A stretch of 64,000 nucleotides of DNA from Thermodesulfobacteriota bacterium. GTDB taxonomy: Bacteria > Desulfobacterota_D > UBA1144 > Nemesobacterales > UBA2774. The translations under genes were made by a program, and so were the position numbers. Within the stretch, counting starts at the first letter, position 1. Each line of letters starts with the position of its first letter. Shown here piece by piece: positions 1 to 64,000 of the stretch. Under the pieces are notes generated by a model. The model was not told the origin of the DNA and did not search any database. It saw only the letters and a program-made list of their open reading frames with translations. The stretch spans positions 25,120-89,119 of the forward strand of contig OZ244197.1 of the NCBI GenBank assembly GCA_965216785.1, in the 5' to 3' direction.

Positions 1-1192
1 CAAGGTTGATTGCATCAGGAATAGTCTCCCCAAGCGCCGTAACACCTAGCACCCGTCCGCCGTCTGTGACTATTTTACCATCTTCTTCCGCAGTACCCGC
101 GTGAAACACCACGACATCGCCCAAAGCCTCGGCTTCATCTATACCCTCTATTTGAAGCCCCTTTTTATAGTCCCCCGGGTAACCGCGGGACGACATCACC
201 ACGCACACACTAGCTTCGTCTCTCCACTCTATCTCCTCATCGGAGAGCCCTTTATCCGCAATAGCATACAGAATCGGCACAATATCCGAGCGCATTCTCA
301 TAAGTAACGGCTGAGCCTCAGGGTCCCCGAATCTGCAGTTAAACTCGAGTACCTTAAAATCACTTCCTTCTATCATAAGCCCTGCATACAATATACCTTT
401 GTACGGCCTGCCCTCGCGCGCAAGAGCCCTTACTGTAGGTACCATAACGCGCTCCATTACGATCTTTGAGAGCTCGGGCGTGATCACCGGTGCGGGAGAA
501 TAAGCACCCATCCCCCCTGTATTCGGCCCCTTATCTTCGTCTAATAGCGCTTTATGGTCCTGAGAAGATACGAGCGGAATCACCTTTTCACCATCTGTAA
601 AAGCAAAAAATGAGGCCTCCTCCCCTTGCAGAAACTCTTCAACCACAACGCTGTCTCCTGAGTCCCCGAAAATTTTCCTTTGCATTATATCATCTAGAAC
701 TTCAATTACTTCCTTTTCGCTCTGGCAGATTACCACACCTTTACCTGCGGCAAGACCGTCCGCTTTAACTACTAGAGGCGCTTTTACTTCCTTTACCCAG
801 CTGACAGCGTCTTCATAGTTTGTAAACGTAGAATAAAACGCCGTCGGGATATTGTACTTTTTCATAAGGTTTTTTGAGTAAACTTTACTGCTCTCAAGCT
901 CTGCCGCCGCTTGTGTGGGGCCGAAAATGTTTAGATTCTCTTCGTTAAATCGGTCGACAATTCCAAGCGCCAGCGGCTGCTCGGGTCCAACGACAGTCAG
1001 GTCAATTTCCTCTGCCCTTGCGAACCTTAGCAGTCCCTCAATGTCCGACACCTTAATATCCACACACTTGGCGTACTTTCGTATTCCCGGGTTTCCGGGC
1101 GCGCAGTAAAGTGATGTAACGAGCGGGCTCTTGCTTATCTTCCAGCAAAACGCGTGCTCGCGTCCGCCGCTTCCGACAACCAGTACTTTCAT
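1..1192 (-). CDS. purD: Phosphoribosylamine--glycine ligase (partial; C-terminus runs off the window start)
   Basis: Reverse strand translation from the ATG at 1192-1190 gives MKVLVVGSGGREHAFCWK..., a canonical PurD N-terminus. The frame stays open to position 1 with ATP-grasp-like content. It is absent from the ORF track because it is truncated by the window edge. Confidence 0.85.
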   Translation of the reverse strand, partial: MKVLVVGSGGREHAFCWKISKSPLVTSLYCAPGNPGIRKYAKCVDIKVSDIEGLLRFARAEEIDLTVVGPEQPLALGIVDRFNEENLNIFGPTQAAAELESSKVYSKNLMKKYNIPTAFYSTFTNYEDAVSWVKEVKAPLVVKADGLAAGKGVVICQSEKEVIEVLDDIMQRKIFGDSGDSVVVEEFLQGEEASFFAFTDGEKVIPLVSSQDHKALLDEDKGPNTGGMGAYSPAPVITPELSKIVMERVMVPTVRALAREGRPYKGILYAGLMIEGSDFKVLEFNCRFGDPEAQPLLMRMRSDIVPILYAIADKGLSDEEIEWRDEASVCVVMSSRGYPGDYKKGLQIEGIDEAEALGDVVVFHAGTAEEDGKIVTDGGRVLGVTALGETIPDAINL

Positions 1193-1334
1193 AAAGTCAT
1201 AACCTTCTTCTAATATTGTATGAAAATCTAAAGAGAGCGTTAATGTACCAGATTCTAACTATTTTAAAAGACCACAGAGAAGAGTTCTTGATATAACAAA
1301 AATATCCCGGGTATCGGCAAGCTTTAAGATTTGC

Positions 1335-3167
1335 TTATTCCACAGTAACTACCTTTGCTAGATTACGTGGCTGGTCGACATCCGTACCTTTATACGTGGC
1401 TATATAATAGGCCAGCAACTGGAGAGGCACTACCGATAGAATGGGGCTAAGGAGATAGCCGCACTCGGGAATTTCTATTACGTTATCTACTTTCCCCTGG
1501 AGCTCCTGGGTGAGTATGTCGGAAGTCAAAAATATGACTTTACCCTTACGCGCCCTCACTTCCTGAAGGTTCCCAAGGATCTTCTTATAGGTAATACCGT
1601 CTCTGGGTGCTATAAGAACAACAGGCATTTCCTCATCAATAAGCGCTATCGGACCGTGCTTCATTTCGCCCGCCGCATAACCTTCCGCATGAATGTATGA
1701 GATCTCTTTAAGCTTAAGAGCACCCTCAAAGGCAATGGGGTGATTGATGCCTCTTCCGAGGTAGAGGAAATTTTTGTACTGAAAATACTCCTTGGCAAGC
1801 CCCTCCATATCTTTATCAAGCTTAAGGGTCTGCTGGATCAGGCTCGGTATCTTAACTACGTCCCTTATAAGCTCGACCGCATGTTTTTTATTGAGCTTCT
1901 TTTTGACTCTGCCCAAATATAACGCGAACAGATAAAACACTATTAGCTGCGTGGTAAAAGCCTTTGTGGAGGCAACGCCAATCTCGGGTCCGGCGTGCGT
2001 ATAGATAACAGCGTCTGAGTCCCGTGCGATCTTGCTCATCAGGACATTAGTAACAGCAAGCGTTTTAGCCCCGTTAGTCTTTGCTTCATTCAGGGCTTCC
2101 GAAGTATCGGCTGTTTCGCCCGACTGAGAGACTCCGATGACAAGAGTGTTTTTATCTATAATCGGCTTTCTGTAGCGGTACTCAGAGGCTATATCCACTT
2201 CCACAGGCACCTTAGCGACTTTCTCAATCATATATTTACCGATTAGACACGCGTGGTAAGAGGTACCGCACGCAAGCGCAACTATTCTGTTTATATTTTT
2301 AAAATGTGCTTGGTCGAGCCCCTCAAGATATATATCGCCGGATTCCTCAGAGAACCTCCCTCGAATCGTATCAAGCACTGCATGGGGCTGTTCGTGGATT
2401 TCCTTAATCATAAAATGCCGGTAACCGGCTTTCTCAACGGAAACGGGATCCCAGTCTACTTTTTTTATGCTCCTCTTTACCTTGTTTCCGTTGGAGTCGG
2501 TTATGGAAACACGCTTTCTTTCAAGCACGGCAATATCACCGTCTTCAAGATAAATCACGTTTCTGCAAAACGGCAAAATGGCCGGCACGTCCGAGGCCAG
2601 GTAATTCCCGTCATCTCCGATTGCTACAATAAGAGGTGAGAACTTCCTAGTTGCTATTACTTTCTCCGGGTCTCTGTCGGATATAACCGCAGCCGCGTAA
2701 GAGCCTTCGACTTTATTGAACGCGGCCCTCACAGCATCTTCAAAATCCATACCGCTGTTTGAAAAGTCTTCGATCAGATGGGCAAGTACCTCGGTATCGG
2801 TATCCGAGCTAAATGTAAATCCCTTTTTTTTAAGCTCGTTCTTTAGCTCTGTGTAGTTTTCTATAATTCCGTTATGTACTACGGAAGTTCCGCTGGAAGA
2901 TTGGGGATGGGCGTTTTTTTCTGTCGCCCCACCGTGCGTTGCCCAGCGTGTATGGCCTATACCCAAAGAACCCTTTGGCGAATTTTTATCCACCTTTTTT
3001 TTCAGCTTCGCTAGCTTGCCCGTGCTTTTAATAACGGACGGACGCCCTTTCTGCATCACGGCAATGCCGGAGGAATCATAACCCCTGTATTCAAGACGCT
3101 CGAGACCTTCGAGCAAGACAGAAACGGTTTTTTCACGCTCCCCTACGTAACCCACTATTCCGCACAT
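1335..3167 (-). CDS. glmS: Glutamine--fructose-6-phosphate aminotransferase (isomerising)
   Basis: 610 aa with N-terminal MCGIVGYVG (Ntn amidotransferase catalytic Cys2) and two SIS domains. Length and order match GlmS. Confidence 0.95.
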   Translation of the reverse strand: MCGIVGYVGEREKTVSVLLEGLERLEYRGYDSSGIAVMQKGRPSVIKSTGKLAKLKKKVDKNSPKGSLGIGHTRWATHGGATEKNAHPQSSSGTSVVHNGIIENYTELKNELKKKGFTFSSDTDTEVLAHLIEDFSNSGMDFEDAVRAAFNKVEGSYAAAVISDRDPEKVIATRKFSPLIVAIGDDGNYLASDVPAILPFCRNVIYLEDGDIAVLERKRVSITDSNGNKVKRSIKKVDWDPVSVEKAGYRHFMIKEIHEQPHAVLDTIRGRFSEESGDIYLEGLDQAHFKNINRIVALACGTSYHACLIGKYMIEKVAKVPVEVDIASEYRYRKPIIDKNTLVIGVSQSGETADTSEALNEAKTNGAKTLAVTNVLMSKIARDSDAVIYTHAGPEIGVASTKAFTTQLIVFYLFALYLGRVKKKLNKKHAVELIRDVVKIPSLIQQTLKLDKDMEGLAKEYFQYKNFLYLGRGINHPIAFEGALKLKEISYIHAEGYAAGEMKHGPIALIDEEMPVVLIAPRDGITYKKILGNLQEVRARKGKVIFLTSDILTQELQGKVDNVIEIPECGYLLSPILSVVPLQLLAYYIATYKGTDVDQPRNLAKVVTVE

Positions 3168-4631
3168 TTATTTCTTTCCTCTCGCGCTAGTAGCACCGGT
3201 TTTTTTATTTTTGGTAGAAGATTTTTGTTTGCCCCTTACCGTACTCTTCTTTTTAGAGGCCTTCTCTCTTTTCTTTTTTTCCCAGTCTTCAATGACAGTT
3301 TGTCTCGCTCTGCCGATTGCGAGAGCGCCCTCGGGTACGTCCTGGGTAATCGTCGAGCCCGCTCCGGTTACAGCGCCCTTGCCTACTTTAACGGGCGCTA
3401 CAAGCATTGTGTCGCTCCCGATGAAGACACCGTCCGAGATCTCGGTTTTATGCTTATTAATCCCGTCGTAGTTGCAGGTAATAGTGCCAGCTCCAATATT
3501 CACTTCTTTCCCAAGCGTAGCGTCCCCTACGTAGGATAGGTGCGACACTTTTGAGCCCTGACCGACAGTGGACTTTTTAATCTCTACAAAATTCCCTATC
3601 TTGGCGCCTTTCAGGATTCGGGCCTCAGGGCGCAGGTGAGCGAACGGGCCCACACTGACCCCCTCACCTATCGATGCCCCGGTTATGTAGCATGAGGACT
3701 TCACAGTAACACCGTTTCCAATGACTGAATATTCAATCCATACATGGGGACCGATAATAGATTCGCTGCCGATTTTGGTTTTTCCGTAAATATGAGTGCC
3801 GGGATAAATAACGGTATCTCGTCCAATGACCACCTCAGGAGAGATGTAGGTCGAGCCAGGCTCTATTAGCGTTACGCCCGAGTTCATTATCCTTTCGTTA
3901 ACCCTCTCTCTCATTATAGACTCTATTTGAGAGAGCTCTAATCTATCGTTTATTCCCAAGACCTCAGTTGAGTCAGAGACCCTAACCGCCGAGACCCCGA
4001 GATTACGTTTACGAGCGATTTCAATTATGTCCGTAAGATAATATTCCTTCTGTTTGTTCTCAGGTTTAATGCCTCTTAATAGCGGCCATAAAACATCGCT
4101 ACTGACTATATATGTTCCGGAATTGATCTCTTTTATTTTTCTTTGCTCTGCCGTGGCGTCTTTTTCTTCTACAATACGCTCGAGTTCACGGGCCTTGTTT
4201 ATAACTACTCGACCGTATCCCTTCGGGTCGTCCACAGTTGCCGTGAGAACGGAAATTTTAGAGCCGCTTTTTTCATGAGCGCCCAGAAATCTTTTAAGAG
4301 ACTTTGAAGTAATAAGCGGGAAATCGCCGTTTAATATCAGAACATTGCCCCTGAATTTTGAAAGCTCGTTGCGGGCGCAGGCCGCCGCATGGCCAGTGCC
4401 GAGCCGCTGCTTTTGATGGGCGTATTTTATGCCATCCGATCCAAACTCGTCTTTTACTTCCTTAGCCCCGTATCCTACCACCATAACTGTTTGCGCCGGT
4501 GCGAGTGCACTCACGGCATCCAGTACGTATCTCAGAATCGGACGGCCCAGCACGGGGTGGAGCACCTTAGGCTTTGAGGATTTCATCCTCTTTCCAAAAC
4601 CTGCCGCAAGCACTACGACTGCAAGCTTCAT
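3168..4631 (-). CDS. glmU: Bifunctional UDP-GlcNAc pyrophosphorylase / GlcN-1-P N-acetyltransferase, with unusual Lys-rich C-terminal tail
   Basis: N-terminus MKLAVVVLAAGFGKRMKS...KVLH (nucleotidyltransferase G-rich loop). C-terminal left-handed beta-helix hexapeptide repeats. It abuts glmS (stop/start adjacent). The last ~40 aa are KKKREKASKKKSTVRGKQKSSTKNKKTGATSARGKK. Confidence 0.9.
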   Translation of the reverse strand: MKLAVVVLAAGFGKRMKSSKPKVLHPVLGRPILRYVLDAVSALAPAQTVMVVGYGAKEVKDEFGSDGIKYAHQKQRLGTGHAAACARNELSKFRGNVLILNGDFPLITSKSLKRFLGAHEKSGSKISVLTATVDDPKGYGRVVINKARELERIVEEKDATAEQRKIKEINSGTYIVSSDVLWPLLRGIKPENKQKEYYLTDIIEIARKRNLGVSAVRVSDSTEVLGINDRLELSQIESIMRERVNERIMNSGVTLIEPGSTYISPEVVIGRDTVIYPGTHIYGKTKIGSESIIGPHVWIEYSVIGNGVTVKSSCYITGASIGEGVSVGPFAHLRPEARILKGAKIGNFVEIKKSTVGQGSKVSHLSYVGDATLGKEVNIGAGTITCNYDGINKHKTEISDGVFIGSDTMLVAPVKVGKGAVTGAGSTITQDVPEGALAIGRARQTVIEDWEKKKREKASKKKSTVRGKQKSSTKNKKTGATSARGKK

Positions 4632-4636
4632 ATTAT

Positions 4637-4999
4637 TTACTCTACCCTCCCGTATCTGTCCTCAAGCCTTACCACATCGTCAACTTCGGGCGTCGAAGCC
4701 TCTAGCACATCACAATCGGAAATTGCCGTGAAGCGGTGTTTTGTGTAGGGCTTTATTCTAATAGACTCCCCGGGCTCCATATTAAATTCCTTTTTATCCT
4801 CACCTTCTATTTCAATCTCAATGAACATCTTACCACTGAGTAAATATATGGTTTCGTCCTTTTGTACATGATACTGGTAGCTTAGGCACTCTCCCTTGTT
4901 TACGTGCAGTATCTTGCCCACGTATTTATCCGTGTAAGCCCACCAAATCTCATATCCCCAAGGCTTTTCAACTCTTTTTATATTGTCTGTATAAGTCAA
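4637..4999 (-). CDS. Cupin-domain protein (small, mannose-6-phosphate-isomerase-type II-like barrel)
   Basis: 120 aa with EKPWGYE...H..K.E..Y...G cupin motifs. Only 5 nt downstream of glmU. Confidence 0.6.
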   Translation of the reverse strand: MTYTDNIKRVEKPWGYEIWWAYTDKYVGKILHVNKGECLSYQYHVQKDETIYLLSGKMFIEIEIEGEDKKEFNMEPGESIRIKPYTKHRFTAISDCDVLEASTPEVDDVVRLEDRYGRVE

Positions 5000-5076
5000 T
5001 TTTTCTCCAGATAGAATGAATTAAAATGAGTTGACCGTACCGGTGGGTCTATGAATATATTTACTAAAGGATAACA

Positions 5077-5508
5077 CTAAAAAGGTATGTCGTCGTCGGT
5101 TTTAAAAGAATCATCGTCAATTTCAAAGTCGCCTTCGGAGCTCGAGCTGTCTCTGGACGGCGATTCCGATCTGCTTCCCGCAGAGCTCAGCATCTCCATA
5201 CTTCTTGCAACGACTTCGGTAGTCCATCTGGTATTCCCTTCTTTATCTTCCCAGGATCTGGTCCGGAGCTGACCCTCGATATAGACCATCCGCCCCTTAG
5301 TCAGGTACTCACCGCATATCTCGGCCAGCCTGCCCCATGCGACTATTCTATGCCATTCGGTGTTTTCCTGTTTTTCCCCGTCCTTGTTCGTATAGCTGTC
5401 GGAAGTAGCGATCGTAAAGTTCGCAACCGCCTGCCCCCCGGTTGTATATCTGATCTCCGGATCCTTGCCCAGATTACCTATTAAAATTACTTTGTTTACG
5501 CCTCTCAT
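5077..5508 (-). CDS. ssb: Single-stranded DNA-binding protein
   Basis: OB-fold start [22 protein letters not shown], a Ser/Asp-rich linker and the acidic C-terminal tail DDDIPF characteristic of SSB. Confidence 0.9.
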
Positions 5509-5576
5509 TGATATTCCCCCGGTCTAATTTGGCTACTGCAGAAATTCTATCATCTGAGCACATTAAAATCCAGAAA

Positions 5577-6170
5577 TCAGAAAATATGTCTTGTAAGCGA
5601 AATAAACTGACGTAGGATTCTTCCCGTCATGCCCCAGATAATATATTGTTCATAAACGTATGCATAGTCTTCCCTGGGTATTCCATCCCTTTCTCTTAGC
5701 CTGAGCTTAAAGTTCTTCTCATCCATAAGGTGCGTTACCGGCACCCATAGGACCTGTTCAACCTCTCGCGCGCAGGGAGTGAATGAAACCTCCTCATTAA
5801 GTACGGATAGATAGGGAGTTACAATATAAGTCCTCGCGCGGGGGTTATTGGGATTTACATCATCGAGTTCGCCGAGAACTCGTCCGCTTTGAACAATATC
5901 GACCCCAATCTCCTCACGTGTTTCACGCACAGCGGTCTCGAGCTTGTCCGTATCCTCACCCTTCATCTTGCCGCCCGGAAACGCAACATGTCCCGAGAAC
6001 GGGTCGCTGTCGCTATCGGGTCTCTTTATAAAGAGCATGGAAGTCCCGGCAGGCTCTTCCTGTAATATCATCATCACGGCAGCGTGAACGAAGTCCCCTT
6101 CAATCGTTAGTTTATGGGGATCTCTTGCTGCCAGGAGTTTTTGTAATTTTTCGCTAGTTCCCTGAGACAT
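5577..6170 (-). CDS. NUDIX hydrolase (CoA pyrophosphatase-like)
   Basis: Nudix box GGKMKGEDTDKLETAVRETREEIGV (GX5EX7REUXEEXGU). Size is typical of NudL-type enzymes. Confidence 0.7.
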   Translation of the reverse strand: MSQGTSEKLQKLLAARDPHKLTIEGDFVHAAVMMILQEEPAGTSMLFIKRPDSDSDPFSGHVAFPGGKMKGEDTDKLETAVRETREEIGVDIVQSGRVLGELDDVNPNNPRARTYIVTPYLSVLNEEVSFTPCAREVEQVLWVPVTHLMDEKNFKLRLRERDGIPREDYAYVYEQYIIWGMTGRILRQFISLTRHIF

Positions 6171-6210
6171 TTTATTTCAGCTGCTATAGCTGGTTTTAAG
6201 CAGAGTATTA

Positions 6211-6741
6211 TTATTTGTTTATCAACTTCTTTTCAAAAGCATCTTTGAAAATCCGATAAGCACTGTCGTCAAAAAGTACAAAGTAGATTTTCTCGAGCGA
6301 TACTCCCTCATTATTAATATACCAAGAAGTTATATCTATCATAATCTCCGCACATTGTTCGAGCTGGAATCCCCCGACTCCTGTCCCTATAGCGGGGAAG
6401 GCAATAGTTTTAACATTGTTCTCCAGAGCCCTGAGAAGTGCGTTTCTTGTCGCGCTCTCAAGCGACTCCCTACTGACCAGAGCTCCCGGGTGCATGGCTG
6501 CAGCATGTATAACGTATTTGGCCGCAAGGTTTCCGGCTCCGGTGACAGCCGCCTCTCCGAGCTCAATAGGTCCGATCTCGTCACATTCAGTCTGAATGGA
6601 CGCTCCTCCGTTTTTTCTAATGGCTCCGGCCACGCCGCTTCCTAAGATAAGCTCGGTATTAGCGGCGTTCACTATAGCTTCGGCGGGGCACTTCGTTATG
6701 TCGCCCTTTAAAACTTCGATTTTATCCACTAAACTGATCAT
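6211..6741 (-). CDS. Macro-domain protein (ADP-ribose/O-acetyl-ADP-ribose processing)
   Basis: Macro-domain motifs GDIT...AIVNAAN...GGVAGAI and IAFPAIGTGVGG. The track ORF begins at 6786, but the macro domain starts at MISLVDKIEV (ATG 6741). The start is uncertain. Confidence 0.7.
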   Translation of the reverse strand: MISLVDKIEVLKGDITKCPAEAIVNAANTELILGSGVAGAIRKNGGASIQTECDEIGPIELGEAAVTGAGNLAAKYVIHAAAMHPGALVSRESLESATRNALLRALENNVKTIAFPAIGTGVGGFQLEQCAEIMIDITSWYINNEGVSLEKIYFVLFDDSAYRIFKDAFEKKLINK

Positions 6742-6848
6742 AATTTTACTCACATGATATCGGGCAAAAAGTAGCAAGTTGCGCACTTGACAAACAGCGC
6801 AGTAAAACTACTAATTTAATCTATAACTCCACAATCTACAACGACACT

Positions 6849-7754
6849 ATGGACACTAGATATTACATTTTAGAGGCTCTTTACAAGCTCTTCCCATTTA
6901 AGCTCACAGGCGATGCGGAGCTTGGTCCAGAAGATTGCTCAGTAACAGCTTCGTGCGTAATCAATTTTTACGGCAGGGCCTATTTACTCAGAAATATTCT
7001 TACATGCCTTAGCCAGCAGAGATTTGCAAAAGAGAGCTTCGAGGTGATTTTAGCCGAGGACAGGGGCGGCACAGAAGAAGGGAAACAGATAGTCCGGGAG
7101 TTTGAGAAAGAACTGAATATAAAATACTTTACTCTCAACGAGAATTTCGGCGTAATGGGCTACGCAAGAAACTTTGCCCTTTCAAAAACCACGGGAAATT
7201 ACGTGCTGTTTTTGGACGATGATACCGTGATTTTAGAGCGCGATTTCCTGAAAGTGCTAGTAAGAGAATTTGAGGAAACCGCAGCAGACGCCGTAATGCC
7301 ATACGGCAGCGCGAGCTTTTCAGTAATTAAAGACAAATACGATTACCATGACCCCTACTTTCCGACCAACAGGTGTATGGCATACAGACGTGAAGCGCTC
7401 AAAGAGCTTTCAGGATTCGTATCTGAAATCATTGGTCAGGAAGACGTGGAATTTACCGTTAGACTAATTGCATCTCAGAAAAAGATCTATCGCTCAAATA
7501 TGCTTTCATACATGCACCCGCCTCTTATTTACAAGGATACGAATAAAGCCGCGGCAGTCGGCTACTCGTTTACCAGACTGAGGAGCAGATATCCCCTTAT
7601 TATCTGGCTATTACTTCTGTTAAACGGGCTTAGATACCTTCCGCTTTATCTTCTTCCCTTCAGCACCAAATACAGAATGCAGGCTAAATTCAGCCTCGGC
7701 TTCGCAAAAGGAATCTGGTATTCGATAACAGGCAGAAAAATCGAGTACAGTTAA
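6849..7754 (+). CDS. Glycosyltransferase family 2
   Basis: GT-A fold features: early acidic AED, DDD (LFLDDDTV) and a membrane-associated C-terminus. First gene of the glycan locus. Confidence 0.7.
   Translation: MDTRYYILEALYKLFPFKLTGDAELGPEDCSVTASCVINFYGRAYLLRNILTCLSQQRFAKESFEVILAEDRGGTEEGKQIVREFEKELNIKYFTLNENFGVMGYARNFALSKTTGNYVLFLDDDTVILERDFLKVLVREFEETAADAVMPYGSASFSVIKDKYDYHDPYFPTNRCMAYRREALKELSGFVSEIIGQEDVEFTVRLIASQKKIYRSNMLSYMHPPLIYKDTNKAAAVGYSFTRLRSRYPLIIWLLLLLNGLRYLPLYLLPFSTKYRMQAKFSLGFAKGIWYSITGRKIEYS
7671..7750. repeat. Direct repeat copy 1 (3' end of the GT2 gene), paired with 12986-13065
   Basis: tacagaatgcag..cagcctcgg.....gcagaaaaatc.agta is shared at ~70% identity with 12986-13065. 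There it is a non-coding remnant that translates YRMQFKLSLG...* against the native YRMQAKFSLGFAKG. Confidence 0.6.
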
Positions 7755-7908
7755 GGTTCTAATATATAGCAAGCTCTGTTAATCTATAATTTAATCTATT
7801 ACATGTCTGAACACATACTAGGTGTTAAACTATTTACATTAATTAAATCGAGAACAGCATTGTATCCAAACTTTACATAATTGGCTTAATAGAGTTAGGT
7901 AAGCACAA

Positions 7909-8715
7909 ATGTTTGATTTAGAAAAAGATAGATCACTAAGAGACCTTATCGAAACACAAAACAATAATGTTATAGACAAATGGGAAGGATATTTCAGTGT
8001 TTATGACGATGAAACAGAATACTTAAGAAACAAACCAATAAATCTATTGGAAATTGGTGTTCAAAATGGCGGCTCATTAGAGGTATGGTGTAAATATTTC
8101 AGCAAAGCTAAGAATGTAATTGGAGTTGATATTGATCCCAACTGCAGTGGTATCTCATTTGATGATAAGAGAATAAAGGTAATTATCGGCGACAGCAATT
8201 CCACATCACTAAAAGATGAATTACAAAATGTATGTCCTTATTTCGACGTAATTATAGATGATGGATCTCACAAATCCTACGATATAATTAAGACGTTCAC
8301 AGATCTTATACCGTTATTGAATTCTAATGGGGTATATATAATCGAAGACCTTCATTGTAGTTACTGGCAAAATTTCCAAGGCGGAGTTGAAAGACCGGAC
8401 TCATCATTAAGCTTTTTTAAAAAAATAGTGGACGTAATTAACATTGAACACTGGCGGAATGGAAAAGATCTTAACTGGTTATTTAGAGATGTGGGTCTTG
8501 TAAATATCAACAGTGAATCCATCGAAGCGTTAAGCAGAATAAAAAGCATCTCATTCTATAATTCAATGTGCATTGTTAAAATGTCAGACGGTAAATATCA
8601 AACAATCGGTAAGAGATATGTAAGGGGAAGCGTCGGGACAATAGAAAAGAACGAATCTGATGGCACAGATATATCAGACGTAGATGAGCAGCAAGACTTA
8701 AACCCGTATAGTTAA
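7909..8715 (+). CDS. Class I SAM-dependent methyltransferase (CmcI/TylF-like O-methyltransferase family)
   Basis: LLEIGVQNGGSLEVW motif I, VIGVDID, and IIDDGSH acidic post-II. Typical of sugar O-methyltransferases in glycan loci. Confidence 0.6.
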   Translation: MFDLEKDRSLRDLIETQNNNVIDKWEGYFSVYDDETEYLRNKPINLLEIGVQNGGSLEVWCKYFSKAKNVIGVDIDPNCSGISFDDKRIKVIIGDSNSTSLKDELQNVCPYFDVIIDDGSHKSYDIIKTFTDLIPLLNSNGVYIIEDLHCSYWQNFQGGVERPDSSLSFFKKIVDVINIEHWRNGKDLNWLFRDVGLVNINSESIEALSRIKSISFYNSMCIVKMSDGKYQTIGKRYVRGSVGTIEKNESDGTDISDVDEQQDLNPYS

Positions 8716-8730
8716 TGTAAAAGCATTATA

Positions 8731-11700
8731 TCACTTTCTGTGATTTATTAAATCTGCATACCTGGAATTAAACAGTCTTAATGCTTTTTGATATAACTCA
8801 AAATCTAAAGAATTCAACTCTGTAATCAAATTCATTAAATTAAGATCCAGATTTTGTACTTTCTCTATGTAGTTCTTCCCTACATTCCGGACTAGGTATG
8901 GAATATCGAGCCCGAAATTAGCATTGAGTAAATGTAGCGATTTCTTATACTGCTCTGTTATACCGATAAAACCTATGTCTTCAGGTATAAGACCATTAAT
9001 AAATTCAAACTGTCTATTTTGAAATTTTTCCGTATGCACAAACTCCAACAAAGTCCCCTTATATCCGTGATGATTTACAAAATGATTATAGTCAGACAAT
9101 ACTCGTTGGACAGGCTCTCTGAAAAATACGATACAACGTTCTGGATTAACTATGCCCCGGTACCTTATAATCGGATAATGACCTATTATAAAAATTTTGC
9201 CCTCTGAGACAAGCCTATTCCTCAGAGATTTCAGGTCATTGCTTTCGTACACAAATTGTCTTATGCAGGGCGATGTCAGGGATTCATCTATTCCATAGTC
9301 ATACGCTATATATTCCTCACCATAAGTTTCTTCTATGCCATTCCTTAAGCTTGTACCCGCGGTTTTTGGAATATGTACGAAAAAGATTGGATCTTTAAAG
9401 CTAATATCGAAAGTGTCTTCTCTTCTAGCGCCGGGTTGAAATGTTTTTAAAGTATTAACGGACGTTGCAGAATTGTCATTTATATATTCAGAAACTGCAG
9501 ATTCCAGCCATGGTTTATATACTTTTGTAGATTGCGCAATCTCAAACGATGAAGAATATAGAGAAAGATTGGGATTATAAAATGGATCATTATCCAATGT
9601 ATATCCCCATTTTGTTCTCATATAAGATATTTCTTTCTTAAATCTGTTTAGTTTCTCTGGCTCAGAATCATATCCTCGAGACTTGCTTTCTAAATGGTAA
9701 AGCTCTGCATGAGGTGTCCATATAATCTTGTAACCGGCCTGCCGAATACGGATACAGAAATCCACATCATTAAATGCCACTGCCAGGTCTTTTTCATTTA
9801 GCCCTCCGATTTCATCAAACACTTCTCGTCTTACTGCCATACAGGCAGCAGTTACACAAGACAAACTATGAGTTAACATGAGCCTACAGAAATACCCAGG
9901 AAACTCTCGATCAGCATAGCGGTGTACATGGCTAGCAACACCTTCGATACCCAGAATAACTCCACCATGCTGTAGTGTATTATCGGAATAGTAGAGTTTG
10001 GCACCGACAGCGCCGACCTCGGCCCGAATTACATGGCTTACCATTTCGTCAAGCCAGCCTGGATTTATGATCTTGGTATCATTATTCAACAAAACACATA
10101 CTTCTCCAGACGAACCGGCAATTCCATTGTTGACAAGTCGTGAAAAATTAAATGGACCTGGATCTTTTACTACCCTAACATTATTGTTTGATTGGACATT
10201 CTCAAGAAACTCGAGAGCATCCTGCTCACTACTCCCGTTATCAACAATAATTATTTCAATTGGCTCATAATCAGTGCGGTTAAAAAGCCCGTCAATACAG
10301 GTCATGAGAAGCCCACTCTGATCTTTTGTAGGAATAATTACTGAAACGTGAGGACACTTTAAAGGTAATTCACGTTTTATGGATTGAAAACTTGAGTGGC
10401 CTTCGGAATTGGCTCTAGCACTCTGATTTGTCCGTTCGAAGTGTTCGTTTACTAACCTCTGTGCGGCATCGCGCGCTAGTTCTGATGAGCTGTTTGAAAA
10501 AGACGCATCAATTTCTCTCCAGTGATAAAGAATAAAAGGAATATGATATATCTCTGATTCCCTTATTATTTCCACTACCCTGAGAGCAAAATCCCAGTCC
10601 TGAGACCCCTCGAATCCTTCGCGGAATCCTCTCACTTTTTGGGCTAGGTCAGCTCTGTAAGCACCGAGATGACTGATCAAATTCTGACCCAGGAAAAGAT
10701 CATAGTCCCAGTCGGGTTTAAAATAAGGGGCAGAGCGCCTCCCTTCTGAATCTATCCGGTCTTCATCAGAATAAATTATTGCCGCATTAGGATTTTCATT
10801 TATTACATCTGTGACCAGATATAGTGCGTGCTCGGATAGTAAATCATCATGATCCAGAAGAACAATCCAGTCTCCGCTTGCCATTTCAAGAGCTGTGTTT
10901 GTACAGGCTGAAATGCCCCCGTTTTCCTGACGAAATGAGGGTCTTATTCGGGAGTCTTTCTCCTCATATTCCCTTAGAATATTGTGTACTTCCATCGAGG
11001 TCGAGGAATCATCAACTATGCAAAGCTCCCAGTTTTCATATAGTTGTCCTAAAACAGAATCGATGGCTTGTCTTAGATACTCGCCTTTCGTATTATATAC
11101 AGGCATAAGTACCGAGAACTTTGGATTGCTATCAAAAGACTTGATATGATTCCGTATCAGAGAGCGGTCTTTATCACTTAAGGTGTCATTTCCCTGTATC
11201 CATTTATAGTAATCGATATTATTTGAAGCATTCTTTTTGTTGAAGTATCTGGAGGTTCGTGGAATCTCATGCGGGAGCCGCTTTCCCCTCAGGTACCAGT
11301 ATAACCTACCGGAGAATGTCTCTATTCCTTCATTTTTAAGCAGCTCTATCCCCAGCCCGGCATCTTCATACAAAAACGCTACCTTGTTTTTGAGTAAAAC
11401 GAACAGGTCAGCAATGCCCCTTAAAGGATGTGTAATCCGCCATGACCAAGTTACAAGTATGTTGGCTATTGTTTCCTGCTGTTCTCGAACCTGTTTTGAT
11501 AATTCTAGATTCTTCCTATCTGATTCACTCAGCTTTGACTTTAGGCTATAAATTTTACTCTTATAGATTTCTTTTTCTTGTTGCAATATCTTGAAGCGTT
11601 CATCTGAGGACAAAAGCACCTCTTGCTCACCACTTAGTTCTTCAAGACGCTTTAGCAAGAGGTTTGTCTTTGCGAATGGATTCGATGTCGAAGAAGAACA

Positions 11701-12801
11701 AGATGGGCGATGCTGCCTACAGATATCCGCTATGTAGTCCCAGTGCTTTTCAAGCTTGCCCTGTGCTGCTTTCGTAAATGAACAAATACGAGGTGTTCCT
11801 GATTGTACCGCCCGCGCAAACTTTGCAATCGCACCTGAGTCCTGCGGCGAGGCATAGTAAACATTGTCTGATGCTTGCAACAGTGTGTATTTGCCACCTT
11901 TGGCTTCGGCAGGCCGGAGCACAGGCAAGCCATATGCTAGCGCCGAAATCGAGAGATGCAGGCTCTGGGCAATGACACCGGCGCTATGCGCTACGAGCCC
12001 GGCAATTTCAATGGGTGATGGCCACTCCGGCAGATGCTTCGCCTTTGGGAGGACTTTTAGAAAAGGCGAGACATCGTCACCGAGAGCGGGTCCGATCGGC
12101 AGCACGAGGACATCGAGATCGGAAGGCACATCAGGATGGTAGAGTAGAGCTTCTATAATTGCTACCATTGATGGGTACGCCTGAACAACGATGTATCTAT
12201 CTCTTAATTTAAGACGAGAGAGAAGGTTCTTCACCCGACTGCGTAAATCCTTTCGGGGAAAGTGGCGCGAGATTGCAAAGACGGTATCAGGAACAACACT
12301 GCACGTGCCGTCGAAACCGGCCCTGCGGAGCGCATCGACACTAGAACGATCTCGTAGAGCAACATAGTCGCTATTTTCGAGTACTAAAGGTAGGAGTTTT
12401 TCAGACCATTCTGGAAATGCATCCGACGCACTTGGCGCATTCCAAATTACCGGCAGACCTGAACCAATACCTGCAAGAGCCGGTGCGAGCCAGTATCCTG
12501 TTGGATGAGGAATCTCCGGGATCGGCGGTGCGTAGCCAGGTGCCACAGCTTTATCAAAGCGGATGAGGTGGCCCCCTCCGATCAGGATACAATCAAGCCT
12601 CTGTTGACCAGGCGGCTCCGTGTTCAAACTGGTGAGACTCTTAACGTCATAACACCATGACGGAGACCTCTTTTCATGATATGAATATCGAACAAGTTCA
12701 AAATCTTCGAGCCGTTCATTAAGCTCCCGCTCCGCGATCATTGGAAACAGCAGATCGCCGTAATTCTCGACATCAAAAGTTCCGAAGATACCAATGCGCA
12801 T
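8731..12801 (-). CDS. Four-domain glycan-modification fusion protein: polysaccharide pyruvyl transferase + coiled coil + GT2 + GT2 + sulfotransferase
   Basis: 1356 aa. N-terminus MRIGIFGTFDVENYGDLLFPMI (PS_pyruv_trans/CsaB-WcaK-like). A heptad-rich linker follows at ~aa 380-470. GT2 number 1 has FSVLMPVYN...CIVDDSS...LLDHDD. GT2 number 2 has VSVIIPTKD...IIVDNGS...LLNNDT. The C-terminus carries FFVHIPKTAGTSL (PAPS 5'-phosphosulfate-binding loop) and FFREPVQRVLSDYNH (3'-phosphate-binding motif) of a sulfotransferase. Confidence 0.75.
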   Translation of the reverse strand: MRIGIFGTFDVENYGDLLFPMIAERELNERLEDFELVRYSYHEKRSPSWCYDVKSLTSLNTEPPGQQRLDCILIGGGHLIRFDKAVAPGYAPPIPEIPHPTGYWLAPALAGIGSGLPVIWNAPSASDAFPEWSEKLLPLVLENSDYVALRDRSSVDALRRAGFDGTCSVVPDTVFAISRHFPRKDLRSRVKNLLSRLKLRDRYIVVQAYPSMVAIIEALLYHPDVPSDLDVLVLPIGPALGDDVSPFLKVLPKAKHLPEWPSPIEIAGLVAHSAGVIAQSLHLSISALAYGLPVLRPAEAKGGKYTLLQASDNVYYASPQDSGAIAKFARAVQSGTPRICSFTKAAQGKLEKHWDYIADICRQHRPSCSSSTSNPFAKTNLLLKRLEELSGEQEVLLSSDERFKILQQEKEIYKSKIYSLKSKLSESDRKNLELSKQVREQQETIANILVTWSWRITHPLRGIADLFVLLKNKVAFLYEDAGLGIELLKNEGIETFSGRLYWYLRGKRLPHEIPRTSRYFNKKNASNNIDYYKWIQGNDTLSDKDRSLIRNHIKSFDSNPKFSVLMPVYNTKGEYLRQAIDSVLGQLYENWELCIVDDSSTSMEVHNILREYEEKDSRIRPSFRQENGGISACTNTALEMASGDWIVLLDHDDLLSEHALYLVTDVINENPNAAIIYSDEDRIDSEGRRSAPYFKPDWDYDLFLGQNLISHLGAYRADLAQKVRGFREGFEGSQDWDFALRVVEIIRESEIYHIPFILYHWREIDASFSNSSSELARDAAQRLVNEHFERTNQSARANSEGHSSFQSIKRELPLKCPHVSVIIPTKDQSGLLMTCIDGLFNRTDYEPIEIIIVDNGSSEQDALEFLENVQSNNNVRVVKDPGPFNFSRLVNNGIAGSSGEVCVLLNNDTKIINPGWLDEMVSHVIRAEVGAVGAKLYYSDNTLQHGGVILGIEGVASHVHRYADREFPGYFCRLMLTHSLSCVTAACMAVRREVFDEIGGLNEKDLAVAFNDVDFCIRIRQAGYKIIWTPHAELYHLESKSRGYDSEPEKLNRFKKEISYMRTKWGYTLDNDPFYNPNLSLYSSSFEIAQSTKVYKPWLESAVSEYINDNSATSVNTLKTFQPGARREDTFDISFKDPIFFVHIPKTAGTSLRNGIEETYGEEYIAYDYGIDESLTSPCIRQFVYESNDLKSLRNRLVSEGKIFIIGHYPIIRYRGIVNPERCIVFFREPVQRVLSDYNHFVNHHGYKGTLLEFVHTEKFQNRQFEFINGLIPEDIGFIGITEQYKKSLHLLNANFGLDIPYLVRNVGKNYIEKVQNLDLNLMNLITELNSLDFELYQKALRLFNSRYADLINHRK

Positions 12802-12985
12802 ATGTGTCTCACAAAGTTACTTCAGAGGAATTTGTAAAAATTTGAGTTTTAAATTCATGCTTCTCTTATTTTTATCCTTTTGCACTAAATTAGTCTGTCT
12901 GTTTTAAAAAAGAAATACAATACTCATTATTTCCTGAACATTACGAACAAAACGGTTCGGAAACTATTTCCCCCTCATAATGAGT

Positions 12986-13065
12986 ACAGAATGCAGTTTA
13001 AACTCAGCCTCGGTGTTGTACCCATAATCTGTTATTAGTGACCTGCAGAAAAATCAAGTATAATG
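12986..13065. repeat. Direct repeat copy 2 (non-coding remnant of the GT2 3' end)
   Basis: See 7671-7750. Together the two copies bracket the ~5.2 kb segment carrying the methyltransferase and the 1356-aa fusion gene. Confidence 0.6.
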
Positions 13066-13102
13066 AATTCGCATTCTCACCCCTAACAGGCACATATTAT
13101 CA

Positions 13103-13876
13103 ATGATTAAAAGAGTAATACCCTATAAAGACCTCTTCATAGTCTACGTATGGAGAGAATATAATATAAGATACCGCCATTCCATCATGGGATTCCTGTG
13201 GGCTATTATTCAGCCCTTGAGCATGATGCTTCTCTTTACATTCGTTTTCACATACATATTGAAGATACAGACATCGGACTACCCGATAGCAATATTCTTT
13301 TACGCGGGACTCTTGCCTTGGACCTTTTTTTCTTCTTCAGTGAATTATTCTGTTTCAAGCCTTTCTGACAACTTTGATATAATTACAAAGATTTATTTCC
13401 CCAGGGAAATACTTCCACTCTCTGGAATATCCGTGGCTTTTGTCGATTACCTCATAGCCTCGCTCATATTTATACCTATGCTTGTAATATATAAAATCCA
13501 AATCACATTAAATGTGCTCTGGATCATCCCTCTTTTCATTCTCCTATTTATATTTACAATATCGATGTCTCTTTTGCTATCGAGCTTAAATGTGTATTAC
13601 AGAGACGTAAAACTTGCAATTGGGTTTTTGATACAACTTTTATTCTTTGCTTCTCCGATTCTTTATTCAATTGATGACCTGAGCATCAAGCTTAAATTGA
13701 TACTATTGCTCAACCCTCTTACATTTATTATTGAAAATATGAGAAGATGCTTGATTGAGGGGCGAGGAGTGGTGTTGTGGCAGTTTTTAATAGCTGCATT
13801 ATTGGTATTAGCATTCTTTTATCTAGCACATAAATTTTTCATAAAAACAGAAAGGGATTTTGCAGATGTCATCTAA
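13103..13876 (+). CDS. wzm: ABC-2 type polysaccharide/O-antigen exporter permease
   Basis: 257 aa with six predicted TM segments and the ABC-2 signature region. Its end overlaps the following ATPase gene by 17 nt. Confidence 0.8.
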   Translation: MIKRVIPYKDLFIVYVWREYNIRYRHSIMGFLWAIIQPLSMMLLFTFVFTYILKIQTSDYPIAIFFYAGLLPWTFFSSSVNYSVSSLSDNFDIITKIYFPREILPLSGISVAFVDYLIASLIFIPMLVIYKIQITLNVLWIIPLFILLFIFTISMSLLLSSLNVYYRDVKLAIGFLIQLLFFASPILYSIDDLSIKLKLILLLNPLTFIIENMRRCLIEGRGVVLWQFLIAALLVLAFFYLAHKFFIKTERDFADVI

Positions 13877-14597
13877 CACAGTCATAGAGTTTCAAGACGT
13901 GTGGAAGAAATACTCCACACAGGACATTTTCCATAAATCCATAAGGGATGAGATCGCCAATATATTTTCCAAGACCGACAGAGAAAACCTCGGGCACGGA
14001 GAGTTTTGGGCTTTAAAGGGGATTAGTATGTCGATAAAAAGGGGTGAGTGCATAGGATTATACGGACCCAATGGTTCTGGAAAATCTACGATTTTAAAAC
14101 TGATAGCATCAGTCACTTTTCCAAACAGAGGAGAGGTTAAAGTGGGAGGCAGAATAGCCCCGTTAATATCTGTAGGTGCTGGCTTTCATCCTGATCTTAC
14201 AGGAAGAGAGAATATTTACACCAATGGAACTATAATTGGAATGACTATCAAAGAAGTAAGAGATAAAATAGAGGATATCGTTCAATTCTCGGATATCGAT
14301 GAGAAGTTTATTGATATGCCAGTTAAGAAATATTCAACCGGTATGAATGCGCGGCTTGGCTTTTCTATTGCAATTCACAGTAGTGCGGAGATAATATTAA
14401 TCGACGAAATACTCGCTGTTGGAGATGAAGCTTTTCAGAAAAAATGTCTAACTAAGATCGAAGAGCTAATTGAGAAAAAAAGAACCATAATTATCGTGTC
14501 TCATAATAAAGACAGGCTCCGAGAATTGACTCACAGAATATTATTTATTCAAACAGGTGAAATAATTGATTCAGAATACCAAGAAAAGGTACTATAA
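13860..14597 (+). CDS. wzt: ABC exporter ATP-binding protein (short Wzt lacking the C-terminal glycan-binding domain)
   Basis: Walker A GPNGSGKST, signature YSTGMNARLGF, Walker B IILIDEILAVGD. At 245 aa it has no carbohydrate-binding extension. Confidence 0.85.
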   Translation: MQMSSNTVIEFQDVWKKYSTQDIFHKSIRDEIANIFSKTDRENLGHGEFWALKGISMSIKRGECIGLYGPNGSGKSTILKLIASVTFPNRGEVKVGGRIAPLISVGAGFHPDLTGRENIYTNGTIIGMTIKEVRDKIEDIVQFSDIDEKFIDMPVKKYSTGMNARLGFSIAIHSSAEIILIDEILAVGDEAFQKKCLTKIEELIEKKRTIIIVSHNKDRLRELTHRILFIQTGEIIDSEYQEKVL

Positions 14598-14626
14598 TTT
14601 ATGTCATCACATTATTCAAAGAGGAT

Positions 14627-16054
14627 ATGATGGGATATAACCCAAAAGTAGCAATCGTAATAGTTACATGGAACAAAAAGAAGTATGTAGTAGATCTACT
14701 GAACTCACTAAAAGACATTAACTATAAAAACTATGAAATATTTGTAGTAGATAATGCGTCTACAGACGATACTTGCAAAGTAATAAAAGAAAAGTATCCA
14801 TATGTGGATTTAATAGAGAATGAGGAAAATCTTGGGGGAACCGGCGGATTTAACACTGGGATGAAGTACGTTCTTGAGAAGGGCGGCTATAAGTATATAT
14901 GGCTCTTGGATAACGATGCAGTGGTAGAGAAAGATACACTAATCGAGCTTGTTAAAGTTATGGAAAACGACAACGGCGTAGGTATTACAGGTTCTATAAT
15001 AATGGAACCTGACAAGGAAATGATAGTTGAGCTCGGAGCATATGTATCATGGTCTATTGGAACATGGAAGCCAAATATGCGGAATAACAGAATAAGCAAA
15101 ATGGAGCATCTCGAGAATGCAGAGGTCGATTATGTAGCTGCGTGCTCGTCTCTAGTACGTACTGAAGTTCTTGAAGAAATCGGAGTAATGGATGAAAGAT
15201 ATTTTATACATTGGGATGATATTGACCTCTCTCTGAGAGCCAAGGCTGCCGGTTATAAGGTAATGGCATCACCAAAGTCTAAAGCTTATCACGGGATCGA
15301 GGACAAACCCATTAACCCTCTAATGTCATATTATGACATTAGAAACGGGCTACTTACAATCACAAAACATCAAGACGGTTTAAGCAGGTTTATATATATA
15401 ATGAACATGCTGAGGGGAACGAGTAAGGGTATCGTATACTCTATGTTAAGCGGACTTCACAATACTTCTAAGCTCCTGATTCGTGGGCCTATAGATTTCA
15501 TAAGGGGCAAATTTTATAAAACTAATATTCAGGTGATCAAAAGTGAATATGATGACCCGAAAGTTAGAAAATATAAAATAGAAGATTTACCGCTCAATAA
15601 TAATTCTAAAGTGATAATTCAACCTAATGCAAGCTACGCAGTCATTAAAAATATGGTACAAGAACTAAGAGAACTATATCCCGACTGCCATATTAGCTTA
15701 CTGATACAGCAAGACAGACAAGAGCTTTTTAAAGGCCTTAAGATTGACCGTTTTATTACTTTTGAAGGATACAGACAATCAACTATACAAACTATTTCGG
15801 TACTCAACAAGATACTACAATCGAATTATGATATTTGCATCAGCCCAAGCCGTTCACTTCTTCCGTTCTCACATGCTGTAAAAAAATACTTCTTGTATGA
15901 TCATCAAAATGACTATTTTGTAAAGAGTAATGAAAATTTATTTGCATCCTGGAAGCTCTTCGTATCATTCTTTGCGGGGGAGTTACTAGCATTTATTCTT
16001 TTACCCTTCGTATATCTTAAGAGCTTTCAATATGAGACAGTAAAGAGCTCTTAA
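14627..16054 (+). CDS. Glycosyltransferase family 2 (rhamnosyltransferase-like) with ~230-aa C-terminal domain of unknown function
   Basis: N-terminal GT-A motifs: VIVTWNKK, FVVDNASTDDT, LLDNDAVV. The C-terminal half has no recognisable motif. Confidence 0.7.
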   Translation: MMGYNPKVAIVIVTWNKKKYVVDLLNSLKDINYKNYEIFVVDNASTDDTCKVIKEKYPYVDLIENEENLGGTGGFNTGMKYVLEKGGYKYIWLLDNDAVVEKDTLIELVKVMENDNGVGITGSIIMEPDKEMIVELGAYVSWSIGTWKPNMRNNRISKMEHLENAEVDYVAACSSLVRTEVLEEIGVMDERYFIHWDDIDLSLRAKAAGYKVMASPKSKAYHGIEDKPINPLMSYYDIRNGLLTITKHQDGLSRFIYIMNMLRGTSKGIVYSMLSGLHNTSKLLIRGPIDFIRGKFYKTNIQVIKSEYDDPKVRKYKIEDLPLNNNSKVIIQPNASYAVIKNMVQELRELYPDCHISLLIQQDRQELFKGLKIDRFITFEGYRQSTIQTISVLNKILQSNYDICISPSRSLLPFSHAVKKYFLYDHQNDYFVKSNENLFASWKLFVSFFAGELLAFILLPFVYLKSFQYETVKSS

Positions 16055-16108
16055 CTTACATCCACAAAATTATTTGAGAGAAACAAATTGATTTAGAGAT
16101 AACAGGCT

Positions 16109-17020
16109 ATGTACTCTAAATTACCAAACTTTTTCATAGTAGGTGCTGCAAAATCAGGCACAACATCAATTTTTGCATATCTGTCTCAACACCCAGAAAT
16201 TTTTTTTAGCCCTCTTAAAGAGCCTAAGTTCTTTTCTGTCTCAGCAAACACATTTCCTCATAAAGGACCTGGTGATAGTGAAGTTGACAATACTATAATT
16301 AAAGATAAGCACGATTACCTTAATCTGTTTAAAGGTGCTAAAGATGAAAAAGTCATTGGGGAAGCTTCAGCTGATTATTTATATTTCTATAAGATTGCAG
16401 CACCTTTGATATACGAATGCAACCCTAATGCAAAGATACTTATAATTCTGAGAAACCCGGCTGAAAGAGCCTTTTCCGCTTATCGACACATGCTGAAAGA
16501 CAAAAGAGAAAGCCTCTCATTTGAAAACGCCATTGAAGCTGAAGAAAGTAGGATGGACAATAATTATGAGTTCATATGGTTTTACAAAGACGTTGGTCAT
16601 TACTATCACCAAGTCCTGGAATATTTAAAGACTTTCAATAAAGGTTCAGTAAAAATTTGCCTTTTCGAGGATTTAACAAAGAATTCAAGCGAAGTTACAA
16701 GGGAAATTTTAAAGTTCCTTGAAGTTGATGAGTGCTTCTCACCGGATATAAGCGAAAAACATAATGTATCGGAGATAAAACTTAACGAGTCGTTAGACCA
16801 ATTCCTAAGCAGGTATAATCATCCTGTTAAAAATTTGCTTCGCCCCTTATTCCTCAACACTTTAGGTAAAGATAATACAGAAAGATTAGTGAATTATTTC
16901 AAAGGTAAGAATGTTCTTAGAATGAGATCAAAAACGAGGAAATCCCTGATTAATTTATACAGGGATGATATTATAAAACTCCAAGATTTAATAAAGCGTG
17001 ATCTATCGTCTTGGCTTTAA
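16109..17020 (+). CDS. Sulfotransferase (PAPS-dependent, carbohydrate sulfotransferase-like)
   Basis: 5'-PSB loop FIVGAAKSGTTS and 3'-PB motif ILRNPAERAFSAY. 303 aa. Confidence 0.8.
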   Translation: MYSKLPNFFIVGAAKSGTTSIFAYLSQHPEIFFSPLKEPKFFSVSANTFPHKGPGDSEVDNTIIKDKHDYLNLFKGAKDEKVIGEASADYLYFYKIAAPLIYECNPNAKILIILRNPAERAFSAYRHMLKDKRESLSFENAIEAEESRMDNNYEFIWFYKDVGHYYHQVLEYLKTFNKGSVKICLFEDLTKNSSEVTREILKFLEVDECFSPDISEKHNVSEIKLNESLDQFLSRYNHPVKNLLRPLFLNTLGKDNTERLVNYFKGKNVLRMRSKTRKSLINLYRDDIIKLQDLIKRDLSSWL

Positions 17021-17090
17021 TTACTAGCATAATAACTTAGTAATGAAGGCTCTGAAATACAATTCCAGTTCTTGACCTCACGTACGAATT

Positions 17091-18401
17091 CTATCTCCCA
17101 AACGCCCCACCTATGAAAAACCCGTCCTTTATGGACTCGGCAATGCCTTGGAACACCCACCTGCCATAGCGGCCTATCTGATAGACTCCTTTTTTCTCAA
17201 GCTCTTTTATGGCATCTTCGCGCCAGCTGGAACCCGGCATAGACCAAGTGTAAGCAACGTCTATCCACGTAGGGTCTACAGTCTCGGCTTTGGTAATAAA
17301 TCCCCAGGATTTAAGCTCTTTTACTACGGAGTCTGAGTATTTTTTGATCTCTTTTGCGCTTGGCTTTTTACCGTTTTGGTAGGCTTTTTCAACATATATG
17401 CTCACTCGGTTATTGGCTTTCCTTGAACTTTTGGGCATAAAAGAAACATCTACATTTGTATAGAACCCAACCCTGTGAAACTTGGAATCGCTATCTGGGA
17501 TGTAGAGCCAGTGATCCTCGGGACATTTTCTGCCTTTAGTAGCGCCGATATTGAGTACCAGAACCGAAGTGTAATTGGATGGCTCCTGATCGATTTTTAC
17601 TCCCGCCATCTCCATAGCTTTATTTAGCGGCAGGGTAGATATAAGGCTTTTATAATGCGATCCCGAGCCGTCTGAAAAAATTACTTCCTTCTTCTTTGTA
17701 TTTATTTCAGCTACTTGTTTGTCATAGTTTACTTTGCAGTCTGCAGCCATTTTCTGGGCCATGGTGTTAAGACCTTGCTTTGGATATAGATACGTAACGT
17801 TGTATCCGACAGCGGGTGGAGCTTTGTCCATTGCCCCCTGCACTGCCACTTTAAGATCCACAGGGGATTTATAGGCGTCCTGAGGGGCAATATCAGTCCA
17901 TAGTCCTGCCGTATAGAGTTCGTGAAACGGGGCGAAGAAAAGCTCCATTAGCGTTTTTCCAAAACTCTTCTCGAGCCAGTCCCCCATTGTCCGGGGGGTA
18001 CCTTCCGGAGCGTTTATAATCTCGCTGATAGCTAGTGACGCTGTCTTTTTCCCTAGGTAGCTCAAATGGTTTTGTATTGGATATGGAACATAAAGGTCTT
18101 GTTTACTAAAATAGACTGCCGATTTTCTCTTGTACGATTTAACCGGAGTAAGTGATTTAATATAACGCAGTATCGCGGGGTCGCCGCCGAAAATCCAGTG
18201 TCCCCCGCCTATCTCGAACCTGTAGGCTTCCTCATCTTCAGGCGCTTTAAAGAGCTTCTTATTGCTCCCTGGTTTTAAATAATACGAAGAGCAGATTCCA
18301 CCCGGCACGTCCTGTGCTTCAAATACCGGCAGACCGGAAACAAGTCCCGCGGCAAGACCCGTAATCCCGCCGCCTAAAATTAGATTGTTAGAGTTTTTCA
18401 C
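17091..18401 (-). CDS. FAD/NAD(P)-binding oxidoreductase (amine-oxidase / UDP-galactopyranose-mutase superfamily)
   Basis: N-terminal dinucleotide-binding motif ILGGGITGLAAG...FEAQDVPGG. 436 aa. Confidence 0.6.
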   Translation of the reverse strand: MKNSNNLILGGGITGLAAGLVSGLPVFEAQDVPGGICSSYYLKPGSNKKLFKAPEDEEAYRFEIGGGHWIFGGDPAILRYIKSLTPVKSYKRKSAVYFSKQDLYVPYPIQNHLSYLGKKTASLAISEIINAPEGTPRTMGDWLEKSFGKTLMELFFAPFHELYTAGLWTDIAPQDAYKSPVDLKVAVQGAMDKAPPAVGYNVTYLYPKQGLNTMAQKMAADCKVNYDKQVAEINTKKKEVIFSDGSGSHYKSLISTLPLNKAMEMAGVKIDQEPSNYTSVLVLNIGATKGRKCPEDHWLYIPDSDSKFHRVGFYTNVDVSFMPKSSRKANNRVSIYVEKAYQNGKKPSAKEIKKYSDSVVKELKSWGFITKAETVDPTWIDVAYTWSMPGSSWREDAIKELEKKGVYQIGRYGRWVFQGIAESIKDGFFIGGAFGR

Positions 18402-18517
18402 TTTAATTTTTTCCGTCCTCCATAAAAGTTAGATCAATATATAACATGTTTAAGCCAAAGATTACAAATTTCGCACGTACACAAAATTTGGCAGAGCGGC
18501 CAGCAGTACTTTCAGAG

Positions 18518-20509
18518 CTAGATTACCGCTGTAATATTTCCCCACTTATCTACTTCACATTTATATTCAGGTGTAATAAATAGGGTCGAGGTTTTCTCTA
18601 GTACAATTGCAGGACCTCTGAATTTAAATCCCGGGTAAAACTCCTCCCTCCTATATATCTTAGCGTTTATTTCTTTGCCGCTTAAAATAAGAGTGCTTTT
18701 GATAAAGCTCGCTTTTCTCTTTGTTGCTATAAGCTCGGGCTGTGCGAGTTTCTTTTTCTTGCTGACTGCTCTTAAACGGAGTGTGACGACCTCGGTTTCA
18801 CTTTCGGTCTTCATATATCCAAATAGCTTTTTGTGCTTTTTATGGAATGCTCTTATGAAATTCTTACCGAAGGGTATTGTAATTTCATGGGCCTGCCTCT
18901 TATATCTCATATCGAGAAAGCGCTCGAATTTTAACTTGCCGCCCCCTATATCATCTTGAGCTTTACGCTCTAATTGTTTGAAACTCCCTTGAATTTTAGA
19001 GAGCGTTGCCTGTTTCTCAGTTAAGAATCTAGTTAAACTGTAGTCCCTGAACGTATCCGCCATAAGCATACCCATAGCGGACAAAACTCCCGGGTCTTTT
19101 GGAAATATCACGGTGTTAATCTCCATATCCCGGGCAAGCTCGCACGAGTGAAGACCTCCAGCTCCGCCAAAAGATACAAGGGCAAAATCCCTTGGATCGT
19201 AACCCCTGCCAATCGAGATAACCCGAAGCGCCCTTTCCATGTTTGCGTTTGCTACCTTGATAACACCTTCGGACACTTCACGAATAGTCATTTTCAGATC
19301 TCTGGCGAGCTTACCTAGCGCAGTTTTAGACTTAGATAGATAAATCCTCATCTGCCCTCCGAGAAACCATTTCGGATCAATCCTGCCAAGAACGACATTT
19401 GCATCCGTTACAGTCGGGAAAGAACCCTTACCATAACAGGCCGGTCCGGGATCGGCGCCCGCGCTTTCGGGACCTACTTTAAGCACTCCCCCAGAATCAA
19501 CATAGGCAATTGAGCCTCCTCCCGCCCCAATTGTCGTGACATCAATCATAGGGACTTTGATGGCAACTCCGTCAATGTGCATCTCTGTAGTAAACCCTGG
19601 AGCGTTGTCACAGAGGGAAACGTCTGTTGACGTTCCTCCCATATCGTAACCAATAACCTTGCTATAACCCATTTCCCTAGCGACTCCGAAGCTCCCTACT
19701 ACGCCCCCCGCGGGACCTGAAAGAAGTATCCTCACGGGTTCATCCGCCGCTTGATCGGGTGTTATGACACCACCGCTTGACTGCATAATAGATACCTGGT
19801 TCTTATTTTGGCCATTCCCAAGCTTTTTATCCAGGTTATTGTTTTTGTTGATGTTTTCTGAGAGAGCAGTCATATAAGACCTTACTTTTGGAAGGAGATA
19901 AGAGTTTGCGACAACAGTTGAGGTCCTCTCATATTCCCTGAACTCAGGCAGTATCTCCGATGAAACTGAGACCGGTATATTGAGGCTTCTCAAATACTCC
20001 GCTACTCTCTTTTCATTTTCGGGATTCGCGTAGGAATGTAGAAATGATAGCGCAATACCTTCTACTCGGAGCTCCTTAAGTTTAATAAGAAGCTTTTTTA
20101 AATCAGCCGCTTTAACCTCTAATTCGACTCTACCCTCAAAAGTGGTTCTTTCCTTTATTCCCAACCTGCAGTTTTTGTCCACTAGCGGCTTTGGAGCTTC
20201 CCAGAAAATATCGTAGAGCTCACCCCTGTTCTGTCTTCCGATTTCGATTACGTCTTCGAATCCCTCAGTTGTAATGAGCGCAAGACGCGCGCCTTTTCTC
20301 TCAAGAAGGGCATTTGTTGCAACAGTGCTTCCGTGGACAATGTTTAGCCCTACTCCTCGGGTATCGCCCTCAGTAATGTGTGCGAGCCCCGACAAGATAG
20401 CCTTTGAGGGATCTTCAGGGGTTGATGGTACTTTATAAGTTCGGAGCTCCGAGCCGTCATATACAACGAAGTCTGTAAATGTCCCTCCGGTATCTATGCC
20501 GATAAGCAT
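18518..20509 (-). CDS. Hydantoinase/oxoprolinase A-family protein
   Basis: N-terminal [15 protein letters not shown] (the HyuA/oxoprolinase acetate-sugar-kinase-like motif). 663 aa. No hyuB partner is adjacent. Confidence 0.75.
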
Positions 20510-20644
20510 TTAGGTATATAGACTCCTCTTATTCAGATTCTAGTAAGGAGAATCTCTGTATTACAAGTATTATTAGAAGTATTAAATCGAAATTTAGTAG
20601 GGAACAGATCAGAAAGTACATTCCTTAATCAGTTCGAAGGAAAT

Positions 20645-20854
20645 CTAATATTCGTCCTGACCTACAGGGTATACAACTTTAACTTTATCCTCTGCAATCT
20701 CTCTTAAAGCTGTAACAACGTCCTTATTGTCAGTTTCTTCAGAAAGAGGAACAGCACCTTTAACCAGGAGTCTCGCTCTTTTCATCGCCGCTACAGATAG
20801 TGCGAATCTGTTAACAACCTTCTCTAAACAATCTTCAATGGTTACTCTTGCCAT
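20645..20854 (-). CDS. rpoZ: DNA-directed RNA polymerase subunit omega
   Basis: 69 aa. [30 protein letters not shown] matches the RpoZ consensus. Confidence 0.85.
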
Positions 20855-20986
20855 TTGTATTCCTCTCAGTAGGGGGTTTTTATTACTACTAAAATATAAG
20901 TGAATACAGCAGATATGTAAAGAGACTGGGCCGTGGTCTCGGAATTAGCCCATTATTTAGTTAATATTACATCCGGAGGTAATAAA

Positions 20987-21652
20987 ATGGATTTAGATGA
21001 TATCAAGTTTGACGATAAAGGCCTGGTTCCCGTAATAGTACAGGACGCCGGTAACGGACAGGTGCTAATGTTTGCCTACGCGAACAAAGAATCACTTCAA
21101 AAAACAGTAGAGACCGGAAATACTCATTTCTGGAGCCGCTCCCGGGAAAAGCTCTGGATGAAGGGGGAAGAATCGGGAAACACGCAAACTGTAAAAGCCA
21201 TGTATATAGACTGCGATAACGACACAGTACTGGTAGAGGTGGAGCAAAAAGGGGTTGCATGCCACACGGGACAACGCACATGTTTTTACCGATCAGCTAA
21301 AAAGGTAGAAGAAAGTGCTCCTAGCTTTGTAGAAGACTCAGCAGGAAAAACCCTCCGGGATGTATACAACGTCATAGACGATAGAAAGCGCAACCCTAAA
21401 GAAGGCTCGTACGTGAGCGGACTCTTTGAGAAGGGGCTTGATAAAATACTAAAGAAAGTAGGCGAAGAAGCGGCAGAAGTTATAATCGCTTCAAAGAACA
21501 GTGATAAAAAAGAGATTATTTACGAGACCGCGGACCTATGGTTTCACTCCTTGATTACGCTCTCATATGCCGAAATCTCTCCCGAGGATATATATGGGGA
21601 GCTAGGCAGAAGGTTCGGAAAGCCCAAGGAAGCCTACAGAGAAGAATCTTGA
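20987..21652 (+). CDS. hisIE: Bifunctional phosphoribosyl-AMP cyclohydrolase / phosphoribosyl-ATP pyrophosphatase
   Basis: HisI core LVPVIVQD...WSRSR.KLW.KGE.SGN...DCD.D..L..V...G.ACHTG..CF is followed by a HisE MazG-like C-terminal half. Start chosen at the ATG 7 nt after GGAGG (20975-20979). Confidence 0.85.
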
Positions 21653-21659
21653 TAGTATT

Positions 21660-23429
21660 CTACTGCTCAGGATATAGACTAGGCAGCCTTTCCGATCTAT
21701 AAACTGTCCATCCGTTCATATTCTCGGGATTATCATCCTCTATAGATAGGTCAAAAACCTTCTCAGCCGGTGTTGTATGAGTTACTTCGATTATGCGTGG
21801 TGTGGTTATTGCTGTTGCAATATTATCTGTAGGAACACCTTCAGCATCCTTAGCAACACCTCCGTGAGTGATCAGCACATTACCAGTTACAGGCATATAG
21901 TCCGCATCGCCAATGAAAGGAGCGTAAAGTATTTCATCCGCAAATTCCCCGAATTCCCAAACCTGCTCTATCTCCATGTTGTCCAGATCAAGTGAGTATT
22001 CCACAGCTCTACTGAAGTTTTCTGACGCGGGGACAGTCTCATCAAAAGGACTTGCTTTCAAATTACCGTTATCGTATATCAATATATTTCCGTTAGGCAA
22101 TACCATAGGTGCATGCTGGTGAAATTGCCAAAGGAAATTCAGTCCGATAGGGTCAAAAAGTAAGTCACCAAAAATATCTGTATCCCAGTTAGCATGGGTA
22201 CCTATTATCCAAGACAGGTCTCCAGTTGCTCTGTCGAATTTGATTACAGCGTCTTGGTGTCTCAAGGAGACAATAATAGAATCATCGGATGGATCATATA
22301 TAACGGCATTTCCATGGCTCCAATCCTTGGTTCCTTGCTCGAATTCAGGAAAGGTCGCATTCCAAAAACCTAAAAGGGAATTATATCCTATTCTGAAAGG
22401 GTCCAGCATTTCCAGAATAGACCATTCATTTACAATAGTCCCATCTGTTGAGAGCTCTAAAACAGTATCCCCCGCAACAAAAGCACTCTCAGTCGGGGCT
22501 AACGGATCGGTATCACTAGCAGGAAAATTGTCTATTAAAATTACTTCAACGCCTAGTGTAAGTAAATTGCCATTTGGCATCTCGAACACTTCATGGTGAA
22601 ACACATCAGTATTTACGACAATACTGTCAGGACCTGCCGTACTACTTAACAGTGTATGCCATTGTCTTACAATATCTCCCAACATATTAATTTCAGTAAT
22701 AGTACTATTACTTTCAATAAATAGAATGTTTCCATTTGATATTCGGGTAACATCACCGTAAGCAACATCATCAAACCTTTTGTACCAAACGACATCACCT
22801 TGTGCATTTACAGCTACTAAAAAAGAGCCTAATTCCGTGTTAGCCACACGTGGTCTCAGAGGAAATATCGTAACACCAGGCTCCATCATCTCAGGATTAC
22901 TTGTTACCTCGATCGGGGGGAAACCCTCCGGCAATGGATCGGTGTCTACTAAGATTGGCTGATCAAACTGAGTTTGGTTTCCGAATGCGTCGCTTACAGT
23001 GATCTGAAGCATAAAACTGCCGTCCGGAGTAAAACCTAAAATCGGAAGTGAGTGCTCAATAGCCCGATCATCAAACTCAATTGTCAATGACTCGAATGCG
23101 CCTCTATTTAGAGTTGTAGTAGTTGTTGTAGCTTCGGTGATTGTAACGCTCACAGATGTAGGCTCATCTGTTCCAAGCTCGAGCAGTCCCGCAAGCGGGG
23201 TGTCCGGGTTGGGCGCCAAAGTGAATATAGGCTGGGACGTGAAAACAGGAGCGGTGTTATCATTTTCTATATTAGAAGAGTCACCGGATGCGGCATCTCC
23301 TTCAAACCCATTGAAATTATCGTCACAGCCTGCAGCCAACAGGATTAATGCAAGAACTGGCACTAATACAATGTAACGATTAGATAACCTCAGAATATTA
23401 AAAAAGTGTAATACTCCGTATTGACCCAT
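21660..23429 (-). CDS. Secreted lipoprotein, arylsulfotransferase (ASST)-like beta-propeller
   Basis: Signal peptide plus lipobox LLAAGC. Motifs FHHEVFEMPNGN and DWSHGNAVIYDPSDDSIIVSLRHQDAVIKFD resemble PAPS-independent aryl-sulfate sulfotransferase propellers. Assignment is from remembered motifs only. Confidence 0.45.
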   Translation of the reverse strand: MGQYGVLHFFNILRLSNRYIVLVPVLALILLAAGCDDNFNGFEGDAASGDSSNIENDNTAPVFTSQPIFTLAPNPDTPLAGLLELGTDEPTSVSVTITEATTTTTTLNRGAFESLTIEFDDRAIEHSLPILGFTPDGSFMLQITVSDAFGNQTQFDQPILVDTDPLPEGFPPIEVTSNPEMMEPGVTIFPLRPRVANTELGSFLVAVNAQGDVVWYKRFDDVAYGDVTRISNGNILFIESNSTITEINMLGDIVRQWHTLLSSTAGPDSIVVNTDVFHHEVFEMPNGNLLTLGVEVILIDNFPASDTDPLAPTESAFVAGDTVLELSTDGTIVNEWSILEMLDPFRIGYNSLLGFWNATFPEFEQGTKDWSHGNAVIYDPSDDSIIVSLRHQDAVIKFDRATGDLSWIIGTHANWDTDIFGDLLFDPIGLNFLWQFHQHAPMVLPNGNILIYDNGNLKASPFDETVPASENFSRAVEYSLDLDNMEIEQVWEFGEFADEILYAPFIGDADYMPVTGNVLITHGGVAKDAEGVPTDNIATAITTPRIIEVTHTTPAEKVFDLSIEDDNPENMNGWTVYRSERLPSLYPEQ

Positions 23430-23496
23430 TTATCCTTCCTCCTTTATCAATCAATAATACCTTATTTCGGAAATTCTACTCAGCTATTTTTTATTC

Positions 23497-23982
23497 TTAT
23501 CTATTTTTCTTAGGCCTGTCCTTCTCTTCTATATACTCACCTATCTTAGTATTTCTTCTGACCGAGGGGGGAAGGTTGGAAAGGTCCGGTTTTGGCATAT
23601 TAGTTGAAAGATCGCTCGTAAAAGCAAAACTAGAGACGACCTTCTCAACTTTCTTAGTGTCGCAAAACGGGCACCTGACTTTATTCTCGTCCTTATCTTC
23701 ATAGATAAGCTCGGAAAAACGATAGTTCTTCCCTAGATTGAAAAACACCAGAGTCGTTCCTTCATTAAGATAAAAATCCAAATCGACAGCGTCTTTATCA
23801 CGCTTACCGTGTTCACCCAAGATTGTTTCTTTCTCCGTATCATAAACTACTACATGATTTATATTGTCATACTTCTTAACCAGCTCGGATACGGTTTTTT
23901 TATTCGCTTTATTAGCAATTGACTTCAAAGAATCATCTACGTTTTTCCTGCATACCGTGCATTCATATTCAAATAGCGGCAT
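23497..23982 (-). CDS. FmdB-like zinc-ribbon protein with ~90-aa insertion (paralog A)
   Basis: MPLFEYECTVC (FmdB-type N-terminal CxxC). The second CPFC pair is ~95 aa later. Lys-rich. Confidence 0.55.
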   Translation of the reverse strand: MPLFEYECTVCRKNVDDSLKSIANKANKKTVSELVKKYDNINHVVVYDTEKETILGEHGKRDKDAVDLDFYLNEGTTLVFFNLGKNYRFSELIYEDKDENKVRCPFCDTKKVEKVVSSFAFTSDLSTNMPKPDLSNLPPSVRRNTKIGEYIEEKDRPKKNR

Positions 23983-24000
23983 CTCACTCCTCCGGATCTA

Positions 24001-24504
24001 TTATCTATTGAAATATTGATTCAGATGGTCCTGACCTACCCAATCGTTTCGCTGCTCTTCATCTTTTTGCTGCTTATACTCTAAATGCCATTGGAGCTCG
24101 TCCCCTGGACCGGGCGCCCTTTTACTTTTATCCTCGAATATGGCTTTAAACGTCGAGAACACTCTCTGAAGACCCTTGCCGTCACATATCGGGCACCTGA
24201 GCTTTTTTTCATCCTTCTTGTCGTAAATTAGCTCGCTGAATCTAAAATTCTTGAGCTCAAGATAAAGGACCTTTTTGTTTTCAAGAGTATATTTAAATCT
24301 TCTTAGCGTCCTGCTATCACTTTTTTCGCCCAAGGCGAAAAGGGGCTTTTTCTTCTTCCCTTCTGTTACTTCTATATAAGTGAACCCATCGTTACTTTTC
24401 TTAATCCTGGACGCATTGGTCTTGTTGAGTTTCTCTACAAGGGTGTCAATGTCTCTGTTATACCTCTCTATGCACTCTTCGCATTCATATTCAAATAGCG
24501 GCAT
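24001..24504 (-). CDS. FmdB-like zinc-ribbon protein with insertion (paralog B)
   Basis: MPLFEYECEEC...RFSELIYDKKDEKKLRCPICD. It shares the block RFSELIY[ED]K.DE.K.RCP.CD with paralog A. The two are tandem, 18 nt apart. Confidence 0.55.
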   Translation of the reverse strand: MPLFEYECEECIERYNRDIDTLVEKLNKTNASRIKKSNDGFTYIEVTEGKKKKPLFALGEKSDSRTLRRFKYTLENKKVLYLELKNFRFSELIYDKKDEKKLRCPICDGKGLQRVFSTFKAIFEDKSKRAPGPGDELQWHLEYKQQKDEEQRNDWVGQDHLNQYFNR

Positions 24505-24657
24505 TATGTCACTCTCCTAATTCGGTAGAGAAATAATAATAACTCAAATTTTAGGTTTGCTCTAGTTATACGTAACCCGGACGCAGTGGATTTGACAAAA
24601 TATCCCCTGCTCAGATACTAATCCAATAACCCCTTATTAAGTATATCGGAAAAAATT

Positions 24658-25449
24658 ATGTCTGTTACAGATGAGCTGATAGTTGAAGAAAAAGGCGCCA
24701 TATGCACGCTCAGATTTAATAGAGCAGAGAAGAGGAATTTGCTCACCCCCCAAATGCTGCTTGAGCTTAAGAGCACTTTTGAGAGACTGGCAGAAGAGAA
24801 CAGGGTTAGATGTGTCGTTATTACCGGGACGGGGGATAAAGCGTTTTCCTCTGGCTATGATATATCTGCAATTGGGGAAGACGATATGATCAGAAACCAT
24901 GAGGGAGAAAACCCTCTTCCTTTGGCGGCAAGAGCTATTGAAAATTTCCCATACCCAGTGATCGCCATGATGAACGGGCACGCATTCGGAGCCGGTCTTG
25001 AGATAGCCGTAACGAGCGACATTAGGGTCCTAGCACAAGGCTCTCTATTGGGCATGCCCCCGGCAAAGCTCGGTGTTGTTTATTCGTACAGAGGTGTAAA
25101 AAAATTCCTGAACCTAATCGGACCCGGATACACAAAAGAGCTCTTTCTTATCGGTAAAGCAATCAACGCAGAGAGAGCTGAAGCTATGGGGCTTGTGAAC
25201 TATTTGGTACCAGCAACCGAGTTAGAAAAATTTACTTACAGCCTGGCTGAGGAGATTTCGGAAAACGCTCCTCTATCGCTTAAGGCTCTTAAGGAAATGA
25301 CAAAAGTCTGGGAAAGAAAAAAGATTGTGAGTCCGACTGATGAGTCGCTTTTAAGAGAGATGATATTAGATGTACAGAACAGCGCCGACTATAAAGAGGG
25401 GCAGAGGTCATTCTCCGAGAAGAGAAAGCCAAAATTTAAGGGGGAGTAG
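24658..25449 (+). CDS. Enoyl-CoA hydratase/isomerase (crotonase family)
   Basis: LRFNRAEKRNLL..., VVITGTGDKAFSSGYDI (oxyanion hole) and GHAFGAGLEIA. Confidence 0.85.
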   Translation: MSVTDELIVEEKGAICTLRFNRAEKRNLLTPQMLLELKSTFERLAEENRVRCVVITGTGDKAFSSGYDISAIGEDDMIRNHEGENPLPLAARAIENFPYPVIAMMNGHAFGAGLEIAVTSDIRVLAQGSLLGMPPAKLGVVYSYRGVKKFLNLIGPGYTKELFLIGKAINAERAEAMGLVNYLVPATELEKFTYSLAEEISENAPLSLKALKEMTKVWERKKIVSPTDESLLREMILDVQNSADYKEGQRSFSEKRKPKFKGE

Positions 25450-25521
25450 ATAGATTGCGAAGCCAGCCATTTCTAAGACTAATAATTAACCCATTTAACA
25501 ACTCTTAATAATATATAATTC

Positions 25522-26418
25522 TCATTTGCCGTAGCCGAATTCACTAATAATACTATCTCTTTCAGTCCACTTATCGCTTACTTTAACCCAGAGCTCGAGG
25601 AAAACTTTTGTGCCGAGTATGCGCTCAATGTCAGCTCTTGCTAGGCTGCCGATTTCCTTAAGCATCTCACCGTTTTTACCGATGATTATACCTTTATGGT
25701 TTTTCCTCTCTACATAAACCACGGCGGATATTCGTACCAGATTCTGATCAGGCACGTCCGTAAATTCTTCGATCTGGACCGCAGCCGAATAAGGTATTTC
25801 CTTATGCGTAAGCTGGAAGATCTTTTCCCGTATGAGCTCCGCCGCAAGGAACCTCTCGGGCTGATCCGTGTACATATCCCCGGGGAAATATTTAGGCCCC
25901 TCGGGCAAATGCTCTTCGATCACACGTACAAGCTCCAAAGTGCCGTCAGAGTTCTTCGCCGAGATGGGAATAATGTCCGAGAATTTCCCTTCGAATTCAC
26001 GAGAGAGCTCGAGGATGGTGAGGATATCTTTTTTCTTAATCTTATCTATTTTATTTATAACCAGTATTGCGGGCTTGGGCAGCCTCTCTATGATAAACCT
26101 GTCACCCTTTCCGAAGGGGTTATCTACTTCTACCATCATTAGTATAACGTCCGCTTCCTGAGAGGCCGCAACCGCAGTCTGTACCATCGCTTTGCCGAGC
26201 CTGCCTCTGGCTTTGTGAATACCGGGAGTGTCAAGAAATATCATCTGTGACGTGGGAGTGGTTCTGATCCCGAGAATCTTGTTGCGTGTCGTGTTGGGTT
26301 TGTCGGAGACGGCGGCGATCTTCTCCCCTACAAGTGCGTTTATAAGCGTAGACTTGCCTACGTTCGGTCTTCCGATTACTGAGATAAACCCTGAATGAAA
26401 TTTCTCTTTATCGCTCAT
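25522..26418 (-). CDS. era: GTPase Era
   Basis: G1 GRPNVGKST, G2/G3 and a C-terminal KH domain. 298 aa. Confidence 0.9.
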   Translation of the reverse strand: MSDKEKFHSGFISVIGRPNVGKSTLINALVGEKIAAVSDKPNTTRNKILGIRTTPTSQMIFLDTPGIHKARGRLGKAMVQTAVAASQEADVILMMVEVDNPFGKGDRFIIERLPKPAILVINKIDKIKKKDILTILELSREFEGKFSDIIPISAKNSDGTLELVRVIEEHLPEGPKYFPGDMYTDQPERFLAAELIREKIFQLTHKEIPYSAAVQIEEFTDVPDQNLVRISAVVYVERKNHKGIIIGKNGEMLKEIGSLARADIERILGTKVFLELWVKVSDKWTERDSIISEFGYGK

Positions 26419-26439
26419 ATGATTAATCCTGCCATGACT

Positions 26440-27918
26440 CTATTCCTTTTCATATAAATATAAATTAAGCTTGCTAAAACTCCTCACAGGTTTTAAATTA
26501 TAGCCCTTTAGCACATCATTTTTAACTGATTCTTCATCGATCTTTGCGAATAGACCTATAACAACCCAAAATCTATCCGGAAGTTCACTTAATGCCTCAG
26601 AAGTAAGAGGTATGAAGTGTAAATCCTCCCTACCCTGGTAATATGCCGCCGTACTTACATCGAAAGACGGATAGACGAATACACTGTCGTTTTCCCGGGC
26701 TTTCTTTTCCACGTAGGTGACGGTCTCTCTCCATTGATGTTTTTGCGCATCGACATAGTAGATTCTGAGAGGCCATATGGATAGTACTAGTATAACTGCA
26801 GGGATAACGACTGTGAGTCTCTTATTGTGCAAGTTGCTGATACCTTTTGCTATGAGTAGAAAAAACGCAAGAGACGAGCCAATGATGTATCGTGTGTGAA
26901 GTATAGGAGTTGAAATATTAGATAATACAAAGGGAATAAGAATCGGCACTAGTAGCCATAGAAGAAGTAAATACATGCTGTATACATTTGAGAGGAAGGA
27001 ATTTGGAGCAGGAGCGCCTTTAATATCTAGAATATCTCGTATATGCTTCATATTGTTTATAGCTTTGTAATTGATAAACGAAAAAGCCGAAAGTACAAGA
27101 AACAAAATGAAGAGAACGTAGTCACGGCCGGAGAAATGGTAGAAGTACCTCGCAATATCAACCACTGTGGGCTCTGAAAGCCAGAAACCGCGCTGTATAG
27201 CGAGGGTGTTTTTGTACCATATTAAGAGTCCGGGGATAAATAGCAGGCCTATTATAACTTGAAGCGCTATCCACTTGGATAGTCTCAAACTGAAAACATC
27301 TCTGTTAACGAAATAGCGGGTAAAACAAAATATATTCTGCACAACCAGTATAAACACACCGTAAAAATGAGAGTACATGAGCAGCACGCTCGTTATGACA
27401 TAGCCTATAATATAGAGCGGATTCGAGCCGCTTAGGGTCTTTAAAAAGAAATAAAAAGAACATAGGGTGAGGAAAGCCAAGAGACTGTATGATCTGGCTT
27501 CCTGGGAGTACTCGATATGGAAAACCGAAACCGCTAAAATTAGTGAAGCTATTAATGCCGTAGTTTTGTTAAAAACCAGTCTCCCAACTGCGTATAACAC
27601 AAGAATCGAGCCTGTTCCTACGATTGCCGAGGGAAGTCTAAGCGAGAACTCCGAATGCCCGAAGAGGGAAACCCAGAAATGCATCAGCATATAGTAAAGG
27701 GGAGGATTGTTGTCGTTCTGACTAATCATCCAAGCGATGATTTCGCTAATCTTTAGCTCCGCGACCTGAGAAGTGACGACTTCATCAACCCATATGCTCT
27801 CCCCACTAAGATCATAGATCCTTAAGACGGCGCCCAGGAGTAGAATCAGTAAAAGGAGATAATTTTCTTCTATATATTTTAGTGAATGGTGGTTTTGCAA
27901 GTCGGTTTTCTCTATCAA
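26440..27918 (-). CDS. GT-C family glycosyltransferase (ArnT/PMT-like, GT39/83 fold), paralog 1
   Basis: Polytopic membrane N-terminus with RIYDL..ESIW.DE and NNPPLYYMLMHFW motifs. TTG start. Confidence 0.7.
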   Translation of the reverse strand: MIEKTDLQNHHSLKYIEENYLLLLILLLGAVLRIYDLSGESIWVDEVVTSQVAELKISEIIAWMISQNDNNPPLYYMLMHFWVSLFGHSEFSLRLPSAIVGTGSILVLYAVGRLVFNKTTALIASLILAVSVFHIEYSQEARSYSLLAFLTLCSFYFFLKTLSGSNPLYIIGYVITSVLLMYSHFYGVFILVVQNIFCFTRYFVNRDVFSLRLSKWIALQVIIGLLFIPGLLIWYKNTLAIQRGFWLSEPTVVDIARYFYHFSGRDYVLFILFLVLSAFSFINYKAINNMKHIRDILDIKGAPAPNSFLSNVYSMYLLLLWLLVPILIPFVLSNISTPILHTRYIIGSSLAFFLLIAKGISNLHNKRLTVVIPAVILVLSIWPLRIYYVDAQKHQWRETVTYVEKKARENDSVFVYPSFDVSTAAYYQGREDLHFIPLTSEALSELPDRFWVVIGLFAKIDEESVKNDVLKGYNLKPVRSFSKLNLYLYEKE

Positions 27919-27926
27919 TCTTTACC

Positions 27927-27975
27927 ACTAGTATTTATTTATTTGGGTGAGAGGTCAATTTCAGGATTAAATCAG
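27927..27975. repeat. Duplicated 5'-region segment (copy 1), paired with 29501-29548
   Basis: actagtatttatttatttgGgtgagaggtcaatt is near-identical to the segment upstream of paralog 2. The reverse complement contains TTGACC, a -35-like hexamer. Confidence 0.6.
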
Positions 27976-27996
27976 AAACTAAGATATTCTTAAAAC

Positions 27997-29472
27997 TCAT
28001 CTTCTGTAATGATAAAGTTTTAACTTGTGAAATTCCTTAAAGGACTCCACATTATAGTCTTCAAGGAGCTCCTGTGTAAGAGATTCTTTTCCCGCAGATC
28101 CGTGCCAGCTCATTACTACCCAGAAGTTATAGTTATCTTCATCGAGCTCTGAGAGTGACTCGCCGCTAAACTCTATCATCTCTAAATCATCTCTCTTCAA
28201 ATGATAAAGTCCGGTTCTTAATTCATAGTCGGGAGAAACCATTATAAGCTCTCCCGCATCCGCAGCTGATTCAAGGTAGGCAACGGTTTCCCGCCACTGG
28301 TGCTTATGGATTTTAAGGTAATATTCCCTAATATTTAAAAAGGAAAAGATTAGAACGATTCCCGTTAGAACTGCTAAAATTCTTTTATTCCCAAAACTCT
28401 CAATTCCCTTGGCAACTATAATGAAAAATGCAGCTGCCCCGCAAACTGCATAACGCACCTGGTACATCGGGGTAATCATTACTGATATCAAAAACGGGAT
28501 TATTATAGGTATAGATATCCATAGGACTAGTAAATATATTTTTTGTATGTAGGGAAGCTCCGTTTCACCCGATTTATCGTATTGGGATCTGATATAGCCG
28601 TTTAAGCTTTTTAGTCGGAATACGGATATTAGATTAAAAACCGCGAATACTGAGAAGATGGAGAACAAGACGAATAATGGCCAAGACCCGGAGTATGCTA
28701 ACACCGCTCCCGGTATCTCTTTAAGACTCGGAGCACTAAGCCAGAGTCCTTCCTTAGTGGCTCCTGCCTGCGCTATTAAATACAGGTGCGGCAAGTATAA
28801 AACAAACAAAATAAGCTGGAGCAATACCCATCGCCCTAAGCTTAATGACTTATATTCTCTGCTTAAAAGGAAGTTAGTGAAGATAAAAATATTTTGAGCT
28901 ATCAGTACAAATACGGCGTAGTAATGTGAAGATAGCAGGAGTAATGAGCTGATAATATATAAGGCACAAATCCAAAAGCTCTGTTGTTTAAGGAGCTTTG
29001 TAAAAAAATAGAAAGAAAGGATAGATAGTAACGCAAATAAGCTGTAGCTCCTGGCTTCCTGAGAAAGCTCTATTAACATTACTGAAGTTGCTAGAATGAG
29101 AGCTGAAAGAAGAGCGGTGTTTTTATTAAATAGGAGTTTTGCCATTTTATAAACGGCTATGATAGAGAGCACCCCGAATATAACCGAAGGAAATCGCACA
29201 GAAAAAGCGGAATCGCCAAAGAGCTTTATCCAATAATGCATAATCGAATAGTACAAAGGAGGGTGATTTTCGTTGTCCCTTAAGATTTCCTTTATAATTT
29301 CGACCGGACCATGTTTTGATATCTCTATCGTATAGGCTTCGTCAAGCCAGATACTCTCGCTACCGAGATCATAGATCCTTAAGATTGCGCCTAGGAGAAT
29401 GATTAGTAAGAGAAGATAGTTCTCTTCTATGAATTTTAGTGAATGGTAATTTGGCAAGGCAGCGATCCTCAC
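27997..29472 (-). CDS. GT-C family glycosyltransferase (ArnT/PMT-like), paralog 2
   Basis: Same motifs as paralog 1 (RIYDLGSESIWLDE, HPPLYYSIMHYW). GTG start. Confidence 0.7.
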   Translation of the reverse strand: MRIAALPNYHSLKFIEENYLLLLIILLGAILRIYDLGSESIWLDEAYTIEISKHGPVEIIKEILRDNENHPPLYYSIMHYWIKLFGDSAFSVRFPSVIFGVLSIIAVYKMAKLLFNKNTALLSALILATSVMLIELSQEARSYSLFALLSILSFYFFTKLLKQQSFWICALYIISSLLLLSSHYYAVFVLIAQNIFIFTNFLLSREYKSLSLGRWVLLQLILFVLYLPHLYLIAQAGATKEGLWLSAPSLKEIPGAVLAYSGSWPLFVLFSIFSVFAVFNLISVFRLKSLNGYIRSQYDKSGETELPYIQKIYLLVLWISIPIIIPFLISVMITPMYQVRYAVCGAAAFFIIVAKGIESFGNKRILAVLTGIVLIFSFLNIREYYLKIHKHQWRETVAYLESAADAGELIMVSPDYELRTGLYHLKRDDLEMIEFSGESLSELDEDNYNFWVVMSWHGSAGKESLTQELLEDYNVESFKEFHKLKLYHYRR

Positions 29473-29500
29473 TATTTATTAATACCAGTGCTTTATTATT

Positions 29501-29548
29501 ACTAGTATTTATTTATTTGAGTGAGAGGTCAATTGGAATTAGGATGAG
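29501..29548. repeat. Duplicated 5'-region segment (copy 2)
   Basis: See 27927-27975. Confidence 0.6.
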
Positions 29549-29716
29549 TGATAGAGGATTTTACCCCCAACCTACAATCTTCCCCTGCATTGGGGAGGGG
29601 AGATAAAATAGGCGAAAGCTAAAGGTAAGCGCACCTGATGCCGGCCCCTTGCGAATTTTATCTAAGAGGTTATGATTCCCTGTTTTTATAGACATATATA
29701 TGAATAAGGAGTTTTA

Positions 29717-31519
29717 GTGATGCTTGAACTGATGGGAGACTGGCAAAGGACTGATCGCTGCGGAGCACTAAGCGCATCTGACGTGGATAGGGATGTGCTG
29801 CTAATGGGGTGGATTCAGTCGCATAGAGACCACGGAGGGGTGATATTTATCGACCTCAGAGACCGTGAGGGACTGGTACAGATCGTATTTAACCCCGAGA
29901 TAAGTAAAGATGTGCATGAGATAGGAGAAACCTTAAGAGACGAGTGGGTAATAGCCGTTAAAGGCAAAGTGAAGAACCGCTCCGCCGAGACCATAAACCC
30001 CAACCTTCCAACAGGCGAGATCGAAGTGTTCGCAGACGAAGTAAGGGTGCTTAACACATCTAAAGTTATCCCGTTCCTAATTGAAGACGACATTAATGTA
30101 GACGAGCTATTAAGACTCAAGTACAGATATCTGGACCTCAGGCGCACAGCGATGAAGGACAACATAATTACGAGACATAAAACCGTCACCGCAACCAGGA
30201 ATTATTTAAACTCTGTGTCCTTTCTGGAAATAGAAACTCCTTACCTTACAAAATCTACCCCTGAGGGCGCGAGGGATTTCCTGGTGCCGAGCAGGCTTAA
30301 CCTGGGGCAGTTTTACGCCCTCCCACAGTCGCCCCAGATACTGAAGCAGACCCTTATGATCTCCGGGTTTGACCGCTACTACCAGATAGTACGCTGCTTC
30401 AGGGATGAGGACTTAAGAGCGGACCGTCAGCCAGAATTCACTCAGATTGACCTTGAGATGTCTTTTGTAAACGAGTCGGACATCAGGGATACAGTTGAGG
30501 GAATGCTGAAAGCTATATTCAAAGAAGCCGCAGGTAAAGAGATTGTAGCACCGTTCAAACGAATGAAATATGAAGAAGCTATGCTCCGCTACGGTACGGA
30601 CAAGCCCGACACCAGATTCGGGCTCGAGCTCGAGGATATAAGCGATGTTTTCAGGGAGTCTGAATTTAAAGTATTCAGCGGCGCGCTCGGGAAAGGCGGA
30701 ATTATTAAAGCTCTTAACCTGAAGGGGAAAGCGGGCGAGCTTTCGAGAAAAGAGATTGACGATCTGACTGAGGACGCCAAGACGCTCGGCGCAAAGGGGC
30801 TTGCCTGGATAAGGGTTTCAGGGGATGAGTGGCAGTCTCCTATAATCAAGTTTTTCAGTGATGAGGAAAAAGAGAACCTTCAAAAAACCCTGAACTTGGA
30901 AGTCGGCGATATAGTTTTCTTCGGAGCCGATTCGAGCCATATAGTAAACCTGGTGCTGTCGAATCTAAGACTGAAGCTGGGCGAGAAGTTCGGGATGATC
31001 GACCACGGCAAGTTTGAGTTTCTATGGGTAGAAGAGTTTCCGCTGCTCGATTATGACGAGAACGAGAACCGCTATACCGCCATGCACCACCCGTTTACCT
31101 CGCCCTTTGAAGAGGATATAGAGCTTCTTGAAACCGACCCCGGGAAGGTGAGATCGAGAGCGTATGATATAGTGCTGAACGGAGTCGAGATCGGGGGAGG
31201 CAGCATAAGGATTTATAGAAAGGATATTCAGGAAAAGCTATTCAGTGCAATCGGGCTGAGCAGCGAGGAAGCGGAGAGCAAATTCGGATTCCTACTCGAG
31301 GCTCTTGAGTATGGAGCACCCCCACACGGTGGTATTGCTCTTGGGCTGGACAGAATAGTAATGCTAATAGCAGGGGCAAGCTCGATAAGAGACGTAATCG
31401 CTTTTCCTAAAACGCAAAAGGGCGCGTGCCCGCTCACTGAGGCCCCGTCGGAAGTGGATATCGCACAACTGCTTGAGCTGGGTATAAAGCTCGATATAAA
31501 AGAAGAAGACAAGCAATAA
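29717..31519 (+). CDS. aspS: Aspartate--tRNA ligase
   Basis: 600 aa. N-terminal OB anticodon-binding domain, class II motifs FRDEDLRADRQPEFTQID and GGGSIR. Confidence 0.95.
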   Translation: MMLELMGDWQRTDRCGALSASDVDRDVLLMGWIQSHRDHGGVIFIDLRDREGLVQIVFNPEISKDVHEIGETLRDEWVIAVKGKVKNRSAETINPNLPTGEIEVFADEVRVLNTSKVIPFLIEDDINVDELLRLKYRYLDLRRTAMKDNIITRHKTVTATRNYLNSVSFLEIETPYLTKSTPEGARDFLVPSRLNLGQFYALPQSPQILKQTLMISGFDRYYQIVRCFRDEDLRADRQPEFTQIDLEMSFVNESDIRDTVEGMLKAIFKEAAGKEIVAPFKRMKYEEAMLRYGTDKPDTRFGLELEDISDVFRESEFKVFSGALGKGGIIKALNLKGKAGELSRKEIDDLTEDAKTLGAKGLAWIRVSGDEWQSPIIKFFSDEEKENLQKTLNLEVGDIVFFGADSSHIVNLVLSNLRLKLGEKFGMIDHGKFEFLWVEEFPLLDYDENENRYTAMHHPFTSPFEEDIELLETDPGKVRSRAYDIVLNGVEIGGGSIRIYRKDIQEKLFSAIGLSSEEAESKFGFLLEALEYGAPPHGGIALGLDRIVMLIAGASSIRDVIAFPKTQKGACPLTEAPSEVDIAQLLELGIKLDIKEEDKQ

Positions 31520-31546
31520 CCGGCAAGCTTTTAATAGGCCGAATAT

Positions 31547-31768
31547 TTATTTGACAACTTCGGGGGACTTACAGTTCTTCATAGCACTCTCAAGCCAATG
31601 ATCGGCTTCCTCTTTAGTCTCAAACTTCTCTGACCATAAGGTGTCGTTCCTGTACTCAAATTCCCACACCCAGCCGTCTGTGGGACGGCCTAAGCGGATC
31701 ACGAGCACCTGTTTCAGGTTTATCCAGCAAAGCTCCCCGACCTTGGATTTAATCTGAATAAACATCAC
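31547..31768 (-). CDS. Hypothetical small protein
   Basis: 73-aa ORF with no recognised motif. Confidence 0.3.
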   Translation of the reverse strand: MMFIQIKSKVGELCWINLKQVLVIRLGRPTDGWVWEFEYRNDTLWSEKFETKEEADHWLESAMKNCKSPEVVK

Positions 31769-31858
31769 ATCCTCCTATGTTACAGTGCTAATAAACTCGG
31801 TGAATAAAATTATCAATGCTATTATTCTTTCTTTTCTTGTTAGATTAATCAAGCCTTT

Positions 31859-32812
31859 TCAATTTTGTGAAAGACTCAGTGTCAGATCATCGACATTTTT
31901 AGGGAGCTTCTTAAAGTTTTCCTTTGAGGTCGAGTATATGGTGTCCTGAGAGTCAAACTTAATATAGTACTCGTCTTCGTCTTTGCGTTTGCCGAAGAAT
32001 AGTTTATGCGAGGCGCCGTTTTGGAATATCTCAATTTCAGCAGTCGGCAGATCTAATCCGAAGCTCTTTAAACTTTCGGGCTCACGGCTCACAACTCCGT
32101 TAATTTCCAGATCCGAAAGAGTCATCAGAAGCTGATCCGCCTTTTCCTGATCGAGCTTCACGTCTTCTGTAAGCGGCTCAGCAATCCATAGACCGTCTTC
32201 TCTTTCAAACTGAATGTAAAAATTCCCTACTCTTAGAACAATCCGGTTAACCAGATCGGGGATCAGAGCAATCACCCTTTTATCCCTGAAATCCTTACCG
32301 GAGTTATCTATTAATCTTGAGGCCGCAGCGTTATCAATGATGAGCACTCTGTCTTTATCAACGTCATAAACGTATGTGCCGGTCTCGCTCGGATTCTGAT
32401 TGCCGATTAGTAAGTAGTATTCGGCCCTGTCAGATATGACCATAAATTCCGAAGGGGGCTCGTGCAGACCGAATTGGTCCAGCTCAAGACCCTTTGAGGA
32501 AACAGTCTCTATAAGCTCCATAGACTTAATATCGTTGACTAAATCCTGAACATCCGCGCTGTCGGCCTTTGACCTGCGCTCCGAATCCGATACGAACCAT
32601 TGTCCGTCTTCATTGTCAAGATTGATTTCAGAGCCCGGTGATTTTAGCATTACAGAGAGAATTTCTTCTTTTTCGAGAGAAGGGAAAACCATTTTTTTAT
32701 CATCGGCTTCATCTTCCCCGTTAAATAGAAAGATCCCGCCCAGCAGTATGAGGAAGATCACTGCCGCTGCTAAGGTGCCTGAAAATTTTTTCAGATAAGG
32801 GCTTATTCCCAT
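31859..32812 (-). CDS. DUF4340-like membrane-anchored protein (GldG-associated)
   Basis: N-terminal TM anchor. Sits directly downstream of the GldG-like gene, as DUF4340 typically does. Confidence 0.5.
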   Translation of the reverse strand: MGISPYLKKFSGTLAAAVIFLILLGGIFLFNGEDEADDKKMVFPSLEKEEILSVMLKSPGSEINLDNEDGQWFVSDSERRSKADSADVQDLVNDIKSMELIETVSSKGLELDQFGLHEPPSEFMVISDRAEYYLLIGNQNPSETGTYVYDVDKDRVLIIDNAAASRLIDNSGKDFRDKRVIALIPDLVNRIVLRVGNFYIQFEREDGLWIAEPLTEDVKLDQEKADQLLMTLSDLEINGVVSREPESLKSFGLDLPTAEIEIFQNGASHKLFFGKRKDEDEYYIKFDSQDTIYSTSKENFKKLPKNVDDLTLSLSQN

Positions 32813-32881
32813 CTATTAAGAGTATTAGTTCAGAGTTTTATAATTACAATTTTATATGTGTCTGTATTGTCTCTTAGAATA

Positions 32882-34249
32882 TTACATCTTTCTTCTTTTC
32901 CACCATATTGCAACCCCAGAGAATAGAACCACAGCCGGTATGAGTATGACAGTAAAGAAAAAGATAATATTTGTCTGCTGATTAGTAATGGTGAGCTTTC
33001 CCTGCTCGGCGCTCTTGGGTCTGATGGAAATAAGGTTTTCATCACCCGAGACCCAGTTTACCGTATTCAAAAAAAGGTCTCGGTTCCCTGAGAAGTCAAA
33101 GAATATGTTCGACACGAAATCTACGCTACCGAAAACCGCTATCCTGCCCCTGGAGCCGTTCTCAGATACCGCGAGTACGCCTAAAGGGCCCGTCTTGTCA
33201 CTCTCTTCCTGCTGAGCCACACCCTGATCGAAATTCTCAAAATCAGTTTCCGACCAGCTGTACTGCCCAGTATGGGCCAGGACGACTGCATTCATGCCAT
33301 CGACATCGTGGGTATCTATACTCCGGGAGTAGGGAAATATGGTCGCGTAGCGAAAATCATCTGTGATTTCATGGGGGGTGTACTCGCCTACTATTGGGGC
33401 TATATCGCCCCCGCCTTCAAGCTTTGAGCTGGGGTCGACAATGATATCCTCTGAGAGCATTATTCCGTAAGATTTAAGGACAGATACTATCTCGCCGCCC
33501 GTACGGGGCTCGATCATAAAGACCGCCTTCCCTCCCTTTGAGAGGTATTCCTTTATATCCCCTATCTCCTTTAGAGTGAAGGCCTGTTTGGGCGCCGCAA
33601 GCACAATTACGGAGTTTTCAGCAGGAAGCGCCTGCCCTTTTGGTAAAAGTATTTCTCTTACGTTATAACCTTCGTCGATGAGCGCGTTCTTGAGCACGCC
33701 TAACCCTTCGGGCTCGACATCGTCCCCTATGTCCCTTTCGCCGTGACCGGTTATAAAATAAACTGTCTTATTAATATTTCTCGACAGTTTCAGAATAGCG
33801 TTTGTGATCTCCTCTTCGGAGTTATTTATTATGCCGCCTGAAAGCGGATCACCCAGTCTGAGCTTTATCGTTTCGTCCCCGTACGCCACAACAACAGAGC
33901 CGTATTCTTTAATTTCGTATTTCTTGGCAAGACCTGGTTCTTTGTCGGGGTTTATTACGCTTACACTTAAATTATCGGCGCGTCTGGTATAGTCCTTTAT
34001 CAAGTCTTGAAACTCACTCCTGTCAGCGCCGGTGTCTTTGAAGAAGGCGATAATTTCTATGGGGCTATCGAGCTCGTTTAACACCTCTACAGTATTATCC
34101 GAGACCGTGTAGAGCTTTGTGTCTGTGAGGTCGAATCTGAAATCGCTCTTCGAAGCCAGAAAGTTCAGGATAATGAGTATTCCGACTGTGCTTATTATGG
34201 ATATGAGCGCATTGGTACCGTATATGAGCCTTCTGTTCTTCATCTCCAC
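32882..34249 (-). CDS. ABC-type uncharacterised transport system auxiliary component (GldG-like)
   Basis: 455 aa. N-terminal TM, a large periplasmic domain, a C-terminal TM and a basic tail WWKRRKM. Confidence 0.6.
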   Translation of the reverse strand: MEMKNRRLIYGTNALISIISTVGILIILNFLASKSDFRFDLTDTKLYTVSDNTVEVLNELDSPIEIIAFFKDTGADRSEFQDLIKDYTRRADNLSVSVINPDKEPGLAKKYEIKEYGSVVVAYGDETIKLRLGDPLSGGIINNSEEEITNAILKLSRNINKTVYFITGHGERDIGDDVEPEGLGVLKNALIDEGYNVREILLPKGQALPAENSVIVLAAPKQAFTLKEIGDIKEYLSKGGKAVFMIEPRTGGEIVSVLKSYGIMLSEDIIVDPSSKLEGGGDIAPIVGEYTPHEITDDFRYATIFPYSRSIDTHDVDGMNAVVLAHTGQYSWSETDFENFDQGVAQQEESDKTGPLGVLAVSENGSRGRIAVFGSVDFVSNIFFDFSGNRDLFLNTVNWVSGDENLISIRPKSAEQGKLTITNQQTNIIFFFTVILIPAVVLFSGVAIWWKRRKM

Positions 34250-34992
34250 CTCTCTGATTCTAGCGCGGTGTGAGCGAGAAAGAGCCCGAGGTATACAAGC
34301 GATCCATAGTATACTAGATCTTTAATTCCGATAATACCTTTACCGAAAGGCTCGAAGTGGTTAATGACGGATATATAGCCGAGGATACTGCCGTCCACAG
34401 GTGACATAGCGCCCACCAGCCAGAGCACGAGGAGAACGCCGAAAGAGATTACGGCCGCTATTAGCTGGTTATCTGTGAGAGAGGAAGCAAAAAGACCGAT
34501 TGCGAGAAAAGAAGCTCCAAGCAGAAAGAGCCCGATGTAACCTGATGTGACGGCGCCGATATCGGGGTTACCGTGCACCATTAAAACAAATACATTTATC
34601 GAGGAAAGCGCAAGCATAATAACGAGAAGGATTAAGGCCGCAAGGTATTTACCGAGTATTATGGTTCTAAGCTTAATAGGGGAAGTGAACAGAAGCTCCG
34701 CGGTGTAGCTCTTTCTTTCATCCGCCAACTGTCTCATGGTTATAAGCGGTATTATGATGAGCAGCACCAGAGTGATGGTACCGAAGTAGGGAGCTAAAAC
34801 CAGGTTGTTTAGGTTAAGCTCACCCCTTTGGAGCTGAAAACCGGGATCTAGCTGTATGTGCAAAAAACCTTTTAAATATAGGAAAAAGAACCAGGCAGAT
34901 ATCGCCTGAAAGACTACGATGATGATATAGGCGAGCGGGGAAGCAAAATAGGATTTAAGCTCTCTTTTTAAAATAGGTGATATCGAATTCAT
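34240..34992 (-). CDS. ABC-2 family permease (GldF-like)
   Basis: 250 aa, six TM segments. Overlaps the GldG-like gene by 10 nt. Confidence 0.65.
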   Translation of the reverse strand: MNSISPILKRELKSYFASPLAYIIIVVFQAISAWFFFLYLKGFLHIQLDPGFQLQRGELNLNNLVLAPYFGTITLVLLIIIPLITMRQLADERKSYTAELLFTSPIKLRTIILGKYLAALILLVIMLALSSINVFVLMVHGNPDIGAVTSGYIGLFLLGASFLAIGLFASSLTDNQLIAAVISFGVLLVLWLVGAMSPVDGSILGYISVINHFEPFGKGIIGIKDLVYYGSLVYLGLFLAHTALESERWR

Positions 34993-34995
34993 TTC

Positions 34996-35919
34996 TCAGC
35001 CTTCGGATGAAATAACCTTTAGAAATATTTCCTCTAACGTATGCGTGAGGGGTCTTAGCTCAAGGAGGCCCCAGTCGTTTTGTACGGCCGTCTTTGCAAG
35101 CTCATCCCTTACATCGCTGCCGTTTGAAGGAACAATGACATACTCGCCCGGAGCGCTCATATTTACCTTTGATATGTTTTCTATGGACTCAATTTTTTCT
35201 TTTACGTTATCACCGTCATGCCTTAGCTTTAAGTAGAGACTCTCAGAGCTCTTAAGGTTCAAAGAGAGCGACTCAAGGGATTCTTCCAGCGCAATCCTGC
35301 CCTCGTTAATTATTATCACACGGCTGCATATCATAGTGACCTCGGGAAGTATGTGCGTGCTAAGTATTATGGTACGCTCACCGGCGAGGCTTTTGATGAG
35401 CTCGCGTATCTCGATAATCTGCACCGGGTCAAGCCCGTTTGTAGGCTCGTCGAGTACGAGTACCGAGGGGTTATTAATGAGCGCTTGGGCTATACCGACG
35501 CGCTGTTTGTAGCCCTTTGACAGATGGGCTATGATCCGCTTGCTTACCGATGTGATACCGCACTTGTCCATTACGTAGAGGATCCTGCCCTTTTTTTCCT
35601 TTGAGGGTACTTTTTTGATGTCGGCTACAAAATCAAGGTAGTCCTCAACATCCATGTCATTATAAAGAGGCGGGTTTTCGGGCAGATATCCGATCTGTTT
35701 TTTCGCCTGTAGCGGGTGGTCAAATATGTCGACGTCCTCAATGCGTACAGAGCCTTTTGTAGGAGGCATATAGCCCGTAATGATGCGCATGGTCGTAGTT
35801 TTACCCGCTCCGTTGGGACCTAAAAACCCAAGCACATCGCCCTTCTCGAGCTCAAAAGAAATGTTTTCAACGGCACGAAGGCTGCCGTAGTTTTTAGTGA
35901 GATTATGAACGCGTATCAA
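34996..35919 (-). CDS. ABC transporter ATP-binding protein (GldA-like)
   Basis: Walker A GPNGAGKTT, signature LSKGYKQRV, Walker B VLVLDEPTNGLD. Confidence 0.85.
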   Translation of the reverse strand: MIRVHNLTKNYGSLRAVENISFELEKGDVLGFLGPNGAGKTTTMRIITGYMPPTKGSVRIEDVDIFDHPLQAKKQIGYLPENPPLYNDMDVEDYLDFVADIKKVPSKEKKGRILYVMDKCGITSVSKRIIAHLSKGYKQRVGIAQALINNPSVLVLDEPTNGLDPVQIIEIRELIKSLAGERTIILSTHILPEVTMICSRVIIINEGRIALEESLESLSLNLKSSESLYLKLRHDGDNVKEKIESIENISKVNMSAPGEYVIVPSNGSDVRDELAKTAVQNDWGLLELRPLTHTLEEIFLKVISSEG

Positions 35920-36306
35920 ATAAGTATGTACTCCCGATGCCTATTACCCAATACCCTAAACCCACTCCGTATATATTTGAGGACTGCAAATAGAATAACC
36001 GTACCTTAATTCTATTCCAAACTGATTATTAATGATAGTTTTAATTCTCTGAGATTTGGGTAGAATTTACGGTTAGCCAAAGAAAATTGACTAAGCGTTA
36101 TAACTATGATATTAAACTGGATGTATTATTAAATAAGGGTGGCAATTTAGAGATATACCGATATTAAGAAAACGGATATTTAATCATATTTACGAACACC
36201 ATAGCATCGAAAATACATCATATACAATACAGGACTTGGAAGGCCTATTATTAAAAGCCTAAAAGCCGTGTTCTGTAAGTGATAAGACTACCGAAGAAGG
36301 GAGTTT

Positions 36307-37590
36307 TTGATGAGTAAAGAAGAGCTTAGTAACGACGACAAACTAGTGCTTGCGGTCAAAAAAAGGTACCACGATATGCTCGCTGAGGGTGTTGACCCCT
36401 ATGAGTGGGCTTATGCGTGGCGCTCTGAGATTAACCGAGGCGGTTTTAAAGCGGTTGATTTCCTTATGGACGAAATAGTGGATACTGGTAAGTGCGTCGG
36501 GTGCGCAGCCTGTGTGACAATTTGCCCGACCGATGTATTTGACTATAAGGACGAGCACCCTGTGGATACGAGAAAGGACGCATGCGTGCTGTGCGAGCTT
36601 TGCGCAGACGTTTGCCCGGTTCTCAGACCCCTGGATAAGGATCTGCACACACTTTTGGGCTTTAAGCAGCCGGTAATTGACGAGGGGTTCGGCCCTTACA
36701 ACTACGCCGTAATAGCACGGGCAAAGAATAAGGAGTTTTTGGAGAAGGGACAGGACGGAGGAGTAACGAGCGCGCTTTTGGTGCATCTGCTGGAGCAGGG
36801 CGCCATAAACGGTGCGGTGCTCGGAGACGTGCTTCCGGAAAACCCTCAGGTAGGCGTGCAGAAACTCGCCACCACTTCAGAGGAAATAGTTCAGTGCAGC
36901 GGCTCGCGATACACATATTCGCCCAACACTGTGGCATTGACCGAGGCTATGAGACAGGACGTGCGTCCTCTGGCAGTAGTTGGCGTGCCTTGTCAGGTGG
37001 ACGGAGTTCGTCAGCAGCAGTATAGCAGCATACGACTTGAAGTGGCCAAATGGTATCAGAAAAACGTAAGCCTGGTAATCGGGCTGTATTGCTCTGAGAG
37101 CTTTACTCACGAGCACATTACATATATAGCGAAAGAGCTTGATGTTGAGCCAAAAGATATTGTTAGAGTGAACGTAAAGGGCAAGGTAATAATCGAGCTC
37201 CGCGACGGCAGGGAAATAATTATGAAGCTCAAGGACTTTCATCCTTTCGCGCGGCCCGCATGCCTTTATTGTCTTGACTATTCCGCTGAGCACGCTGATA
37301 TCGGAGTGGGAGGTATAGGGCTTGACGGATGGACATTTGTAGCTGTCCGCACAGAAGCGGGGCACAAGGCGTGGCAGGCGGGAGTGGATGCGGATCTTTT
37401 TGAAATCATGGAAGTAGATGAAGTACCAAAGGCAAAGAGCCTGCTCATAAGGCTCTCTGAAATGAAAAGAAATAAACCCCTCCCTGCACTTATGCCTACG
37501 CTGCAGGAGAGGATTGAAATGGGCAACACAAACCCTAAGACTTTCTATAAAGATTACAATCCAAGCGATGGAGGAAAAAACGGTAAATGA
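36307..37590 (+). CDS. Ferredoxin-domain + coenzyme F420 hydrogenase/dehydrogenase beta-subunit-like (FrhB/FdhB family) flavoprotein
   Basis: Two 4Fe-4S motifs, CVGCAACVTICP and CVLCELCADVCP, followed by the FrhB-type N and C domains. Its stop overlaps the start of the next gene (ATGA). Confidence 0.65.
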   Translation: MMSKEELSNDDKLVLAVKKRYHDMLAEGVDPYEWAYAWRSEINRGGFKAVDFLMDEIVDTGKCVGCAACVTICPTDVFDYKDEHPVDTRKDACVLCELCADVCPVLRPLDKDLHTLLGFKQPVIDEGFGPYNYAVIARAKNKEFLEKGQDGGVTSALLVHLLEQGAINGAVLGDVLPENPQVGVQKLATTSEEIVQCSGSRYTYSPNTVALTEAMRQDVRPLAVVGVPCQVDGVRQQQYSSIRLEVAKWYQKNVSLVIGLYCSESFTHEHITYIAKELDVEPKDIVRVNVKGKVIIELRDGREIIMKLKDFHPFARPACLYCLDYSAEHADIGVGGIGLDGWTFVAVRTEAGHKAWQAGVDADLFEIMEVDEVPKAKSLLIRLSEMKRNKPLPALMPTLQERIEMGNTNPKTFYKDYNPSDGGKNGK

Positions 37591-39392
37591 GCTCCAATAA
37601 CGGCCAACCCGTACTCGAAGATATAAGCGTGATCGTAGCCGGACAGGGAGGTGACGGTTCACTTACAGTTATTACAATGCTTGCAGACCTGTTCCGGAAC
37701 AGCGGGCTTAACGTATACACGGAAAGAGACGTGCTCTCGCGTATCCGCGGCGGACACGCGGCGGCAACGATGAGAGCGTTTACCGGCCACCGCTACTGCA
37801 TAGGGAGCAAGATCACTCTCCTAGTGGCGCTTGACGAAGAAGCGGTAACGAAAAATGCGCGTCATCTGGACTCTGACAGTGTGATAGTGTTCGATGACTC
37901 AAGCGGCCCTCTACCCGACGGATTATTACCCAAGGGCGCCAAGCTCTATGCGGCCCCTTTCAATAGAATCGCTATGCGTACGATGAGACGCGAGTTATAC
38001 AAAAACAGTATCGCTTTCGGAATGGTGGGGCGTCTGCTAGGACTTGAAGACGAGCACATGCGCGAGACTTTCGTAAAGCGCTTTGAAAGACGTGGGCAGG
38101 TAATTTTAGACTATAACTTAGAAGCACTCGGCCTTGGACTGCACATGGCGGACGAGCTGGATATTAAGGAAGGACACGGACTTTATAGAATAGAGCGCAC
38201 GGACCCTGAGGAGCACCTCTTAATAATGGGGAACGAATCCGTGGCTTTCGGATTCATGGCCGCAGGCGGAAGATTCTTCACCGGCTATCCGATAACGCCC
38301 TCTACAGAGGTGCTTGAGACGCTGCAGAAATGGCTGCCAAAGTGCGGGGGAGTGGTAAGACAGACTGAGGATGAGCTTGCTGGCATAAATATGGCCATAG
38401 GCGCTGCGCTCACAGGCGCAAGGACTATGACCGCCACATCAGGACCCGGGTTTTCACTCATGCAGGAAGGAGTGGGACATGCCGGCTCTGCTGAAGTACC
38501 TATTGTCGTTGTGGACTGTCAGCGCTCGGGACCGAGCACCGGAATGCCTACAAGACCGGAGCAGAGCGATCTGAACCTTATGATTTTTGGAGGTCACGGT
38601 GATTTCCCGAGATTCGTTCTAGCCCCGGGACACCCGGAGGACTGTTTTTATCTCACTGTAGACGCTACAAACCTGGCAGATAAATATCAGCTGCCCGTGT
38701 TCATAGCAATGGACCAGGCGCTTTCACAGAACATTGCAACCGTAAAGCCCTTCGACCTGGACGAAATAACTGTTACACTAGGGAAGAGACTTAGCGCGGA
38801 GGATGTTGCAAAACTGGATACTTATAAACGCTACAGTTTCTCTGAGGACAATATCTCGGCGTTCGCCGCACCGGGAACACCGGGTGGAATGTCGCTTGTG
38901 ACCGGAAACGAGCACGATGAGTTCGGCCTCGTATCAACAGACCCCGATAACCGTTTGCGTATGATGGATAAACGAATGAATAAGATGGAAGACGCCAAAA
39001 AAGACCTTCCCAAAGGAAGGCTTTACGGGGATCAGGAATCTAAAATCGGGTTTATAGGCATAGGAATGATGTACGGCGTCATTTTAGAAGCCATGGAGAG
39101 GCTCGAACAAGAAGGAATCCACACAAAATATTTACAGCCAAGAACAATATGGCCTATGCTGGATGAGACAATAGATTTTATAAACGACTGTGACCGCGTA
39201 TATGTAATCGACTTAAACGCCGGGGCTCAGCTGGCGCGTCTATTTATGCACCAGGGAGCTGAGAAGAATAAGATAATAAGCATTACCAGATACGACGGGC
39301 TGCCTTACAGACCTGGTATACTGGTTAAACAGATACTTGAAGAAGAAGCTAAACTCTTAAACGGCCAAGGTAAGGAGGCAAAGCTGTTATGA
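37587..39392 (+). CDS. korA: 2-oxoacid:ferredoxin oxidoreductase alpha(/gamma-fused) subunit
   Basis: 601 aa. N-terminal gamma-like domain IVAGQGGDGS..., then POR/KOR alpha domains I-III. Confidence 0.8.
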   Translation: MSSNNGQPVLEDISVIVAGQGGDGSLTVITMLADLFRNSGLNVYTERDVLSRIRGGHAAATMRAFTGHRYCIGSKITLLVALDEEAVTKNARHLDSDSVIVFDDSSGPLPDGLLPKGAKLYAAPFNRIAMRTMRRELYKNSIAFGMVGRLLGLEDEHMRETFVKRFERRGQVILDYNLEALGLGLHMADELDIKEGHGLYRIERTDPEEHLLIMGNESVAFGFMAAGGRFFTGYPITPSTEVLETLQKWLPKCGGVVRQTEDELAGINMAIGAALTGARTMTATSGPGFSLMQEGVGHAGSAEVPIVVVDCQRSGPSTGMPTRPEQSDLNLMIFGGHGDFPRFVLAPGHPEDCFYLTVDATNLADKYQLPVFIAMDQALSQNIATVKPFDLDEITVTLGKRLSAEDVAKLDTYKRYSFSEDNISAFAAPGTPGGMSLVTGNEHDEFGLVSTDPDNRLRMMDKRMNKMEDAKKDLPKGRLYGDQESKIGFIGIGMMYGVILEAMERLEQEGIHTKYLQPRTIWPMLDETIDFINDCDRVYVIDLNAGAQLARLFMHQGAEKNKIISITRYDGLPYRPGILVKQILEEEAKLLNGQGKEAKLL

Positions 39393-40267
39393 CCACAGAG
39401 CCCAAGACTAAAACCTTTACACCCGCAAGACCTATATGGTGCGCTGGATGCGGAGACTTCGCTGTACAGGGAGTGCTTGAGAAATCACTCAAGAACATGG
39501 GTATACCGCCTCATAAATTTATGTTCCTGGCCGGTATAGGCTGTTCAGGCACTATCCAGAATAACGTTAAGTGCTACGGCTACCACGCGCTCCACGGAAG
39601 GGTATTGCCCGCTTCGATCGGAGCAAAGCTCGCAAACCCAGATTTAACCGTTGTTGCCGCGGGCGGGGACGGAGACGGATTCGCGATAGGCGCAGGCCAC
39701 CTGGTTCATACGTTTAAGAGTAACCCCAGCATTACATATATAGTGATGAATAACAGCAATTACGGCCTCACAAAGGGCCAGGCTTCACCTACAAGCCCCA
39801 CAGGGTACAGAGACAACCCGGAAACGGGACTGGACTCGATACTTCTGGGTCTAAGTTTTCCCTCAACGACATTTTTAGCGCGCGGTTTCAGCGGCAACGC
39901 CGCTCAGCTGGAGAGCCTTATGATGGCGGCGCTCGAGCACACGGAGGCGGGAAGAGGGTTTGCTTTCCTCGAAGTGCTCTCCCCATGCGTCACCTATTAC
40001 GACACGCACAGGGAATGGCGCGCCAAGGTATATAACATAAACGAGGAAGAGGGATTTGACACTTCGGACAGGGCCAATGCTTTCAAGAGAGTTCTGGAGC
40101 TTAAAGAGGAAAAACGCATCCCTATAGGTCTTATTTACAAAGGCGAGAACACTTCGCTAGAGAAGCTTATAGTGAACGAAAATGAAACCTACCCGGCTTT
40201 GCAGGAGATCGGCCACACGGATCATAGAGCCGAGTATGATAAGTTCATAAAGGCTTATCTGGGATAA
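39389..40267 (+). CDS. korB: 2-oxoacid:ferredoxin oxidoreductase beta (TPP-binding) subunit
   Basis: WCAGCGDF, then GIGCSG and the TPP/Mg site AAGGDGDGFAIG. Overlaps korA by 4 nt. Confidence 0.85.
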   Translation: MTTEPKTKTFTPARPIWCAGCGDFAVQGVLEKSLKNMGIPPHKFMFLAGIGCSGTIQNNVKCYGYHALHGRVLPASIGAKLANPDLTVVAAGGDGDGFAIGAGHLVHTFKSNPSITYIVMNNSNYGLTKGQASPTSPTGYRDNPETGLDSILLGLSFPSTTFLARGFSGNAAQLESLMMAALEHTEAGRGFAFLEVLSPCVTYYDTHREWRAKVYNINEEEGFDTSDRANAFKRVLELKEEKRIPIGLIYKGENTSLEKLIVNENETYPALQEIGHTDHRAEYDKFIKAYLG

Positions 40268-40586
40268 CTAATCGGCTACACTGCCCTTTATTCAATTTTT
40301 AGGAAATCCCAGGGTGTTTTTGTACCTAATTCACTCTTTTCCTAGACAAAATCCTAGTTGAATCTATAATGTCTAGTACCGTATCGGAAATGTGTATTTC
40401 AGCGTGAAATCCATAACGTTCGATTCGTCCAAAGATTTTGTTATTACAATAGGAAATATGGGGATTTTACGGGCCGTTTGAGATTGCGGGTCATATATTC
40501 TTATGCTAAAATTATAAGCGAAAATTGATGGATAAATATATCTCTCCCCAAAAAGCAACTCATAGTAATTCAACAGGATTAAAAAT

Positions 40587-43400
40587 ATGAATATTACCGA
40601 TATGTTTCACGGACCTAACTCGGGCTATATACTCGAGCTTTACGACCGTTATCTGGAAGACCCAAGCTCCGTAGACTCGGAAACAAGAGCGATTTTCGAT
40701 AACTGGAAGCCCGAATCCGAAGACGGAGCGCACGTAGAAGCCCGTCCGCAGGACATGGAGAAAATTGTGGGCGCGGCTAACCTTGCCCTGGCAATCAGGG
40801 CATTTGGTCATCTGGACGCTAAAATCAATCCTCTGGGAATCAAATGCTCAGGAGACCCCTCGCTTGACCCCGCGACACACAAAATAACGGAAGAGGACCT
40901 TTTTCAGCTGCCTTCAAGCCTGATCGGAGGCCCGATAGCAGAAACCACGACCAACGCTGCGGAGGCGATAGATAAGCTCCGCTCTGTATACTCGTCATCA
41001 GTGGGCTATGACTATTACCACCTGCACTCTATTGAAGAAAGAAGGTGGTTAAGACATGCGGCGGAATCTGGGACATTCAGACCCCCTAATGATCCTATTA
41101 ATGAGAAGAGACTCCTCGAGAGCCTTACTCAGACAGAGGTACTTGAGAGGTTCCTTCATAGAATATTCCCCGGAAAATTCCGTTTTTCCATAGAAGGCGT
41201 GGACACTCTGATCCCTATGTTTAACGAGATCGTGGGTCTGGCCGCAGAGTCTGACATCTATCATATTCTTATAGGGATGGCTCACCGCGGACGCCTGAAC
41301 GTCATGCACCACGTCATGAACAAACCCTACAAGGGGACACTGATTAAGTTCAAAGACCCTGTGCTTCAGAGAGACTTCAGGGACTATATGGGCTGGACAG
41401 GTGACGTAAAGTACCACGAAGGAGCGAGGCACGCTATTAAAAAAGGCAGGCCGATCGACATGGAAATCACGCTTGCCCCGAACCCCAGCCATCTTGAGTC
41501 GGTAAACCCGGTAGTAGAAGGTATGACGCGCGCGGCGGGAACGAAAGCGGATAGGCCCGGGGCGCCTGAGTTTGACCGCACTGTCTCGATGCCAATAATC
41601 GTTCACGGCGACGCTGCGTTCCCGGGGCAGGGAATAGTGTCGGAGACACTTAATCTGTCTCGTCTTCCGGGATACAGCACTGGCGGGACAATACATATAA
41701 TTACCAATAATCAGCTCGGTTATACCACACTGCCAAGGGACAGCAGAAGCACTCTTTACGCAAGCGATCTGGCAAAGGGGTTTGAGATACCGATAGTGCA
41801 CGTAAACGCGGATGACCCTGAGGCATGCATCGAATCCTCGAGGCTCGCCTTCGCGTATGTAGAGGAATTTCACAAAGACTTTCTGATTGATCTGGTCGGC
41901 TACAGGCGGCACGGCCACAACGAGGCCGATGAGCCAGCTTTCACACAGCCAAAATTATACGAGATTGTAGATAAGCATCCTACGGTTAGAGAGATCTGGT
42001 CAAACACCCTAATTGAAAGGGGCATTATAGATAGTGAAGAATCTGAAGAAATATTAAACAAATACAATGAGCAGATGCATAAAGACTTTGAATCGCTCGC
42101 GCCTGAAGACATACCAGAGGAGTCTCAGTCTGAGAGGCCGCCTGCGGGCGCGGCACAAAAGGTGAAGACATCTGTATCGGCAGGGGCGCTCAGGGAACTG
42201 AACCAATCGCTGCTTAAAGTACCGCCGGATTTTAAAATAAACCCCAAATTAAAGCGCGCAAGAGAACGCTGGGCGAATGCACTCGAAGGCACAGATAGCA
42301 AGACAGTGGATTGGGCGATGGCAGAGCAGCTCGCGTTTGCCTCTATACTGGCTGACGGCACTCCGATACGGCTGACGGGGCAGGATTGCGAGCGCGGCAC
42401 ATTCAGTCACCGCCACGCTGTGCTTCATGACTTTATGAGCGGAGAGTCTTATAACCCTCTCCAAAATATCCCTCAGGCGAAAGCGGCTTTTGAAATCTAC
42501 AACAGCCCGCTCACAGAGAACGCGTGCATCGGCTTTGAGTACGGCTACAACATACATAAGCCCGAATCACTCGTAATCTGGGAAGCTCAGTACGGTGATT
42601 TTATAAACGGCGCGCAGACTATCCTTGACGAATACCTGGTATCGGCAAGAGCCAAATGGGGCCAGACGCCTTCTCTTGTACTACTTTTACCGCACGCATA
42701 CGAGGGACAGGGCCCTGATCACTCATCAGGCAGAATGGGTAGGTTCTTAGATTCGGCTGCTGAAATAAATATGCGCGTTGCCAACTGCACGACTTCGGCT
42801 CAATACTTTCATTTACTTAGACGTCAGGCCGGAGTGCTGGATATAGACCCGCTTCCGCTGATTATTCTGACTCCCAAGAGCCTGCTTAGAAACTCATTAA
42901 TATTCTCATCCTTGAAAGAGCTGACGCAAGGAACTTGGCAGCCGGTTATCGATGACGATATGGATGATAAACAGGCTAAAAAGGCCAAGCGTCTGATACT
43001 GTGTAGCGGAAAGGTATACTGGGACCTGGTATCGAGTGAATACTATGAGAAAAACAAGGGGGATATCGCGATTACCAGGGTGGAGCAACTCTATCCCATA
43101 CCGACGGTCATGATTCGTAAGGTGTTTAGCAGATATCATAATCTTAAAGAAGTCGTATGGCTTCAGGAAGAGCCTGAAACGATGGGGGCCTGGATGTTTA
43201 TGTTCCCGTTCTTCAGAAAACTGATCGACGGCAGGTTTCCGCTGCACTACATGGGCAGGAAGCGTAACTCGAGCCCCGCTGAAGGGTCGCTGTCGATGCA
43301 CAGAGTAAATCAGCAGGCTCTGGTCCAGCAAGCATTCATGCTGGACAAAGAACTGCCCAATCTGGATGAACTTGGTATTACGTGGGTAAAAAATGTATAA
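40587..43400 (+). CDS. sucA: 2-oxoglutarate dehydrogenase E1 component
   Basis: 937 aa. N-terminus [30 protein letters not shown], with TPP and transketolase-like domains. Confidence 0.9.
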
Positions 43401-43417
43401 ATTATCGGAGAGAAAAC

Positions 43418-44686
43418 ATGTCGATTGATATTAAAGTTCCTGAGCTTGGAGAATCCGTAGTCGAGGCGACCGTAATCAGATGGTTCAAGTCCGTAGGAGA
43501 CCCCGTTAAAATAGGTGAGGCTCTCGTCGAGCTTGAAACCGAGAAGGCCAATTTTGAGGTTGCCGCTGAGAGACAGGGAGTACTGACTGATATTGTTAAA
43601 GGGGATGATGAGGACGTTGAGGTCGGAGACGTAATCGGGGTGATGGAGGAAGGCGCCGCAGCACAAAGCGGTGCGGAAGCAAAGGCAGAAGCTCATGAAG
43701 CCGAGGAAGTTAAAATTGAGGTGAATGAGGAAATAGAAGAAGTTACCGAAAGCGAGAAAGTGACGCCGGTTGCAAGACGTATAGCGGAAGAGCACGGAAT
43801 CGATATAAACCTGGTAGCCGGAACCGGGCATGGAAACCGCGTGACTAAGGAAGATGTTGAAAACTTTATCGCAAATCAAGGGAAAGGGGAACCTCGGGCA
43901 GAGGAAGTGTCAAACGCCGAGCCGATACGTAAAGATGTAGCACCGATTCCGGCAGAGCAGGCCCCGCAGATCACATTAGGAAGAGACGTAAGGGAAGAGC
44001 GCATCAAGATGTCCCGCAGGCGCAGAACCATTGCGCGCCGCATGCTAGAGGCCAAGCAGACGACAGCCATGCTTACGACGTTTAACGAGATAGACATGGG
44101 CGCTGTGATGGAGCTGAGGAAGCGAAGAAAAGAAATATTTAAGGAAAAATACGGTGTTGGCCTCGGGCTTAATTCGTTTTTTGTTAAAGCCGCCATCGGA
44201 GCGCTGAAAGAGTTCCCTCAGATAAACGCAGAGATCGACGGCGACGACATGATTATTAAGCATTATTATGACATCGGGATAGCGATCGGAGCCTCTGAAG
44301 GGCTTGTCGTACCTGTGCTCAGAAACGCTGACAGTATGACGTTTGCCGCAATAGAAAAAGCTATTAAAGAGTTCGCTCAAAAATCTGAAGACAACACGCT
44401 GTCGCTGGAGGACATAATGGGCGGCACGTTTACCATCACTAACGGAGGCGTATTCGGCTCAATGATGAGCACGCCCATATTAAACCCTCCGCAGGTCGGG
44501 ATATTGGGGCTCCATAAGATAGAGCCAAGACCGGTTGTAATTAACGGACAAATTGAAATTAGATCGATGATGTACGTTGCCCTCAGCTATGACCACAGGA
44601 TAGTGGACGGACGAGAGGCGGTGCAGTTCCTGGTGAGGTTAAAGGAGCTTATCGAGGATCCGGAGTCGCTGCTTCTAGAAGGGTAA
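43418..44686 (+). CDS. sucB: Dihydrolipoyllysine-residue succinyltransferase (E2)
   Basis: Lipoyl domain [10 protein letters not shown]...ETEKA, an Ala/Glu linker, an E3-binding domain and the catalytic [11 protein letters not shown]. Start set at MSIDIK, 6 nt after GGAGAG. Confidence 0.9.
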
Positions 44687-44705
44687 AACACTCTCGGACG
44701 CGGCT

Positions 44706-45440
44706 CTAGTTTTTAAAACCTACTTTGTTTTCTTCCCAATAGGGATCCGCGTACTTTTGAACCCCTAAACCAAGTAGATCGAGGAACCATATCTTAATAT
44801 CGCTTGCTAGAACCCGGTAGATGCCGCCTTTGTTAAAACGTCTTGGCGAGGTTTTTACGGCTCTGCTCAAAAGCTCTAACTTCCCTTTATTCCTTAATAT
44901 TCTGCAGAAGTGGGCTGACTCTAAAAGAGGTATACCGGGGTAACCCCCTACCCTGTTAAATACCTCAGCGCGTACGAATATACCCTGGTCTCCGTAGTAG
45001 CGCTGCCTGACTCTGTAGCGCACGCGGTTTACAAGTTCGACCACGCGGAGTCCGAATTCAGAGCCGCTCAAAGAGAATTCAAACGCTCCGCCTATGGTAG
45101 CCGCATCGCTAAGAGATTTCTCGATCAGGAGATCATACGCGGGAGGAAGGATGGTGTCGGCGTCCAGAAACAAATACACATCTCCGCTAGCAATGGAAGC
45201 GCCTTTATTCAGTACATGTGACTTTCCCGAGTTATTATCATCACATTTGACGAGCTTTGCTCCTAAACTCTTTGCAATCTCGGGCGTCCCGTCCCAAGAA
45301 CCTGAGTCCACGACTATGAGCTCATAAATATTTTTTGAGTATGCGTTTTCTTTTGCCTTGAGAATGGTGTCGGGTAGGTAATCGGCTTCATTAAGAGTTG
45401 GGATTATTATGCTCAGCTTCATGGTCGTATCTGGAATCAA
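44706..45440 (-). CDS. Glycosyltransferase family 2 (small, TIGR04283-type)
   Basis: LSIIIPTLNE...VVDSGSWDGT...LFLDADT. Confidence 0.7.
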   Translation of the reverse strand: MIPDTTMKLSIIIPTLNEADYLPDTILKAKENAYSKNIYELIVVDSGSWDGTPEIAKSLGAKLVKCDDNNSGKSHVLNKGASIASGDVYLFLDADTILPPAYDLLIEKSLSDAATIGGAFEFSLSGSEFGLRVVELVNRVRYRVRQRYYGDQGIFVRAEVFNRVGGYPGIPLLESAHFCRILRNKGKLELLSRAVKTSPRRFNKGGIYRVLASDIKIWFLDLLGLGVQKYADPYWEENKVGFKN

Positions 45441-45537
45441 TTGGGTTATCTAAAGTATAGATAAGTATTAGATGAGAAAGTAGGGATTTGTATTCAAAAA
45501 GCAAGAATTTCTCAGATACTAGCTAACAATTTGATAG

Positions 45538-48066
45538 TCATGAAATGGCCGGAAGATCGGCTACAGAACTGAATTTTCTGAGAACCTCTTCTAATAGGCC
45601 CGGGTATTCAGAGAGCTCGGGGTCGGCCCTGACAAGATCGAACGCTTCTTCTCTGGCCTCGCTTAAGATCCTAACATCTCTCAAGAGATTCGCGAACATG
45701 AACTGAGGTAGACCGGACTGCTTTGTGCCGAGGAAATCACCAGGGCCGCGTATTTGTAAATCGGCCTCAGCTATCTTAAACCCGTCTGAGGTCTGCTCCA
45801 TAATTGTAAGCCTCTTGTCGGCGTCCTCTGAGCGCTTGAAACCTGAAAGCAGAATACATATAGAATCGTGCTCTCCCCTTCCGATCCTGCCCCTTAGCTG
45901 ATGGAGCTGGGTGAGACCGAAGCGCTCTGCGTTTTCTATAACCATTACGGCGGCGTTCGGAACATCGACCCCTACCTCAATGACCGTTGTCGAGACAAGA
46001 ATCTGTAAGTGGTTTGAGATGAATCTCTTCATTACGGCTTCTTTTTCCTCGGTCTTCATCCTGCCGTGGAGGAGCCCTACTTTGTACTCGGGGAAGACGT
46101 CATTACTTAACTCCTCCGCCATTTGAGTTGCGTATTTCAAATCTTTGAAATCAGGATTCTCGGACTCTTCAATCATTGGATACACAACGTAGGCCTGTCT
46201 TCCTTTCTGAATCTCCTTCCTTACGGTTTCATATGCTTTTTCACGCGAGCCTTTGTGATCATAGTAGAGTTTTGTTTTAATTTTCTTTCGTCCCGGTGGG
46301 AGCTCGTCCAGGACCGAGACGTCGAGGTCGCCGTAAACCGTAAGGGCAAGTGTGCGCGGTATGGGTGTTGCCGTCATGACCAGCACATCGGGGTTTGTGC
46401 CCTTACTCATAAGCTCGGCCCTTTGCATTACACCAAAACGGTGCTGCTCGTCTATGACAACGAGCCCGAGGTTCTTGAAGTCCACTTTTTCCTGAAGGAG
46501 CGCGTGAGTGCCGACTGCTATCTGCGCTTCGCCCGACTGAAGAGCTTTGTAGTAGGTATTTTTCTCGCTCTTTCCGAGGCCGCTTTTGAGAAATACGACG
46601 CGCATACCCATAGCTTTTACATAGCTCAACACTGAGGCTAGATGCTGCTCCGCCAGGATTTCCGTCGGGGCCATGAACACTGCCTGGTAGCCGCACTCTA
46701 CTGCCTTTAGTATAGATAGCACGGCAACTATTGTTTTACCGCTGCCGACATCGCCCTGAAGGAGCCTGTTCATTGGTGTCTCAGAGCGCATGTCGTTTTC
46801 TATCTCGGAAACTGCTCTTTTCTGAGCCTCCGTGAGATCGAATGTGAGGCGGGTGAGGAGTTTTGATGTAAGCTTTCCCGTGGGTGAAAAGGTTATCCCG
46901 GGAAGCCTTGCGACGTCACGTTTCTTGAGCGCAAGGCCAAGCTCCGTTAAAAAGAACTCGGAGTAGGCAAGCGTCTTATGCGGCTGCGAAAGATAAACGG
47001 AGTCCGCATCTGCTAGGTCCACTACACGATCGCCCCGGGCCGGGAAATGGACCCTTTCAAGCGCGTTATCAAAAGGGAGAAGCGCTCTATTTTTGTTAAC
47101 GTATTCGGGGAGACTGGATTTTAGCGCCGGGCTGTACGTGTCGACGACAAACTTCATGATACTTCTCATCCGTCTCTGCCCTATACCTTCGGTTAAAGGA
47201 TATATGGGAACAATGCGGTTAAAATGGACGTTGTCGTGGTCTATATCCTCCCCTTTATCAATTACCTCTATATCCTCAGGTCTCGGGTGAACCACCTGAA
47301 GCGCGTCCCTGTATCCGAACGAGACCTCGCCGGTGAGTATTACGGAAGCCTCTTTCTTGTAGGCCGCCCTTAGATATTTCTCACTGAATTTAAACCATAC
47401 GAGGGTAACCATCCCCGTACCGTCAGATACGACGACCTGATACATGGAGCCTCTTCTGGTGCGCACCCTGCCGGAGAGCATTATCTCACCCATAAAAGTC
47501 TCACGCTCTCCGGCTACTAGCTTTGAGATGCTCTTTACAGTAGTTCTGTCCTCGTACTTTCTGGGGAAATAGTAGAGCGCGTTTTCGATATTCTCTATAC
47601 CCTTTTTCTTTAGAAGCGATGCTATTCTGGGCCCTACCCCCTTTACGTACTGTATGGAGATTTCAGACAAATCATCACCCTTTGACACAGTTTCATTGCT
47701 AATACGCTCTGGGGTTTTAGAATTACGAGAAGGTTCTTTTTTCTCCGTGGGTTTTGGCGTTCCTGCCTCTTTGGCCACATCTTGCGCCGCCTCGCGCATC
47801 ATTGCCCGCACATCGTGAAGAGCTCTTTTAATTAGCTCTTTTTTATCAGGCTCTGAAAGCCCGTCATAACCTGAAAATGAATCTTTAAGGGACTGGAGGA
47901 CTGATATGGTCTTTTGGGATAACGGAAGTGAGAGCGCTTTTAGTGTGAGATCGTCTACGAGCCCCGACAGCGACTTTACTTTATCTATATTTGAATAATT
48001 GTTCTTTGAGATAAATGTAAGCGGTTTCTCTAGCGTAGTTAATATTGCTCTTAGCTCATCTGACAT
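45538..48066 (-). CDS. recG: ATP-dependent DNA helicase RecG (with ~140-aa N-terminal extension)
   Basis: Wedge/OB domain and SF2 helicase motifs (GDVGSGKT, DEQHRFG, C-terminal TRG-like). 842 aa. Confidence 0.9.
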   Translation of the reverse strand: MSDELRAILTTLEKPLTFISKNNYSNIDKVKSLSGLVDDLTLKALSLPLSQKTISVLQSLKDSFSGYDGLSEPDKKELIKRALHDVRAMMREAAQDVAKEAGTPKPTEKKEPSRNSKTPERISNETVSKGDDLSEISIQYVKGVGPRIASLLKKKGIENIENALYYFPRKYEDRTTVKSISKLVAGERETFMGEIMLSGRVRTRRGSMYQVVVSDGTGMVTLVWFKFSEKYLRAAYKKEASVILTGEVSFGYRDALQVVHPRPEDIEVIDKGEDIDHDNVHFNRIVPIYPLTEGIGQRRMRSIMKFVVDTYSPALKSSLPEYVNKNRALLPFDNALERVHFPARGDRVVDLADADSVYLSQPHKTLAYSEFFLTELGLALKKRDVARLPGITFSPTGKLTSKLLTRLTFDLTEAQKRAVSEIENDMRSETPMNRLLQGDVGSGKTIVAVLSILKAVECGYQAVFMAPTEILAEQHLASVLSYVKAMGMRVVFLKSGLGKSEKNTYYKALQSGEAQIAVGTHALLQEKVDFKNLGLVVIDEQHRFGVMQRAELMSKGTNPDVLVMTATPIPRTLALTVYGDLDVSVLDELPPGRKKIKTKLYYDHKGSREKAYETVRKEIQKGRQAYVVYPMIEESENPDFKDLKYATQMAEELSNDVFPEYKVGLLHGRMKTEEKEAVMKRFISNHLQILVSTTVIEVGVDVPNAAVMVIENAERFGLTQLHQLRGRIGRGEHDSICILLSGFKRSEDADKRLTIMEQTSDGFKIAEADLQIRGPGDFLGTKQSGLPQFMFANLLRDVRILSEAREEAFDLVRADPELSEYPGLLEEVLRKFSSVADLPAIS

Positions 48067-48258
48067 TGATAAGATTTTACAGTGACTTATGAATCTATTT
48101 CAAGTTTTGGAGCAGGGAAGTCTTAATCTATTGCTATGAAAAGATACACGAGTAGCTGTGTAATATTGCACAACTCTTGAGCTTTGGAGTCTCCTTTGTG
48201 CAAACACTGATTATCTAAGCTGCTGTGATTACAACAAATATTGAAATTTCATATAAGT

Positions 48259-48274
48259 GGCATATATATTGCAA
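48259..48274 (+). promoter_or_regulatory. Sigma-54 (-24/-12) promoter motif TGGCAT-N5-TTGCA
   Basis: gTGGCATatataTTGCAaat has correct GG-N10-GC spacing. It is intergenic, ~115 nt upstream of and co-oriented with the sigma-factor gene. Confidence 0.55.
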
Positions 48275-48387
48275 ATTTTAAGATAAAAACCGGATTAGGT
48301 AGGATGGCGGAGGATATTTACAGACTTAATAATTGTCCGCTCGGGGTTTATTCACACCAATTTATATCTAAATAAAGGAGAGTGACA

Positions 48388-49530
48388 ATGAAATATCAAG
48401 AAGCTCAGACAGCTCAGAACGAAAGCCCTTCCTTTAGTGATACATATGATAAATCCGCGGACAGTGTGGGCAATGAGAGGGAGCAGTTCTTCAATGTCCA
48501 AAATAGCGAAAGCGATTCGATAAAAGAAAACCACTCTGTACTGCGCCCACAGGAAAATAGAGCCCATACGGACGACCAATTCAGAATAATGAACGATTAC
48601 TTTAGTGATATAGCCAATGAACCCTTACTTACCCTGAGAGAAGAAATAGAGCTTCCGACAAAGATTAAAAAATGCGAATCTAAAGCAAAACAGATAGAGT
48701 CGTGGCTCGAATCAGAGGAGCAAAGCAAACAAAATGAGAGGGGCTGTCAATGCTTAATAAAAAACACTCAGAGATTACAAGCCTCACATAGAGCGTACAC
48801 AGAAAGATCCAAACAGCTTAAGAAGAGATTTGCTAACGCTAACCTGAGGCTGGTCATAAGTATAGCGAAGCGATACGTGAATCATGGCCTTCCTTTTCTA
48901 GACCTCATACAGGAAGGAAATATAGGGCTTATGAGGGCTATAGACCGATTTGATCATACAAAGGGATACAGATTCTCGACCTATGCTTCCTGGTGGATAT
49001 ACCAGTCTATTACAAGGGCGATATTGGTGCATAGAGGAGCAGTTAGGGTCCCCGTATACCTGCTTGAGGTAACGAACAGAGTCTACAGAACGAGATCAAT
49101 CCTACTTAAAGAAACCGGAAAGAACCCCACTTCTGAAGAGATAGCGGAGCAGTCCGGTGTGCCGATTAAGTATGTTAAGCGAATACTTAAAATTACAAAT
49201 GAATCAGTTAGCCTGGACTCGCCTATTGACGGTGAAAAGAGAACGCTCTACGATTTCATAGAGAACAGCGATTCGATTTCCCCTGACTATATTATCGTTG
49301 AGGATGAGCTCAAAAAAAGCATACGTCATTCCCTGTCGCTACTGAGCCCTAAAGAAGAAGAGGTACTTAGAATGCGGTTCGGAATAGACAGGAAAGATAC
49401 CGTGACACTGGATGACATAGGCAAAAAATTTCAACTTACGCGAGAACGAATCAGGCAGATTGAGAAAAAGGCTCTAAGGAAACTATCTGTTTGCAAGATG
49501 AGGGAAGCTCTTAAAAACTTCCGCACATAG
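48388..49530 (+). CDS. RNA polymerase sigma factor, sigma-70 family (group 2/RpoS-like size)
   Basis: Region 2 motifs [19 protein letters not shown] and [11 protein letters not shown], plus region 4 [30 protein letters not shown]. Start set at the ATG 7 nt after AAGGAGAG; the track uses an upstream GTG. Confidence 0.85.
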
Positions 49531-49706
49531 AGCTATTTGATAAGAAATCTGGAAATAATAGCAACTTTGTTTAATTTGCTACTGCTTTAAATAACACTAC
49601 TTCACTTGTGTGATTTGACACATTTGAGTGAATCTTATATAATGTTTTTTCACAATACCTGCACTAAGCAATTGATATTATTATATATTGCAAAATAACA
49701 GTGTCT

Positions 49707-49722
49707 TGGTACGGAAATTGCT
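49707..49722 (+). promoter_or_regulatory. Weak sigma-54-like motif TGGTAC-N5-TTGCT
   Basis: cTGGTACggaaaTTGCTc has correct spacing, but C to T at -24 position 4. ~57 nt upstream of the small secreted protein gene. Confidence 0.3.
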
Positions 49723-49778
49723 CTAATCAATAATGCCGGCCATAGGTGGCAGGCAAATCAATCCAGGAGGGTTACATT

Positions 49779-50006
49779 ATGAGATTACTCACCTATTTGT
49801 TCGCGCTCATGCTGGTAATGGGCGTTTCATTCGGCGGGGCTTCAATTATCACGAGCCAGCCAGTTATGGCAGAAGAAGGCGAAACTGCAGGCGGCGAAAT
49901 GACAGATGAGGCCGCAGGCGATGACGAAGGCGCGGAAGCAGCTACAGATGAAACCGCTGAAGGCGAAATAGAAGGCGGCGAAATGGCTGATGATGCCGAG
50001 AAATAA
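49779..50006 (+). CDS. Small secreted acidic Glu/Gly/Ala-repeat protein
   Basis: Signal peptide MRLLTYLFALMLVMGVSFGGASI. The mature part is ~45 aa with repeated GGEM[TA]D[ED]A. AGGAGG lies 8 nt upstream. A GC hairpin terminator follows. Confidence 0.5.
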   Translation: MRLLTYLFALMLVMGVSFGGASIITSQPVMAEEGETAGGEMTDEAAGDDEGAEAATDETAEGEIEGGEMADDAEK

Positions 50007-50030
50007 GATTTTGAGTTTTTGACTATAATC

Positions 50031-50059
50031 GGGGGGAGTACCATGCTCCCCCTTGATTG
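50031..50059 (+). terminator. Rho-independent terminator hairpin
   Basis: ggggggag-taccatg-ctccccc followed by ttgattg. Confidence 0.5.
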
Positions 50060-50107
50060 CCTCCAACCTATCTATAAAGTAATAAAATCCTATGATATCT
50101 TTTAGGT

Positions 50108-50320
50108 ATGTCTTTTCTTACGGCGGTATTGGTTGTATCGAATTTTTATCTGGCGCAAATGGGATCTGAATCTATCCAGATACAAAACCATCCGAAACTA
50201 TATTGCGACAGGGCGTATGAGATATGCCTGACAAAGATATGCATGAGCCAGGACCCGGTGGAGAAACAAAAATGCATGGACCGCTGTTACCAAGATTTAC
50301 TGGAATGTGAGAAGAGGTAG
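50108..50320 (+). CDS. Small cysteine-rich (6 Cys) protein with hydrophobic N-terminus
   Basis: Cys pattern C-x5-C-x4-C-x10-C-x3-C-x6-C. No strong RBS. Confidence 0.3.
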   Translation: MSFLTAVLVVSNFYLAQMGSESIQIQNHPKLYCDRAYEICLTKICMSQDPVEKQKCMDRCYQDLLECEKR

Positions 50321-50399
50321 TTGAAGGGACTCGGTATTCACCTTACGATTGTAAATTCTAATAGTTTTAGCCCTCCGGATATTTAATCGAAGATCAGCA

Positions 50400-50711
50400 C
50401 TATGTATTATCAGTATCGTTAGAATTATTGGTATCGTCGTCAGCCCGTCTGGAAAAAAGCCCTTTTATCTCTTTTCCGAGAATAGACCAGAAATCTTTAA
50501 GATTGGTATATTTATGGTCGATTTCTTCCAAATAATCGTCTAGATTGTCGATGGCTTCGTGCTGCTCCTCTTCCTTCTCTTTATTTAACTGCTGCTTTAG
50601 ATTTGTCAGAGAGTCTTCAAGATCGGTTATTTTACTCTCAAGCTCTTTTTTGCGGTCATTTGTCAATTTCATATTCATCACCTTACGCTCTCCTGGCTTC
50701 AATCTACTCAC
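50400..50711 (-). CDS. Coiled-coil protein coupled to the Na/Pi cotransporter (possible PhoU-like partner)
   Basis: Start overlaps the nptA stop (ATGA). The protein is heptad-rich. Confidence 0.4.
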   Translation of the reverse strand: MSRLKPGERKVMNMKLTNDRKKELESKITDLEDSLTNLKQQLNKEKEEEQHEAIDNLDDYLEEIDHKYTNLKDFWSILGKEIKGLFSRRADDDTNNSNDTDNT

Positions 50712-51913
50712 CAGCCAAGTATTTGGCTTACAAAGATAAATATCAAAGGCACTATGAAAAATACTGAAAAAATATACGCAACAACATAAAGCTTATTCTT
50801 TACGGCAGCGTAAGCAAGCTTTTGTGCCGCGATTAGCGGTATTGTTCGCAAAAACGGAATACCGAATATCACTACGACACCAAGCACATTATAGACCAGA
50901 TGGATTAATGCTATCTCTAACGCAAAAATAGCATTTGACCCGGTAATCGCGGTTGCGGCAAGAAGCGCCGTTATACATGTACCTATATTAGCTCCCAACG
51001 TAAACGGATACACTTTTTTCAGACTAAAGACACCGCTCCCCGCAAGCGGAACGATGAGGCTCGTTGTCGTAGATGATGATTGTACAAGAACAGTAATAAG
51101 CGCTCCCGCGGTAATCCCTGAGAGGGGACCGCGTCCCACGGCGCTGTGCAGTATTTCCTTTGCGCGCCCGACCATTAAAATCCTGAGCAATTTGCCTATG
51201 AACGTGATTACCAGAAATATCAGCGCTATGCCGATCACTATCATCGCTATCCCCGCTATAATTTCGGGAAGCCATCCTAGTACGGTTTCATGCAAAAAGT
51301 TAACCGGAGGGTTAATTATAGGCTTCATAAAATTCAGCCCTTTCATGGACATTGGGTTACCGCCAACCAGGATCTTGGCCAGAAACGCGCCTATTTTGTC
51401 CAAAATACCAAAAGCTATTTCCAGAGGCAGGAATATCAGAACATTCATAATATTAAAAGAATCGTGGACTGTAGCTGCCGCAAACGCTCTTTTGAATTCA
51501 TTACGTTCTTTTACATGCCCTAAGCTGACAATGGTATTCGTTATCGTCGTGCCAATATTCGCGCCCATCACCATCGGAATGGCTGTGGTTACGGGAAGTC
51601 CACCCGCTACAAGACCAACTATAATTGAAGTGACGGTGCTCGAGGATTGAACAAGCGCAGTGGCAAAGGTGGCGATGAGAAGCGCGGTTATGGGGTTACT
51701 TGCAAAGGCAAAAAGCTGTTTTGCCTGATCGCCTGCGGCCAGTTTAAAGCCACTCCCGATTAAAGCTACTGCAACCAATAACAAATAAATGAGACCAATT
51801 ATGAAAAGCCACTGTACCCATTTGGATTGAGTAGAAATTCCGGATAAACCTTCCGACTTATCGGCATGTCCAGTAACTGTTGAGGGTATGGTTTTACCTC
51901 TTGTGATATCCAT
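50708..51913 (-). CDS. Na+/phosphate cotransporter family protein (NptA-like)
   Basis: Two Na_Pi_cotrans repeat units with QSSSTVTSI / QSSSTTTSL motifs. Confidence 0.85.
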   Translation of the reverse strand: MDITRGKTIPSTVTGHADKSEGLSGISTQSKWVQWLFIIGLIYLLLVAVALIGSGFKLAAGDQAKQLFAFASNPITALLIATFATALVQSSSTVTSIIVGLVAGGLPVTTAIPMVMGANIGTTITNTIVSLGHVKERNEFKRAFAAATVHDSFNIMNVLIFLPLEIAFGILDKIGAFLAKILVGGNPMSMKGLNFMKPIINPPVNFLHETVLGWLPEIIAGIAMIVIGIALIFLVITFIGKLLRILMVGRAKEILHSAVGRGPLSGITAGALITVLVQSSSTTTSLIVPLAGSGVFSLKKVYPFTLGANIGTCITALLAATAITGSNAIFALEIALIHLVYNVLGVVVIFGIPFLRTIPLIAAQKLAYAAVKNKLYVVAYIFSVFFIVPLIFIFVSQILGW

Positions 51914-52040
51914 TTATAATCTCAGCAATAACTTTAACCAAATACGCTTTATGTGCAAAAGGTAAGCTACAACATAAATCCAGGGTTATATCGTTTTGAC
52001 AACCGGATAATTAAATGTATTAGGGAGTTCCAAGAGGAAA

Positions 52041-52085
52041 TGGTCGGGGTGGCCGGACTTGAACCGGCGGCCTCTGCGTCCCGAA
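52041..52085 (-). other. Orphan tRNA 3'-end fragment (T-arm + acceptor strand + encoded CCA), candidate integrative-element att remnant
   Basis: The reverse strand reads ...GCAGAGGCCGCCGGTTCAAGTCCGGCCACCCCGACCA, with a canonical T-stem/loop GCCGG-TTCAAGT-CCGGC. No matching 5' acceptor strand (CGGGGTG), D-arm or canonical anticodon arm lies upstream. Confidence 0.6.
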
Positions 52086-52361
52086 CGCGTAGGGACAAAA
52101 AGTCCTAAACGTTTGATATAACTATAAGTTCCTGAATATATTCGAATAAAAGAGATTAACCACAATTCTAATATATCGATTGTTTAGAATGTTTTGATTT
52201 AGTATAGACACCTATTTGGACACCTAATCGACTGAATATGCAGAGTGGGTCAAACCTCACCAAACATAGCGCCGACAACTATTATTGATTGGTATATCTT
52301 TGGTTCAATGTTTATGCTTGGCATCTTTGCATTTATACATGCTTAATTTTATCTCAATCGA

Positions 52362-53318
52362 CTATTTCTTATTTACCTGTAGAAACCCGATATTTTGGTG
52401 CTTATCAAAAGACATAATGATATTATCAATATCATATTTGGGAATATCGCTCGTACAATCTAACAATTCAAACTGATCACGACCAATGAGTTCCCAATCC
52501 ATAAAGCTTTCCATATAACCTATTTCTCTCATTTCTGGTAGAACATTTGTAATTAATAGCACACCTTGCGGCGATAGTTTCTGAAATAGTTTGTGAGTAA
52601 GCTTTTGTGCTGTTCTTTGTTTCAAATAATCATATAACCCTGAAGCATAAATTAAGTCATATCCTGAATGCTTGAAATTGTTTCTCAAAATATCGACAAC
52701 AGAGACAGCACTAGCCTGGACACTACTACCAGAGTAATTTCTGTTCACGTAGTTAACACTTTCTATGTCCTGGTCTATTGCAGTGTATTCTTCTATTTCA
52801 TCATTTCTAAAAGATTCAGATAGTTCAATCTCTCTTAGATGACCGCACCCTATCGACAGAACTTTTGTCTTATCGGTAGCACGGGCAACGCTGTCTATGA
52901 CTCTAGCAATATATTGCCTCCGAAGGCGTACGGAATCACATGCAGTCGTATTGAAAGTGTATTCTCGGATTTCGTTACCGAGTTCGTTAACACCATCAAA
53001 ATTCACACTTGGATGTCCATATATCATATCCAATAGGTATGCATCTCCAGCATATCCCCTGGGCTTATTGTAAGCCCTCTCTGTTATAGGGTCTTGATAT
53101 ATAAATTCTTTTATAGGATGGTCCATTAGATAATTCCCTACGATATATTTCCACTCACCTACAGAGCAATTTAGCTTTAGATGTCTTAACCCGGCGTAAA
53201 AATTATCTAGCGCCTCAGTAATTTTACTATTATTTATTTGATTGTATGCTTCCTCTAGTAGACAAGACGTAAAGTCATCACTATATATTTTCCGGGCTAA
53301 ATTATTTTGTGTCATCAT
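52362..53318 (-). CDS. Class I SAM-dependent methyltransferase with ~130-aa N-terminal extension
   Basis: Motif I VLSIGCGHLRE, acidic DQD, and post-I LIYASGLYDYL. Confidence 0.6.
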   Translation of the reverse strand: MMTQNNLARKIYSDDFTSCLLEEAYNQINNSKITEALDNFYAGLRHLKLNCSVGEWKYIVGNYLMDHPIKEFIYQDPITERAYNKPRGYAGDAYLLDMIYGHPSVNFDGVNELGNEIREYTFNTTACDSVRLRRQYIARVIDSVARATDKTKVLSIGCGHLREIELSESFRNDEIEEYTAIDQDIESVNYVNRNYSGSSVQASAVSVVDILRNNFKHSGYDLIYASGLYDYLKQRTAQKLTHKLFQKLSPQGVLLITNVLPEMREIGYMESFMDWELIGRDQFELLDCTSDIPKYDIDNIIMSFDKHQNIGFLQVNKK

Positions 53319-53350
53319 TCTCTCCTTTTAGATTATGGTTTCAAGTAGCT

Positions 53351-53533
53351 TTATGAGATTTCAATATTTCCAACTACATCCTTTAACTGTGATCCGTCCT
53401 CATGGGTGTATAAAATGTAAAGGGATACTTCTTTCACCCTCTCCTCTTCGGACTCTTCTGAACTTGCGGCATTAGCCGTCTTCTCCAGAAATGCTTTCAC
53501 AACTGCTAAATCTGATTGCTCTATTATCATCAT
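53351..53533 (-). CDS. Small acidic hypothetical protein (first gene of the sigma-54-driven leftward unit)
   Basis: AGGAGG lies 8 nt before the ATGATG at 53533. The track ORF begins 21 nt earlier at 53554. A sigma-54 motif lies just upstream. The methyltransferase gene starts 33 nt downstream. Confidence 0.45.
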   Translation of the reverse strand: MMIIEQSDLAVVKAFLEKTANAASSEESEEERVKEVSLYILYTHEDGSQLKDVVGNIEIS

Positions 53534-53570
53534 GACTAAGACCTCCTTTTTCATTATGTGACTTTATAAA

Positions 53571-53586
53571 TGCAACCGGTATGCCA
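53571..53586 (-). promoter_or_regulatory. Sigma-54 promoter motif TGGCAT-N5-TTGCA (reads leftward)
   Basis: The reverse complement of aaTGCAAccggtATGCCAaat is atTTGGCATaccggTTGCAtt. Confidence 0.55.
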
Positions 53587-53639
53587 AATATATAACTCTC
53601 CTTCATCATTAAGTTTTCTAAATTTCAATCTTGTCGGCA

Positions 53640-53656
53640 TGTAAACTACGTTTACA
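53640..53656. promoter_or_regulatory. Perfect inverted repeat TGTAAAC-tac-GTTTACA between divergent sigma-54 promoters (candidate enhancer/UAS)
   Basis: 7-bp arms. A further GTAAAC half-site lies 20 nt downstream (53661-53666). Confidence 0.45.
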
Positions 53657-53730
53657 TATCGTAAACTCCGTATACATATCAGTGATTCACACACACTAAC
53701 TTATTTAATGATTAAAGAGGCTTACGTTTT

Positions 53731-53746
53731 TGGCATTCTGATTGCT
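53731..53746 (+). promoter_or_regulatory. Sigma-54 promoter motif TGGCAT-N5-TTGCT (reads rightward)
   Basis: ttTGGCATtctgaTTGCTc. Predicted TSS ~25 nt before the AAGGAGG RBS of the collagen-like gene. Confidence 0.55.
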
Positions 53747-53781
53747 CTTTAAGGATATAGAACTTTAAGGAGGTAGTTAAA

Positions 53782-54576
53782 ATGAGGATATTGATATTTC
53801 TGAGTGTTTTATTTAGCGGTTTATACTTTTCACAGGATGTAACTGCCGAGGGTATAGTATTCTGCCAGAGTAAAATCTTTAAAGTCGTAAGATACAGGGG
53901 CGGCGAGCCCGGAAGCTGTAAACGATTTGAAAATGAGATTGTTATAACTACCGAAATCGGTGAGGCTGGACCTCCCGGGCCTCAGGGACTAGCTGGACCT
54001 GCAGGACCTCAAGGTGATCCTGGACCGGATGGACCAGCCGGACCTGAGGGGCCACAAGGACCGGCAGGACCTATGGGAGATGTCGGACCGGAGGGCCCAC
54101 CAGGTGATATAGACCAAGGTCTTTTGGATGATCTTCAGGAACAAATTGATATTCTAGCAAGTAAGGCATGTGGAGATGGAGAATTAGATATAATTTTTGG
54201 TGAAGAGTGTGATGATGGAAACGAATTAGACCAAGACAGTTGTTCATCTGATTGCTTAATCACAGGCCCAAGTGGTCCTTTTTGCGGTAATAGAACAATT
54301 GAAGATCCTGAAGTATGTGATGCCGATATAATTCTGACTAGTTGTATAGACTTGGGATTTGTAACAGGAGACCTAAGATGTTCGGACGACTGCCTATCTT
54401 TTGATACATCAGGTTGTCTTGACTCAGTATGCGGCAATAACAACCAGGAAAGTGGTGAAGTTTGTGATGGAACAGATTTGGTTGGTATAGATTGTACTGA
54501 CTTTGGATTCACAGGAGGTTCCTTAGCATGCGGTTTTGACTGTGTTAGTTTTAATACATCTAATTGTTCTAATTGA
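53782..54576 (+). CDS. Secreted collagen-like (G-X-Y) / Myxococcus-type cysteine-rich repeat protein
   Basis: Signal peptide. About 17 uninterrupted GXY triplets ([50 protein letters not shown]). Four cysteine-rich repeats of the CG[DN]G..E.GE.CDDGN / C.D.GF..G.L.C..DC.SF.TS.C type. Confidence 0.75.
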
Positions 54577-54664
54577 ATAAAGATGTCTCTGACGAATTAG
54601 GTTGTTTTATCTTGAATCTTTATAATTTATTGTCAATACTAGGTTAATTATGATTTCATAGATT

Positions 54665-57600
54665 TTGAAAGGAGTATGTTCTTTGGAGTGTTCAGCTTGT
54701 AAATCTGCAATCACATCAGGTGAAAAATTCTGCGGCAATTGCGGAAAGAAAGTAGGGGTTGAGTGTCAGAGCTGCGGCAATGAAAATCCCCTTAAGAACA
54801 AGTTCTGCTCAGAATGCGGCAGCAAACTGAGTAACGGAACTGTATCTAAACCTGAGAGCTTCTCAAAAGATATTCCTGTACAGCTTGCCAGAAAGGTGAT
54901 AGAAGAAAAAGCACATCTTGAAGGCGAGCGTAAACAGATAACGGTCCTATTTGCGGACATATCAAATTTTACAGCATTATCCGAGAAGCTCGATCCGGAG
55001 GACGTAAAGAACCTAGTGGACGGATGCGCCAAGCTTATCATTCAGGATATTTACCACTATGAGGGTACGGTAGACAAATTTACAGGCGATGGTGTTATAG
55101 CCCTATTCGGCGCTCCAATTTCACTAGAAGATCATGCAGCCCGTGCATTGAGCTCAGCGATTAAAATCCAGGAATCTGTGAAGGAATACAGCCGTAAAAT
55201 AAAGAGCGAATTTGGGTATGAATTAGAAATGAGGATCGGGATAAATACAGGGCTCGTTGTGGTGGGGAGTATAGGGAACGACCTTAGCATGGATTATACG
55301 GCTATGGGCGATACGATTAACCTCACTTCGAGACTCGAATCGTTTGCTGAACCCGGCACAATTCTGGTCAGCGAAAATACTCAAAGGTTAGTGAGTGACA
55401 GATTCAGTTTCGGTCCGGGCGAAGAATACCGAGTAAAAGGAAAAAAATCGGCCGTAACAGCTTACAAGGTATTAGATACGAAAGAGGATGTAACGCTTCG
55501 CGACTTTCAGACTGAAGGTAGACTGACCAGATTCGTCGGGAGAAAAAGAGAGATAAATACCCTCACTGATAGAATCGACCTGGCAAAGGAAAGCCAGGGG
55601 CAGATTATCTCCGTTATAGGGGAGGCTGGACTTGGGAAAACCCGCCTTATCCATGAGCTTAGAGACTTATTAGGAAATGAAGACCTTAGATGGGTAGAAG
55701 GCAAGAGCCTGTCTTATGGCAAGTCGATACCATATTTCCCTATCATTAACCTGCTGAAAAGTTTTTTTAGGATCGAGTCTGATTATAGCGAGCGGGTAAC
55801 TAAAAATAAAATCGAGAAGGAAATCAGAGAGATTGACTCAGATTTATTGTGGACTCTTCCATTCTTATACAGCCTGTTATCAATCGGCCCCTCCGATAAG
55901 AGTATTGAGCAAATGCACGAACGGGAGATAAGGAGGAAGAGCTACGAGGCTGTTAATTCCATCTTCCAGAGACAGAGCAGAAAGCAGCCGCTACTTTTAG
56001 TAGTCGAAAACCTCCACTGGGTGGACAGCGCTTCAGAGGAGCTTATAAATCACATTGTGCACAATATCGCCAGAAGCAGAATTATAATACTGGTCTCAAC
56101 CCGTCCGGGACATTTACATCTGTTTTCCGATAAATCCTACTATACTCAGATAATTCTAAGCCCCCTTTCAGACGCCGATTGCGAATCTATGATCAAGCAG
56201 ATCCTGAAAACTCAAGACGTGTCGCGGGACTTACAGGATTTAATTTTGAACAAATGCGAAGGAAACCCATTGTATCTGGAAGAGGTCGTTAAGGATCTAT
56301 TAGAGCAGGGCGCTATAAAGGTATCCATGGGAAAAAGCTCTCTCAGTAAAAAGGGCCATGAACTGGCAGTCCCGGGGACGATACTTAGTATTATAATGAG
56401 CCGGGTGGACAGATTAGATGAGAACCTTAAAAATACGCTCCAGTGCGCCTCCGTGATAGGGAGAGAGTTTTCGTTCCCTCTACTGAACGGCATTACAGGC
56501 GGCGGCATAGAATTACATGAAGACCTTGAAAAACTGAAAGAACTTGAGCTGATATACGACAAAGGACCCTCACCTGAGCCTGAATACTTGTTTAAGCACG
56601 CGCTCACTCAGGAAGCCACCTACAACAGCCTTCTCTTCGGTAGAAGAAAAGACCTTCACCTATCAATCGGGAAGCTACTCGAGAACACACATAAAAACAG
56701 GCTCGAAGAATATTATGAGACCCTGGCTTACCACTTCTATCACGGTGAAGACGTAGAGAAGTCTTTAGAATATATGACTCTAGCTGGAGACAAGGCTTTC
56801 AGGCTCCACTCTACTAGAGAGGCCATGGAGTTCTACCAAAAAGCTATTGAGCTCATTATTAAGCAGCCTGAAACCGAGGAAAATAAATCAAAAAGAGCAA
56901 ACCTTACCATAAAGCTGACAAGGGTGCTCAGATTTTTCGAATCCCCTAAAAATATACTAGAAATGCTCAAAAGCATTGAGGATATTGCTGATACACTCGA
57001 AGACTATAATCTAAGGTCCAGAATAATGTCTCTGATCGGTTTATTTACTGTGCTATTGGCTAAGAATCAGGAAGCCGGAATCCCCTATTGTGAGAAGAGT
57101 ATCGAGATCGCGAGCACTTTGAAAGATGAAAAAATCACATCACTGGCGTTCTATAGCCTCACAATGGCCTACTATTTTACAAGAGGAAAAAACGAAGGAG
57201 CCGACCTTTTCAAAAAAGCTTACAAAATTTCAAATAATGCCGGAGATTATTTTGAGGCGAGTCATATTCTGCTGCTCCATGGTATTTCACTTTGGCATTG
57301 GGGAGACTATGAGAAAGCCCAACAATACATAAAGAATTCTCGGGACTACGCTGAAAAAAGAAAAGCTCCTACAATGGCTGCACACAGTTATTGCGCACAT
57401 GGGGGTTACGGGGTGTTTTATGGAAACTTCACACAAAACTACGTCGACGACTGTAAAAAAGCGATGCAAATGTTTAAAGAATTAGACGACGTGTACTACT
57501 ATCTTATAGTTTCAGGCTGTTACTGGTACGGAGTTTACAAAACGACAGGGAATAAAGAAGCGGTTAAAAATCTCGAGGAGACAATAAAGAAAAAAGAAGA

Positions 57601-58036
57601 AAATGATATGTGGATATGGCAGCCGATGCTTTATTCATATTTAGCTGAAGCATACTGTGATTTAGGTATTGAAAGGGAAGCGCTCGCATCATGTAAAAAA
57701 TCGATAGAAATAGCAGAGGGAGCCGGGAACAAATTAGAAGCAGGCAGAGGCAGGATCGCCTTAGGAAAATATTATATAGATAAACAAAATCGAGACTTGA
57801 AAAAGGCGGAAGTGAGTTTTAAAGAAAGTGTTGAAAACTTTGATGTTATTGAAGCAAATTCGGGCCTTTGTATGAGTTATTTCAATCTCGGTGCACTTTA
57901 TAAAGAACAGAAAAACTATAAAGAAGCAAAAGCTTATCTTTCTAAAACTATACCGATGGCTAAAAAAGCGGGGTTATGGTGGTATTTACGGAGCTCAGAA
58001 CTCCTCTTAAACGATATAAAGGAAAGCACATCATAA
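54665..58036 (+). CDS. Double zinc-ribbon + class III adenylate/guanylate cyclase + STAND (AAA_16) NTPase + TPR signal-transduction protein
   Basis: N-terminal CxxC x4. Cyclase core ITVLFADISNFT...FTGDGVIALFGAP. P-loop VIGEAGLGKTRL, Walker B LLLVVENLHWVD and the GNPLYLEE motif, then multiple TPR-like helices. The start may instead be the TTG at 54683 (SD AAGGAG 8 nt upstream). Confidence 0.8.
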   Translation: MKGVCSLECSACKSAITSGEKFCGNCGKKVGVECQSCGNENPLKNKFCSECGSKLSNGTVSKPESFSKDIPVQLARKVIEEKAHLEGERKQITVLFADISNFTALSEKLDPEDVKNLVDGCAKLIIQDIYHYEGTVDKFTGDGVIALFGAPISLEDHAARALSSAIKIQESVKEYSRKIKSEFGYELEMRIGINTGLVVVGSIGNDLSMDYTAMGDTINLTSRLESFAEPGTILVSENTQRLVSDRFSFGPGEEYRVKGKKSAVTAYKVLDTKEDVTLRDFQTEGRLTRFVGRKREINTLTDRIDLAKESQGQIISVIGEAGLGKTRLIHELRDLLGNEDLRWVEGKSLSYGKSIPYFPIINLLKSFFRIESDYSERVTKNKIEKEIREIDSDLLWTLPFLYSLLSIGPSDKSIEQMHEREIRRKSYEAVNSIFQRQSRKQPLLLVVENLHWVDSASEELINHIVHNIARSRIIILVSTRPGHLHLFSDKSYYTQIILSPLSDADCESMIKQILKTQDVSRDLQDLILNKCEGNPLYLEEVVKDLLEQGAIKVSMGKSSLSKKGHELAVPGTILSIIMSRVDRLDENLKNTLQCASVIGREFSFPLLNGITGGGIELHEDLEKLKELELIYDKGPSPEPEYLFKHALTQEATYNSLLFGRRKDLHLSIGKLLENTHKNRLEEYYETLAYHFYHGEDVEKSLEYMTLAGDKAFRLHSTREAMEFYQKAIELIIKQPETEENKSKRANLTIKLTRVLRFFESPKNILEMLKSIEDIADTLEDYNLRSRIMSLIGLFTVLLAKNQEAGIPYCEKSIEIASTLKDEKITSLAFYSLTMAYYFTRGKNEGADLFKKAYKISNNAGDYFEASHILLLHGISLWHWGDYEKAQQYIKNSRDYAEKRKAPTMAAHSYCAHGGYGVFYGNFTQNYVDDCKKAMQMFKELDDVYYYLIVSGCYWYGVYKTTGNKEAVKNLEETIKKKEENDMWIWQPMLYSYLAEAYCDLGIEREALASCKKSIEIAEGAGNKLEAGRGRIALGKYYIDKQNRDLKKAEVSFKESVENFDVIEANSGLCMSYFNLGALYKEQKNYKEAKAYLSKTIPMAKKAGLWWYLRSSELLLNDIKESTS

Positions 58037-58068
58037 TTGACAATTTACTCATGGATAGAAGGTGAACT

Positions 58069-58818
58069 ATGGCATTTGAAGAAATAGAGAATAAAGTTGT
58101 TCTAATAACAGGGGGCTCGGAAGGTATAGGATTTGGGATTGCAAGAACTTTCGTCAATGCCGGTGCTAGAGTAGCTATCACAGGACGAAATATAAATAAA
58201 TTGGACAAAGCCAAAGAGCTTCTTGGAAATGATGTATTTTCGATTAATGCAGATGTTGCTCAAACCGAAAATTCCGCTGCCACTATTGAGAGAGTTGTCA
58301 GCGAATTTGGGAGATTGGACATACTAATTAACAACGCCGGAGAGGGGAATCAAAAACCGTTATCTAAATGCGATATTAACGACTATGACTTTGTTTTTAA
58401 TACGAACGTAAGGGGGTTATTCGCTCTGACTCAGGCCGCAACCCCTGAGCTTAAAAAAACAAGTGGGAATATCATAATAATAGCTTCGTCACTCGGTTTA
58501 AGACCGGCGCCCATGTACGGGGTCTATTCGGCTTCCAAAGCAGCTGTTATCATGTTCGCTCAGATGTGGGCTAAGGAACTTGCTCCGGACGTAAGAGTCA
58601 ATTCGATAAGCCCCGGCGGTGTAGATACACCGTTATGGGACAAGCTGGTTGGTAAGGAAAAAAAGGAAGATGTTCTCAGCTTTGTCAAAGAACGTCATCT
58701 GGTAAAAAAGCTCGGCAGCCCGGATGAGATCGGAGGAGCGGCTCTTTACCTTGCTACTGAAGACTGGGTAACCGGAAGTAATTTGGTGATAGACGGCGGT
58801 CTTTTCTATTCGATATGA
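58069..58818 (+). CDS. Short-chain dehydrogenase/reductase
   Basis: TGGSEGIGFGIA Rossmann motif, NNAG, and catalytic S...YSASKAAV. Confidence 0.85.
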   Translation: MAFEEIENKVVLITGGSEGIGFGIARTFVNAGARVAITGRNINKLDKAKELLGNDVFSINADVAQTENSAATIERVVSEFGRLDILINNAGEGNQKPLSKCDINDYDFVFNTNVRGLFALTQAATPELKKTSGNIIIIASSLGLRPAPMYGVYSASKAAVIMFAQMWAKELAPDVRVNSISPGGVDTPLWDKLVGKEKKEDVLSFVKERHLVKKLGSPDEIGGAALYLATEDWVTGSNLVIDGGLFYSI

Positions 58819-58867
58819 CTCTAAAATTCACGAATTAGAATCCCAAATTAGCTTCACTTTTCTTCAA

Positions 58868-58886
58868 CTGTAAACATCCATTACAG
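58868..58886. promoter_or_regulatory. Inverted repeat CTGTAAAC-N5-TTACAG (shares the TGTAAAC half-site with 53640-53656)
   Basis: ~150 nt upstream of the sigma-54 motif at 59036. Confidence 0.35.
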
Positions 58887-59035
58887 TTAAAATAACTATT
58901 TTCTGTTGTTAAGTTCCTTAAATCTCCCAAATTTTAAGTATATATTCAAATTCCAAGATTCACCCTCCTGGCAATCTCTGTAAGCAGGGTTGACACTTCT
59001 GTCAAATTATTCAATGTTTTCAGATGTTTAGAATT

Positions 59036-59051
59036 TGGCACACTGCTTGCA
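59036..59051 (+). promoter_or_regulatory. Sigma-54 promoter, perfect consensus TGGCAC-N5-TTGCA
   Basis: tTGGCACactgcTTGCAaaa. The GGAGG RBS and the ATG of the YdhR-like gene follow within 55 nt. Confidence 0.65.
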
Positions 59052-59088
59052 AAAATATTAAATCAAAAATCACTTGGAGGTGATCGAT

Positions 59089-59430
59089 ATGATAGTAGTT
59101 CAGATTATTAACTTTAACTTAAGCGGTATGAGTGAGACGGAGTATGAGCAGACCTGTGATAATTTAGCCGGCTCATTCGCTGAGGTTCCAGGACTTCTGG
59201 CCAAATACTGGCTATCTGACCGGGCCAATAACAGTTACGGCGGGGTGTATTTATGGGAAGACCGTACGTCGCTTGAGCGTTTTACCCGCTCAGAGCTTTT
59301 TAATAGTGTTGCCACTCATCCCAATCTGGTAAACATCTCTTCACAGGTATTCGATGTGCTGGAGGGCCCTACCCGAGTTACAAGGGGCTTTGACGCTGTA
59401 AGCGCAATTGAAAAAGCCCGTGCGGTTTAA
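59089..59430 (+). CDS. YdhR-like putative monooxygenase (Dabb/ABM fold)
   Basis: VVQIINFNLSGMSETEYEQ...GLLAKYWLSD..NNSYGGVYLWEDRTSLERF..S.LF resembles YdhR (PF08803). Based on recall only. Confidence 0.5.
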   Translation: MIVVQIINFNLSGMSETEYEQTCDNLAGSFAEVPGLLAKYWLSDRANNSYGGVYLWEDRTSLERFTRSELFNSVATHPNLVNISSQVFDVLEGPTRVTRGFDAVSAIEKARAV

Positions 59431-59457
59431 GTACAAAAAACTCAAGGAGGTGTACAA

Positions 59458-59733
59458 ATGAAATTTATAGCGGTCCATCCACTAAATAGTCCTATAAGAG
59501 AGGACCAGATTACCGACGCAGCCAGAGCGTGCAGGGCGGAGAACAGTAACAACGCCTGCTGGATAGACAGCTGGACCCAGCTTAACGACGAAGGAGAGAT
59601 CACAGTTATCTATTGTCAGTACGACGCAAAGGACGCAGAATCCGTAGCAGATCTTCTTAAAAAGGGAGCACCAGACCTTCCGGTCGAGGGTATATACCTT
59701 ATGGGTAAGCTCGAAGCAGAAAATTACAGGTAA
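59458..59733 (+). CDS. DUF4242 (SCO4226-like, putative nickel-binding) protein, copy 1
   Basis: MKFIAVHPLN...CWIDSW..DEGEITVIYCQYDAKDAESV...EGIYLM. Confidence 0.6.
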   Translation: MKFIAVHPLNSPIREDQITDAARACRAENSNNACWIDSWTQLNDEGEITVIYCQYDAKDAESVADLLKKGAPDLPVEGIYLMGKLEAENYR

Positions 59734-59742
59734 AAACAGTTC

Positions 59743-59779
59743 GGGCGTTAGGTACGTATTGTATCCAACGCCCTTATAC
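59743..59779 (+). terminator. Possible terminator hairpin
   Basis: gggcgtt-N17-aacgccc followed by ttatacc. Confidence 0.35.
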
Positions 59780-59796
59780 CTGGGCGAGAAAGTGTC

Positions 59797-59826
59797 TTGA
59801 ATTAAGAAAATCTAAAGTGATATAAT
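59797..59826 (+). promoter_or_regulatory. Sigma-70-like promoter TTGAAT-N18-TATAAT
   Basis: About 19 nt before the GGGGAGG RBS of the EBP-STAND gene. Confidence 0.45.
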
Positions 59827-59844
59827 GTCTTAGGGGAGGTTGAC

Positions 59845-62505
59845 ATGCAGCGTTCCGCGGTAGAAAAAAATAAGATCATCGGCTCAAGCGCAAAGCTTTC
59901 TGAGGTCGTGGACTTAATTTTGAAAATCGCCGATACACCGACCAACATACTTATCACTGGTGAAAGCGGCACAGGAAAGGAGCTTGCCGCAAGTCTACTG
60001 CATGAAAAGAGCAGCCGCTCAGATAAACCTTTTATGGACATCAATTGTGCGGCTATACCCGAGACGCTTCTGGAGAGTGAGCTCTTCGGTATTGAAAAAG
60101 GGGTCGCGACGGGGGTTGAGAGAAGAGAGGGTAAAATCGAGCTATCCGCAGGGGGGAGCCTTTTCCTTGACGAAATAGGCGACATGAGCCTCGGCGCTCA
60201 GGCAAAGCTGCTCAGGGTCCTTCAGGAAAGGAGCCTTAAAAGAGTAGGCGGCAAAAGCGACATCGCCGTTGACCTGAGGATAATCGCAGCCACGAACAAA
60301 GACCTTCTTTCGGAGATAAAAAAGGGGAAATTCAGAGAGGATCTTTATTACAGGATCAACGAAGTACATATTAAGATGCCTTCCCTGAGGGAAATACGTG
60401 AGGATATACCCAGTTTGTCCGAGCATTTTCTTCATTCACTCTGTCATGAGCTCAATATGAATACACTCCGGTTTAGTGATTCAGTCCTGGACCGACTATC
60501 GAGCTACAGCTGGCCCGGAAACATCAGAGAGCTTAAAAACGAGGTTAAAAGGGCAGCGCTCCTGGCCGATGGCCATATAATAGAAGAAAGAGATTTATCT
60601 CCAGATATTTTGAATTTCTTTAAAAACAAGGATGCCAGTCAAGGTCTTGTAAGTGAAGCAACTTCGCTACCTCGAGCAGTAGAAGAGCTCGAAATCCAGA
60701 TGATAAAGCAAGCCCTAAAATCATGTCAGGGAAACAGGGTAAAGGCCTCTCAGATGCTTGGAATATCAAGGCAGGGACTAATAAAAAAGATAAGCAGATA
60801 CAGGATAGATCAGGGTAGCTCTCAGAAAAAGAAAATTTCAGACCGATTGCTCAAGTCAAGCAAAAGATCGTTTGTCGGAAGAGCAAATGAGATTAAAGAA
60901 ATAAAGGATCTAATCAAGTCCAAGAAGTCTACTTACTATGTCTTATTTATTCACGGCATAGGAGGGATTGGGAAGACAAGTATGGTTAAGGAACTTTTAA
61001 ATTCCTTGGACGCTAAGGTTAGTACAATTTACCTTGATTGTAGAGACATAGAGCCGACGGAGAACGGTTTTCTAACATCGCTGGGTAATGAACTTAATCT
61101 CAAGAGCACCAGAATTACAGTAGAGCGTGTTTTAAAGAGTTTGGAGAAGAGAAAGGAAAGAACACTACTGGTACTCGACACCTATGAGACTTTCGGACTT
61201 ATGGATACCTGGCTCAGAAAGACTTTTATACCATCTCTACCTGAGAATTTTCTTACAATAATCATCGGAAGACACCCGCCAAATAATTCATGGTTTACAA
61301 GCTCAGGCCTTGGGACTCTTATTAAGAGTATTGAGCTTGAGGAGCTTTCTTATGAGGACGCGATCAACTTCTTAATACTCCGTGGGCTTACGTCAGAAGA
61401 AGCAGAAAAGACCTATTCATTCGCCCGGGGGCACCCGATGGCTCTTGAGCTAGCAGCAAATTCGGTATCATCAAAACCCACTCGAGACATTTCATACAAA
61501 TCATTCCCTAACATTATTCATCAGCTGACGCAGGATTTCCTGCTGGGTCTAGATAAGAAGACCAGAAAGACGCTCGAGAGCCTCTCTTTAGTGAGGCGCT
61601 ATGACGACACCCTACTGAAACACTTACTAAACGAAGACTACGAAGAAGGTATCTTTGACAATCTCTTAGAGCTCCCATTCGTCAGCCTAACAGGAGAAGG
61701 ATGCTTGATACACGATATAGTAAGGGAAACTATAGCTCGTGAGCTATCACTCCGTGATCCGAAGAGGTATAAGGATTCGAAAAAAGCCGCATGGGTATAT
61801 CTGAATGAACAATCGCTTGCGAAGCACGGTGAATCACTCTGGCAAGCTACTGCCGATTTGCTATACACTATAGAAAACCCGGTTGTAAGGGATGCTTTCT
61901 TTCCTAAAGGTGCAATGGGTTATGTCGTCGAGCCACTATCTCATGAGGATAAAGAGCATGTAATTGATATTGTGCGTGAGTCCGAATCGGGTGAACCTGC
62001 CGATATAATTGAGAACTGGCTCACATATTATCCGGGCAGTTTCAGTGTTGTTAAAGATATAACCGGTGAAGTTGAGGCGTTCTTTATTTTATGCGAGCCT
62101 AATGAGATCGATAGGAGCCCTTTATCTGAGGATAAAATACTCGACGTTTGGTTTAAGCACTTGGAATCTAATCCTCTAGATTCCACAGACAAAGCGCTAT
62201 TTCTAAGGAGGTGGCTCAGTAGAGGACATGGTGAAGGTCTTTGTCCTGCACAAGGAGCTTCATGGCTCGACGTTAAGAGAAACTACATGGAGCTTAGACC
62301 TAAATTAAAAAGGCTTTATACAACACTGACTGATTTAGAAAACTATAAGCCTGTCGTATTACCGTTAGGTTTTTCTCTTTTAGATAGTTCAGAGATTGAG
62401 CTCGAAGAAACAACTTACTATTCCGCCATTATTGATTTCGGACCGGACAGCGTCGACGGATGGCTCAGAAAACTTATCGGTCTTGAGCTTGGTATTGGTC
62501 AGTAA
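59845..62505 (+). CDS. Fusion: sigma-54 enhancer-binding AAA+ core + Fis-type HTH + NB-ARC/STAND NTPase + C-terminal domain of unknown function
   Basis: aa 10-245 are an EBP AAA+ core (GESGTGKE, ESELFGIEKG-GVATGV, GGSLFLDEIGDMS, SWPGNIRELKN). HTH at ~aa 285-315. P-loop FVGRANEIKEI...IHGIGGIGKTSM, Walker B LLVLDTYE and GHPMAL at aa 330-560. It has no N-terminal receiver, GAF or PAS domain. Confidence 0.8.
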   Translation: MQRSAVEKNKIIGSSAKLSEVVDLILKIADTPTNILITGESGTGKELAASLLHEKSSRSDKPFMDINCAAIPETLLESELFGIEKGVATGVERREGKIELSAGGSLFLDEIGDMSLGAQAKLLRVLQERSLKRVGGKSDIAVDLRIIAATNKDLLSEIKKGKFREDLYYRINEVHIKMPSLREIREDIPSLSEHFLHSLCHELNMNTLRFSDSVLDRLSSYSWPGNIRELKNEVKRAALLADGHIIEERDLSPDILNFFKNKDASQGLVSEATSLPRAVEELEIQMIKQALKSCQGNRVKASQMLGISRQGLIKKISRYRIDQGSSQKKKISDRLLKSSKRSFVGRANEIKEIKDLIKSKKSTYYVLFIHGIGGIGKTSMVKELLNSLDAKVSTIYLDCRDIEPTENGFLTSLGNELNLKSTRITVERVLKSLEKRKERTLLVLDTYETFGLMDTWLRKTFIPSLPENFLTIIIGRHPPNNSWFTSSGLGTLIKSIELEELSYEDAINFLILRGLTSEEAEKTYSFARGHPMALELAANSVSSKPTRDISYKSFPNIIHQLTQDFLLGLDKKTRKTLESLSLVRRYDDTLLKHLLNEDYEEGIFDNLLELPFVSLTGEGCLIHDIVRETIARELSLRDPKRYKDSKKAAWVYLNEQSLAKHGESLWQATADLLYTIENPVVRDAFFPKGAMGYVVEPLSHEDKEHVIDIVRESESGEPADIIENWLTYYPGSFSVVKDITGEVEAFFILCEPNEIDRSPLSEDKILDVWFKHLESNPLDSTDKALFLRRWLSRGHGEGLCPAQGASWLDVKRNYMELRPKLKRLYTTLTDLENYKPVVLPLGFSLLDSSEIELEETTYYSAIIDFGPDSVDGWLRKLIGLELGIGQ

Positions 62506-62536
62506 AATTAATCTAATTTATTATTGGATTAAGCAA

Positions 62537-62576
62537 TTAGGGTATAGCGTGTAATTCTCAGCACGCAATACCCTAA
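62537..62576. terminator. Bidirectional terminator (15-bp near-perfect hairpin between convergent genes)
   Basis: ttagggtatagcgtg-taattctcag-cacgcaataccctaa, with T-runs on both flanks. Confidence 0.5.
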
Positions 62577-62587
62577 TTGTTAAATTA

Positions 62588-62869
62588 CTACCTGTAATCT
62601 TCACCATATACCTCGGCTATCTGAAAGATACCATCAGATGGCGGCAGCTCTGGTACGGATGATGAGAGGGTCGCGTGAATGGAATTAACATCTTTACTGT
62701 CCCACTCACAAAAAACTCTCGACACTTTTCCGTCATCAGTCAACTGAAGCCAGCTCCTGACCCAGTAAGCATCAGTGCTGAGGTTGGCCTTGCACTTTTG
62801 TGCAATCGGCACAACGTCCTCGCCGTTTACTGGTGGGTTAACCGGGTGAATAGCTATATATCTAGGCAT
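62588..62869 (-). CDS. DUF4242 (SCO4226-like) protein, copy 2
   Basis: MPRYIAIHPVN...YWVRSW..DDGKVSRVFCEWDSKDVNSI...DGIFQIAEV. Paralogous to 59458-59733. Confidence 0.6.
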   Translation of the reverse strand: MPRYIAIHPVNPPVNGEDVVPIAQKCKANLSTDAYWVRSWLQLTDDGKVSRVFCEWDSKDVNSIHATLSSSVPELPPSDGIFQIAEVYGEDYR

Positions 62870-62911
62870 ATACTTATACCTCCTATTAGGATTTAATAAT
62901 TTAGATTTCGA

Positions 62912-63967
62912 TCAATACCGAGACATAATATTCTCATGAAAACTATTCATAGCTTTTATAGGATCAGGCACAGGGGCTATCATTATCTGATTTATACCCT
63001 GTGACTCCATCCTTTTAATCGTGTCGATGATCTCGCTGCTGGTTCCAACGAGAACTGATGCTTCTATCATCTCCGGCGTGAGCACATCGTTAAATTCCTC
63101 GTTCCAGAAAAAATAGTTACTGTAGTAGGCAAGGTGTCTTCTTTCGGGGTTGTCCAGGTCTGAAGGATACGCGTTTGTGAATTTCATGACCCCGTCCCTT
63201 AAGCTCTCAGGAAGCGGCTCGCCCGGAGTTGTACCTGTGTTTTTCCCGTGGTTTTCAAGTGACTTCGCGAGTATATTCAGACATACAGAGACCATAGGTC
63301 CCAGCTGATGTCTGACTGATTCAGTTTCAAGAGATTCGCCTTCATCCAGAATATAAAAAGCGCTAAGAACCATGGTATATATGTCCTCAGGGTTTCTTCC
63401 TGATTTCTTCGCGCCCTTTCTGATTCGCTCCATACAATAATCTATGTACTCCTCGTCTATCGCCCCAAGAAGCATTACACCGTCCGCAAGCTCTCCGGCA
63501 AGCTCAAGAGTCTTTGGTCCGCTTCCGGCCATAAATATTGGTATTTCGTCTTTGGTATTTATAAAGCCCATATCTGGACTCAGGAATTTAACAGGTCTCT
63601 TCCTCTCCTGAGATAAATACTTATCCGGGCCTTCACTGTATTCCGCCTCTTCACCCTTGAGCATTTTTCTATATATGCCAACGTCATTCCGAAGCTCATC
63701 AAGCTTAGCTATCGGCATACCCCAGGCCCGTCTCGCGGTGTTACCGGTACCGATCCCGAGAACACACCTGCCGGGCGCAAGCTCGTTTAGAGTAGCCATG
63801 GCTCTTGCGGTAACTGGAGTCATCCTGGCGCGCGGGCATGTGACGCCAGGGCCAAGCTTTATTTTTTTTGTATTGGTGGCGCAAAGGGTTAACGTTTCAA
63901 AAACATCGCTCCCTATGCTGTCATACGGCATAAAATGTGTGAACCCCTTATCTTCGCCATGGGCCAC
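62912..63967 (-). CDS. Luciferase-like monooxygenase (LLM-class flavin/F420-dependent oxidoreductase)
   Basis: TIM-barrel LLM family with an LGIGTGN loop. 351 aa. Confidence 0.75.
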   Translation of the reverse strand: MAHGEDKGFTHFMPYDSIGSDVFETLTLCATNTKKIKLGPGVTCPRARMTPVTARAMATLNELAPGRCVLGIGTGNTARRAWGMPIAKLDELRNDVGIYRKMLKGEEAEYSEGPDKYLSQERKRPVKFLSPDMGFINTKDEIPIFMAGSGPKTLELAGELADGVMLLGAIDEEYIDYCMERIRKGAKKSGRNPEDIYTMVLSAFYILDEGESLETESVRHQLGPMVSVCLNILAKSLENHGKNTGTTPGEPLPESLRDGVMKFTNAYPSDLDNPERRHLAYYSNYFFWNEEFNDVLTPEMIEASVLVGTSSEIIDTIKRMESQGINQIMIAPVPDPIKAMNSFHENIMSRY

Positions 63968-64000
63968 CCATTGCCATGAATGTATATGTGAGGGAAAATG

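Follow-up and report, generated by a model that had tools for sequence, protein, structure and literature searches.

Biochemical work on the ethane-oxidising archaeon Ca. Ethanoperedens thermophilum has demonstrated that two F420-reductase subunits, ACDS zeta of its CO dehydrogenase (8RIU chain B) and FwdI of its formylmethanofuran dehydrogenase (8RJA chain E), redirect ferredoxin-type enzymes to F420 (Lemaire, Wegener and Wagner 2024, PMC11493965). Both have the same architecture as the product of gene 1, the FrhB-like first gene of a three-gene locus (the trio) that continues with the alpha and beta subunits of a 2-oxoacid:ferredoxin oxidoreductase (OFOR), i.e., a ferredoxin domain with 2x[4Fe-4S] at the N-terminus, followed by an FrhB-type reductase with [4Fe-4S] and FAD and by an extension at the C-terminus (sequence matches at E of about 1e-40, fold matches at about 2e-20 to 5e-20, 27 to 28% identity). 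The logic is predicted to be the same as well, with an extra subunit that would shift a ferredoxin-coupled, CO2-releasing enzyme to F420. The systems differ, however, in the partner (CODH or Fwd vs. a TPP-dependent OFOR), in the hosts (anaerobic archaea vs. bacteria mostly from oxic habitats) and in a 55-residue N-terminal extension and a C-terminal tail, which are conserved in and particular to the trio family.

FrhB of the F420-reducing [NiFe]-hydrogenase (3ZFS, 4OMF, 6QGR, 9R51) also shares the fold of gene 1 (31 to 32% identity) and agrees with it in its four cluster cysteines, in the FAD motifs and in the turn and loop of the F420 site. [quoted passage not shown] Among bacterial enzymes, KorABC of Azoarcus evansii is a three-subunit 2-oxoglutarate:NADP+ oxidoreductase and PadEFGHI an NAD+-dependent phenylglyoxylate oxidoreductase. 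Like the trio, they combine an OFOR core with a flavoprotein subunit passing electrons to a two-electron hydride carrier and not to ferredoxin, but their added subunit is a pyridine-nucleotide-binding flavoprotein and is not known to have the FrhB fold; the PadF and PadG models gave only weak, sub-threshold matches in the NCBIfam search. Finally, the known bacterial F420-reducing dehydrogenases Fno (using NADPH) and Fgd (using glucose-6-phosphate) have the role that the trio would have, the supply of F420H2 to F420H2-dependent reductases, although they share neither fold nor cofactors nor electron donor with it. We propose, with moderate confidence, that the trio encodes a single enzyme, which would act as a 2-oxoacid:coenzyme F420 oxidoreductase.

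The ORF layout described in an earlier note on this DNA, with the FrhB-like gene, OFOR alpha, OFOR beta, sucA and sucB, was confirmed in the window, i.e., the whole 64-kb stretch that was analysed, which comes from a member of the Dadabacteria (Table 1). The interpretation given there stood as regards the fold of gene 1, the coupling of the genes and a deazaflavin acceptor, and was not supported, or needs correction, as regards the replacement of a delta subunit, NAD(P) and a reversible ferredoxin-linked route. Two candidate starts were found for gene 1, TTG 36307 and ATG 36310, and the latter is likelier since a GGAG ends 6 nt upstream of it and homologues begin with MS(K/N)EE. Upstream, a 390-bp AT-rich intergenic region parts the operon from divergent ABC-transporter genes on the minus strand. 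The alpha start overlaps the stop of gene 1 by ATGA, and the beta start overlaps the alpha stop in the same way.

Table 1. Features of the locus, in coordinates of the window.
Feature	Coordinates	Strand	Size or residues	Basis or remark
Ribosome-binding site, purine-rich, GAAGAAGGGAG	36293..36303	+		Ahead of ATG 36310; read directly from sequence
Gene 1, FrhB-like, F420-reductase-type subunit	36310..37590	+	426 aa	Pfam, PDB search, Foldseek
Gene 1 N-terminal extension, family-specific	36310-36474	+	Residues 1-55	
Gene 1 2x[4Fe-4S] ferredoxin domain	36475-36627	+	Residues 56-106	
Gene 1 FrhB core, one [4Fe-4S] and FAD	36685-37479	+	Residues 126-390	
Gene 1 C-terminal tail, conserved	37480-37587	+	Residues 391-426	
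OFOR alpha, fused gamma+alpha (domains III-I-II)	37587..39392	+	601 aa	TIGR03710, Pfam POR and POR_N
OFOR beta, TPP-binding	39389..40267	+	292 aa	Pfam TPP_enzyme_C and PFO_beta_C
Spacer between beta and sucA	40268..40586	+	319 bp	Sigma-70-like site inside
sucA, 2-oxoglutarate dehydrogenase E1 component	40587..43400	+	937 aa	NF006914, 1085 bits (cut-off 764)
sucB, dihydrolipoyllysine succinyltransferase E2	43418..44686 (alternative start 43382)	+	422 aa from ATG 43418	NF004309, 558 bits (cut-off 449)

Pfam assigned to gene 1 a Fer4 dicluster domain (residues 56-104, with two CxxCxxCxxxCP motifs) together with FrhB_FdhB_N (E 1e-19) and FrhB_FdhB_C (E 4e-35), in agreement with the earlier description of an iron-sulfur flavoprotein that has the FrhB fold and carries two additional [4Fe-4S] motifs. 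Profile searches detected no NAD(P)- or other nucleotide-binding domain in it, which argues against NAD(P) as the acceptor, one of the options previously considered. The NCBIfam scores (181 for FrhB, cut-off 331; 136 for FpoF, cut-off 475) were under the cut-offs, and gene 1 is therefore not an orthologue of any characterised F420 enzyme. In PDB sequence searches, FrhB (3zfs_C) was matched at 1.3e-41 and 8riu_B and 8rja_E at about 1e-40, with alignments of the latter two taking in the ferredoxin domain, and Foldseek matched 9r51_B (E 6e-22, target-normalised TM 0.82). The AlphaFold model of gene 1 was poor, with a mean pLDDT of 61 and values of <50 in the ferredoxin domain. All the best sequence and fold matches were F420-reactive proteins (FrhB, Fsr, ACDS zeta, and FwdI), while HCAR, a non-F420 relative, was far more distant (2.5e-9). 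The FrhB residues for the cluster, FAD and F420 have been assigned by Mills et al. 2013 (PMC3591093). In the alignment, FrhB Cys104/134/192/195 correspond to C228/C261/C318/C321 of gene 1, K75-Y76 to R200-Y201, the GKGK turn to K290-G291-K/R292 and S209-V210 to G335-I336, all at conserved positions. Across the family (84 to 85 sequences), twelve Cys, QDGG, R200-Y201, K290-G291-K/R292 and G334-G335-I336-G337 were invariant or near-invariant.

OFOR alpha belongs to TIGR03710, the 2-oxoacid:acceptor oxidoreductase alpha family (592 bits, cut-off 483), and carries a YPITP motif (residues 234-238) and, at residue 313, the carboxylate-binding Arg, motifs that are conserved in 77/77 sequences. Among solved structures it comes closest to the Magnetococcus OGOR (6n2n_A, 2e-111), and OFOR beta, with Cys 18, 21, 52, and 200 for a single proximal [4Fe-4S], positions checked for conservation, matched 5b46_B (6e-47) and 6n2n_B (4e-46). 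The trio OFOR has the same (ab)2 core as the Magnetococcus marinus OGOR (6N2N/6N2O) and the StOFOR1/2 of Sulfolobus tokodaii (5B46-5B48), in that gamma and alpha are fused, YPITP and the carboxylate-binding Arg are present, and beta binds TPP and holds only one [4Fe-4S]; domain V/delta is absent from all of them. The earlier idea that the FrhB-like subunit replaces delta consequently does not apply, as this (ab)2 form is natively without delta/domain V and uses external ferredoxin; the subunit would instead add the equivalent of an intramolecular ferredoxin plus a reductase. The acceptor of MmOGOR and StOFOR is free ferredoxin, whereas the trio has a dedicated, translationally coupled reductase gene. 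The substrate-pocket residues also differ (S, T, D, K, L in StOFOR1; A, T, L, R, L in MmOGOR), and the trio signature S, T, N, T/S, L, which is conserved across the family, matched none of the characterised OFORs with which it was compared. The candidate substrates are pyruvate, other small 2-oxoacids and 2-oxoglutarate.

The window was compared with 84 related loci (80 from genomes plus 4 on additional contigs), giving 85 sequences in total. As far as the contigs extend, the order FrhB-like, OFOR alpha, OFOR beta was present at 84/84 of these loci. They fall into about eight phylum- or class-level groups: Dadabacteria, Gamma- and Alphaproteobacteria, Acidimicrobiia, Thermoleophilia, Chloroflexota, Myxococcota, and Bipolaricaulota. 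An NTGA 4-nt overlap joined the FrhB-like gene to alpha in 76/85 sequences and alpha to beta in 73/78; the translational coupling suggested earlier is thus real, with conservation in about 90% of sequences, and fits a stoichiometric OFOR complex. The three proteins also vary together in pairwise identity (r = 0.84-0.95). Members of the FrhB-like clade are at least about 57% identical to each other, and the nearest relatives outside it (P0123-P0126) are 42 to 47% identical and were OFOR-adjacent in 0/4 inspected cases. The trio is a discrete conserved module, and its arrangement is far beyond chance. A grouping with sulfite reductase or polyferredoxin subunits, raised in the earlier note, was not seen, as Pfam found no sulfite-reductase domain in gene 1 and every clade member is OFOR-linked.

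This synteny effectively refutes the reading that gene 1 is the beta subunit of an F420-reducing hydrogenase or F420H2 dehydrogenase, placed next to an OFOR by chance. Such an identity, to which we give almost no weight, is what the source annotations ('coenzyme F420 hydrogenase subunit beta') and the top NCBIfam matches (FrhB and FpoF) would suggest, but gene 1 is below every equivalog cut-off, and neither the window nor the relatives' neighbourhoods showed Fpo genes or genes for a large or small hydrogenase subunit. It is also quite improbable that the OFOR reduces free ferredoxin and that the FrhB-like protein, outside any stable complex, is a co-expressed soluble ferredoxin:F420 oxidoreductase comparable to soluble FpoF in Methanosarcina. 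Although (ab)2-type OFORs normally take external ferredoxin and the genes most closely related to the clade stand alone, the overlaps at both junctions are kept, the OFOR linkage is obligate, the subunit itself carries a 2x[4Fe-4S] domain and no conserved ferredoxin gene was found near the trio in the neighbourhoods examined. Furthermore, the two terminal segments that are specific to the family, highly conserved in it and missing from FrhB look like docking elements, and the homologous subunit in the solved CODH complex docks via its ferredoxin domain. We therefore infer that the three proteins form a physical complex.

The previously noted distance of about 320 bp to sucA-sucB was measured as 319 bp. 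The co-location itself holds in the window but not as a general feature, since sucA adjoins the trio at 20/24 Dadabacteria loci and at 0/60 other loci. The spacer holds the best sigma-70-like site of the region (40343-40370, TAGACA-16-TATAAT, 11/12 match) and no terminator-like hairpin was found in it; in the closest relative (L016), the equivalent spacer is filled by a 403-aa gene on the opposite strand. The spacer is probably the sucAB promoter region, with sucAB a separate transcription unit, and sucA and sucB are neighbours outside the conserved module. The annotated ORFs of at least 150 aa in the window, a set that leaves aside a few antisense ORFs nested in annotated genes, include no lpd (E3) gene.

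At 8 loci (L036, L063, L064, L068, L070, L072, L074, and L080), F420 biosynthesis genes (cofC, cofD, cofE, fbiC) abut the trio, in at least five different arrangements and in Alpha- and Gammaproteobacteria as well as Actinomycetota. All of these neighbours were above the NCBIfam equivalog cut-offs. In L070, the genes lie on one strand with touching coordinates, in the order LLM, LLM, FrhB-like, alpha, beta, cofE, cofD, cofC, fbiC, and F420-dependent LLM oxidoreductases above cut-offs flank the trio in L025, L048, and L070. The window itself encodes a luciferase-like oxidoreductase; the families that it matches best are F420-dependent, but all of the scores are below cut-off. Together with the conserved cluster, FAD and F420-site motifs and the structural relatives, these neighbourhoods make coenzyme F420 the likely acceptor rather than free ferredoxin, in line with the deazaflavin previously put forward.

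It is possible, if unlikely, that the same complex passes electrons from its flavin to NAD(P)+, a quinone, free FO or another flavin in Dadabacteria, perhaps in most hosts, and that F420 is used only in some lineages. F420 biosynthesis genes were found neither in the window nor at the 24 Dadabacteria loci, about 65 of the 84 loci are without any F420-related neighbour, the subunit scores below both the FrhB and FpoF equivalog cut-offs, and the FrhB fold can serve other substrates at the flavin, e.g., in HCAR. Against this, the Dadabacteria protein is 58 to 63% identical to those at the F420-biosynthesis-linked loci, all F420-site motifs are invariant in the family, an NAD(P)-binding domain is lacking, and Dadabacteria are among the phyla reported in a review to encode F420 biosynthesis (PMC8498797).

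In the 2-oxoacid:F420 oxidoreductase that we propose, an (ab)2-type OFOR would form the catalytic core, with alpha and beta binding the 2-oxoacid, CoA, TPP and one [4Fe-4S], and the third subunit would be the FrhB-type F420 reductase. This reductase would probably dock on the OFOR via its ferredoxin domain, and the N-terminal extension and the C-terminal tail may contribute to the docking. Electrons would pass from the 2-oxoacid through a TPP radical intermediate to the beta [4Fe-4S], from there through the two ferredoxin-domain clusters to the FrhB-core [4Fe-4S] and FAD, and by hydride transfer from FAD to F420, for a predicted net reaction of 2-oxoacid + CoA + F420 -> acyl-CoA + CO2 + F420H2. 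With an E0' of about -340 mV, F420 lies at a far more positive potential than the 2-oxoacid couple (about -500 mV), and the enzyme should therefore run oxidatively; the strong bias towards oxidative decarboxylation expected with this acceptor makes the reversible ferredoxin-linked route suggested earlier unlikely. We regard as very remote the corresponding reverse scheme, an F420H2-driven 2-oxoacid synthase performing reductive carboxylation, as the reversible partner of the oxidative sucAB that the earlier note had in mind. OFORs are reversible in principle and the closest solved alpha is the reverse-TCA OGOR of Magnetococcus, but by established redox potentials F420H2 cannot drive the 2-oxoacid couple without bifurcation, and domain and motif analysis gave gene 1 one flavin and no second acceptor site. 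In addition, the hosts belong mostly to heterotrophic, aerobic lineages, and the gene neighbourhoods, both here and in the relatives, showed no further genes of the reverse TCA cycle.

We found no description in the literature of bacterial F420 reduction via a 2-oxoacid oxidoreductase with a built-in reductase, and a 2021 review gave FrhB-type F420 reducers only for archaea and did not mention 2-oxoacids. If the proposed activity is correct, the F420H2 pool would be fed straight from central carbon metabolism, and free low-potential ferredoxin would be bypassed in these mostly aerobic lineages.

An earlier note on this DNA had read five ORFs here, a FrhB-like gene, the alpha and beta genes of a 2-oxoacid oxidoreductase (OFOR), sucA and sucB. 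All five were found in place, and the translational coupling proposed for the first three (the trio) was confirmed, as both junctions read ATGA. The ATG at 36310 is the likelier start of the first gene, with a GGAG 6 nt upstream and with homologues whose N-terminus reads MS(K/N)EE. The organism is a member of Candidatus Dadabacteria; its trio proteins share 96-97% identity with their counterparts in the MAG UBA2774, and synteny holds for the first Dadabacteria loci. Relatives of the FrhB-like gene were collected by scanning one genome per GTDB species, and of the at least 162 relatives found, the best 80 loci, all from MAGs, were analyzed. These spanned Dadabacteria, Bipolaricaulota, Gamma- and Alphaproteobacteria, Acidimicrobiia, Thermoleophilia/Gaiellales, Myxococcota, Chloroflexota and a Poribacteria-labelled bin. 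Wherever the contig continued, OFOR alpha came directly after the FrhB-like gene and beta after alpha (80/80 loci), and four further metagenome contigs had the same order. The FrhB-like and alpha genes shared a 4-nt NTGA overlap in 76 of 85 sequences (84 related loci and the window), alpha and beta overlapped by 4 nt in 73 of 78, and the pairwise identities of the three proteins co-varied (r = 0.84-0.95). Counts were taken from tblastn, and spurious antisense ORFs in high-GC loci, such as ORF clusters 11, 20, 24 and 30, were ignored. Coupling this well conserved speaks for the predicted trio products forming a stoichiometric complex.

Features of the window and of related loci in other genomes (L handles), with coordinates in the respective sequence
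Feature	Sequence	Coordinates	Strand
FrhB-like gene	window	36310-37590	+
OFOR alpha	window	37587-39392	+
OFOR beta	window	39389-40267	+
sucA	window	40587-43400	+
sucB	window	43418-44686	+
1356-aa multidomain protein	window	8731-12801	-
Wzm/Wzt-like ABC exporter	window	13103-14597	
Sulfotransferase	window	16109-17020	
Arylsulfotransferase	window	21660-23429	
161-aa ORF	window	23497-23982	-
167-aa ORF	window	24001-24504	-
Collagen-repeat protein and 1123-aa protein	window	53782-58036	+
Collagen-triple-helix-repeat protein	window	53782-54576	+
886-aa protein, sigma-54 activator module	window	59845-62505	+
Luciferase-like oxidoreductase	window	62912-63967	-
403-aa lipoprotein-like pentapeptide-repeat gene	L016	12033-13244	-
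Ferredoxin+FrhB protein	L087	3529-5076	
Neighbors of the L087 gene	L087	158-6532	
Stand-alone relative	L085	1873-3060	
Stand-alone relative	L088	8001-9203	
Stand-alone relative	L090	8001-9173	

The limits of this family were sharp. When 1.84 billion cluster representatives were searched in full with HMMER, the FrhB-like clade was tight, with one full-length representative at 576 bits, after which identity fell to 42-47%, and none of the four next relatives inspected in that range adjoined an OFOR. Three of them (44-47% identical) are stand-alone genes whose products might be free ferredoxin:F420 oxidoreductases; two lie on archaeal-looking contigs with Cdc6, NurA and proteasome neighbors (L088 and L090), and L085 is without such markers. 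The L087 protein, 42% identical, is extended by 135 residues at its N-terminus; its gene lies between those of two FAD-dependent oxidoreductases and that of a UbiD-type decarboxylase, and the reductase module may there be plugged into another partner enzyme. Since an OFOR was present in all loci of the family and beside none of these next relatives, OFOR linkage defines the FrhB-like subfamily.

The protein of the first gene belongs to the FrhB/FdhB family, but is neither FrhB proper nor FpoF. Pfam placed a dicluster ferredoxin domain with two CxxCxxCxxxCP motifs (residues 62-73 and 92-103) ahead of both halves of the FrhB/FdhB fold (FrhB_FdhB_N, PF04422, 70.9 bits, cut-off 22; FrhB_FdhB_C, PF04432, 121.2 bits, cut-off 23.3). 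The score against the FrhB model TIGR03289 was below the equivalog level (181 bits versus a cut-off of 331.5), as were those against NF006807 (209 versus 269) and the FpoF model (136 versus 475). A hydrogenase or Fpo subunit was ruled out, as the partner genes were missing: neither the window nor the neighborhoods of its relatives showed hydrogenase or Fpo genes. An identity as a sulfite reductase (Fsr) was likewise ruled out for a protein of only 426 aa with no siroheme domain, and so was that of a glutamate-synthase-type or NAD(P)-binding reductase, no such domain being detected.

Among solved structures, the best sequence relatives were FrhB of F420-reducing hydrogenases (E ~1e-41), ACDS zeta and FwdI of Ca. 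Ethanoperedens (E ~1e-40) and the F420-dependent sulfite reductase, and the non-F420 relative HCAR matched far more weakly (2.5e-9). The alignments with ACDS zeta (8riu_B, query 52-372) and FwdI (8rja_E, query 49-389) spanned the ferredoxin domain. A fold search gave the same order of relatives, and with Foldseek the FrhB core matched the FrhB structure 9r51_B at E 6e-22 and a target-normalized TM of 0.82. The AlphaFold2 model, built on a 19-sequence alignment with a mean pLDDT of 61 and values below 50 in the ferredoxin domain and N-terminus, served only this match of the FrhB core. Mills et al. 2013 (PMC3591093) assigned residues of FrhB to its cluster, FAD and F420 sites, and these were transferred to our protein by alignment with 3zfs_C. 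The cluster ligands and both FAD elements were invariant in 84 of 85 family sequences, both F420-site elements were invariant across the OFOR-linked family, and all mapped residues were invariant or conservatively substituted in 84-85 members. At the level of motifs, the F420-site elements of FrhB/FdhB are present in the protein. Two further segments, residues 31-50 (EWAYAWRSE.NRGGFKAVD) and 391-400 (LPALMPTLQE), were conserved like the cofactor motifs and absent from FrhB; we infer that they are docking elements.

Site residues of the FrhB-like protein and pocket residues of the OFOR subunits; MmOGOR residues were inferred only by alignment to StOFOR positions
Site	Reference	Trio	MmOGOR
[4Fe-4S] ligands	FrhB Cys104/134/192/195	C228/C261/C318/C321	
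FAD-binding helix start	FrhB QDGG	Q148-D-G-G151	
FAD K/R-Y loop	FrhB K75-Y76	R200-Y201	
F420-site turn	FrhB GKGK	K290-G291-K/R292, first Gly deleted (one residue)	
F420-site small-residue loop	Methanothermobacter FrhB S209-V210	G335-I336, conservative substitution	
Pocket S41a	StOFOR1 S	S51	A
Pocket T349a	StOFOR1 T	T318	T
Pocket D468a	StOFOR1 D	N441 (76/77)	L
Pocket K49b	StOFOR1 K	T or S at 55 (39/26)	R
Pocket L123b	StOFOR1 L	L127	L

Gene neighborhoods also pointed to F420. When flanking ORFs of all loci were clustered, no universally conserved neighbor of the trio emerged, and F420 biosynthesis genes abutted it in eight loci. In L068 and L070, two genes for luciferase-like (LLM) oxidoreductases, the trio, cofE, cofD, cofC and fbiC follow one another in that order on one strand with touching coordinates. 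L074 has a divergent cofE upstream, with cofD and fbiC on the downstream side; divergent cof genes lie upstream of the trio in L080 and L036. Three actinomycetotal loci (L063, L064 and L072) have cofE immediately upstream and cofC and fbiC nearby. The assignments scored above their cut-offs (FbiC/CofGH, 1102 bits versus 1018; CofD, 280 versus 257; CofE, 260 versus 181; CofC, 151 versus 105). In L025 (Bipolaricaulota), L048 and L070 the trio is flanked by F420-dependent LLM oxidoreductases that score above cut-off, and weaker LLM matches were found in about six further loci. That different arrangements across lineages converge on this association would be difficult to account for if F420 were not the cofactor of the module.

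For the organism of the window, the evidence is indirect. Its subunit shares 58-63% identity with the proteins from F420-linked loci, and the site motifs are the same. No cof gene was found in the 64-kb window or in any of the 24 Dadabacteria loci; a 2021 review (PMC8498797) lists Dadabacteria among the phyla encoding F420 biosynthesis. Near the window's end, a Bac_luciferase oxidoreductase had its best NCBIfam matches exclusively to F420-dependent families (Mer and F420-LLM subfamilies), every score lying below its cut-off, which hints weakly at F420 use by the organism. The profile alignments began at position 22-32, so that the actual start may be nearer the window end or even past it.

Two side observations were made on the flanks. 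The LLM, cof and fbiC products of L068 and L070, labelled Candidatus Poribacteria and Acidiferrobacteraceae, were 91-94% identical. Taxonomic mis-assignment or contamination is likely for one of these bins. The trio flanks were conserved among the loci of one marine gammaproteobacterial group (L027, L029, L032, L033, L039, L043 and L082-L084), with IleRS, MlaC, XdhC-like and MocA-like proteins and an unannotated ~400-aa protein lacking a family match upstream, and a metal-dependent hydrolase (PF10118), SOI and SDR downstream, none with an evident link to the module.

The alpha and beta subunits form a member of the (ab)2-type OFOR family (OAFO superfamily). Alpha has the fused gamma+alpha form (TIGR03710, 592 bits, cut-off 482.75), and its Y234-P-I-T-P238 motif and carboxylate-binding R313 were invariant in 77 of 77 sequences. 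Beta, the TPP/[4Fe-4S] subunit with PF02775 and PF12367 domains, scored slightly below TIGR02177 (231.7 versus 261.9); of the four Cys for its single [4Fe-4S], C18, C21 and C52 were invariant in 65 of 65 sequences, and C200 is present in the window protein. Neither a separate small ferredoxin gene nor one for delta/domain V lies in the trio operon.

Which 2-oxoacid is used was considered from homology and from the pocket. The closest solved relative of alpha was the 2-oxoglutarate-specific Magnetococcus enzyme MmOGOR (2e-111), and for beta the broad-specificity Sulfolobus enzymes were equally close. The OFOR subunits reached no NCBIfam equivalog cut-off that would fix the substrate, and the scores lay below the cut-offs of the 2-oxoglutarate (OGOR/KOR) equivalogs (PRK09627, 246 bits versus 579; PRK09628, 130 versus 364). 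In StOFOR1, five residues surround the substrate side chain, and mutation of K49b or D468a abolishes activity with 2-oxoglutarate, not with pyruvate (Yan et al. 2016). At the K49b position characterized 2-oxoglutarate enzymes carry a basic residue, and at D468a Leu or Asp; the trio family has neither. Its pocket signature was unique among the OFORs compared, and its conservation indicates one conserved specificity for the family. Judged by these residues, the trio is not a demonstrated OGOR; 2-oxoglutarate is a possible substrate, as is pyruvate or another small 2-oxoacid.

Adjacency to sucAB did not point to a substrate either. Both genes passed their equivalog cut-offs (sucA, NF006914, 1085 bits, cut-off 764; sucB, NF004309, 558 bits, cut-off 449, with Biotin_lipoyl, E3_binding and 2-oxoacid_dh domains), and no E3 (lpd) was found among the annotated window ORFs of at least 150 aa. 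Of the 24 Dadabacteria loci, 20 have sucA and sucB downstream of the trio, as does none of the 60 others. The 319-bp spacer before sucA holds the region's strongest promoter-like site and no terminator-like hairpin, and in the closest relative (L016, from UBA2774) an opposite-strand gene intervenes between beta and sucA. Given this restriction to Dadabacteria, the promoter-like site and the intervening gene, the adjacency is lineage-specific, and sucAB are probably not co-transcribed with the trio. The arrangement is compatible with a loose neighborhood of 2-oxoacid oxidation.

Elsewhere in the window, the 1356-aa protein combines a polysaccharide pyruvyl transferase with two GT2 glycosyltransferase domains, and belongs to a low-GC (0.36-0.44) polysaccharide cluster together with the ABC exporter, further glycosyltransferases and the two sulfotransferase genes. 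The adjacent 161- and 167-aa ORFs may be tandem paralogues; a weak zinc-ribbon match at the N-terminus is the only family hit of each. The 1123-aa protein that follows the collagen-repeat protein gave a partial, sub-threshold match to a TOMM-system kinase/cyclase fusion (313 bits versus 706). In the 886-aa protein, the AAA+ module of a sigma-54 activator occupies the first ~325 residues and no match was reported for the other ~560, an unusual layout for an enhancer-binding protein.

An (ab)2-type OFOR core is without an intramolecular ferredoxin domain and normally reduces free ferredoxin (Yan et al. 2016). To such a core the FrhB-like subunit would add two bridging clusters, a third cluster and FAD, so that the two one-electron steps of the TPP radical chemistry could be collected on the flavin and passed as hydride to F420. 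With the 2-oxoacid couple at ~-500 mV and F420 at ~-340 mV, the reaction would be strongly oxidative, and these potentials contradict the pairing of an oxidative with a reversible route that the earlier note had drawn. The anatomy of the trio, its motifs, its synteny and its F420 neighborhood are seen directly in the sequences, and from them we infer the complex, its acceptor, its direction and its physiological role.

The nearest known parallels are archaeal. Lemaire et al. (PMC11493965) described how the ACDS zeta and FwdI reductases anchor via their ferredoxin domain, and how such added subunits switch CODH and Fwd from reducing ferredoxin to reducing F420. The FrhB-like protein has this build as well, a 2x[4Fe-4S] ferredoxin domain followed by an FrhB-type reductase with a C-terminal extension, and its gene is coupled to those of alpha and beta. 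The trio enzyme would function in the manner of the F420-reducing CODH and Fwd of Ethanoperedens. A looser resemblance would be to KorABC and PadE-I, OFORs that carry an additional pyridine-nucleotide reductase subunit. In the 2021 review (PMC8498797), the bacterial F420 reducers are Fno and Fgd only, FrhB-type reducers are placed in archaea, 2-oxoacids are not mentioned and no non-actinobacterial system had been studied experimentally. A literature search over a limited set of full texts turned up no account of OFOR genes in coupling with an FrhB-like gene.

In our judgment the chances are about even that the trio represents a widespread, previously unrecognized bacterial class of three-subunit 2-oxoacid:F420 oxidoreductases. 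If so, it would be a third bacterial route of F420 reduction beside Fno and Fgd, in a field largely uncharacterized outside Actinobacteria, and the first bacterial "plug-in F420 reductase", so far known only from ethane-oxidizing archaea, extending the modular principle from archaeal C1 enzymes to bacterial TPP enzymes. It would correct a common mis-annotation in bacterial MAGs, where an "F420 hydrogenase beta subunit" is sometimes taken for hydrogen metabolism, as well as the korAB label, read as a ferredoxin-linked or reversible KOR, and it would offer F420H2 regeneration from cheap 2-oxoacids for biocatalysis. For the uncultured, largely aerobic lineages concerned (Dadabacteria, marine Gammaproteobacteria, Acidimicrobiia, Chloroflexota and others), the F420 pool would be loaded directly from central carbon oxidation, tying F420H2 supply to pyruvate or TCA-cycle flux, and it would be explained why aerobes keep an "anaerobic-type" OFOR, since its electrons would never leave as autoxidizable ferredoxin.

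Follow-up and report, generated by a model that had tools for sequence, protein, structure and literature searches.

The stretch of 64,000 nucleotides analysed here (the window) carries five sigma-54-type promoters within 11 kb, the first of them upstream of a sigma-70-family sigma factor gene. The initial annotation had read this cluster as a compact regulon sitting next to its candidate enhancer-binding protein. The locus raises two questions, namely whether the promoters are genuine and whether they all answer to the activator encoded nearby.

Exact matches to TGGCAY-N5-TTGCW were found four times in the 64-kb window, at 48258-48273 (+), 53571-53586 (-), 53731-53746 (+) and 59036-59051 (+), against 0.10 expected by chance, in agreement with the earlier estimate of about 0.1, and four or more matches were reached in none of 100 shuffled controls. 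With the relaxed pattern TGGYAY the site at 49707-49722 (+) is added, giving five matches versus 0.22 expected in the window. Both strands were also scanned with a hand-made -24/-12 weight matrix modelled on the published consensus. The same five sites, here P1 to P5, obtained the five top scores (15.2-17.8 bits), the next-best site of the window reaching 13.3 bits; thus, five sites lie in 11 kb and none comparable in the other 53 kb. Two details had to be corrected: the site at 49707, described as a weaker variant, has the second-best score, and the first motif starts at 48258 and not at 48259. Each site is intergenic and directed at a gene, as previously annotated, and after re-annotation of the start codons by ribosome-binding site the distance from the -12 element to the start is 35-114 nt. 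The gene content around the promoters was likewise as described. The features of the first part of the cluster are the following (positions in the window).

48157..48172, no strand: type A palindrome TGTGTAATATTGCACA (TGT-N10-ACA), 101 bp upstream of P1, candidate enhancer
48258..48273, + strand: P1, sigma-54-type promoter TGGCATATATATTGCA, 16.2 bits, upstream of the sigma factor gene, 114 nt from -12 element to ATG 48388
48388..49530, + strand: sigma-70-family sigma factor, 380 aa, regions 1.2, 2, 3 and 4
49583..49598, no strand: second, more distal type A copy upstream of P2, degenerate, TGCTTTAAATAACACT
49607..49622, no strand: type A palindrome TGTGTGATTTGACACA, 100 bp upstream of P2
49707..49722, + strand: P2, sigma-54-type promoter TGGTACGGAAATTGCT, 16.6 bits, upstream of the 75-aa peptide gene, 56 nt from -12 element to ATG 49779
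49779..50006, + strand: small ORF, P2 target, 75 aa, with signal peptide and acidic PGGEM-DDA repeat tail

All five promoters are kept at orthologous loci of Dadabacteria-like genomes, where the surrounding intergenic DNA diverges. TGGCA...TTGC of P1 is invariant in 7/7 orthologous recG-sigma intergenic regions, over which the identity of the sigma factor ranges from 57 to 87%, and TGGT...TTGC of P2 is invariant in all seven as well; across the P1/P2 regions of the seven genomes the mean column identity is merely 44-61%, with the -24 and -12 elements unchanged. The exact -24 GG/-12 GC geometry at P1-P5, this invariance and the conserved upstream palindromes support reading all five as genuine sigma-54 promoters. 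On the other side, neither the window nor ~712 kb of sequence including related loci showed an rpoN gene.

The sigma factor is RpoD/RpoS-like, falls under every NCBIfam equivalog cut-off, including those of RpoS and RpoD, carries WWIYQ and VRVPVY in region 2 and is a member of a family of ~380 aa specific to Dadabacteria-like MAGs. A conserved 5'UTR hairpin precedes the ORF of the secreted acidic peptide. The whole recG-sigma-small-ORF block holding P1 and P2 is syntenic in six relatives, and no activator gene was found within 6-10 kb of it in these six. Since a sigma-54-type promoter precedes the sigma-70-family gene in 7/7 genomes compared, the cascade from sigma-54 to an alternative sigma factor that had been proposed is a fair reading.

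P1 and P2 have in common the 16-bp palindrome TGTGT-N6-ACACA (type A), ~100 bp upstream. The P1 copy has the same offset in the related loci L029 and L031 and is recognisable in L032, L034 and L036; at the position of the degenerate distal copy of P2, a clean TGTG-N8-CACA is present in L032, L034 and L035 (alignment A2). The proximal P2 copy overlaps the -35 hexamer of a perfect (12/12) sigma-70 consensus promoter (49615-49643). Allowing at most one mismatch, every sigma-anchored locus has type A sites clustered upstream of P1/P2; of the six activator-anchored loci, five have none and L003 has one stray match.

The remaining promoters, their genes and the activator are arranged as follows.

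52362..53533, - strand: P3 operon, 60-aa acidic protein (53351-53533) and SAM-dependent TehB-like methyltransferase (52362-53318)
53571..53586, - strand: P3, sigma-54-type promoter TGGCATACCGGTTGCA, 16.2 bits, 37 nt from -12 element to ATG 53533 (start not 53554)
53640..53676, no strand: two type B palindromes, TGTAAACTACGTTTACA and CGTAAACTCCGTATACA, with centres 20 bp apart
53731..53746, + strand: P4, sigma-54-type promoter TGGCATTCTGATTGCT, 15.2 bits, kept in L037 and L001, 35 nt from -12 element to ATG 53782
53782..58818, + strand: probable P4 operon of three genes, presumably co-transcribed
53782..54576, + strand: gene 1 of the P4 operon, secreted collagen-like/Cys-repeat protein
54665..58036, + strand: gene 2, zinc-ribbon-class III cyclase-STAND-TPR protein
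58069..58818, + strand: gene 3, short-chain dehydrogenase
58869..58885, no strand: distal type B site TGTAAACATCCATTACA, upstream of P5, kept in L037 and L038
58979..58995, no strand: type B site TGTAAGCAGGGTTGACA, the proximal one of the two upstream of P5, spaced 110 bp from its distal counterpart
59036..59051, + strand: P5, sigma-54-type promoter TGGCACACTGCTTGCA, 17.8 bits, kept in L037 and L038, 37 nt from -12 element to ATG 59089 (start not TTG 59074)
59089..59733, + strand: P5 operon, YdhR-like (ABM fold) protein and SCO4226-like (DUF4242) protein
59744..59826, + strand: sigma-70-type promoter of the activator gene, extended -10, TTGAAT-N18-TATAAT (59797-59826), after a conserved hairpin
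59845..62505, + strand: activator, 886 aa, with sigma-54 AAA+ domain (residues 11-176), lid, HTH_8 (279-319), STAND P-loop NTPase (from residue 343), helical region and GNAT-like C-terminal domain

A different palindrome, GTAAAC-N3-GTTTAC inside a 17-bp TGT-N11-ACA (type B), is common to P3, P4 and P5. With up to two mismatches it occurs four times in the window, each time upstream of P3-P5. The pair midway between the divergent P3 and P4 lies 62/82 bp from one promoter and 63/83 bp from the other, and is found with equal spacing in L037 (3090/3110) and L001 (14985/15005); the two sites upstream of P5 are spaced 108-110 bp in L037 and L038. P3 itself is kept in L037 and, as divergent partner, in L001. 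The P3 gene pair is also present in L037, where the gene order of the P4 operon is matched, too; within this probable operon the genes are separated by 88 and 32 nt, with no terminator predicted on the + strand between them. The YdhR-SCO4226-activator trio is kept in L037 and L038. In at least five other genomes (L001, L004, L006, L037, L038), type B sites and sigma-54 promoters occur together beside genes homologous to that of the local activator, so that, for P3, P4 and P5, a compact regulon beside its activator is supported. For P1 and P2, with their type A palindrome in a block lacking an activator nearby in the six relatives, it is not supported. Both palindrome classes are placed 50-160 bp upstream of -24/-12 promoters and have the form TGT-N10/11-ACA.

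The activator gene is the only one in the 64-kb window. Its product matches Sigma54_activat (225 bits), HTH_8 and AAA_16, as expected of the enhancer-binding protein that had been suggested, and it lacks the canonical GAFTGA loop: the sigma-54 contact loop (L1) reads GVATGV, with Phe replaced by Ala. The Phe of GAFTGA is normally required for sigma-54 contact, according to PspF mutagenesis. Walker A and Walker B are both intact, and GVATGV is strictly kept by 116 of the 120 database proteins most closely related to the activator; such conservation speaks for a function under selection and against decay. The loop is a feature of a broad, barely described clade. The protein has no N-terminal regulatory (sensor) domain, and its C-terminal domain has a GNAT-like fold. 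The fusion of AAA+/HTH to STAND was found again in 17 protein clusters, and in L001 STAND is encoded by a gene of its own, adjoining that of a GAF-EBP. The sigma-70-type promoter of the activator gene is invariant among relatives, so the activator is probably produced constitutively. The activator island sits elsewhere in relatives: in L037 its neighbour is an integrase, and in L038 it is flanked by UDG and LeuRS; its adjacency to the sigma block in the window therefore looks lineage-specific. A Cyclase-AAA_16-TPR protein is encoded within the island.

That the motif matches arose by chance, or are sites of an unrelated DNA-binding protein, is hardly credible. The motif specifies just 11 positions, and words like TTGCA are favoured in intergenic DNA rich in AT, but the shuffled controls and the intergenic position and correct orientation of every site speak against it, and the conservation data, with GG and GC dinucleotides invariant among orthologues whose spacers and flanks vary, effectively refute it. 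A single compact regulon, in which the neighbouring EBP-STAND protein activates all five promoters and the sigma gene is a direct target, appears unlikely. The five promoters lie at most 11 kb from the window's sole activator gene and the two palindrome classes share their general form; however, half-sites and spacing differ (16 bp versus 17 bp), the classes split almost cleanly between sigma-anchored and activator-anchored loci, six relatives retain P1, P2 and type A sites although 6-10 kb around them holds no activator gene, and the island is located elsewhere in L037 and L038.

The type A palindrome need not be an enhancer, because it is similar to a CRP/FNR-type site: the CRP consensus is TGTGA-N6-TCACA, from which TGTGT-N6-ACACA differs at one position per half-site. 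We assign a small, though appreciable, probability to the reading that a dimeric regulator, CRP/FNR-like or other, uses the type A sites as operators and so modulates P1/P2 or the overlapping sigma-70 promoter, with the P1/P2 activator using weaker sites or acting from solution. The overlap of the P2 site with the -35 hexamer would fit this, as would the several class III nucleotide cyclases encoded by these genomes. Against it, the palindrome is the clearest conserved element upstream of P1, the recG-proximal block aside; its offset is fixed at 100-101 bp at both promoters in the window and the two closest relatives, a distance usual for enhancers; the NifA enhancer, too, has the form TGT-N10-ACA; and the overlapping sigma-70 hexamers are not kept outside the closest relatives. 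It is also improbable that the GVATGV proteins cannot engage sigma-54 and resemble TyrR or Rhodobacter NtrC in being sigma-70-dependent regulators or repressors, leaving P3-P5 to be fired by a canonical GAFTGA activator from elsewhere. The missing aromatic residue speaks for this, and PMC4641369 itself says that the substitutions 'might interfere' with sigma-54 binding; but the loop is conserved, the Walker motifs are intact, sigma-54 promoters with a common palindrome flank these genes in at least six genomes, and an equivalent association was predicted for DVUA0100 (PMC4641369).

We consider it probable that P1-P5 are genuine sigma-54 (RpoN) promoters in two separate enhancer-dependent regulons, which are neighbours by happenstance in this genome; the assignment of proteins to palindromes is suggested by co-localisation. 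Module A would consist of P1 and P2, where an activator not encoded beside the sigma gene would bind TGTGT-N6-ACACA ~100 bp upstream and turn on the divergent RpoD/RpoS-like sigma gene and, independently, the next gene, for the small secreted acidic peptide. In turn, the sigma factor may steer RNA polymerase towards a second set of genes, which would make this a cascade from sigma-54 to a further sigma factor. Module B would comprise P3, P4, P5 and probably a sixth promoter just past the window end. Here the local activator would bind GTAAAC-N3-GTTTAC 50-160 bp upstream of the promoters, probably working with a GAF-domain paralogue expected just after position 64000. A ligand sensed by the STAND/GNAT-like part would likely cause nucleotide-dependent oligomerisation, assembly of the AAA+ ring and remodelling of the sigma-54 closed complex. 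We infer operon extents, activation mechanism and physiological signal from sequence; the targets (small secreted proteins, methyltransferase, oxidoreductases, cyclase) hint at a stress or detoxification response.

As in Borrelia burgdorferi Rrp2-RpoN-RpoS (PMC11109971) and in Pseudomonas syringae, where HrpR/HrpS and sigma-54 activate the hrpL sigma gene (PMC3105312), a sigma-70-family gene is directly preceded by a sigma-54 promoter, so that an enhancer-binding protein would gate a second sigma regulon. Unlike Borrelia RpoS and P. syringae HrpL, the sigma factor of the window is no orthologue of RpoS and does not belong to the ECF sigmas, its activator is not encoded beside it, and the host belongs to an uncultivated Dadabacteria-like lineage. 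NifA offers another parallel: the nearest relatives of the activator core are GAF-AAA+-HTH proteins of ~510 aa labelled 'Nif-specific regulatory protein' by JGI, and both palindrome classes resemble NifA enhancers in form and in their distance from the promoters. However, there are no nif genes here, and in the window activator the loss of the GAF domain goes with a STAND-GNAT-like extension at the C-terminus and a loop that reads GVATGV in place of GAFTGA.

In the literature searched, the only GVATGV-loop activator found was DVUA0100 of Desulfovibrio vulgaris Hildenborough, whose operon lies beside divergent sigma-54 promoters with a common predicted binding motif and which is computationally predicted to control plasmid type III secretion genes (PMC4641369). 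The window activator resembles it in its loop and in the nearby sigma-54 promoters sharing a motif, whereas DVUA0100 has a long N-terminal region of no assigned function and no STAND fusion. No description of the fused sigma-54 AAA+/HTH-STAND-GNAT-like architecture was found in the literature searched. Like the STAND transcription factors MalT, AfsR and GutR and like cyclase-STAND proteins, the window activator links a P-loop STAND NTPase and a C-terminal sensor region to an output module for DNA binding or signalling; for MalT, ligand-induced multimerisation is the established mode. Unlike in MalT, AfsR and GutR, the output is a complete, N-terminal sigma-54 AAA+ core with a Fis-type HTH, which puts two different oligomerising ATPases in one chain, and the sensor end is GNAT-like, not TPR or LuxR-associated. 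Finally, the protein, whose AAA+ domain starts at residue 11, is similar to PspF-type activators in lacking an N-terminal regulatory domain; PspF is controlled in trans by PspA, whereas the control element of the window activator is probably its fused C-terminal STAND module.

The motif TGGCAY-N5-TTGCW occurred exactly four times in the 64-kb window, at 48258 (+), 53571 (-), 53731 (+) and 59036 (+), whereas 100 dinucleotide-preserving shuffles averaged 0.10 matches and never reached four; when T was permitted at the fourth position, 49707 (+) was added, giving five matches versus 0.22 expected. When both strands of the window were scored with a -24/-12 weight matrix, written by hand after the published consensus, the same five sites (P1 at 48258, P2 at 49707, P3 at 53571, P4 at 53731 and P5 at 59036) gave the five top scores, from 15.2 to 17.8 bits, with the next site at 13.3 bits. 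All of them have the -24 GG and the -12 GC at the fixed spacing that the definition of a sigma-54 promoter demands. An origin of these matches by chance is excluded, and the five-site cluster proposed in the initial annotation was confirmed by the motif counts against shuffles and by the matrix ranking; the 49707 site, described there as weaker, turned out to have the second-best matrix score of all sites in the window. The sites are, as had been stated, all intergenic and correctly oriented, each being directed at a gene, and once three gene starts had been shifted to an ATG that follows a clear ribosome-binding site, the distances to the start codons ranged from 35 to 114 nt (114, 56, 37, 35 and 37 nt for P1 to P5, in order), every start being preceded by a ribosome-binding site. 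Each promoter has a conserved palindrome 50-160 bp upstream, to which an activator would bind. By every criterion available at the sequence level, P1-P5 are real sigma-54 promoters. The genes around them are as follows.

Gene map of the window (gene assignments from Pfam and NCBIfam; operon extents and target functions are putative)
45538-48066, minus strand: recG
48388-49530: sigma-70-family factor, 380 aa
49779-50006: secreted acidic peptide, 75 aa
minus strand: Na/Pi transporter
52362-53533, minus strand: methyltransferase and 60-aa protein
53782-58818: collagen-like/Cys-repeat secreted protein, zinc-ribbon-cyclase-STAND-TPR protein and short-chain dehydrogenase
59089-59733: YdhR-like and SCO4226-like proteins
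59845-62505, plus strand: 886-aa protein with sigma-54 interaction domain, HTH_8 and AAA_16 (the local activator)
within 62588-64000: luciferase-like gene, extending past the window end

The PADLOC scan of the window returned no specific defence-system protein match; an anti-phage defence-island reading was dropped because the matches were generic and at domain level only (RtcR-type models for the AAA+ core, PycC for the class III cyclase). Rfam gave no match across the whole window, so that the conserved leader hairpins described below fit no described RNA family. Two further arrangements were observed on the P1 side of the map. A 2-oxoacid:ferredoxin oxidoreductase pair lies beside a full 2-oxoglutarate dehydrogenase E1/E2 set (36307-44686) and this arrangement is kept in relatives. 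A conserved TAAAAT hexamer precedes the ATG of recG by only 7 nt (48067-48103), with CTGTAAAATC invariant in relatives, and the recG mRNA may be leaderless.

The initial annotation had viewed the promoters as one compact regulon beside its enhancer-binding protein (EBP). The genuine, conserved set of sigma-54 promoters survived our analysis, and that interpretation is partly right; the single regulon is disfavoured, as the set falls into two modules with different palindromes that are separate in relatives. Module A comprises P1 and P2 with their targets. Six orthologous sigma factor loci, with 57-87% protein identity, were fetched for comparison. The nearest genomes are Candidatus Dadabacteria and related metagenome-assembled genomes (MAGs), and the sigma family of ~380 aa is confined to Dadabacteria-like MAGs. 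All relatives share a syntenic block: 2-oxoglutarate dehydrogenase-E2-recG, with a glycosyltransferase before recG in most cases, then the divergent sigma gene and a small ORF. TGGCA...TTGC of P1 is invariant in 7/7 aligned recG-sigma intergenic regions, where mean column identity is 44%, and TGGT...TTGC of P2 is likewise invariant in all seven regions between sigma gene and small ORF. A 16-bp palindrome, TGTGT-N6-ACACA (type A), is located 101 bp before P1 and 100 bp before P2 in the window, with offsets unchanged in the closest relatives; before P2 the palindrome is repeated in tandem, although in the window this extra copy is degenerate. Allowing at most one mismatch, type A clusters at the P1/P2 upstream positions in every sigma-anchored locus and is missing from five of the six loci of other genomes that were anchored on homologues of the activator, with one stray match in L003. 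Module A belongs to the syntenic core of the lineage.

The P1 target has sigma factor regions 1.2, 2, 3 and 4, with top scores against RpoD and RpoS models that remain below all the curated equivalog cut-offs (RpoD_Cterm, 282 vs 354; rpoS_proteo, 265 vs 379; PRK05658, 331 vs 555). Its region 2 reads WWIYQ and VRVPVY; the corresponding motifs of group 1 and 2 sigmas are WWIRQ and IR(I/L)P(V/I)H. Because of the scores and the differences in region 2, we read this protein as a divergent alternative sigma, not as the housekeeping factor. An alternative sigma gene lies behind a sigma-54 promoter, and since this is conserved across the lineage, a two-tier sigma cascade is probably one of its core features.

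Several other elements were observed around P2. A sigma-70 consensus promoter matching at 12/12 positions (TTGACA-17-TATAAT, 49615-49643) lies upstream of P2 with its -35 hexamer within the type A palindrome, and its hexamers are kept in the closest relatives only. Sigma-70-like hexamers are also present at 48241-48270, by P1. Between P2 and the ribosome-binding site of the 75-aa ORF, the 5' leader contains a hairpin (~49732-49757), without Rfam match and retained in relatives with differing stem sequences; RNAalifold gave a weak 4-pair consensus, from a poor alignment. The region 49779-50320 holds two small conserved ORFs, neither with a family match: the 75-aa one, with a signal peptide and an acidic PGGEM-DDA repeat tail, and a Cys-rich one of 70 aa.

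Module B comprises P3-P5, probably with a sixth promoter, and belongs to the local activator family. Its palindrome, GTAAAC-N3-GTTTAC inside TGT-N11-ACA (type B), is present in the window in four copies at ≤2 mismatches, two of them 20 bp apart at the exact midpoint between the divergent P3 and P4, and the other two 110 bp apart upstream of P5. The -24/-12 elements are invariant in 3/3 genomes for P3/P4 and in 3/3 for P5. In L037, the locus whose activator is 82% identical, the entire island is found with the same order, promoters and site pairs, together with two extra sets of promoter and site pair, the first ahead of the luciferase-like gene, the second next to a nearby GAF-AAA+-HTH activator. 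In L038 (activator 74% identical) only YdhR-SCO4226-activator is left, with P5 and both sites. Type B sites and sigma-54 promoters also adjoin homologous activator or STAND genes in L001, L004 and L006, and in L003 a palindrome that is related but longer separates the divergent promoters. An ORF of L006 (8246-9664) taken as a candidate activator was rejected, as the alignment showed an unrelated protein.

The two modules are linked neither by palindrome nor by location in relatives: the island adjoins an integrase in L037 and lies between UDG and LeuRS in L038, in neither case beside the sigma gene. Control of all five promoters by the local activator, as one regulon, is therefore disfavoured, both by the split between type A and type B sites and by synteny, and P1-P5 are two enhancer-dependent modules whose adjacency in the window is lineage-specific. 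The assignment of each palindrome to a protein is suggested by their co-localisation across genomes. For type A it is possible that the sites are instead CRP/FNR-like operators: they differ from the CRP consensus by one base per half-site, and in the window one overlaps the perfect sigma-70 promoter.

In L037, the closest relative, the integrase that abuts the island is of phage type (169-1245), a hint of possible mobility of the island. In the window, a weak SCO4226-like paralogue was observed downstream of the luciferase-like gene (region 62588-64000). The luciferase-like operon of L037 (12288-15798) is equipped with a sigma-54 promoter and a type B pair, and a GAF-type activator with the GVATGV loop comes after it, so that the window's sixth promoter and second activator are probably located just beyond position 64000. 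The P4 side of the island also encodes a second STAND signalling protein, of 1123 aa (54665-58036), in which a STAND NTPase is combined with a double zinc ribbon, a class III nucleotide cyclase and TPR repeats. L001 and L037 have this protein too, and its gene probably belongs to the P4 operon.

The local activator matches PF00158 at 225 bits over residues 11-176, with the Walker motifs GESGTGKE and FLDEIG; as the AAA+ domain begins at residue 11, the protein is without an N-terminal sensor. A Fis-type HTH (HTH_8, residues 279-319, E 2e-12) is, unusually, internal instead of C-terminal, and from residue 343 there is a STAND P-loop NTPase (AAA_16, NACHT, NB-ARC and nSTAND matches) with Walker A GIGGIGKT and Walker B LLVLD, followed by a helical region. 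Residues 329-883 align gap-free with a free-standing STAND protein of L001 (736 aa; aligned residues 3-557) that has an extra C-terminal class III cyclase domain and adjoins a GAF-AAA+-HTH activator, the two components thus being split in this Dadabacteria CSP1-2 locus (9377-13471). The C-terminal cyclase domain expected from L001 was rejected for the window protein, which ends before the cyclase: its last ~190 residues (61795-62502) gave no Pfam match, and their predicted fold has a confident core (mean pLDDT 77) and is GNAT-like, all top Foldseek matches in the PDB being GNAT acetyltransferases (best E 5e-7). This domain is a possible ligand sensor. The fused activator-STAND architecture was found in 17 protein clusters, and there are fusions of a related kind to cyclase-AAA_16-TPR proteins (1430-1540 aa). 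The literature searched yielded nothing specific on STAND-EBP fusions, nor on Dadabacteria with sigma-54 or rpoN.

In the 111-nt gap before the activator gene, a GC-rich hairpin is conserved through compensatory changes, and an invariant promoter of sigma-70 type with extended -10 comes next (59744-59826). This element probably sets the activator gene apart from the P5 operon, and because it precedes the gene the activator is probably expressed independently of P5; read-through from P5, that is, positive autoregulation, was for the same reason dropped as the main reading. Pfam scans of all large ORFs in the window gave neither rpoN nor an activator gene other than 59845-62505, and no RpoN box was matched in six-frame translations of the window and the related loci (712 kb in all); the sigma-54-interaction-domain proteins suggest that rpoN is present in the genome.

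The canonical GAFTGA contact loop is absent from the local activator, which reads GVATGV in the region of residues 79-92 (60079-60120), and we have consequently classed it as a variant EBP, not as a canonical member. GVATGV is also found in its orthologues and in 116/120 nearest database proteins, most of which are ~510-aa GAF activators from several phyla. One explanation would be that GVATGV proteins are not sigma-54 activators at all, which we disfavour in view of the conservation of the loop and its genomic context; a variant so strictly conserved, and so constantly associated with sigma-54 promoters, is probably functional. In the literature searched, the sole mention of the variant was DVUA0100 of Desulfovibrio vulgaris, for which a sigma-54 regulon has been computationally predicted (PMC4641369).

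We propose that the sigma-54 holoenzyme would wait in closed complexes at P1-P5. At module B, activator dimers would bind the type B palindromes, and sensing of a ligand by the STAND/GNAT-like part would lead to oligomerisation, assembly of the AAA+ ring and opening of the complexes. At module A, a different activator, bound ~120 bp before the transcription start, would switch on the sigma and peptide genes. The split arrangement of L001 suggests a cyclic-nucleotide link between activator and STAND-cyclase, possibly an ancestral relay that the fusion seen in the window replaced and bypassed. The broadest form of this proposal is one we hold as a doubtful, if possible, generalisation: that GVATGV proteins are a widespread, functional and as yet uncharacterised class of sigma-54 activators without the supposedly essential aromatic residue, and that in one of them, the protein of the window, a fused STAND/GNAT-like part replaces the N-terminal sensor, ligand-driven STAND oligomerisation directly assembles the AAA+ ring and, as the split form in relatives (GAF-EBP beside STAND-GNAT-like-cyclase) suggests, the fusion has short-circuited an ancestral cyclic-nucleotide relay.

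The promoters, the two enhancer motifs and the target operons provide a first testable map of sigma-54 regulation in an uncultivated Dadabacteria-like lineage, and its main interest comes from the conserved sigma cascade and from the STAND-fused activator of GVATGV type. The activator family breaks two textbook rules: the phenylalanine of GAFTGA is absent, and here the sensor would be C-terminal and STAND-GNAT-like, not N-terminal. If GVATGV proteins do activate sigma-54, the accepted model of contact through the L1 loop must widen, and STAND-driven assembly would be a new gating of an enhancer-binding ATPase. The sigma arrangement of the window would work like the Borrelia sigma-54-sigma-S cascade (PMC11109971) and like the activation of hrpL by HrpR/S and sigma-54 (PMC3105312), resembling both in its logic and belonging to neither family.

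Follow-up and report, generated by a model that had tools for sequence, protein, structure and literature searches.

A displaced 3' fragment of tRNA-Pro(CGG) as the probable distal boundary of a genomic island in an uncultured Dadabacteria-like lineage

A 48-nt fragment of tRNA-Pro(CGG) lies on the minus strand at positions 52041-52088 of the window, by which we mean the whole 64-kb stretch of DNA analysed here. We consider it quite probable, from sequence comparison, that this fragment is the scar left by an integrase at a tRNA-Pro(CGG) gene and that an island extends to its right. An attR-type integration scar with an island running rightward had already been proposed in an earlier reading of the letters alone (hereafter the sequence-only reading), and the proposal is well supported by the synteny of the left flank with relatives, the lack of synteny on the right, the structure of an island at the same tRNA gene in a comparator locus (L007) and the mobility of the cargo. 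Scars of this type are common and well understood, and the fragment reveals no new biological system or mechanism.

In the course of events that we propose, a tyrosine integrase would have inserted the island into a chromosomal tRNA-Pro(CGG) gene, with strand exchange in the anticodon loop. The original 3' portion of the tRNA (positions 29-76) would thereby have been pushed away from the rest of the gene, to become the 48 nt at 52041-52088, and the distal junction would follow the order island arm, core, original tRNA 3' end. To the left of the fragment would lie the ancestral neighbourhood, consisting of a variable Na/Pi transporter block and then an 86-aa ORF, a sigma-70 factor and RecG. To the right, from 52089, would lie at least 12 kb of island cargo, from a methyltransferase to a luciferase-like monooxygenase (LLM). 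An island-borne copy of the 48 nt would regenerate an intact tRNA-Pro(CGG) at the far end, beyond base 64000, and an integrase, possibly decayed, would stand beside this regenerated tRNA. The features of the window that bear on this model are the following.

45538-50006, no strand assigned: conserved downstream flank with RecG helicase, a sigma-70 factor and an 86-aa ORF (synteny with seven relatives; Pfam)
45538-48066: RecG, within the conserved flank
48382-49530: sigma-70 factor, within the conserved flank
49746-50006: 86-aa ORF, within the conserved flank
50400-51913, minus strand: Na/Pi cotransporter and 103-aa ORF (Pfam), lineage-specific, between the fragment and the conserved flank
51914-52040, no strand assigned: sequence directly 3' of the fragment, on the original chromosomal side; 97.6% identical in L036 and continuous with the left flank
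52041-52088, minus strand: displaced 3' fragment of tRNA-Pro(CGG), positions 29-76, with encoded CCA; putative attR-type core and B' side
52089-52361, no strand assigned: island-side spacer from the methyltransferase stop codon to the fragment, 273 bp of ordinary intergenic composition; presumed attP-derived arm
52362-53318, minus strand: class I SAM-dependent methyltransferase, the first cargo gene (Pfam; 72% ortholog in the same cluster in L028, L029 and L030)
53782-54576, plus strand: collagen-repeat protein (Pfam PF01391), syntenic in L028 and L034
54665-58036, plus strand: Zn-ribbon, class III nucleotide cyclase, AAA_16 (STAND), TPR protein (Pfam)
58069-58818, plus strand: short-chain dehydrogenase (SDR; Pfam)
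59074-62505, plus strand: YdhR-like, SCO4226-like and sigma-54 activator-STAND genes (Pfam), a three-gene block missing in L034
62588-64000, minus strand: 93-aa protein and LLM (Pfam)

Read along the minus strand from 52088 to 52041, the fragment comprises 3 bp of anticodon stem (GCG), the CGG anticodon loop (TTCGGGA), the 3' anticodon stem (CGCAG), the variable loop (AGGCC), the T-arm (GCCGG-TTCAAGT-CCGGC), the 3' acceptor strand (CACCCCG), the discriminator (A) and CCA. Intact tRNA-Pro(CGG) genes from 19 other genomes (loci L001-L019) agree with it at 48 of 48 nt over their positions 29-76, which bears out the sequence-only reading that a tRNA 3' fragment with an encoded CCA is present on this strand. 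That reading had the fragment end after about 37 nt, with the T-arm and acceptor strand only; its actual length is 48 nt, anticodon loop included, and it is because of this loop that the tRNA can be identified as Pro(CGG) and the crossover put in the anticodon-loop class. When a genome collection was scanned with a 42-nt core of the fragment, exact matches were obtained in 19 intact tRNA-Pro(CGG) genes, and all 19 fall inside complete tRNA-Pro genes of 75-78 nt with the anticodon CGG. BLAST of the 19 loci against the window gave 100% identity, ending at 52088 in every case, and of a full-length tRNA-Pro only bases 31-78 of 78 aligned, the rest being absent from the window. The fragment is not a chance match, as shuffled sequences give an expected count of 0.00 for its 3' 32 nt. 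The exact 48-mer was absent among IMG/VR viral contigs and common to several phyla in the genome-collection scan.

Neither a tRNA nor a tmRNA gene was found by ARAGORN in the 64-kb window, and ARAGORN and BLAST found no 5' half and no second copy of tRNA-Pro there, as would be anticipated from the earlier statements that the 5' half is missing and that the tRNA is not functional. The fragment lacks the complete cloverleaf, the 5' acceptor strand and the D-arm of a functional tRNA. Rfam gave no matches over the window at gathering thresholds and, at a permissive threshold, one partial match of 11.9 bits to the T-arm/acceptor part of the tRNA/tmRNA clan. On the island reading, the fragment has no function of its own and is a scar; it could still be usable as an att site.

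Seven loci from Dadabacteria or 'Thermodesulfobacteriota' MAGs (L005, L006, L009, L010, L013, L015 and L016) carry the 86-aa ORF, the sigma-70 factor and RecG downstream of an intact tRNA-Pro(CGG). Order and orientation are kept, and amino-acid identities to the left-flank genes of the window range from 60 to 86%; the closest locus on this side is L013 (Ca. Dadabacteria SZUA-126), with 85% amino-acid identity in the sigma-70 factor. Upstream of the tRNA, an M3 oligopeptidase and/or an aldo/keto reductase is found in 11 loci, several of which add a DUF547 protein, and no homologs of these three upstream proteins occur anywhere in the window. The upstream flank is conserved in part of the group only, other genes being found there in L005, L009, L013 and L016, and L013, the closest left-side relative, has an upstream flank unlike that of the other relatives. 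Beyond the fragment, then, stands the downstream tRNA flank of unoccupied sites, and the upstream flank does not adjoin it. In relatives, the left side corresponds to the ancestral flank downstream of the tRNA, and so the inserted DNA should lie to the right, from 52089, in agreement with the rightward element (from about 52086) that had been deduced from the orientation of the fragment.

The Na/Pi cotransporter block between the fragment and the conserved flank is absent from this place in all 19 comparator loci and present in L036. Its 103-aa ORF gives a weak MLKL_N-like match. The same slot downstream of the tRNA holds a PBP-like protein and a Cys-loop ligand-gated channel homolog in L013 and a 374-459-aa protein without Pfam matches in L016, L009 and L003, and there is nothing between the tRNA and the conserved flank in L006, L010 and L015. 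The stretch just downstream of tRNA-Pro(CGG) is thus variable, and it perhaps derives from older islands with lost repeats.

An island of the same geometry is found at L007 (CAVWAZ010000030.1, from the uncultured 'delta proteobacterium' MAG MFD09730.bin.2.52). Here, an intact tRNA-Pro(CGG), a tyrosine integrase remnant on the opposite strand (57 C-terminal residues), a homolog (67%) of p69, the 69-aa protein encoded ahead of the integrase in other members, a cargo of a DACNV/DAC-like cyclase and a cNMP-binding protein, and a 48-nt repeat follow one another within 2.8 kb. The second 48-nt copy is perfect and starts at the same nucleotide (G29) as the fragment in the window, the boundaries reading ...AATG|GCGTTCGGGA... 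in L007 and ...CTAC|GCGTTCGGGA... in the window. What follows the second copy (CCATTCATTTCAATTGCCCTCGCCTTTAGCG) has its homolog directly behind the intact tRNA in L016, and L016 therefore represents the empty site. The L007 island thus resembles that of the window in its target tRNA, 48-nt repeat, G29 boundary and geometry, as well as in a flank after the fragment that is homologous to the empty site; it differs in carrying other cargo, in being much smaller, and in that its proximal end is visible, with the deleted integrase and p69.

The same arrangement can be seen at L009 and L003, where the second copies are decayed and lie 0.5 and 2.2 kb from the tRNA, respectively, and the same integrase family is found directly behind tRNA-Pro(CGG) at L008 and L017. 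Together, these islands, scars and integrases show that one integrase family has targeted tRNA-Pro(CGG) repeatedly in this group, and the comparator genomes hold at least four independent occupied or scarred tRNA-Pro(CGG) sites. The same internal deletion, which leaves the last ~57 integrase codons and an intact 69-aa upstream gene, was observed at L007 (5044-7808) and L017 (5463-5912).

A near-identical strain (L034, L036), assembled from two read sets, allowed the two sides of the fragment to be compared. Over 3.9 kb of left flank it shares 99.1% identity with the window, against only 91-95% in the cluster, and the spacer between fragment and methyltransferase is 95.2% identical. Gene lists and BLAST show that L034, compared with window 58900-62550, is without the YdhR-like, SCO4226-like and sigma-54 activator-STAND genes. 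Together with the cargo-slot position of the cluster in L028 (below), these differences fit a flexible island and not a stable core region. In each of the two k=31 assemblies, the contig on the methyltransferase side breaks off after exactly 30 nt of the 48-mer, and the contig on the transporter side begins with exactly its last 30 nt. These breaks imply that a 48-mer with these boundaries is present in at least two contexts in the samples. One of these could be an intact tRNA-Pro of that genome, for which the breaks count as weak support, as tRNA-Pro genes of other organisms in the samples would give the same contig breaks and the 48-mer is not confined to one phylum.

The 12 kb to the right of the fragment have no counterpart at the tRNA-Pro locus of relatives. 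At the end of the window, the LLM (62912-64000) runs on for about 15 nt, with its start near base 64015 (orthologs have 367 aa); the stop-to-stop ORF reaches base 64000, and the listed 351-aa ORF starting at 63967 is thus truncated. The gene after the LLM in both relatives is a GAF-sigma-54 activator, which by analogy would lie just beyond the window here too and would bring the island to at least about 14 kb. No integrase homolog was detected in the window, in which at most part of the island, some 12 kb, would be visible (best tblastn E = 1.2), just as the sequence-only reading had stated, and no conjugation or replication genes were seen in the available 12 kb. We rejected the cargo as a recognised defence system after PADLOC returned only generic matches to cyclase and sigma-54-AAA domains. 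A metagenome scan with the LLM recovered only relatives of 65-82% identity, with no tRNA on them. In L020, L024 and L026, an LLM homolog (65-79%) occurs with a homolog of the sigma-54 activator-STAND protein in arrangements that differ, which suggests a functional link between the two.

The whole cluster can be found in the same order in L028, L029, L030 and L031. This order is GAF-sigma-54 activator, LLM, 93-aa protein, sigma-54 activator-STAND, SCO4226-like, YdhR-like, SDR, cyclase-STAND, collagen-like protein and methyltransferase. The tRNA-Ala(GGC) island of L028/L031 (ENA ERZ27237539 k141_1132349) shares the cluster of about 11 kb with the window at 72-84% amino-acid identity; at the nucleotide level, the window and the L028 group are about 73-76% identical, and the homology ends exactly at the methyltransferase stop (52362). 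Past the methyltransferase, the cluster of L028/L029/L031 is followed by p69, a 358-aa tyrosine integrase and, 27 nt later, the 3' end of an intact tRNA-Ala(GGC). This p69-integrase module belongs to the same family as the remnants at tRNA-Pro(CGG). Unlike in the window, however, the target is tRNA-Ala(GGC), and the cargo is reversed, so that the methyltransferase end lies beside the integrase and the intact tRNA and not beside a displaced fragment. An integrase ortholog (84%) with the identical tRNA-Ala junction is present on a 2.46-Mb contig (L037), where the cargo is different (czc-type RND efflux, P-type ATPase) and unrelated to that of the window; the cluster in L028 therefore occupies a variable cargo slot. 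The earlier assignment of the genes from the methyltransferase to the LLM to the element agrees with their absence from the tRNA-Pro locus of relatives, their place in the cargo slot of the tRNA-Ala(GGC) island and the variation of their content between near-identical strains.

The source genome, whose 3,118,197-bp contig also gives a 100% match to the methyltransferase, encodes a tyrosine integrase outside the window, P0135, which is 89% identical to the L028 integrase and which, on the evidence of L028 and L037, is more probably located at tRNA-Ala(GGC). An IS3-family-type transposase N-terminus (MARKRYTPEQIIRHLRQAEVL) is found at the contig end of L031 (1-62), about 4 kb beyond the LLM, and a similar sequence at the end of L018.

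Counted against the island reading are the lack of an intact tRNA-Pro and of an integrase within the available 12 kb, the lack of a GC or tetranucleotide anomaly to the right of the fragment, and the fact that the one known integrase of the source genome, P0135, belongs to a tRNA-Ala-associated clade. By analogy with the comparator islands L003 and L007, the island here may lack an intact integrase. Alternatively, an integrase-made island could have become a relic, its proximal end with the regenerated tRNA and the integrase having since been deleted, inverted or separated, so that the cluster is now fixed and immobile. Integrases were lost from comparator islands (L007 and L017 keep only the C-terminal 57 aa and L003 keeps none), the junction is common to strains whose cargo differs by 5-9% and is therefore not recent, and the absent compositional signature and the tRNA-Ala affiliation of P0135, the sole integrase of the family known in the source, would also fit; yet the fragment has kept 48/48 identity with the functional tRNA, whereas the older scars of L003 and L009 are visibly decayed, and we regard this history as improbable. 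A similarly small chance is given to the cluster being a portable signalling/defence cassette that travels between tRNA sites, tRNA-Pro(CGG) here and tRNA-Ala(GGC) in L028, both in Dadabacteria-like genomes. Such a cassette would be an integrase-less, att-flanked passenger mobilised in trans by p69-integrase modules (e.g. P0135), so that the element in the window would count as a CIME-like satellite rather than a self-sufficient island; in a variant of this scenario, tRNA-Pro(CGG) may be genuinely disrupted in this genome.

It is very unlikely that the tRNA-Pro(CGG) gene was broken by an event that was not site-specific, such as a deletion, an IS or an inversion, with no restoration, so that this genome would lack the isoacceptor and another tRNA-Pro would read CCG. 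Enterobacteria can do without tRNA-Pro(CGG) as long as they have tRNA-Pro(UGG), and both the IS3-type transposase N-terminus in L031 and the missing 5' half and second copy in the 64 kb would suit such a truncation. The break, however, falls at the classical anticodon-stem/loop sublocation of tyrosine integrases, and truncation is disfavoured because the break coincides to the nucleotide with the direct-repeat boundary of L007, as a random breakpoint would do about 1 time in 76. We attach hardly any likelihood to a functional RNA at this position, whether a tmRNA, a two-piece tmRNA, a split or intron-containing tRNA, or a tRNA-like 3' element of a transcript. The CCA is encoded, and a tmRNA model matches weakly over the T-arm/acceptor (E = 0.015), but these 11.9 bits compare with a gathering score of 47, and ARAGORN (permuted tmRNA included) and Rfam at gathering thresholds find nothing. 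Moreover, the acceptor strand is of the tRNA-Pro type and not the G3:U70 alanine type of tmRNA, no 5' acceptor strand that could pair with it (CGGGGTG) is found nearby, the 273 nt upstream show no more folding than shuffled sequences, and all 19 exact matches elsewhere are ordinary tRNA-Pro genes. ARAGORN, Rfam, BLAST and folding effectively refute a tmRNA and a split or intron-containing tRNA, and the earlier exclusion of a tmRNA holds.

Williams reportedly described, in 2002 (NAR 30:866), islands in tRNA genes with anticodon-centred attachment sites (class A). Read as an integrase scar with an island to its right, the locus resembles class A islands of the Islander type in having a displaced 3' tDNA fragment in tRNA orientation, an identity block (48 nt) from the anticodon stem/loop to CCA, the ancestral downstream flank on the fragment and a cargo of accessory genes. 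As in Islander, it is a tRNA gene fragment and not a complete gene, and its boundary falls at a recognised crossover sublocation, with identity beginning 3 bp 5' of the anticodon loop (G29). The Islander definition also needs a regenerated tRNA and an integrase, both of which would here fall outside the window, and the locus shows no compositional anomaly. Islander found a 3' tDNA fragment in 3,760 of 3,919 islands and anticodon-centred sites in 2,083 (PMC4383910). The anticodon-centred class makes up about half of all mapped tRNA islands (PMC4383910; 10.1101/2020.11.02.365908), and the sublocation classes of att sites have been reviewed (10.1101/2020.11.02.365908). The att sites of pSAM2 (Streptomyces) and ICEAfe1 (Acidithiobacillus) likewise span the anticodon loop, 19 bp around which are enough for the integration of ICEAfe1 (cited in 10.1101/2020.11.02.365908), but the hosts of these elements are unrelated and the 12 kb here show no genes for conjugation or replication.

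The sequence-only reading had also pointed to an AT-rich, unstructured junction of about 270 bp next to the fragment. Such a junction is present, as the 273-bp spacer has a GC content of 0.326 and folds like its shuffles (z = 0.14), but its composition is ordinary for intergenic DNA, with a GC content of 0.331 in the intergenic region across the fragment (51914-52040). Promoter and terminator matches in the spacer are at chance level, and it is plain intergenic DNA without a distinguishing property. Its similarity to the distal arm of the L007 island is not significant, and the significant tRNA-proximal similarity between L007 and L028 falls within the integrase coding region. The spacer contains a tandem direct repeat (GACACCTA, two copies at 12-nt spacing, window 52207-52226) that is kept in the near-identical strain and is a candidate protein-binding site. 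Arm-type integrase sites were rejected for it, as the alignment of the GACACCTA repeat with the L007 repeats scored 23, which 21% of shuffles equalled or bettered.

In this uncultured Dadabacteria-like lineage, the fragment gives the precise position of one edge of a flexible region, and it should be annotated as an island boundary rather than as a tRNA. That tRNA-Pro(CGG) is used repeatedly in an uncultured phylum and that one STAND-rich cluster occurs at two different tRNA sites is of mild interest; we flag this cluster, with its cargo rich in STAND-type signalling proteins, as one that may help studies of island traffic in the phylum.

A 15-nt stretch about 80 nt past the methyltransferase stop in L028 (11032-11046; CCATACGCGTTCGGG) matches the minus strand of window 52083-52097 at 14 of 15 bases, across the island/tRNA boundary CCCTAC|GCGTTCGGG (junction CCCTACGCGTTCGGG). 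As an unrecombined attP-like partner, this stretch was rejected: the blind local alignment scored 25 against 20.8 +/- 2.6 (maximum 30) for shuffles, outside these bases the 'fragment' matches no better than chance, and the orthologous locus of L037 does not have the motif. The match could be due to chance or be a relic or secondary att core.

A foreign composition, which is a supportive and not a defining feature of islands, was not observed for the inserted DNA. The comparison of 52-64 kb with the rest of the window that had been suggested earlier shows no anomaly, with a GC content of 0.421 to the right of the fragment against 0.442 to the left and with tetranucleotide distances within the normal range of the window. 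Lower-GC stretches (0.35-0.37, against 0.43-0.48 in their surroundings) were seen at window 7000-10000 and 13000-17000, and these may be other flexible regions.

Follow-up and report, generated by a model that had tools for sequence, protein, structure and literature searches.

Two sigma-54 promoters that face in opposite directions, with a perfect palindrome in the DNA between them, raise the question of what the palindrome does and which protein reads it. In the window (the whole 64-kb stretch of DNA under study) the palindrome belongs to a pair of dyads, 53640-53676, and this pair is probably a bidirectional upstream activating sequence (UAS, or enhancer) for a sigma-54 activator, most likely the protein encoded at 59845-62505.

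A preliminary description had placed a divergent sigma-54 pair at 53571 and 53731, and a consensus sigma-54 promoter at 59036. The three promoters are indeed found at these positions, and the gap between the divergent two measures 144 bp (145 had been given):

53571-53586, minus strand: sigma-54 -24/-12 promoter TGGCATACCGGTTGCA, direct reading, exact pattern match
53731-53746, plus strand: sigma-54 -24/-12 promoter TGGCATTCTGATTGCT, direct reading, exact pattern match
59036-59051, plus strand: sigma-54 promoter TGGCACACTGCTTGCA of the ydhR-like/SCO4226-like operon

The pattern TGGCAYNNNNNTTGCW (TGGCAY-N5-TTGCW) has four exact matches in the 64-kb window, at 48258(+), 53571(-), 53731(+) and 59036(+), against 0.10 expected, and a count of four was reached in none of 100 shuffles. 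A looser sigma-54 pattern adds one promoter-like match at 49707(+). The TGGCAC-N5-TTGCW promoters have their GG and GC doublets 10 bp apart, and 25-40 bp farther on come a GGAGG ribosome-binding site and a start codon. Transcription is predicted to start at about 53560 from the left promoter, at about 53757 from the right one and near 59062 from the 59036 promoter. No sigma-70-like promoter was detected in the intergenic interval 53555-53781, no RNA element was returned by an Rfam search of the intergenic regions, and neither rpoN nor an RpoN box was found within the window.

The left promoter faces a small gene of about 60 aa (probable start ATG 53533, GGAGG ribosome-binding site) that has no match in Pfam and is followed by a SAM-methyltransferase gene (52362-53318). 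The first gene of the right promoter encodes a secreted collagen-like protein with Cys-rich repeats (53782-54576); next come genes for a Zn-ribbon/class III cyclase/AAA_16/TPR protein (54665-58036) and an SDR (58069-58818). The 59036 promoter serves a ydhR-like gene (59074-59430) and a SCO4226-like gene (59458-59733), and a structured element follows this unit:

59743-59773, plus strand: GC-rich hairpin after the SCO4226-like gene, stem kept despite sequence changes in six orthologues

The predicted fold of the hairpin has an energy of -18.1 kcal/mol and a z-score of -1.64. Lacking a T-run, the hairpin does not qualify as a canonical terminator, but the sigma-54 transcript probably ends there.

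The palindromic sites were located by searching the window with the perfect palindrome and allowing up to three mismatches. Four of them are relevant here:

53640-53656, unstranded: UAS site 1, perfect dyad TGTAAAC-tac-GTTTACA, TGTAAACtacGTTTACA / TGTAAACTACGTTTACA, 23.4 bits, best match in 64 kb
53660-53676, unstranded: UAS site 2, dyad CGTAAAC-tcc-GTATACA, CGTAAACtccGTATACA, 16.8 bits
58869-58885, unstranded: distal UAS site of the 59036 promoter, TGTAAAC-atc-CATTACA, TGTAAACatcCATTACA, 17.0 bits
58979-58995, unstranded: proximal UAS site of the 59036 promoter, TGTAAGC-agg-GTTGACA, TGTAAGCaggGTTGACA, 16.1 bits

The perfect TGTAAAC-N3-GTTTACA palindrome was thus correctly reported, and it occurs only once in the 64-kb window. 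Matches with at most two mismatches are limited to these four, all upstream of three of the sigma-54 promoters; matches with three mismatches are found elsewhere in the window as well. What had been taken for a further GTAAAC half-site is actually the complete second dyad, CGTAAACtccGTATACA. The palindrome had also been said to lie midway between the promoters: the perfect dyad alone is off-centre, and it is the pair that is central, with its centre at 53658 and the midpoint between the promoters at 53658.5. The imperfect relative described upstream of the 59036 promoter exists (CTGTAAACATCCATTACAG at 58868-58886, the span then named), at a distance of 159 bp instead of about 150 bp. The proximal site of the same promoter had been overlooked.

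The dyads are 17 bp long with 7-bp arms, and there are two per promoter, spaced either 20 bp or 108-110 bp. All distances run from the centre of a site to the base at which the -24 element begins. For the left promoter they are 62 bp (site 1, about -88 relative to the predicted start) and 82 bp (site 2); for the right promoter they are 83 bp (site 1, about -109) and 63 bp (site 2). Centre to centre, the two sites are 20 bp apart. The 59036 promoter has its distal site 159 bp upstream (about -185) and its proximal site 49 bp upstream (about -75). Seen from each promoter, therefore, the centres are at about -88/-108, -89/-109 and -75/-185, positions that agree with the roughly 70-200 bp upstream expected of an enhancer and are clear of the -24/-12 elements. 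When related loci are included, the distances fall into two classes. Eight promoters, which belong to four different operons, have their sites at 62/82 bp (63/83 when read from the other strand), and six ydhR promoters have them at 49-50/158-159 bp.

A position weight matrix trained only on sites outside the window scored about 64,000 positions and gave the four sites the first four ranks (23.4, 17.0, 16.8 and 16.1 bits; next best, 13.7), a ranking that is partly circular as the training sites had been collected by their similarity to the window palindrome. Hence, the independent evidence is that the sites hold fixed positions in non-homologous promoter contexts and that their arms are conserved while the spacers vary. 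In Markov-shuffled windows, about 0.03 matches of at least 16.1 bits are found per 64 kb. Upstream of the other sigma-54-like promoters of the window, 48258 and 49707, no site scoring at least 8 bits was found. Calculated by hand, less than 2% of the window falls within the 230 bp upstream of any of the five promoters, and the chance that two independent site clusters both land in such zones is roughly 3e-4.

Conservation was examined in eight related metagenomic loci whose activators are 49-83% identical to that of the window. Identities are 82% in L001, which is syntenic, 74% in L003, 76% in L128, 52% in L129, 83% in L130 and 76% in L131; L002 carries the same 889-aa activator as L001. Loci L084-L088 come from a metagenome scan. 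Scans of genomes and metagenomes for the STAND module returned mostly stand-alone STAND proteins and few fused activators, L084-L088 being informative. The gene core common to all loci consists of a ydhR-like gene, usually followed by a SCO4226-like gene, and the activator gene; no other gene is shared, and the neighbours of the core in L003, L128 and L131 are housekeeping genes. The sole gene that always adjoins the sites is that of the activator, a protein with Sigma54_activat and HTH_8 domains.

The tandem pair is found between divergent promoters in L001/L084 and in L130, with its arms kept and its 3-bp spacers variable. The module reads TGTGAACtttGTTTACA, att, CGTAAACgctGTATACA in L001/L084 and TGTAAATcacGTTTACA, tat, TGTTAACactGTGTACA in L130, the first sequence of each being the orthologue of site 1 and the last that of site 2, and both loci keep the 144-bp promoter gap. 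The left promoter is retained at 3020-3035 of L001 and 9030-9045 of L130, and the right promoter at 3180-3195 and 9190-9205, respectively. In L130, the right-hand promoter of the module directly drives ydhR and SCO4226, which adjoin the activator gene. Two more sigma-54 promoters with tandem dyads are present in L001, at positions that would fall past the end of the window, one upstream of a luciferase-like operon and the other upstream of a gene for a 178-aa secreted protein.

The split pair is equally well preserved. In L001, L002, L003, L085, L128 and L131 its arms are kept and its spacers vary, and the distances stay at 158-159 bp for the distal and 49-50 bp for the proximal site. The ydhR promoter has both a distal and a proximal dyad in all loci of 74-83% identity. 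In alignments A3 (8 sequences, 64% mean identity) and A4, islands of conservation stand out from diverging non-coding DNA; they coincide with the -24/-12 element, the ribosome-binding site, both dyads and an AATGAT box. In L129, with the 52% orthologue, the ydhR gene lies downstream of the activator gene, beside AhpC-, TrxR-like and Lactamase_B/rhodanese genes, and its promoter keeps the distal site (TGTTAACctaGTTGACA) plus a proximal dyad with N4 spacing (TGTAAACatttGTTTACA). More distant fused orthologues, in L086 and L088, have no recognisable dyads; the only promoter-like element of L086 is a -24/-12-like TGGCAC-N5-TTGGA.

Comparison of promoters anchored at their -24 elements assigned the AATGAT box to both sides of the divergent module:

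53605-53610, minus strand: conserved AATGAT box, 24 bp upstream of the left -24 element
53707-53712, plus strand: conserved AATGAT box, 24 bp upstream of the right -24 element

All promoters of the cluster have an AATGAT...TTA box in the interval from the sites to the -24 element, and 48258 and 49707 have none. The box may belong to the binding site of an IHF-like architectural protein: in 9 of the 15 cluster promoters it fits the IHF consensus WATCAR-N4-TTR with 0-2 mismatches. At the divergent pair of the window the match is poor, so a bending protein may, at most, take part.

The window contains a single bEBP gene, preceded by a promoter of its own:

59797-59826, plus strand: sigma-70-type promoter TTGAAT-N18-(TG)aTATAAT of the activator gene, nearly invariant in orthologues
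59845-62505, plus strand: bEBP of 886 aa, presumed binder, 6 kb from the divergent promoters

Given its own sigma-70 promoter, the activator is probably produced constitutively and regulated at the level of activity. The protein consists of a sigma-54 AAA+ domain (residues 11-176), a lid, an HTH_8 domain (279-319), a STAND/AAA_16 NTPase (from about residue 343) and, at the C-terminus, a GNAT-like domain. The STAND NTPase and the GNAT-like domain take up the roughly 560 residues beyond the HTH, about 400 of which come after the NTPase match. The protein departs from a canonical bEBP in domain order, as the AAA+ domain begins at residue 11 and the sensor is C-terminal to the HTH, and also in the AAA+ domain itself: the loop that aligns with the GAFTGA of ZraR (1ojl, the best PDB sequence match) reads GVATGV (DNA 60100-60117). 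Mutagenesis of PspF and NtrC indicates that the Phe of GAFTGA is important for activation. GVATGV is invariant in 17 of 17 aligned members of the clade, among them GAF-type proteins encoded in MAGs of Thermodesulfobacteriota and Acidobacteria.

A structure model of the C-terminal module, of moderate confidence (pLDDT 65.8 overall, 80-90 in the last domain), was used for a fold search, in which the NTPase resembled MalT (8bob) and the NB-ARC of plant NLRs, and the last domain resembled GNAT acetyltransferases. The likeness of the model to MalT and NB-ARC suggests that the module may undergo ligand- and ATP-driven multimerisation. In other phyla the module occurs also as a separate protein; moreover, its C-terminus carries a class III cyclase in Dadabacteria (L004, L089, L099), and an OmpR-type winged helix in Bradyrhizobium (L012) and Chloroflexia (L008). 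These fusions across phyla support the view that the STAND/GNAT-like module is a portable sensor and oligomerisation switch. A literature search for STAND NTPases in connection with sigma-54 yielded no description of the fusion. With its GVATGV loop and a sensor C-terminal to the DNA-binding domain, the activator is more unusual than the DNA element.

Its linkage to the sites makes the protein encoded at 59845-62505 the most likely binder, but this assignment is tentative. GAF-type and cyclase-fused bEBP paralogues have almost the same recognition helix (consensus (S/T)RQGL(I/F)KK; SRQGLIKKISRY in the 59845 protein), so the binder cannot be assigned from sequence alone. In L132, a GAF-type GVATGV bEBP lies beside three tandem (C/T)RTAAAC-N3-GTYKAC dyads, and a cyclase-fused bEBP lies beside CGTAAAG-N3/4-CTTKACG dyads. 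As paralogues in L001 and L132 sit next to similar dyads, the motif family seems to characterise the clade as a whole. One might therefore suppose that the dyads are a sigma-54 enhancer bound by, or jointly with, a paralogous activator of the GVATGV clade such as the GAF-AAA+-HTH protein of the L001 cluster, and that the 59845 protein controls only the ydhR promoter. The GAF-type bEBP of L001 (14115-15650, minus strand) is indeed encoded between two further promoters with 62/82 tandem dyads, its recognition helix (TRQGLFKKMKRY) is close to SRQGLIKKISRY, and the L132 protein next to three tandem dyads is of the same type. We nevertheless regard this alternative as unlikely: in L130 the tandem module acts directly on the unit of ydhR and the STAND-fused bEBP, with no GAF-type bEBP in the 10 kb upstream; L003, L128 and L131 have dyads with only the STAND-fused bEBP nearby; the window has no second bEBP; and the source genome does not appear among the best 120 homologues of the L001 GAF-type bEBP (down to 49% identity), even though its other proteins are in the database.

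Dimeric transcription factors of many kinds could bind a 17-bp dyad, and the tie of these dyads to a bEBP comes from sequence. That the dyads are operators for a regulator other than a bEBP, either a repressor or an anti-activator, placed between the promoters by chance, is however very improbable, because the sites lie at about -75 to -185 without overlapping the -24/-12 elements, their exact distances to the -24 element are kept across unrelated operons, and no other regulator gene is conserved with them. Least credible of all is a chance palindrome, or a repeat or structural element (REP/MITE-like, cruciform or RNA hairpin) devoid of regulatory role. Short AT-rich palindromes are common at 44% GC, and three-mismatch matches are found elsewhere in the window; yet matches of the strength found here are hardly expected in shuffled DNA, the arms are conserved with variable spacers and a fixed geometry in eight loci, Rfam finds nothing in the region, and, lying between divergent promoters, the region is not transcribed. 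The comparative data effectively refute such an origin.

Against an enhancer for the 59845 protein it counts that GVATGV is devoid of the Phe of GAFTGA, that paralogous bEBPs share the recognition helix, that the distant fused orthologues of L086 and L088 are not accompanied by such sites, and that the window has no rpoN. Conserved arms, fixed distances, linkage to the activator gene and the L130 module all argue in the other direction and support the shared enhancer for a dimeric HTH activator that had been postulated at the outset.

From promoters, sites, conservation, geometry and activator linkage, all of which are read in the DNA, we infer binding, oligomerisation, looping and a signal as follows. 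Dimers of the sigma-54 activator would bind each dyad through their Fis-type HTH. A dimer of this kind fits the spacing of 10 bp, one helical turn, between the centres of the half-sites. Two dimers 20 bp apart, roughly on the same face of the DNA, would then nucleate an active AAA+ oligomer. Because the dyads are symmetric and the pair is centred, both promoters see a 62/82 module, and one oligomer could serve either. The bound oligomer would loop to RNA polymerase-sigma-54 at either promoter and open it using ATP, perhaps aided by the conserved AT-rich AATGAT...TTA box. Through the split pair at 58869 and 58979, the same activator most probably acts on the 59036 promoter and hence on the ydhR-like operon. 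The activator itself would be switched on by ligand binding and multimerisation of its MalT-like STAND NTPase/GNAT-like module.

A more ambitious proposal, which we put forward tentatively and with less confidence than the enhancer itself, is that the dyads are docking sites of an undescribed class of sigma-54 activators. Assembly of the AAA+ ring would be controlled by a post-HTH STAND plus GNAT-like module instead of an N-terminal domain, contact with sigma-54 would be made by GVATGV, the sensor would be portable, and the 62/82-bp module would fire either promoter.

Altogether, these data provide a precise regulon map for an uncultured lineage, made of one DNA motif with its candidate activator, two fixed promoter geometries and three operons in the window. 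The nearest named RecG relatives are MAGs of Candidatus Dadabacteria and Thermodesulfobacteriota, and relatives of the STAND module likewise point to one or the other of these groups. The motif family GTAAA(C/G)-N3-(G/C)TTTAC seems typical of a clade of GVATGV sigma-54 activators, and being seemingly clade-wide, the sites offer a handle on whether GVATGV works with sigma-54. They are likewise a route to the study of a STAND-controlled enhancer-binding protein, and the main interest of the element lies in the non-canonical, STAND-fused activator to which its sites point.

Shared enhancers between divergent sigma-54 promoters are established and belong to textbook knowledge, with OrpR and DVUA0100 as comparable cases. 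A literature search pairing the window motif with sigma-54 returned nothing relevant. At glnAp2 and at zraP/zraSR, NtrC and ZraR bind 17-bp dyads as dimers with a Fis-type HTH, and oligomerisation starts from two neighbouring sites about 100 bp upstream. The zraP and zraSR units are divergent sigma-54 units with shared sites, and FhlA at hyc/hyp is another case of a shared enhancer. The NtrC motif, however, is TGCACC-N5-GGTGCA, and both NtrC and ZraR are response regulators with a canonical GAFTGA.

The NifA UAS, TGT-N10-ACA, is found about 100 bp upstream of the promoter, and the window sites share with it both the outer TGT...ACA and this position; furthermore, the closest GAF-type relatives are labelled 'Nif-specific regulatory protein' by JGI. 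A NifA UAS was rejected, as the spacing is N11 here and the inner AAAC/GTTT is conserved. NifA identity was discarded too: the window has no nif genes, and the NCBIfam NifA score is 333, below the cut-off of 529.

Tandem dyads at sigma-54 promoters are also a feature of the GAF-type bEBP PexR of Myxococcus xanthus, which acts on the redox-stress genes ahpC and katB (PMC12754779), and an ahpC gene lies downstream of ydhR in L129. The PexR motif is CACCG-N6-CGGTG, and GAFTGA is highlighted in its AAA+ domain (PMC12754779); since the motif differs from the window dyads, a site of the PexR type was rejected.

The architecture of the divergent module recalls that of OrpR (DVU2106) of Desulfovibrio vulgaris. 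OrpR, together with IHF, co-activates the divergent sigma-54 operons orp1 and orp2 through palindromic intergenic sites (PMC3897727; Fievet 2011 cited there). The orpR gene has its own sigma-70 promoter, and IHF sites lie between the OrpR sites and the promoters (PMC3897727). Both systems thus have a palindromic enhancer shared by divergent sigma-54 promoters and an activator gene with a sigma-70 promoter. They differ in the DNA motif and in the sensor, which is N-terminal in OrpR whereas the 59845 protein has a C-terminal STAND, and a role of IHF at the window promoters has only a weak hint in the sequence.

The GVATGV variant has been noted once before, in DVUA0100, a regulator of type III secretion in D. 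vulgaris that is encoded among divergent sigma-54 operons with a common upstream region (PMC4641369). On the basis of regulon prediction, its GVATGV was judged compatible with sigma-54 activation, and its predicted site is GCCAAC-N3-GTTGGC (PMC4641369). The loop is therefore common to DVUA0100 and the 59845 protein, and the dyads share an AAC-N3-GTT core and a 3-bp spacer. In contrast, the outer dyad bases are GCC in DVUA0100 sites and TGTA here, and the HTH reads ITREGLRKKLLRF in DVUA0100 but ISRQGLIKKISRY in the 59845 protein. DVUA0100 also has a long N-terminal region and no C-terminal STAND, and its regulon is type III secretion.

The C-terminal module has a parallel in the STAND transcription activator MalT. 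By fold search, the module resembles the nucleotide-binding oligomerisation domain of MalT (8bob), with two differences: the output of the 59845 protein is a sigma-54 AAA+ domain whereas that of MalT is a LuxR-type HTH, and the sensor is GNAT-like instead of SUPR/TPR.

An AATGAT(N9-10)TTA box was found at every cluster promoter, that is, at the sigma-54 promoters with TGTAAAC-type dyads (predicted enhancer sites) at 53571(-), 53731(+) and 59036(+) and at their counterparts in related loci. The box keeps a constant distance of 23-24 bp from the -24 element downstream of it, is missing from the remaining sigma-54-like promoters, and bears only partial likeness to an IHF site. Its positions are as follows:

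53605-53610, 53707-53712 and 59013-59018: AATGAT(N9-10)TTA boxes, with equivalent positions in related loci

Other sigma-54-like promoters of the window, and the genes behind them, are:

48258-48273 (+): consensus sigma-54 promoter TGGCATATATATTGCA, about 110 bp 5' of a sigma factor gene
48382-49530: sigma-70-family sigma factor gene, downstream of the 48258 promoter
49707-49722 (+): weaker -24/-12 match TGGTACGGAAATTGCT, directly 5' of gene 49746-50006
49746-50006: protein of 86 aa whose N-terminus resembles a signal peptide and whose tail, rich in Glu/Asp/Gly/Ala, is extremely acidic

Because a consensus promoter precedes the sigma factor gene, the sequence suggests a cascade from sigma-54 to a sigma-70-family sigma factor. 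No TGTAAAC-type dyad was found upstream of the 48258 promoter, and a different activator is therefore implied.

Genes of the cluster, and one related protein of another locus, are:

53782-54576: secreted protein of the right-hand operon, with a collagen triple-helix repeat as well as Cys-rich repeats of the myxo type
54665-58036: Zn-ribbon/cyclase/AAA_16/TPR protein of the right-hand operon, similar to the model named 'TOMM kinase/cyclase fusion' (score of 313 bits, below the cut-off of 706)
59458-59733 (+), 62588-62869 (-) and 7205-7471 of L132, a locus with related activators: SCO4226-like (DUF4242) small proteins
62912-63967: luciferase-like gene, with the window end region (63968-64000) directly beyond

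The 54665-58036 product is a second STAND-type signalling protein whose gene would be controlled by the same predicted enhancer. The SCO4226-like paralogues are repeated within the cluster and adjoin other GVATGV-clade activators; they are candidate partners or effectors of these regulators. In the locus with a 52% orthologue of the activator (L129, 4194-7946), the ydhR-like gene is followed by genes for a 1-Cys peroxiredoxin (AhpC), a thioredoxin-reductase-like flavoprotein and a Lactamase_B/rhodanese protein, which hints that the regulon responds to redox or sulfur stress. Synteny with the L001 promoter at 13806-13821 (dyads at 62/82 bp) predicts a fourth promoter and enhancer of the regulon just past position 64000, on the 5' side of the luciferase-like gene.

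Ahead of the activator gene, window 59743-59826 holds a conserved GC-rich hairpin followed by an extended -10 sigma-70 promoter. Among orthologues the stem sequence differs; the promoter is nearly invariant. The hairpin has no T-run, and may be a terminator, a processing site or a stabiliser.

C-terminal to its HTH, the 59845 protein carries a MalT/NB-ARC-like STAND NTPase and a GNAT-like domain (residues about 343-886, window 60870-62505). In other phyla (L004, L008, L012, L089 and L099) this module is a stand-alone protein with a C-terminal fusion partner, a class III cyclase in some cases and an OmpR-type winged helix in others. The module resembles a portable sensor that is joined to three different outputs.

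In L132, same-family tandem dyads (CGTAAAG-N3/4-CTTKACG and (C/T)RTAAAC-N3-GTYKAC, at 2440-2525 and 8086-8143) adjoin two related GVATGV activators, one a bEBP-cyclase-AAA_16-TPR protein and the other a GAF-bEBP; this suggests a recognition code common to the whole GVATGV activator clade. In the 59845 protein, GVATGV replaces the sigma-54-contacting GAFTGA loop at residues 86-91 (window 60100-60117). The loop is invariant throughout the clade, including many GAF-type bEBPs to which JGI gives the label 'Nif-specific regulatory protein'. A literature search found published mention of it only for DVUA0100, the D. vulgaris type III secretion regulator (PMC4641369).
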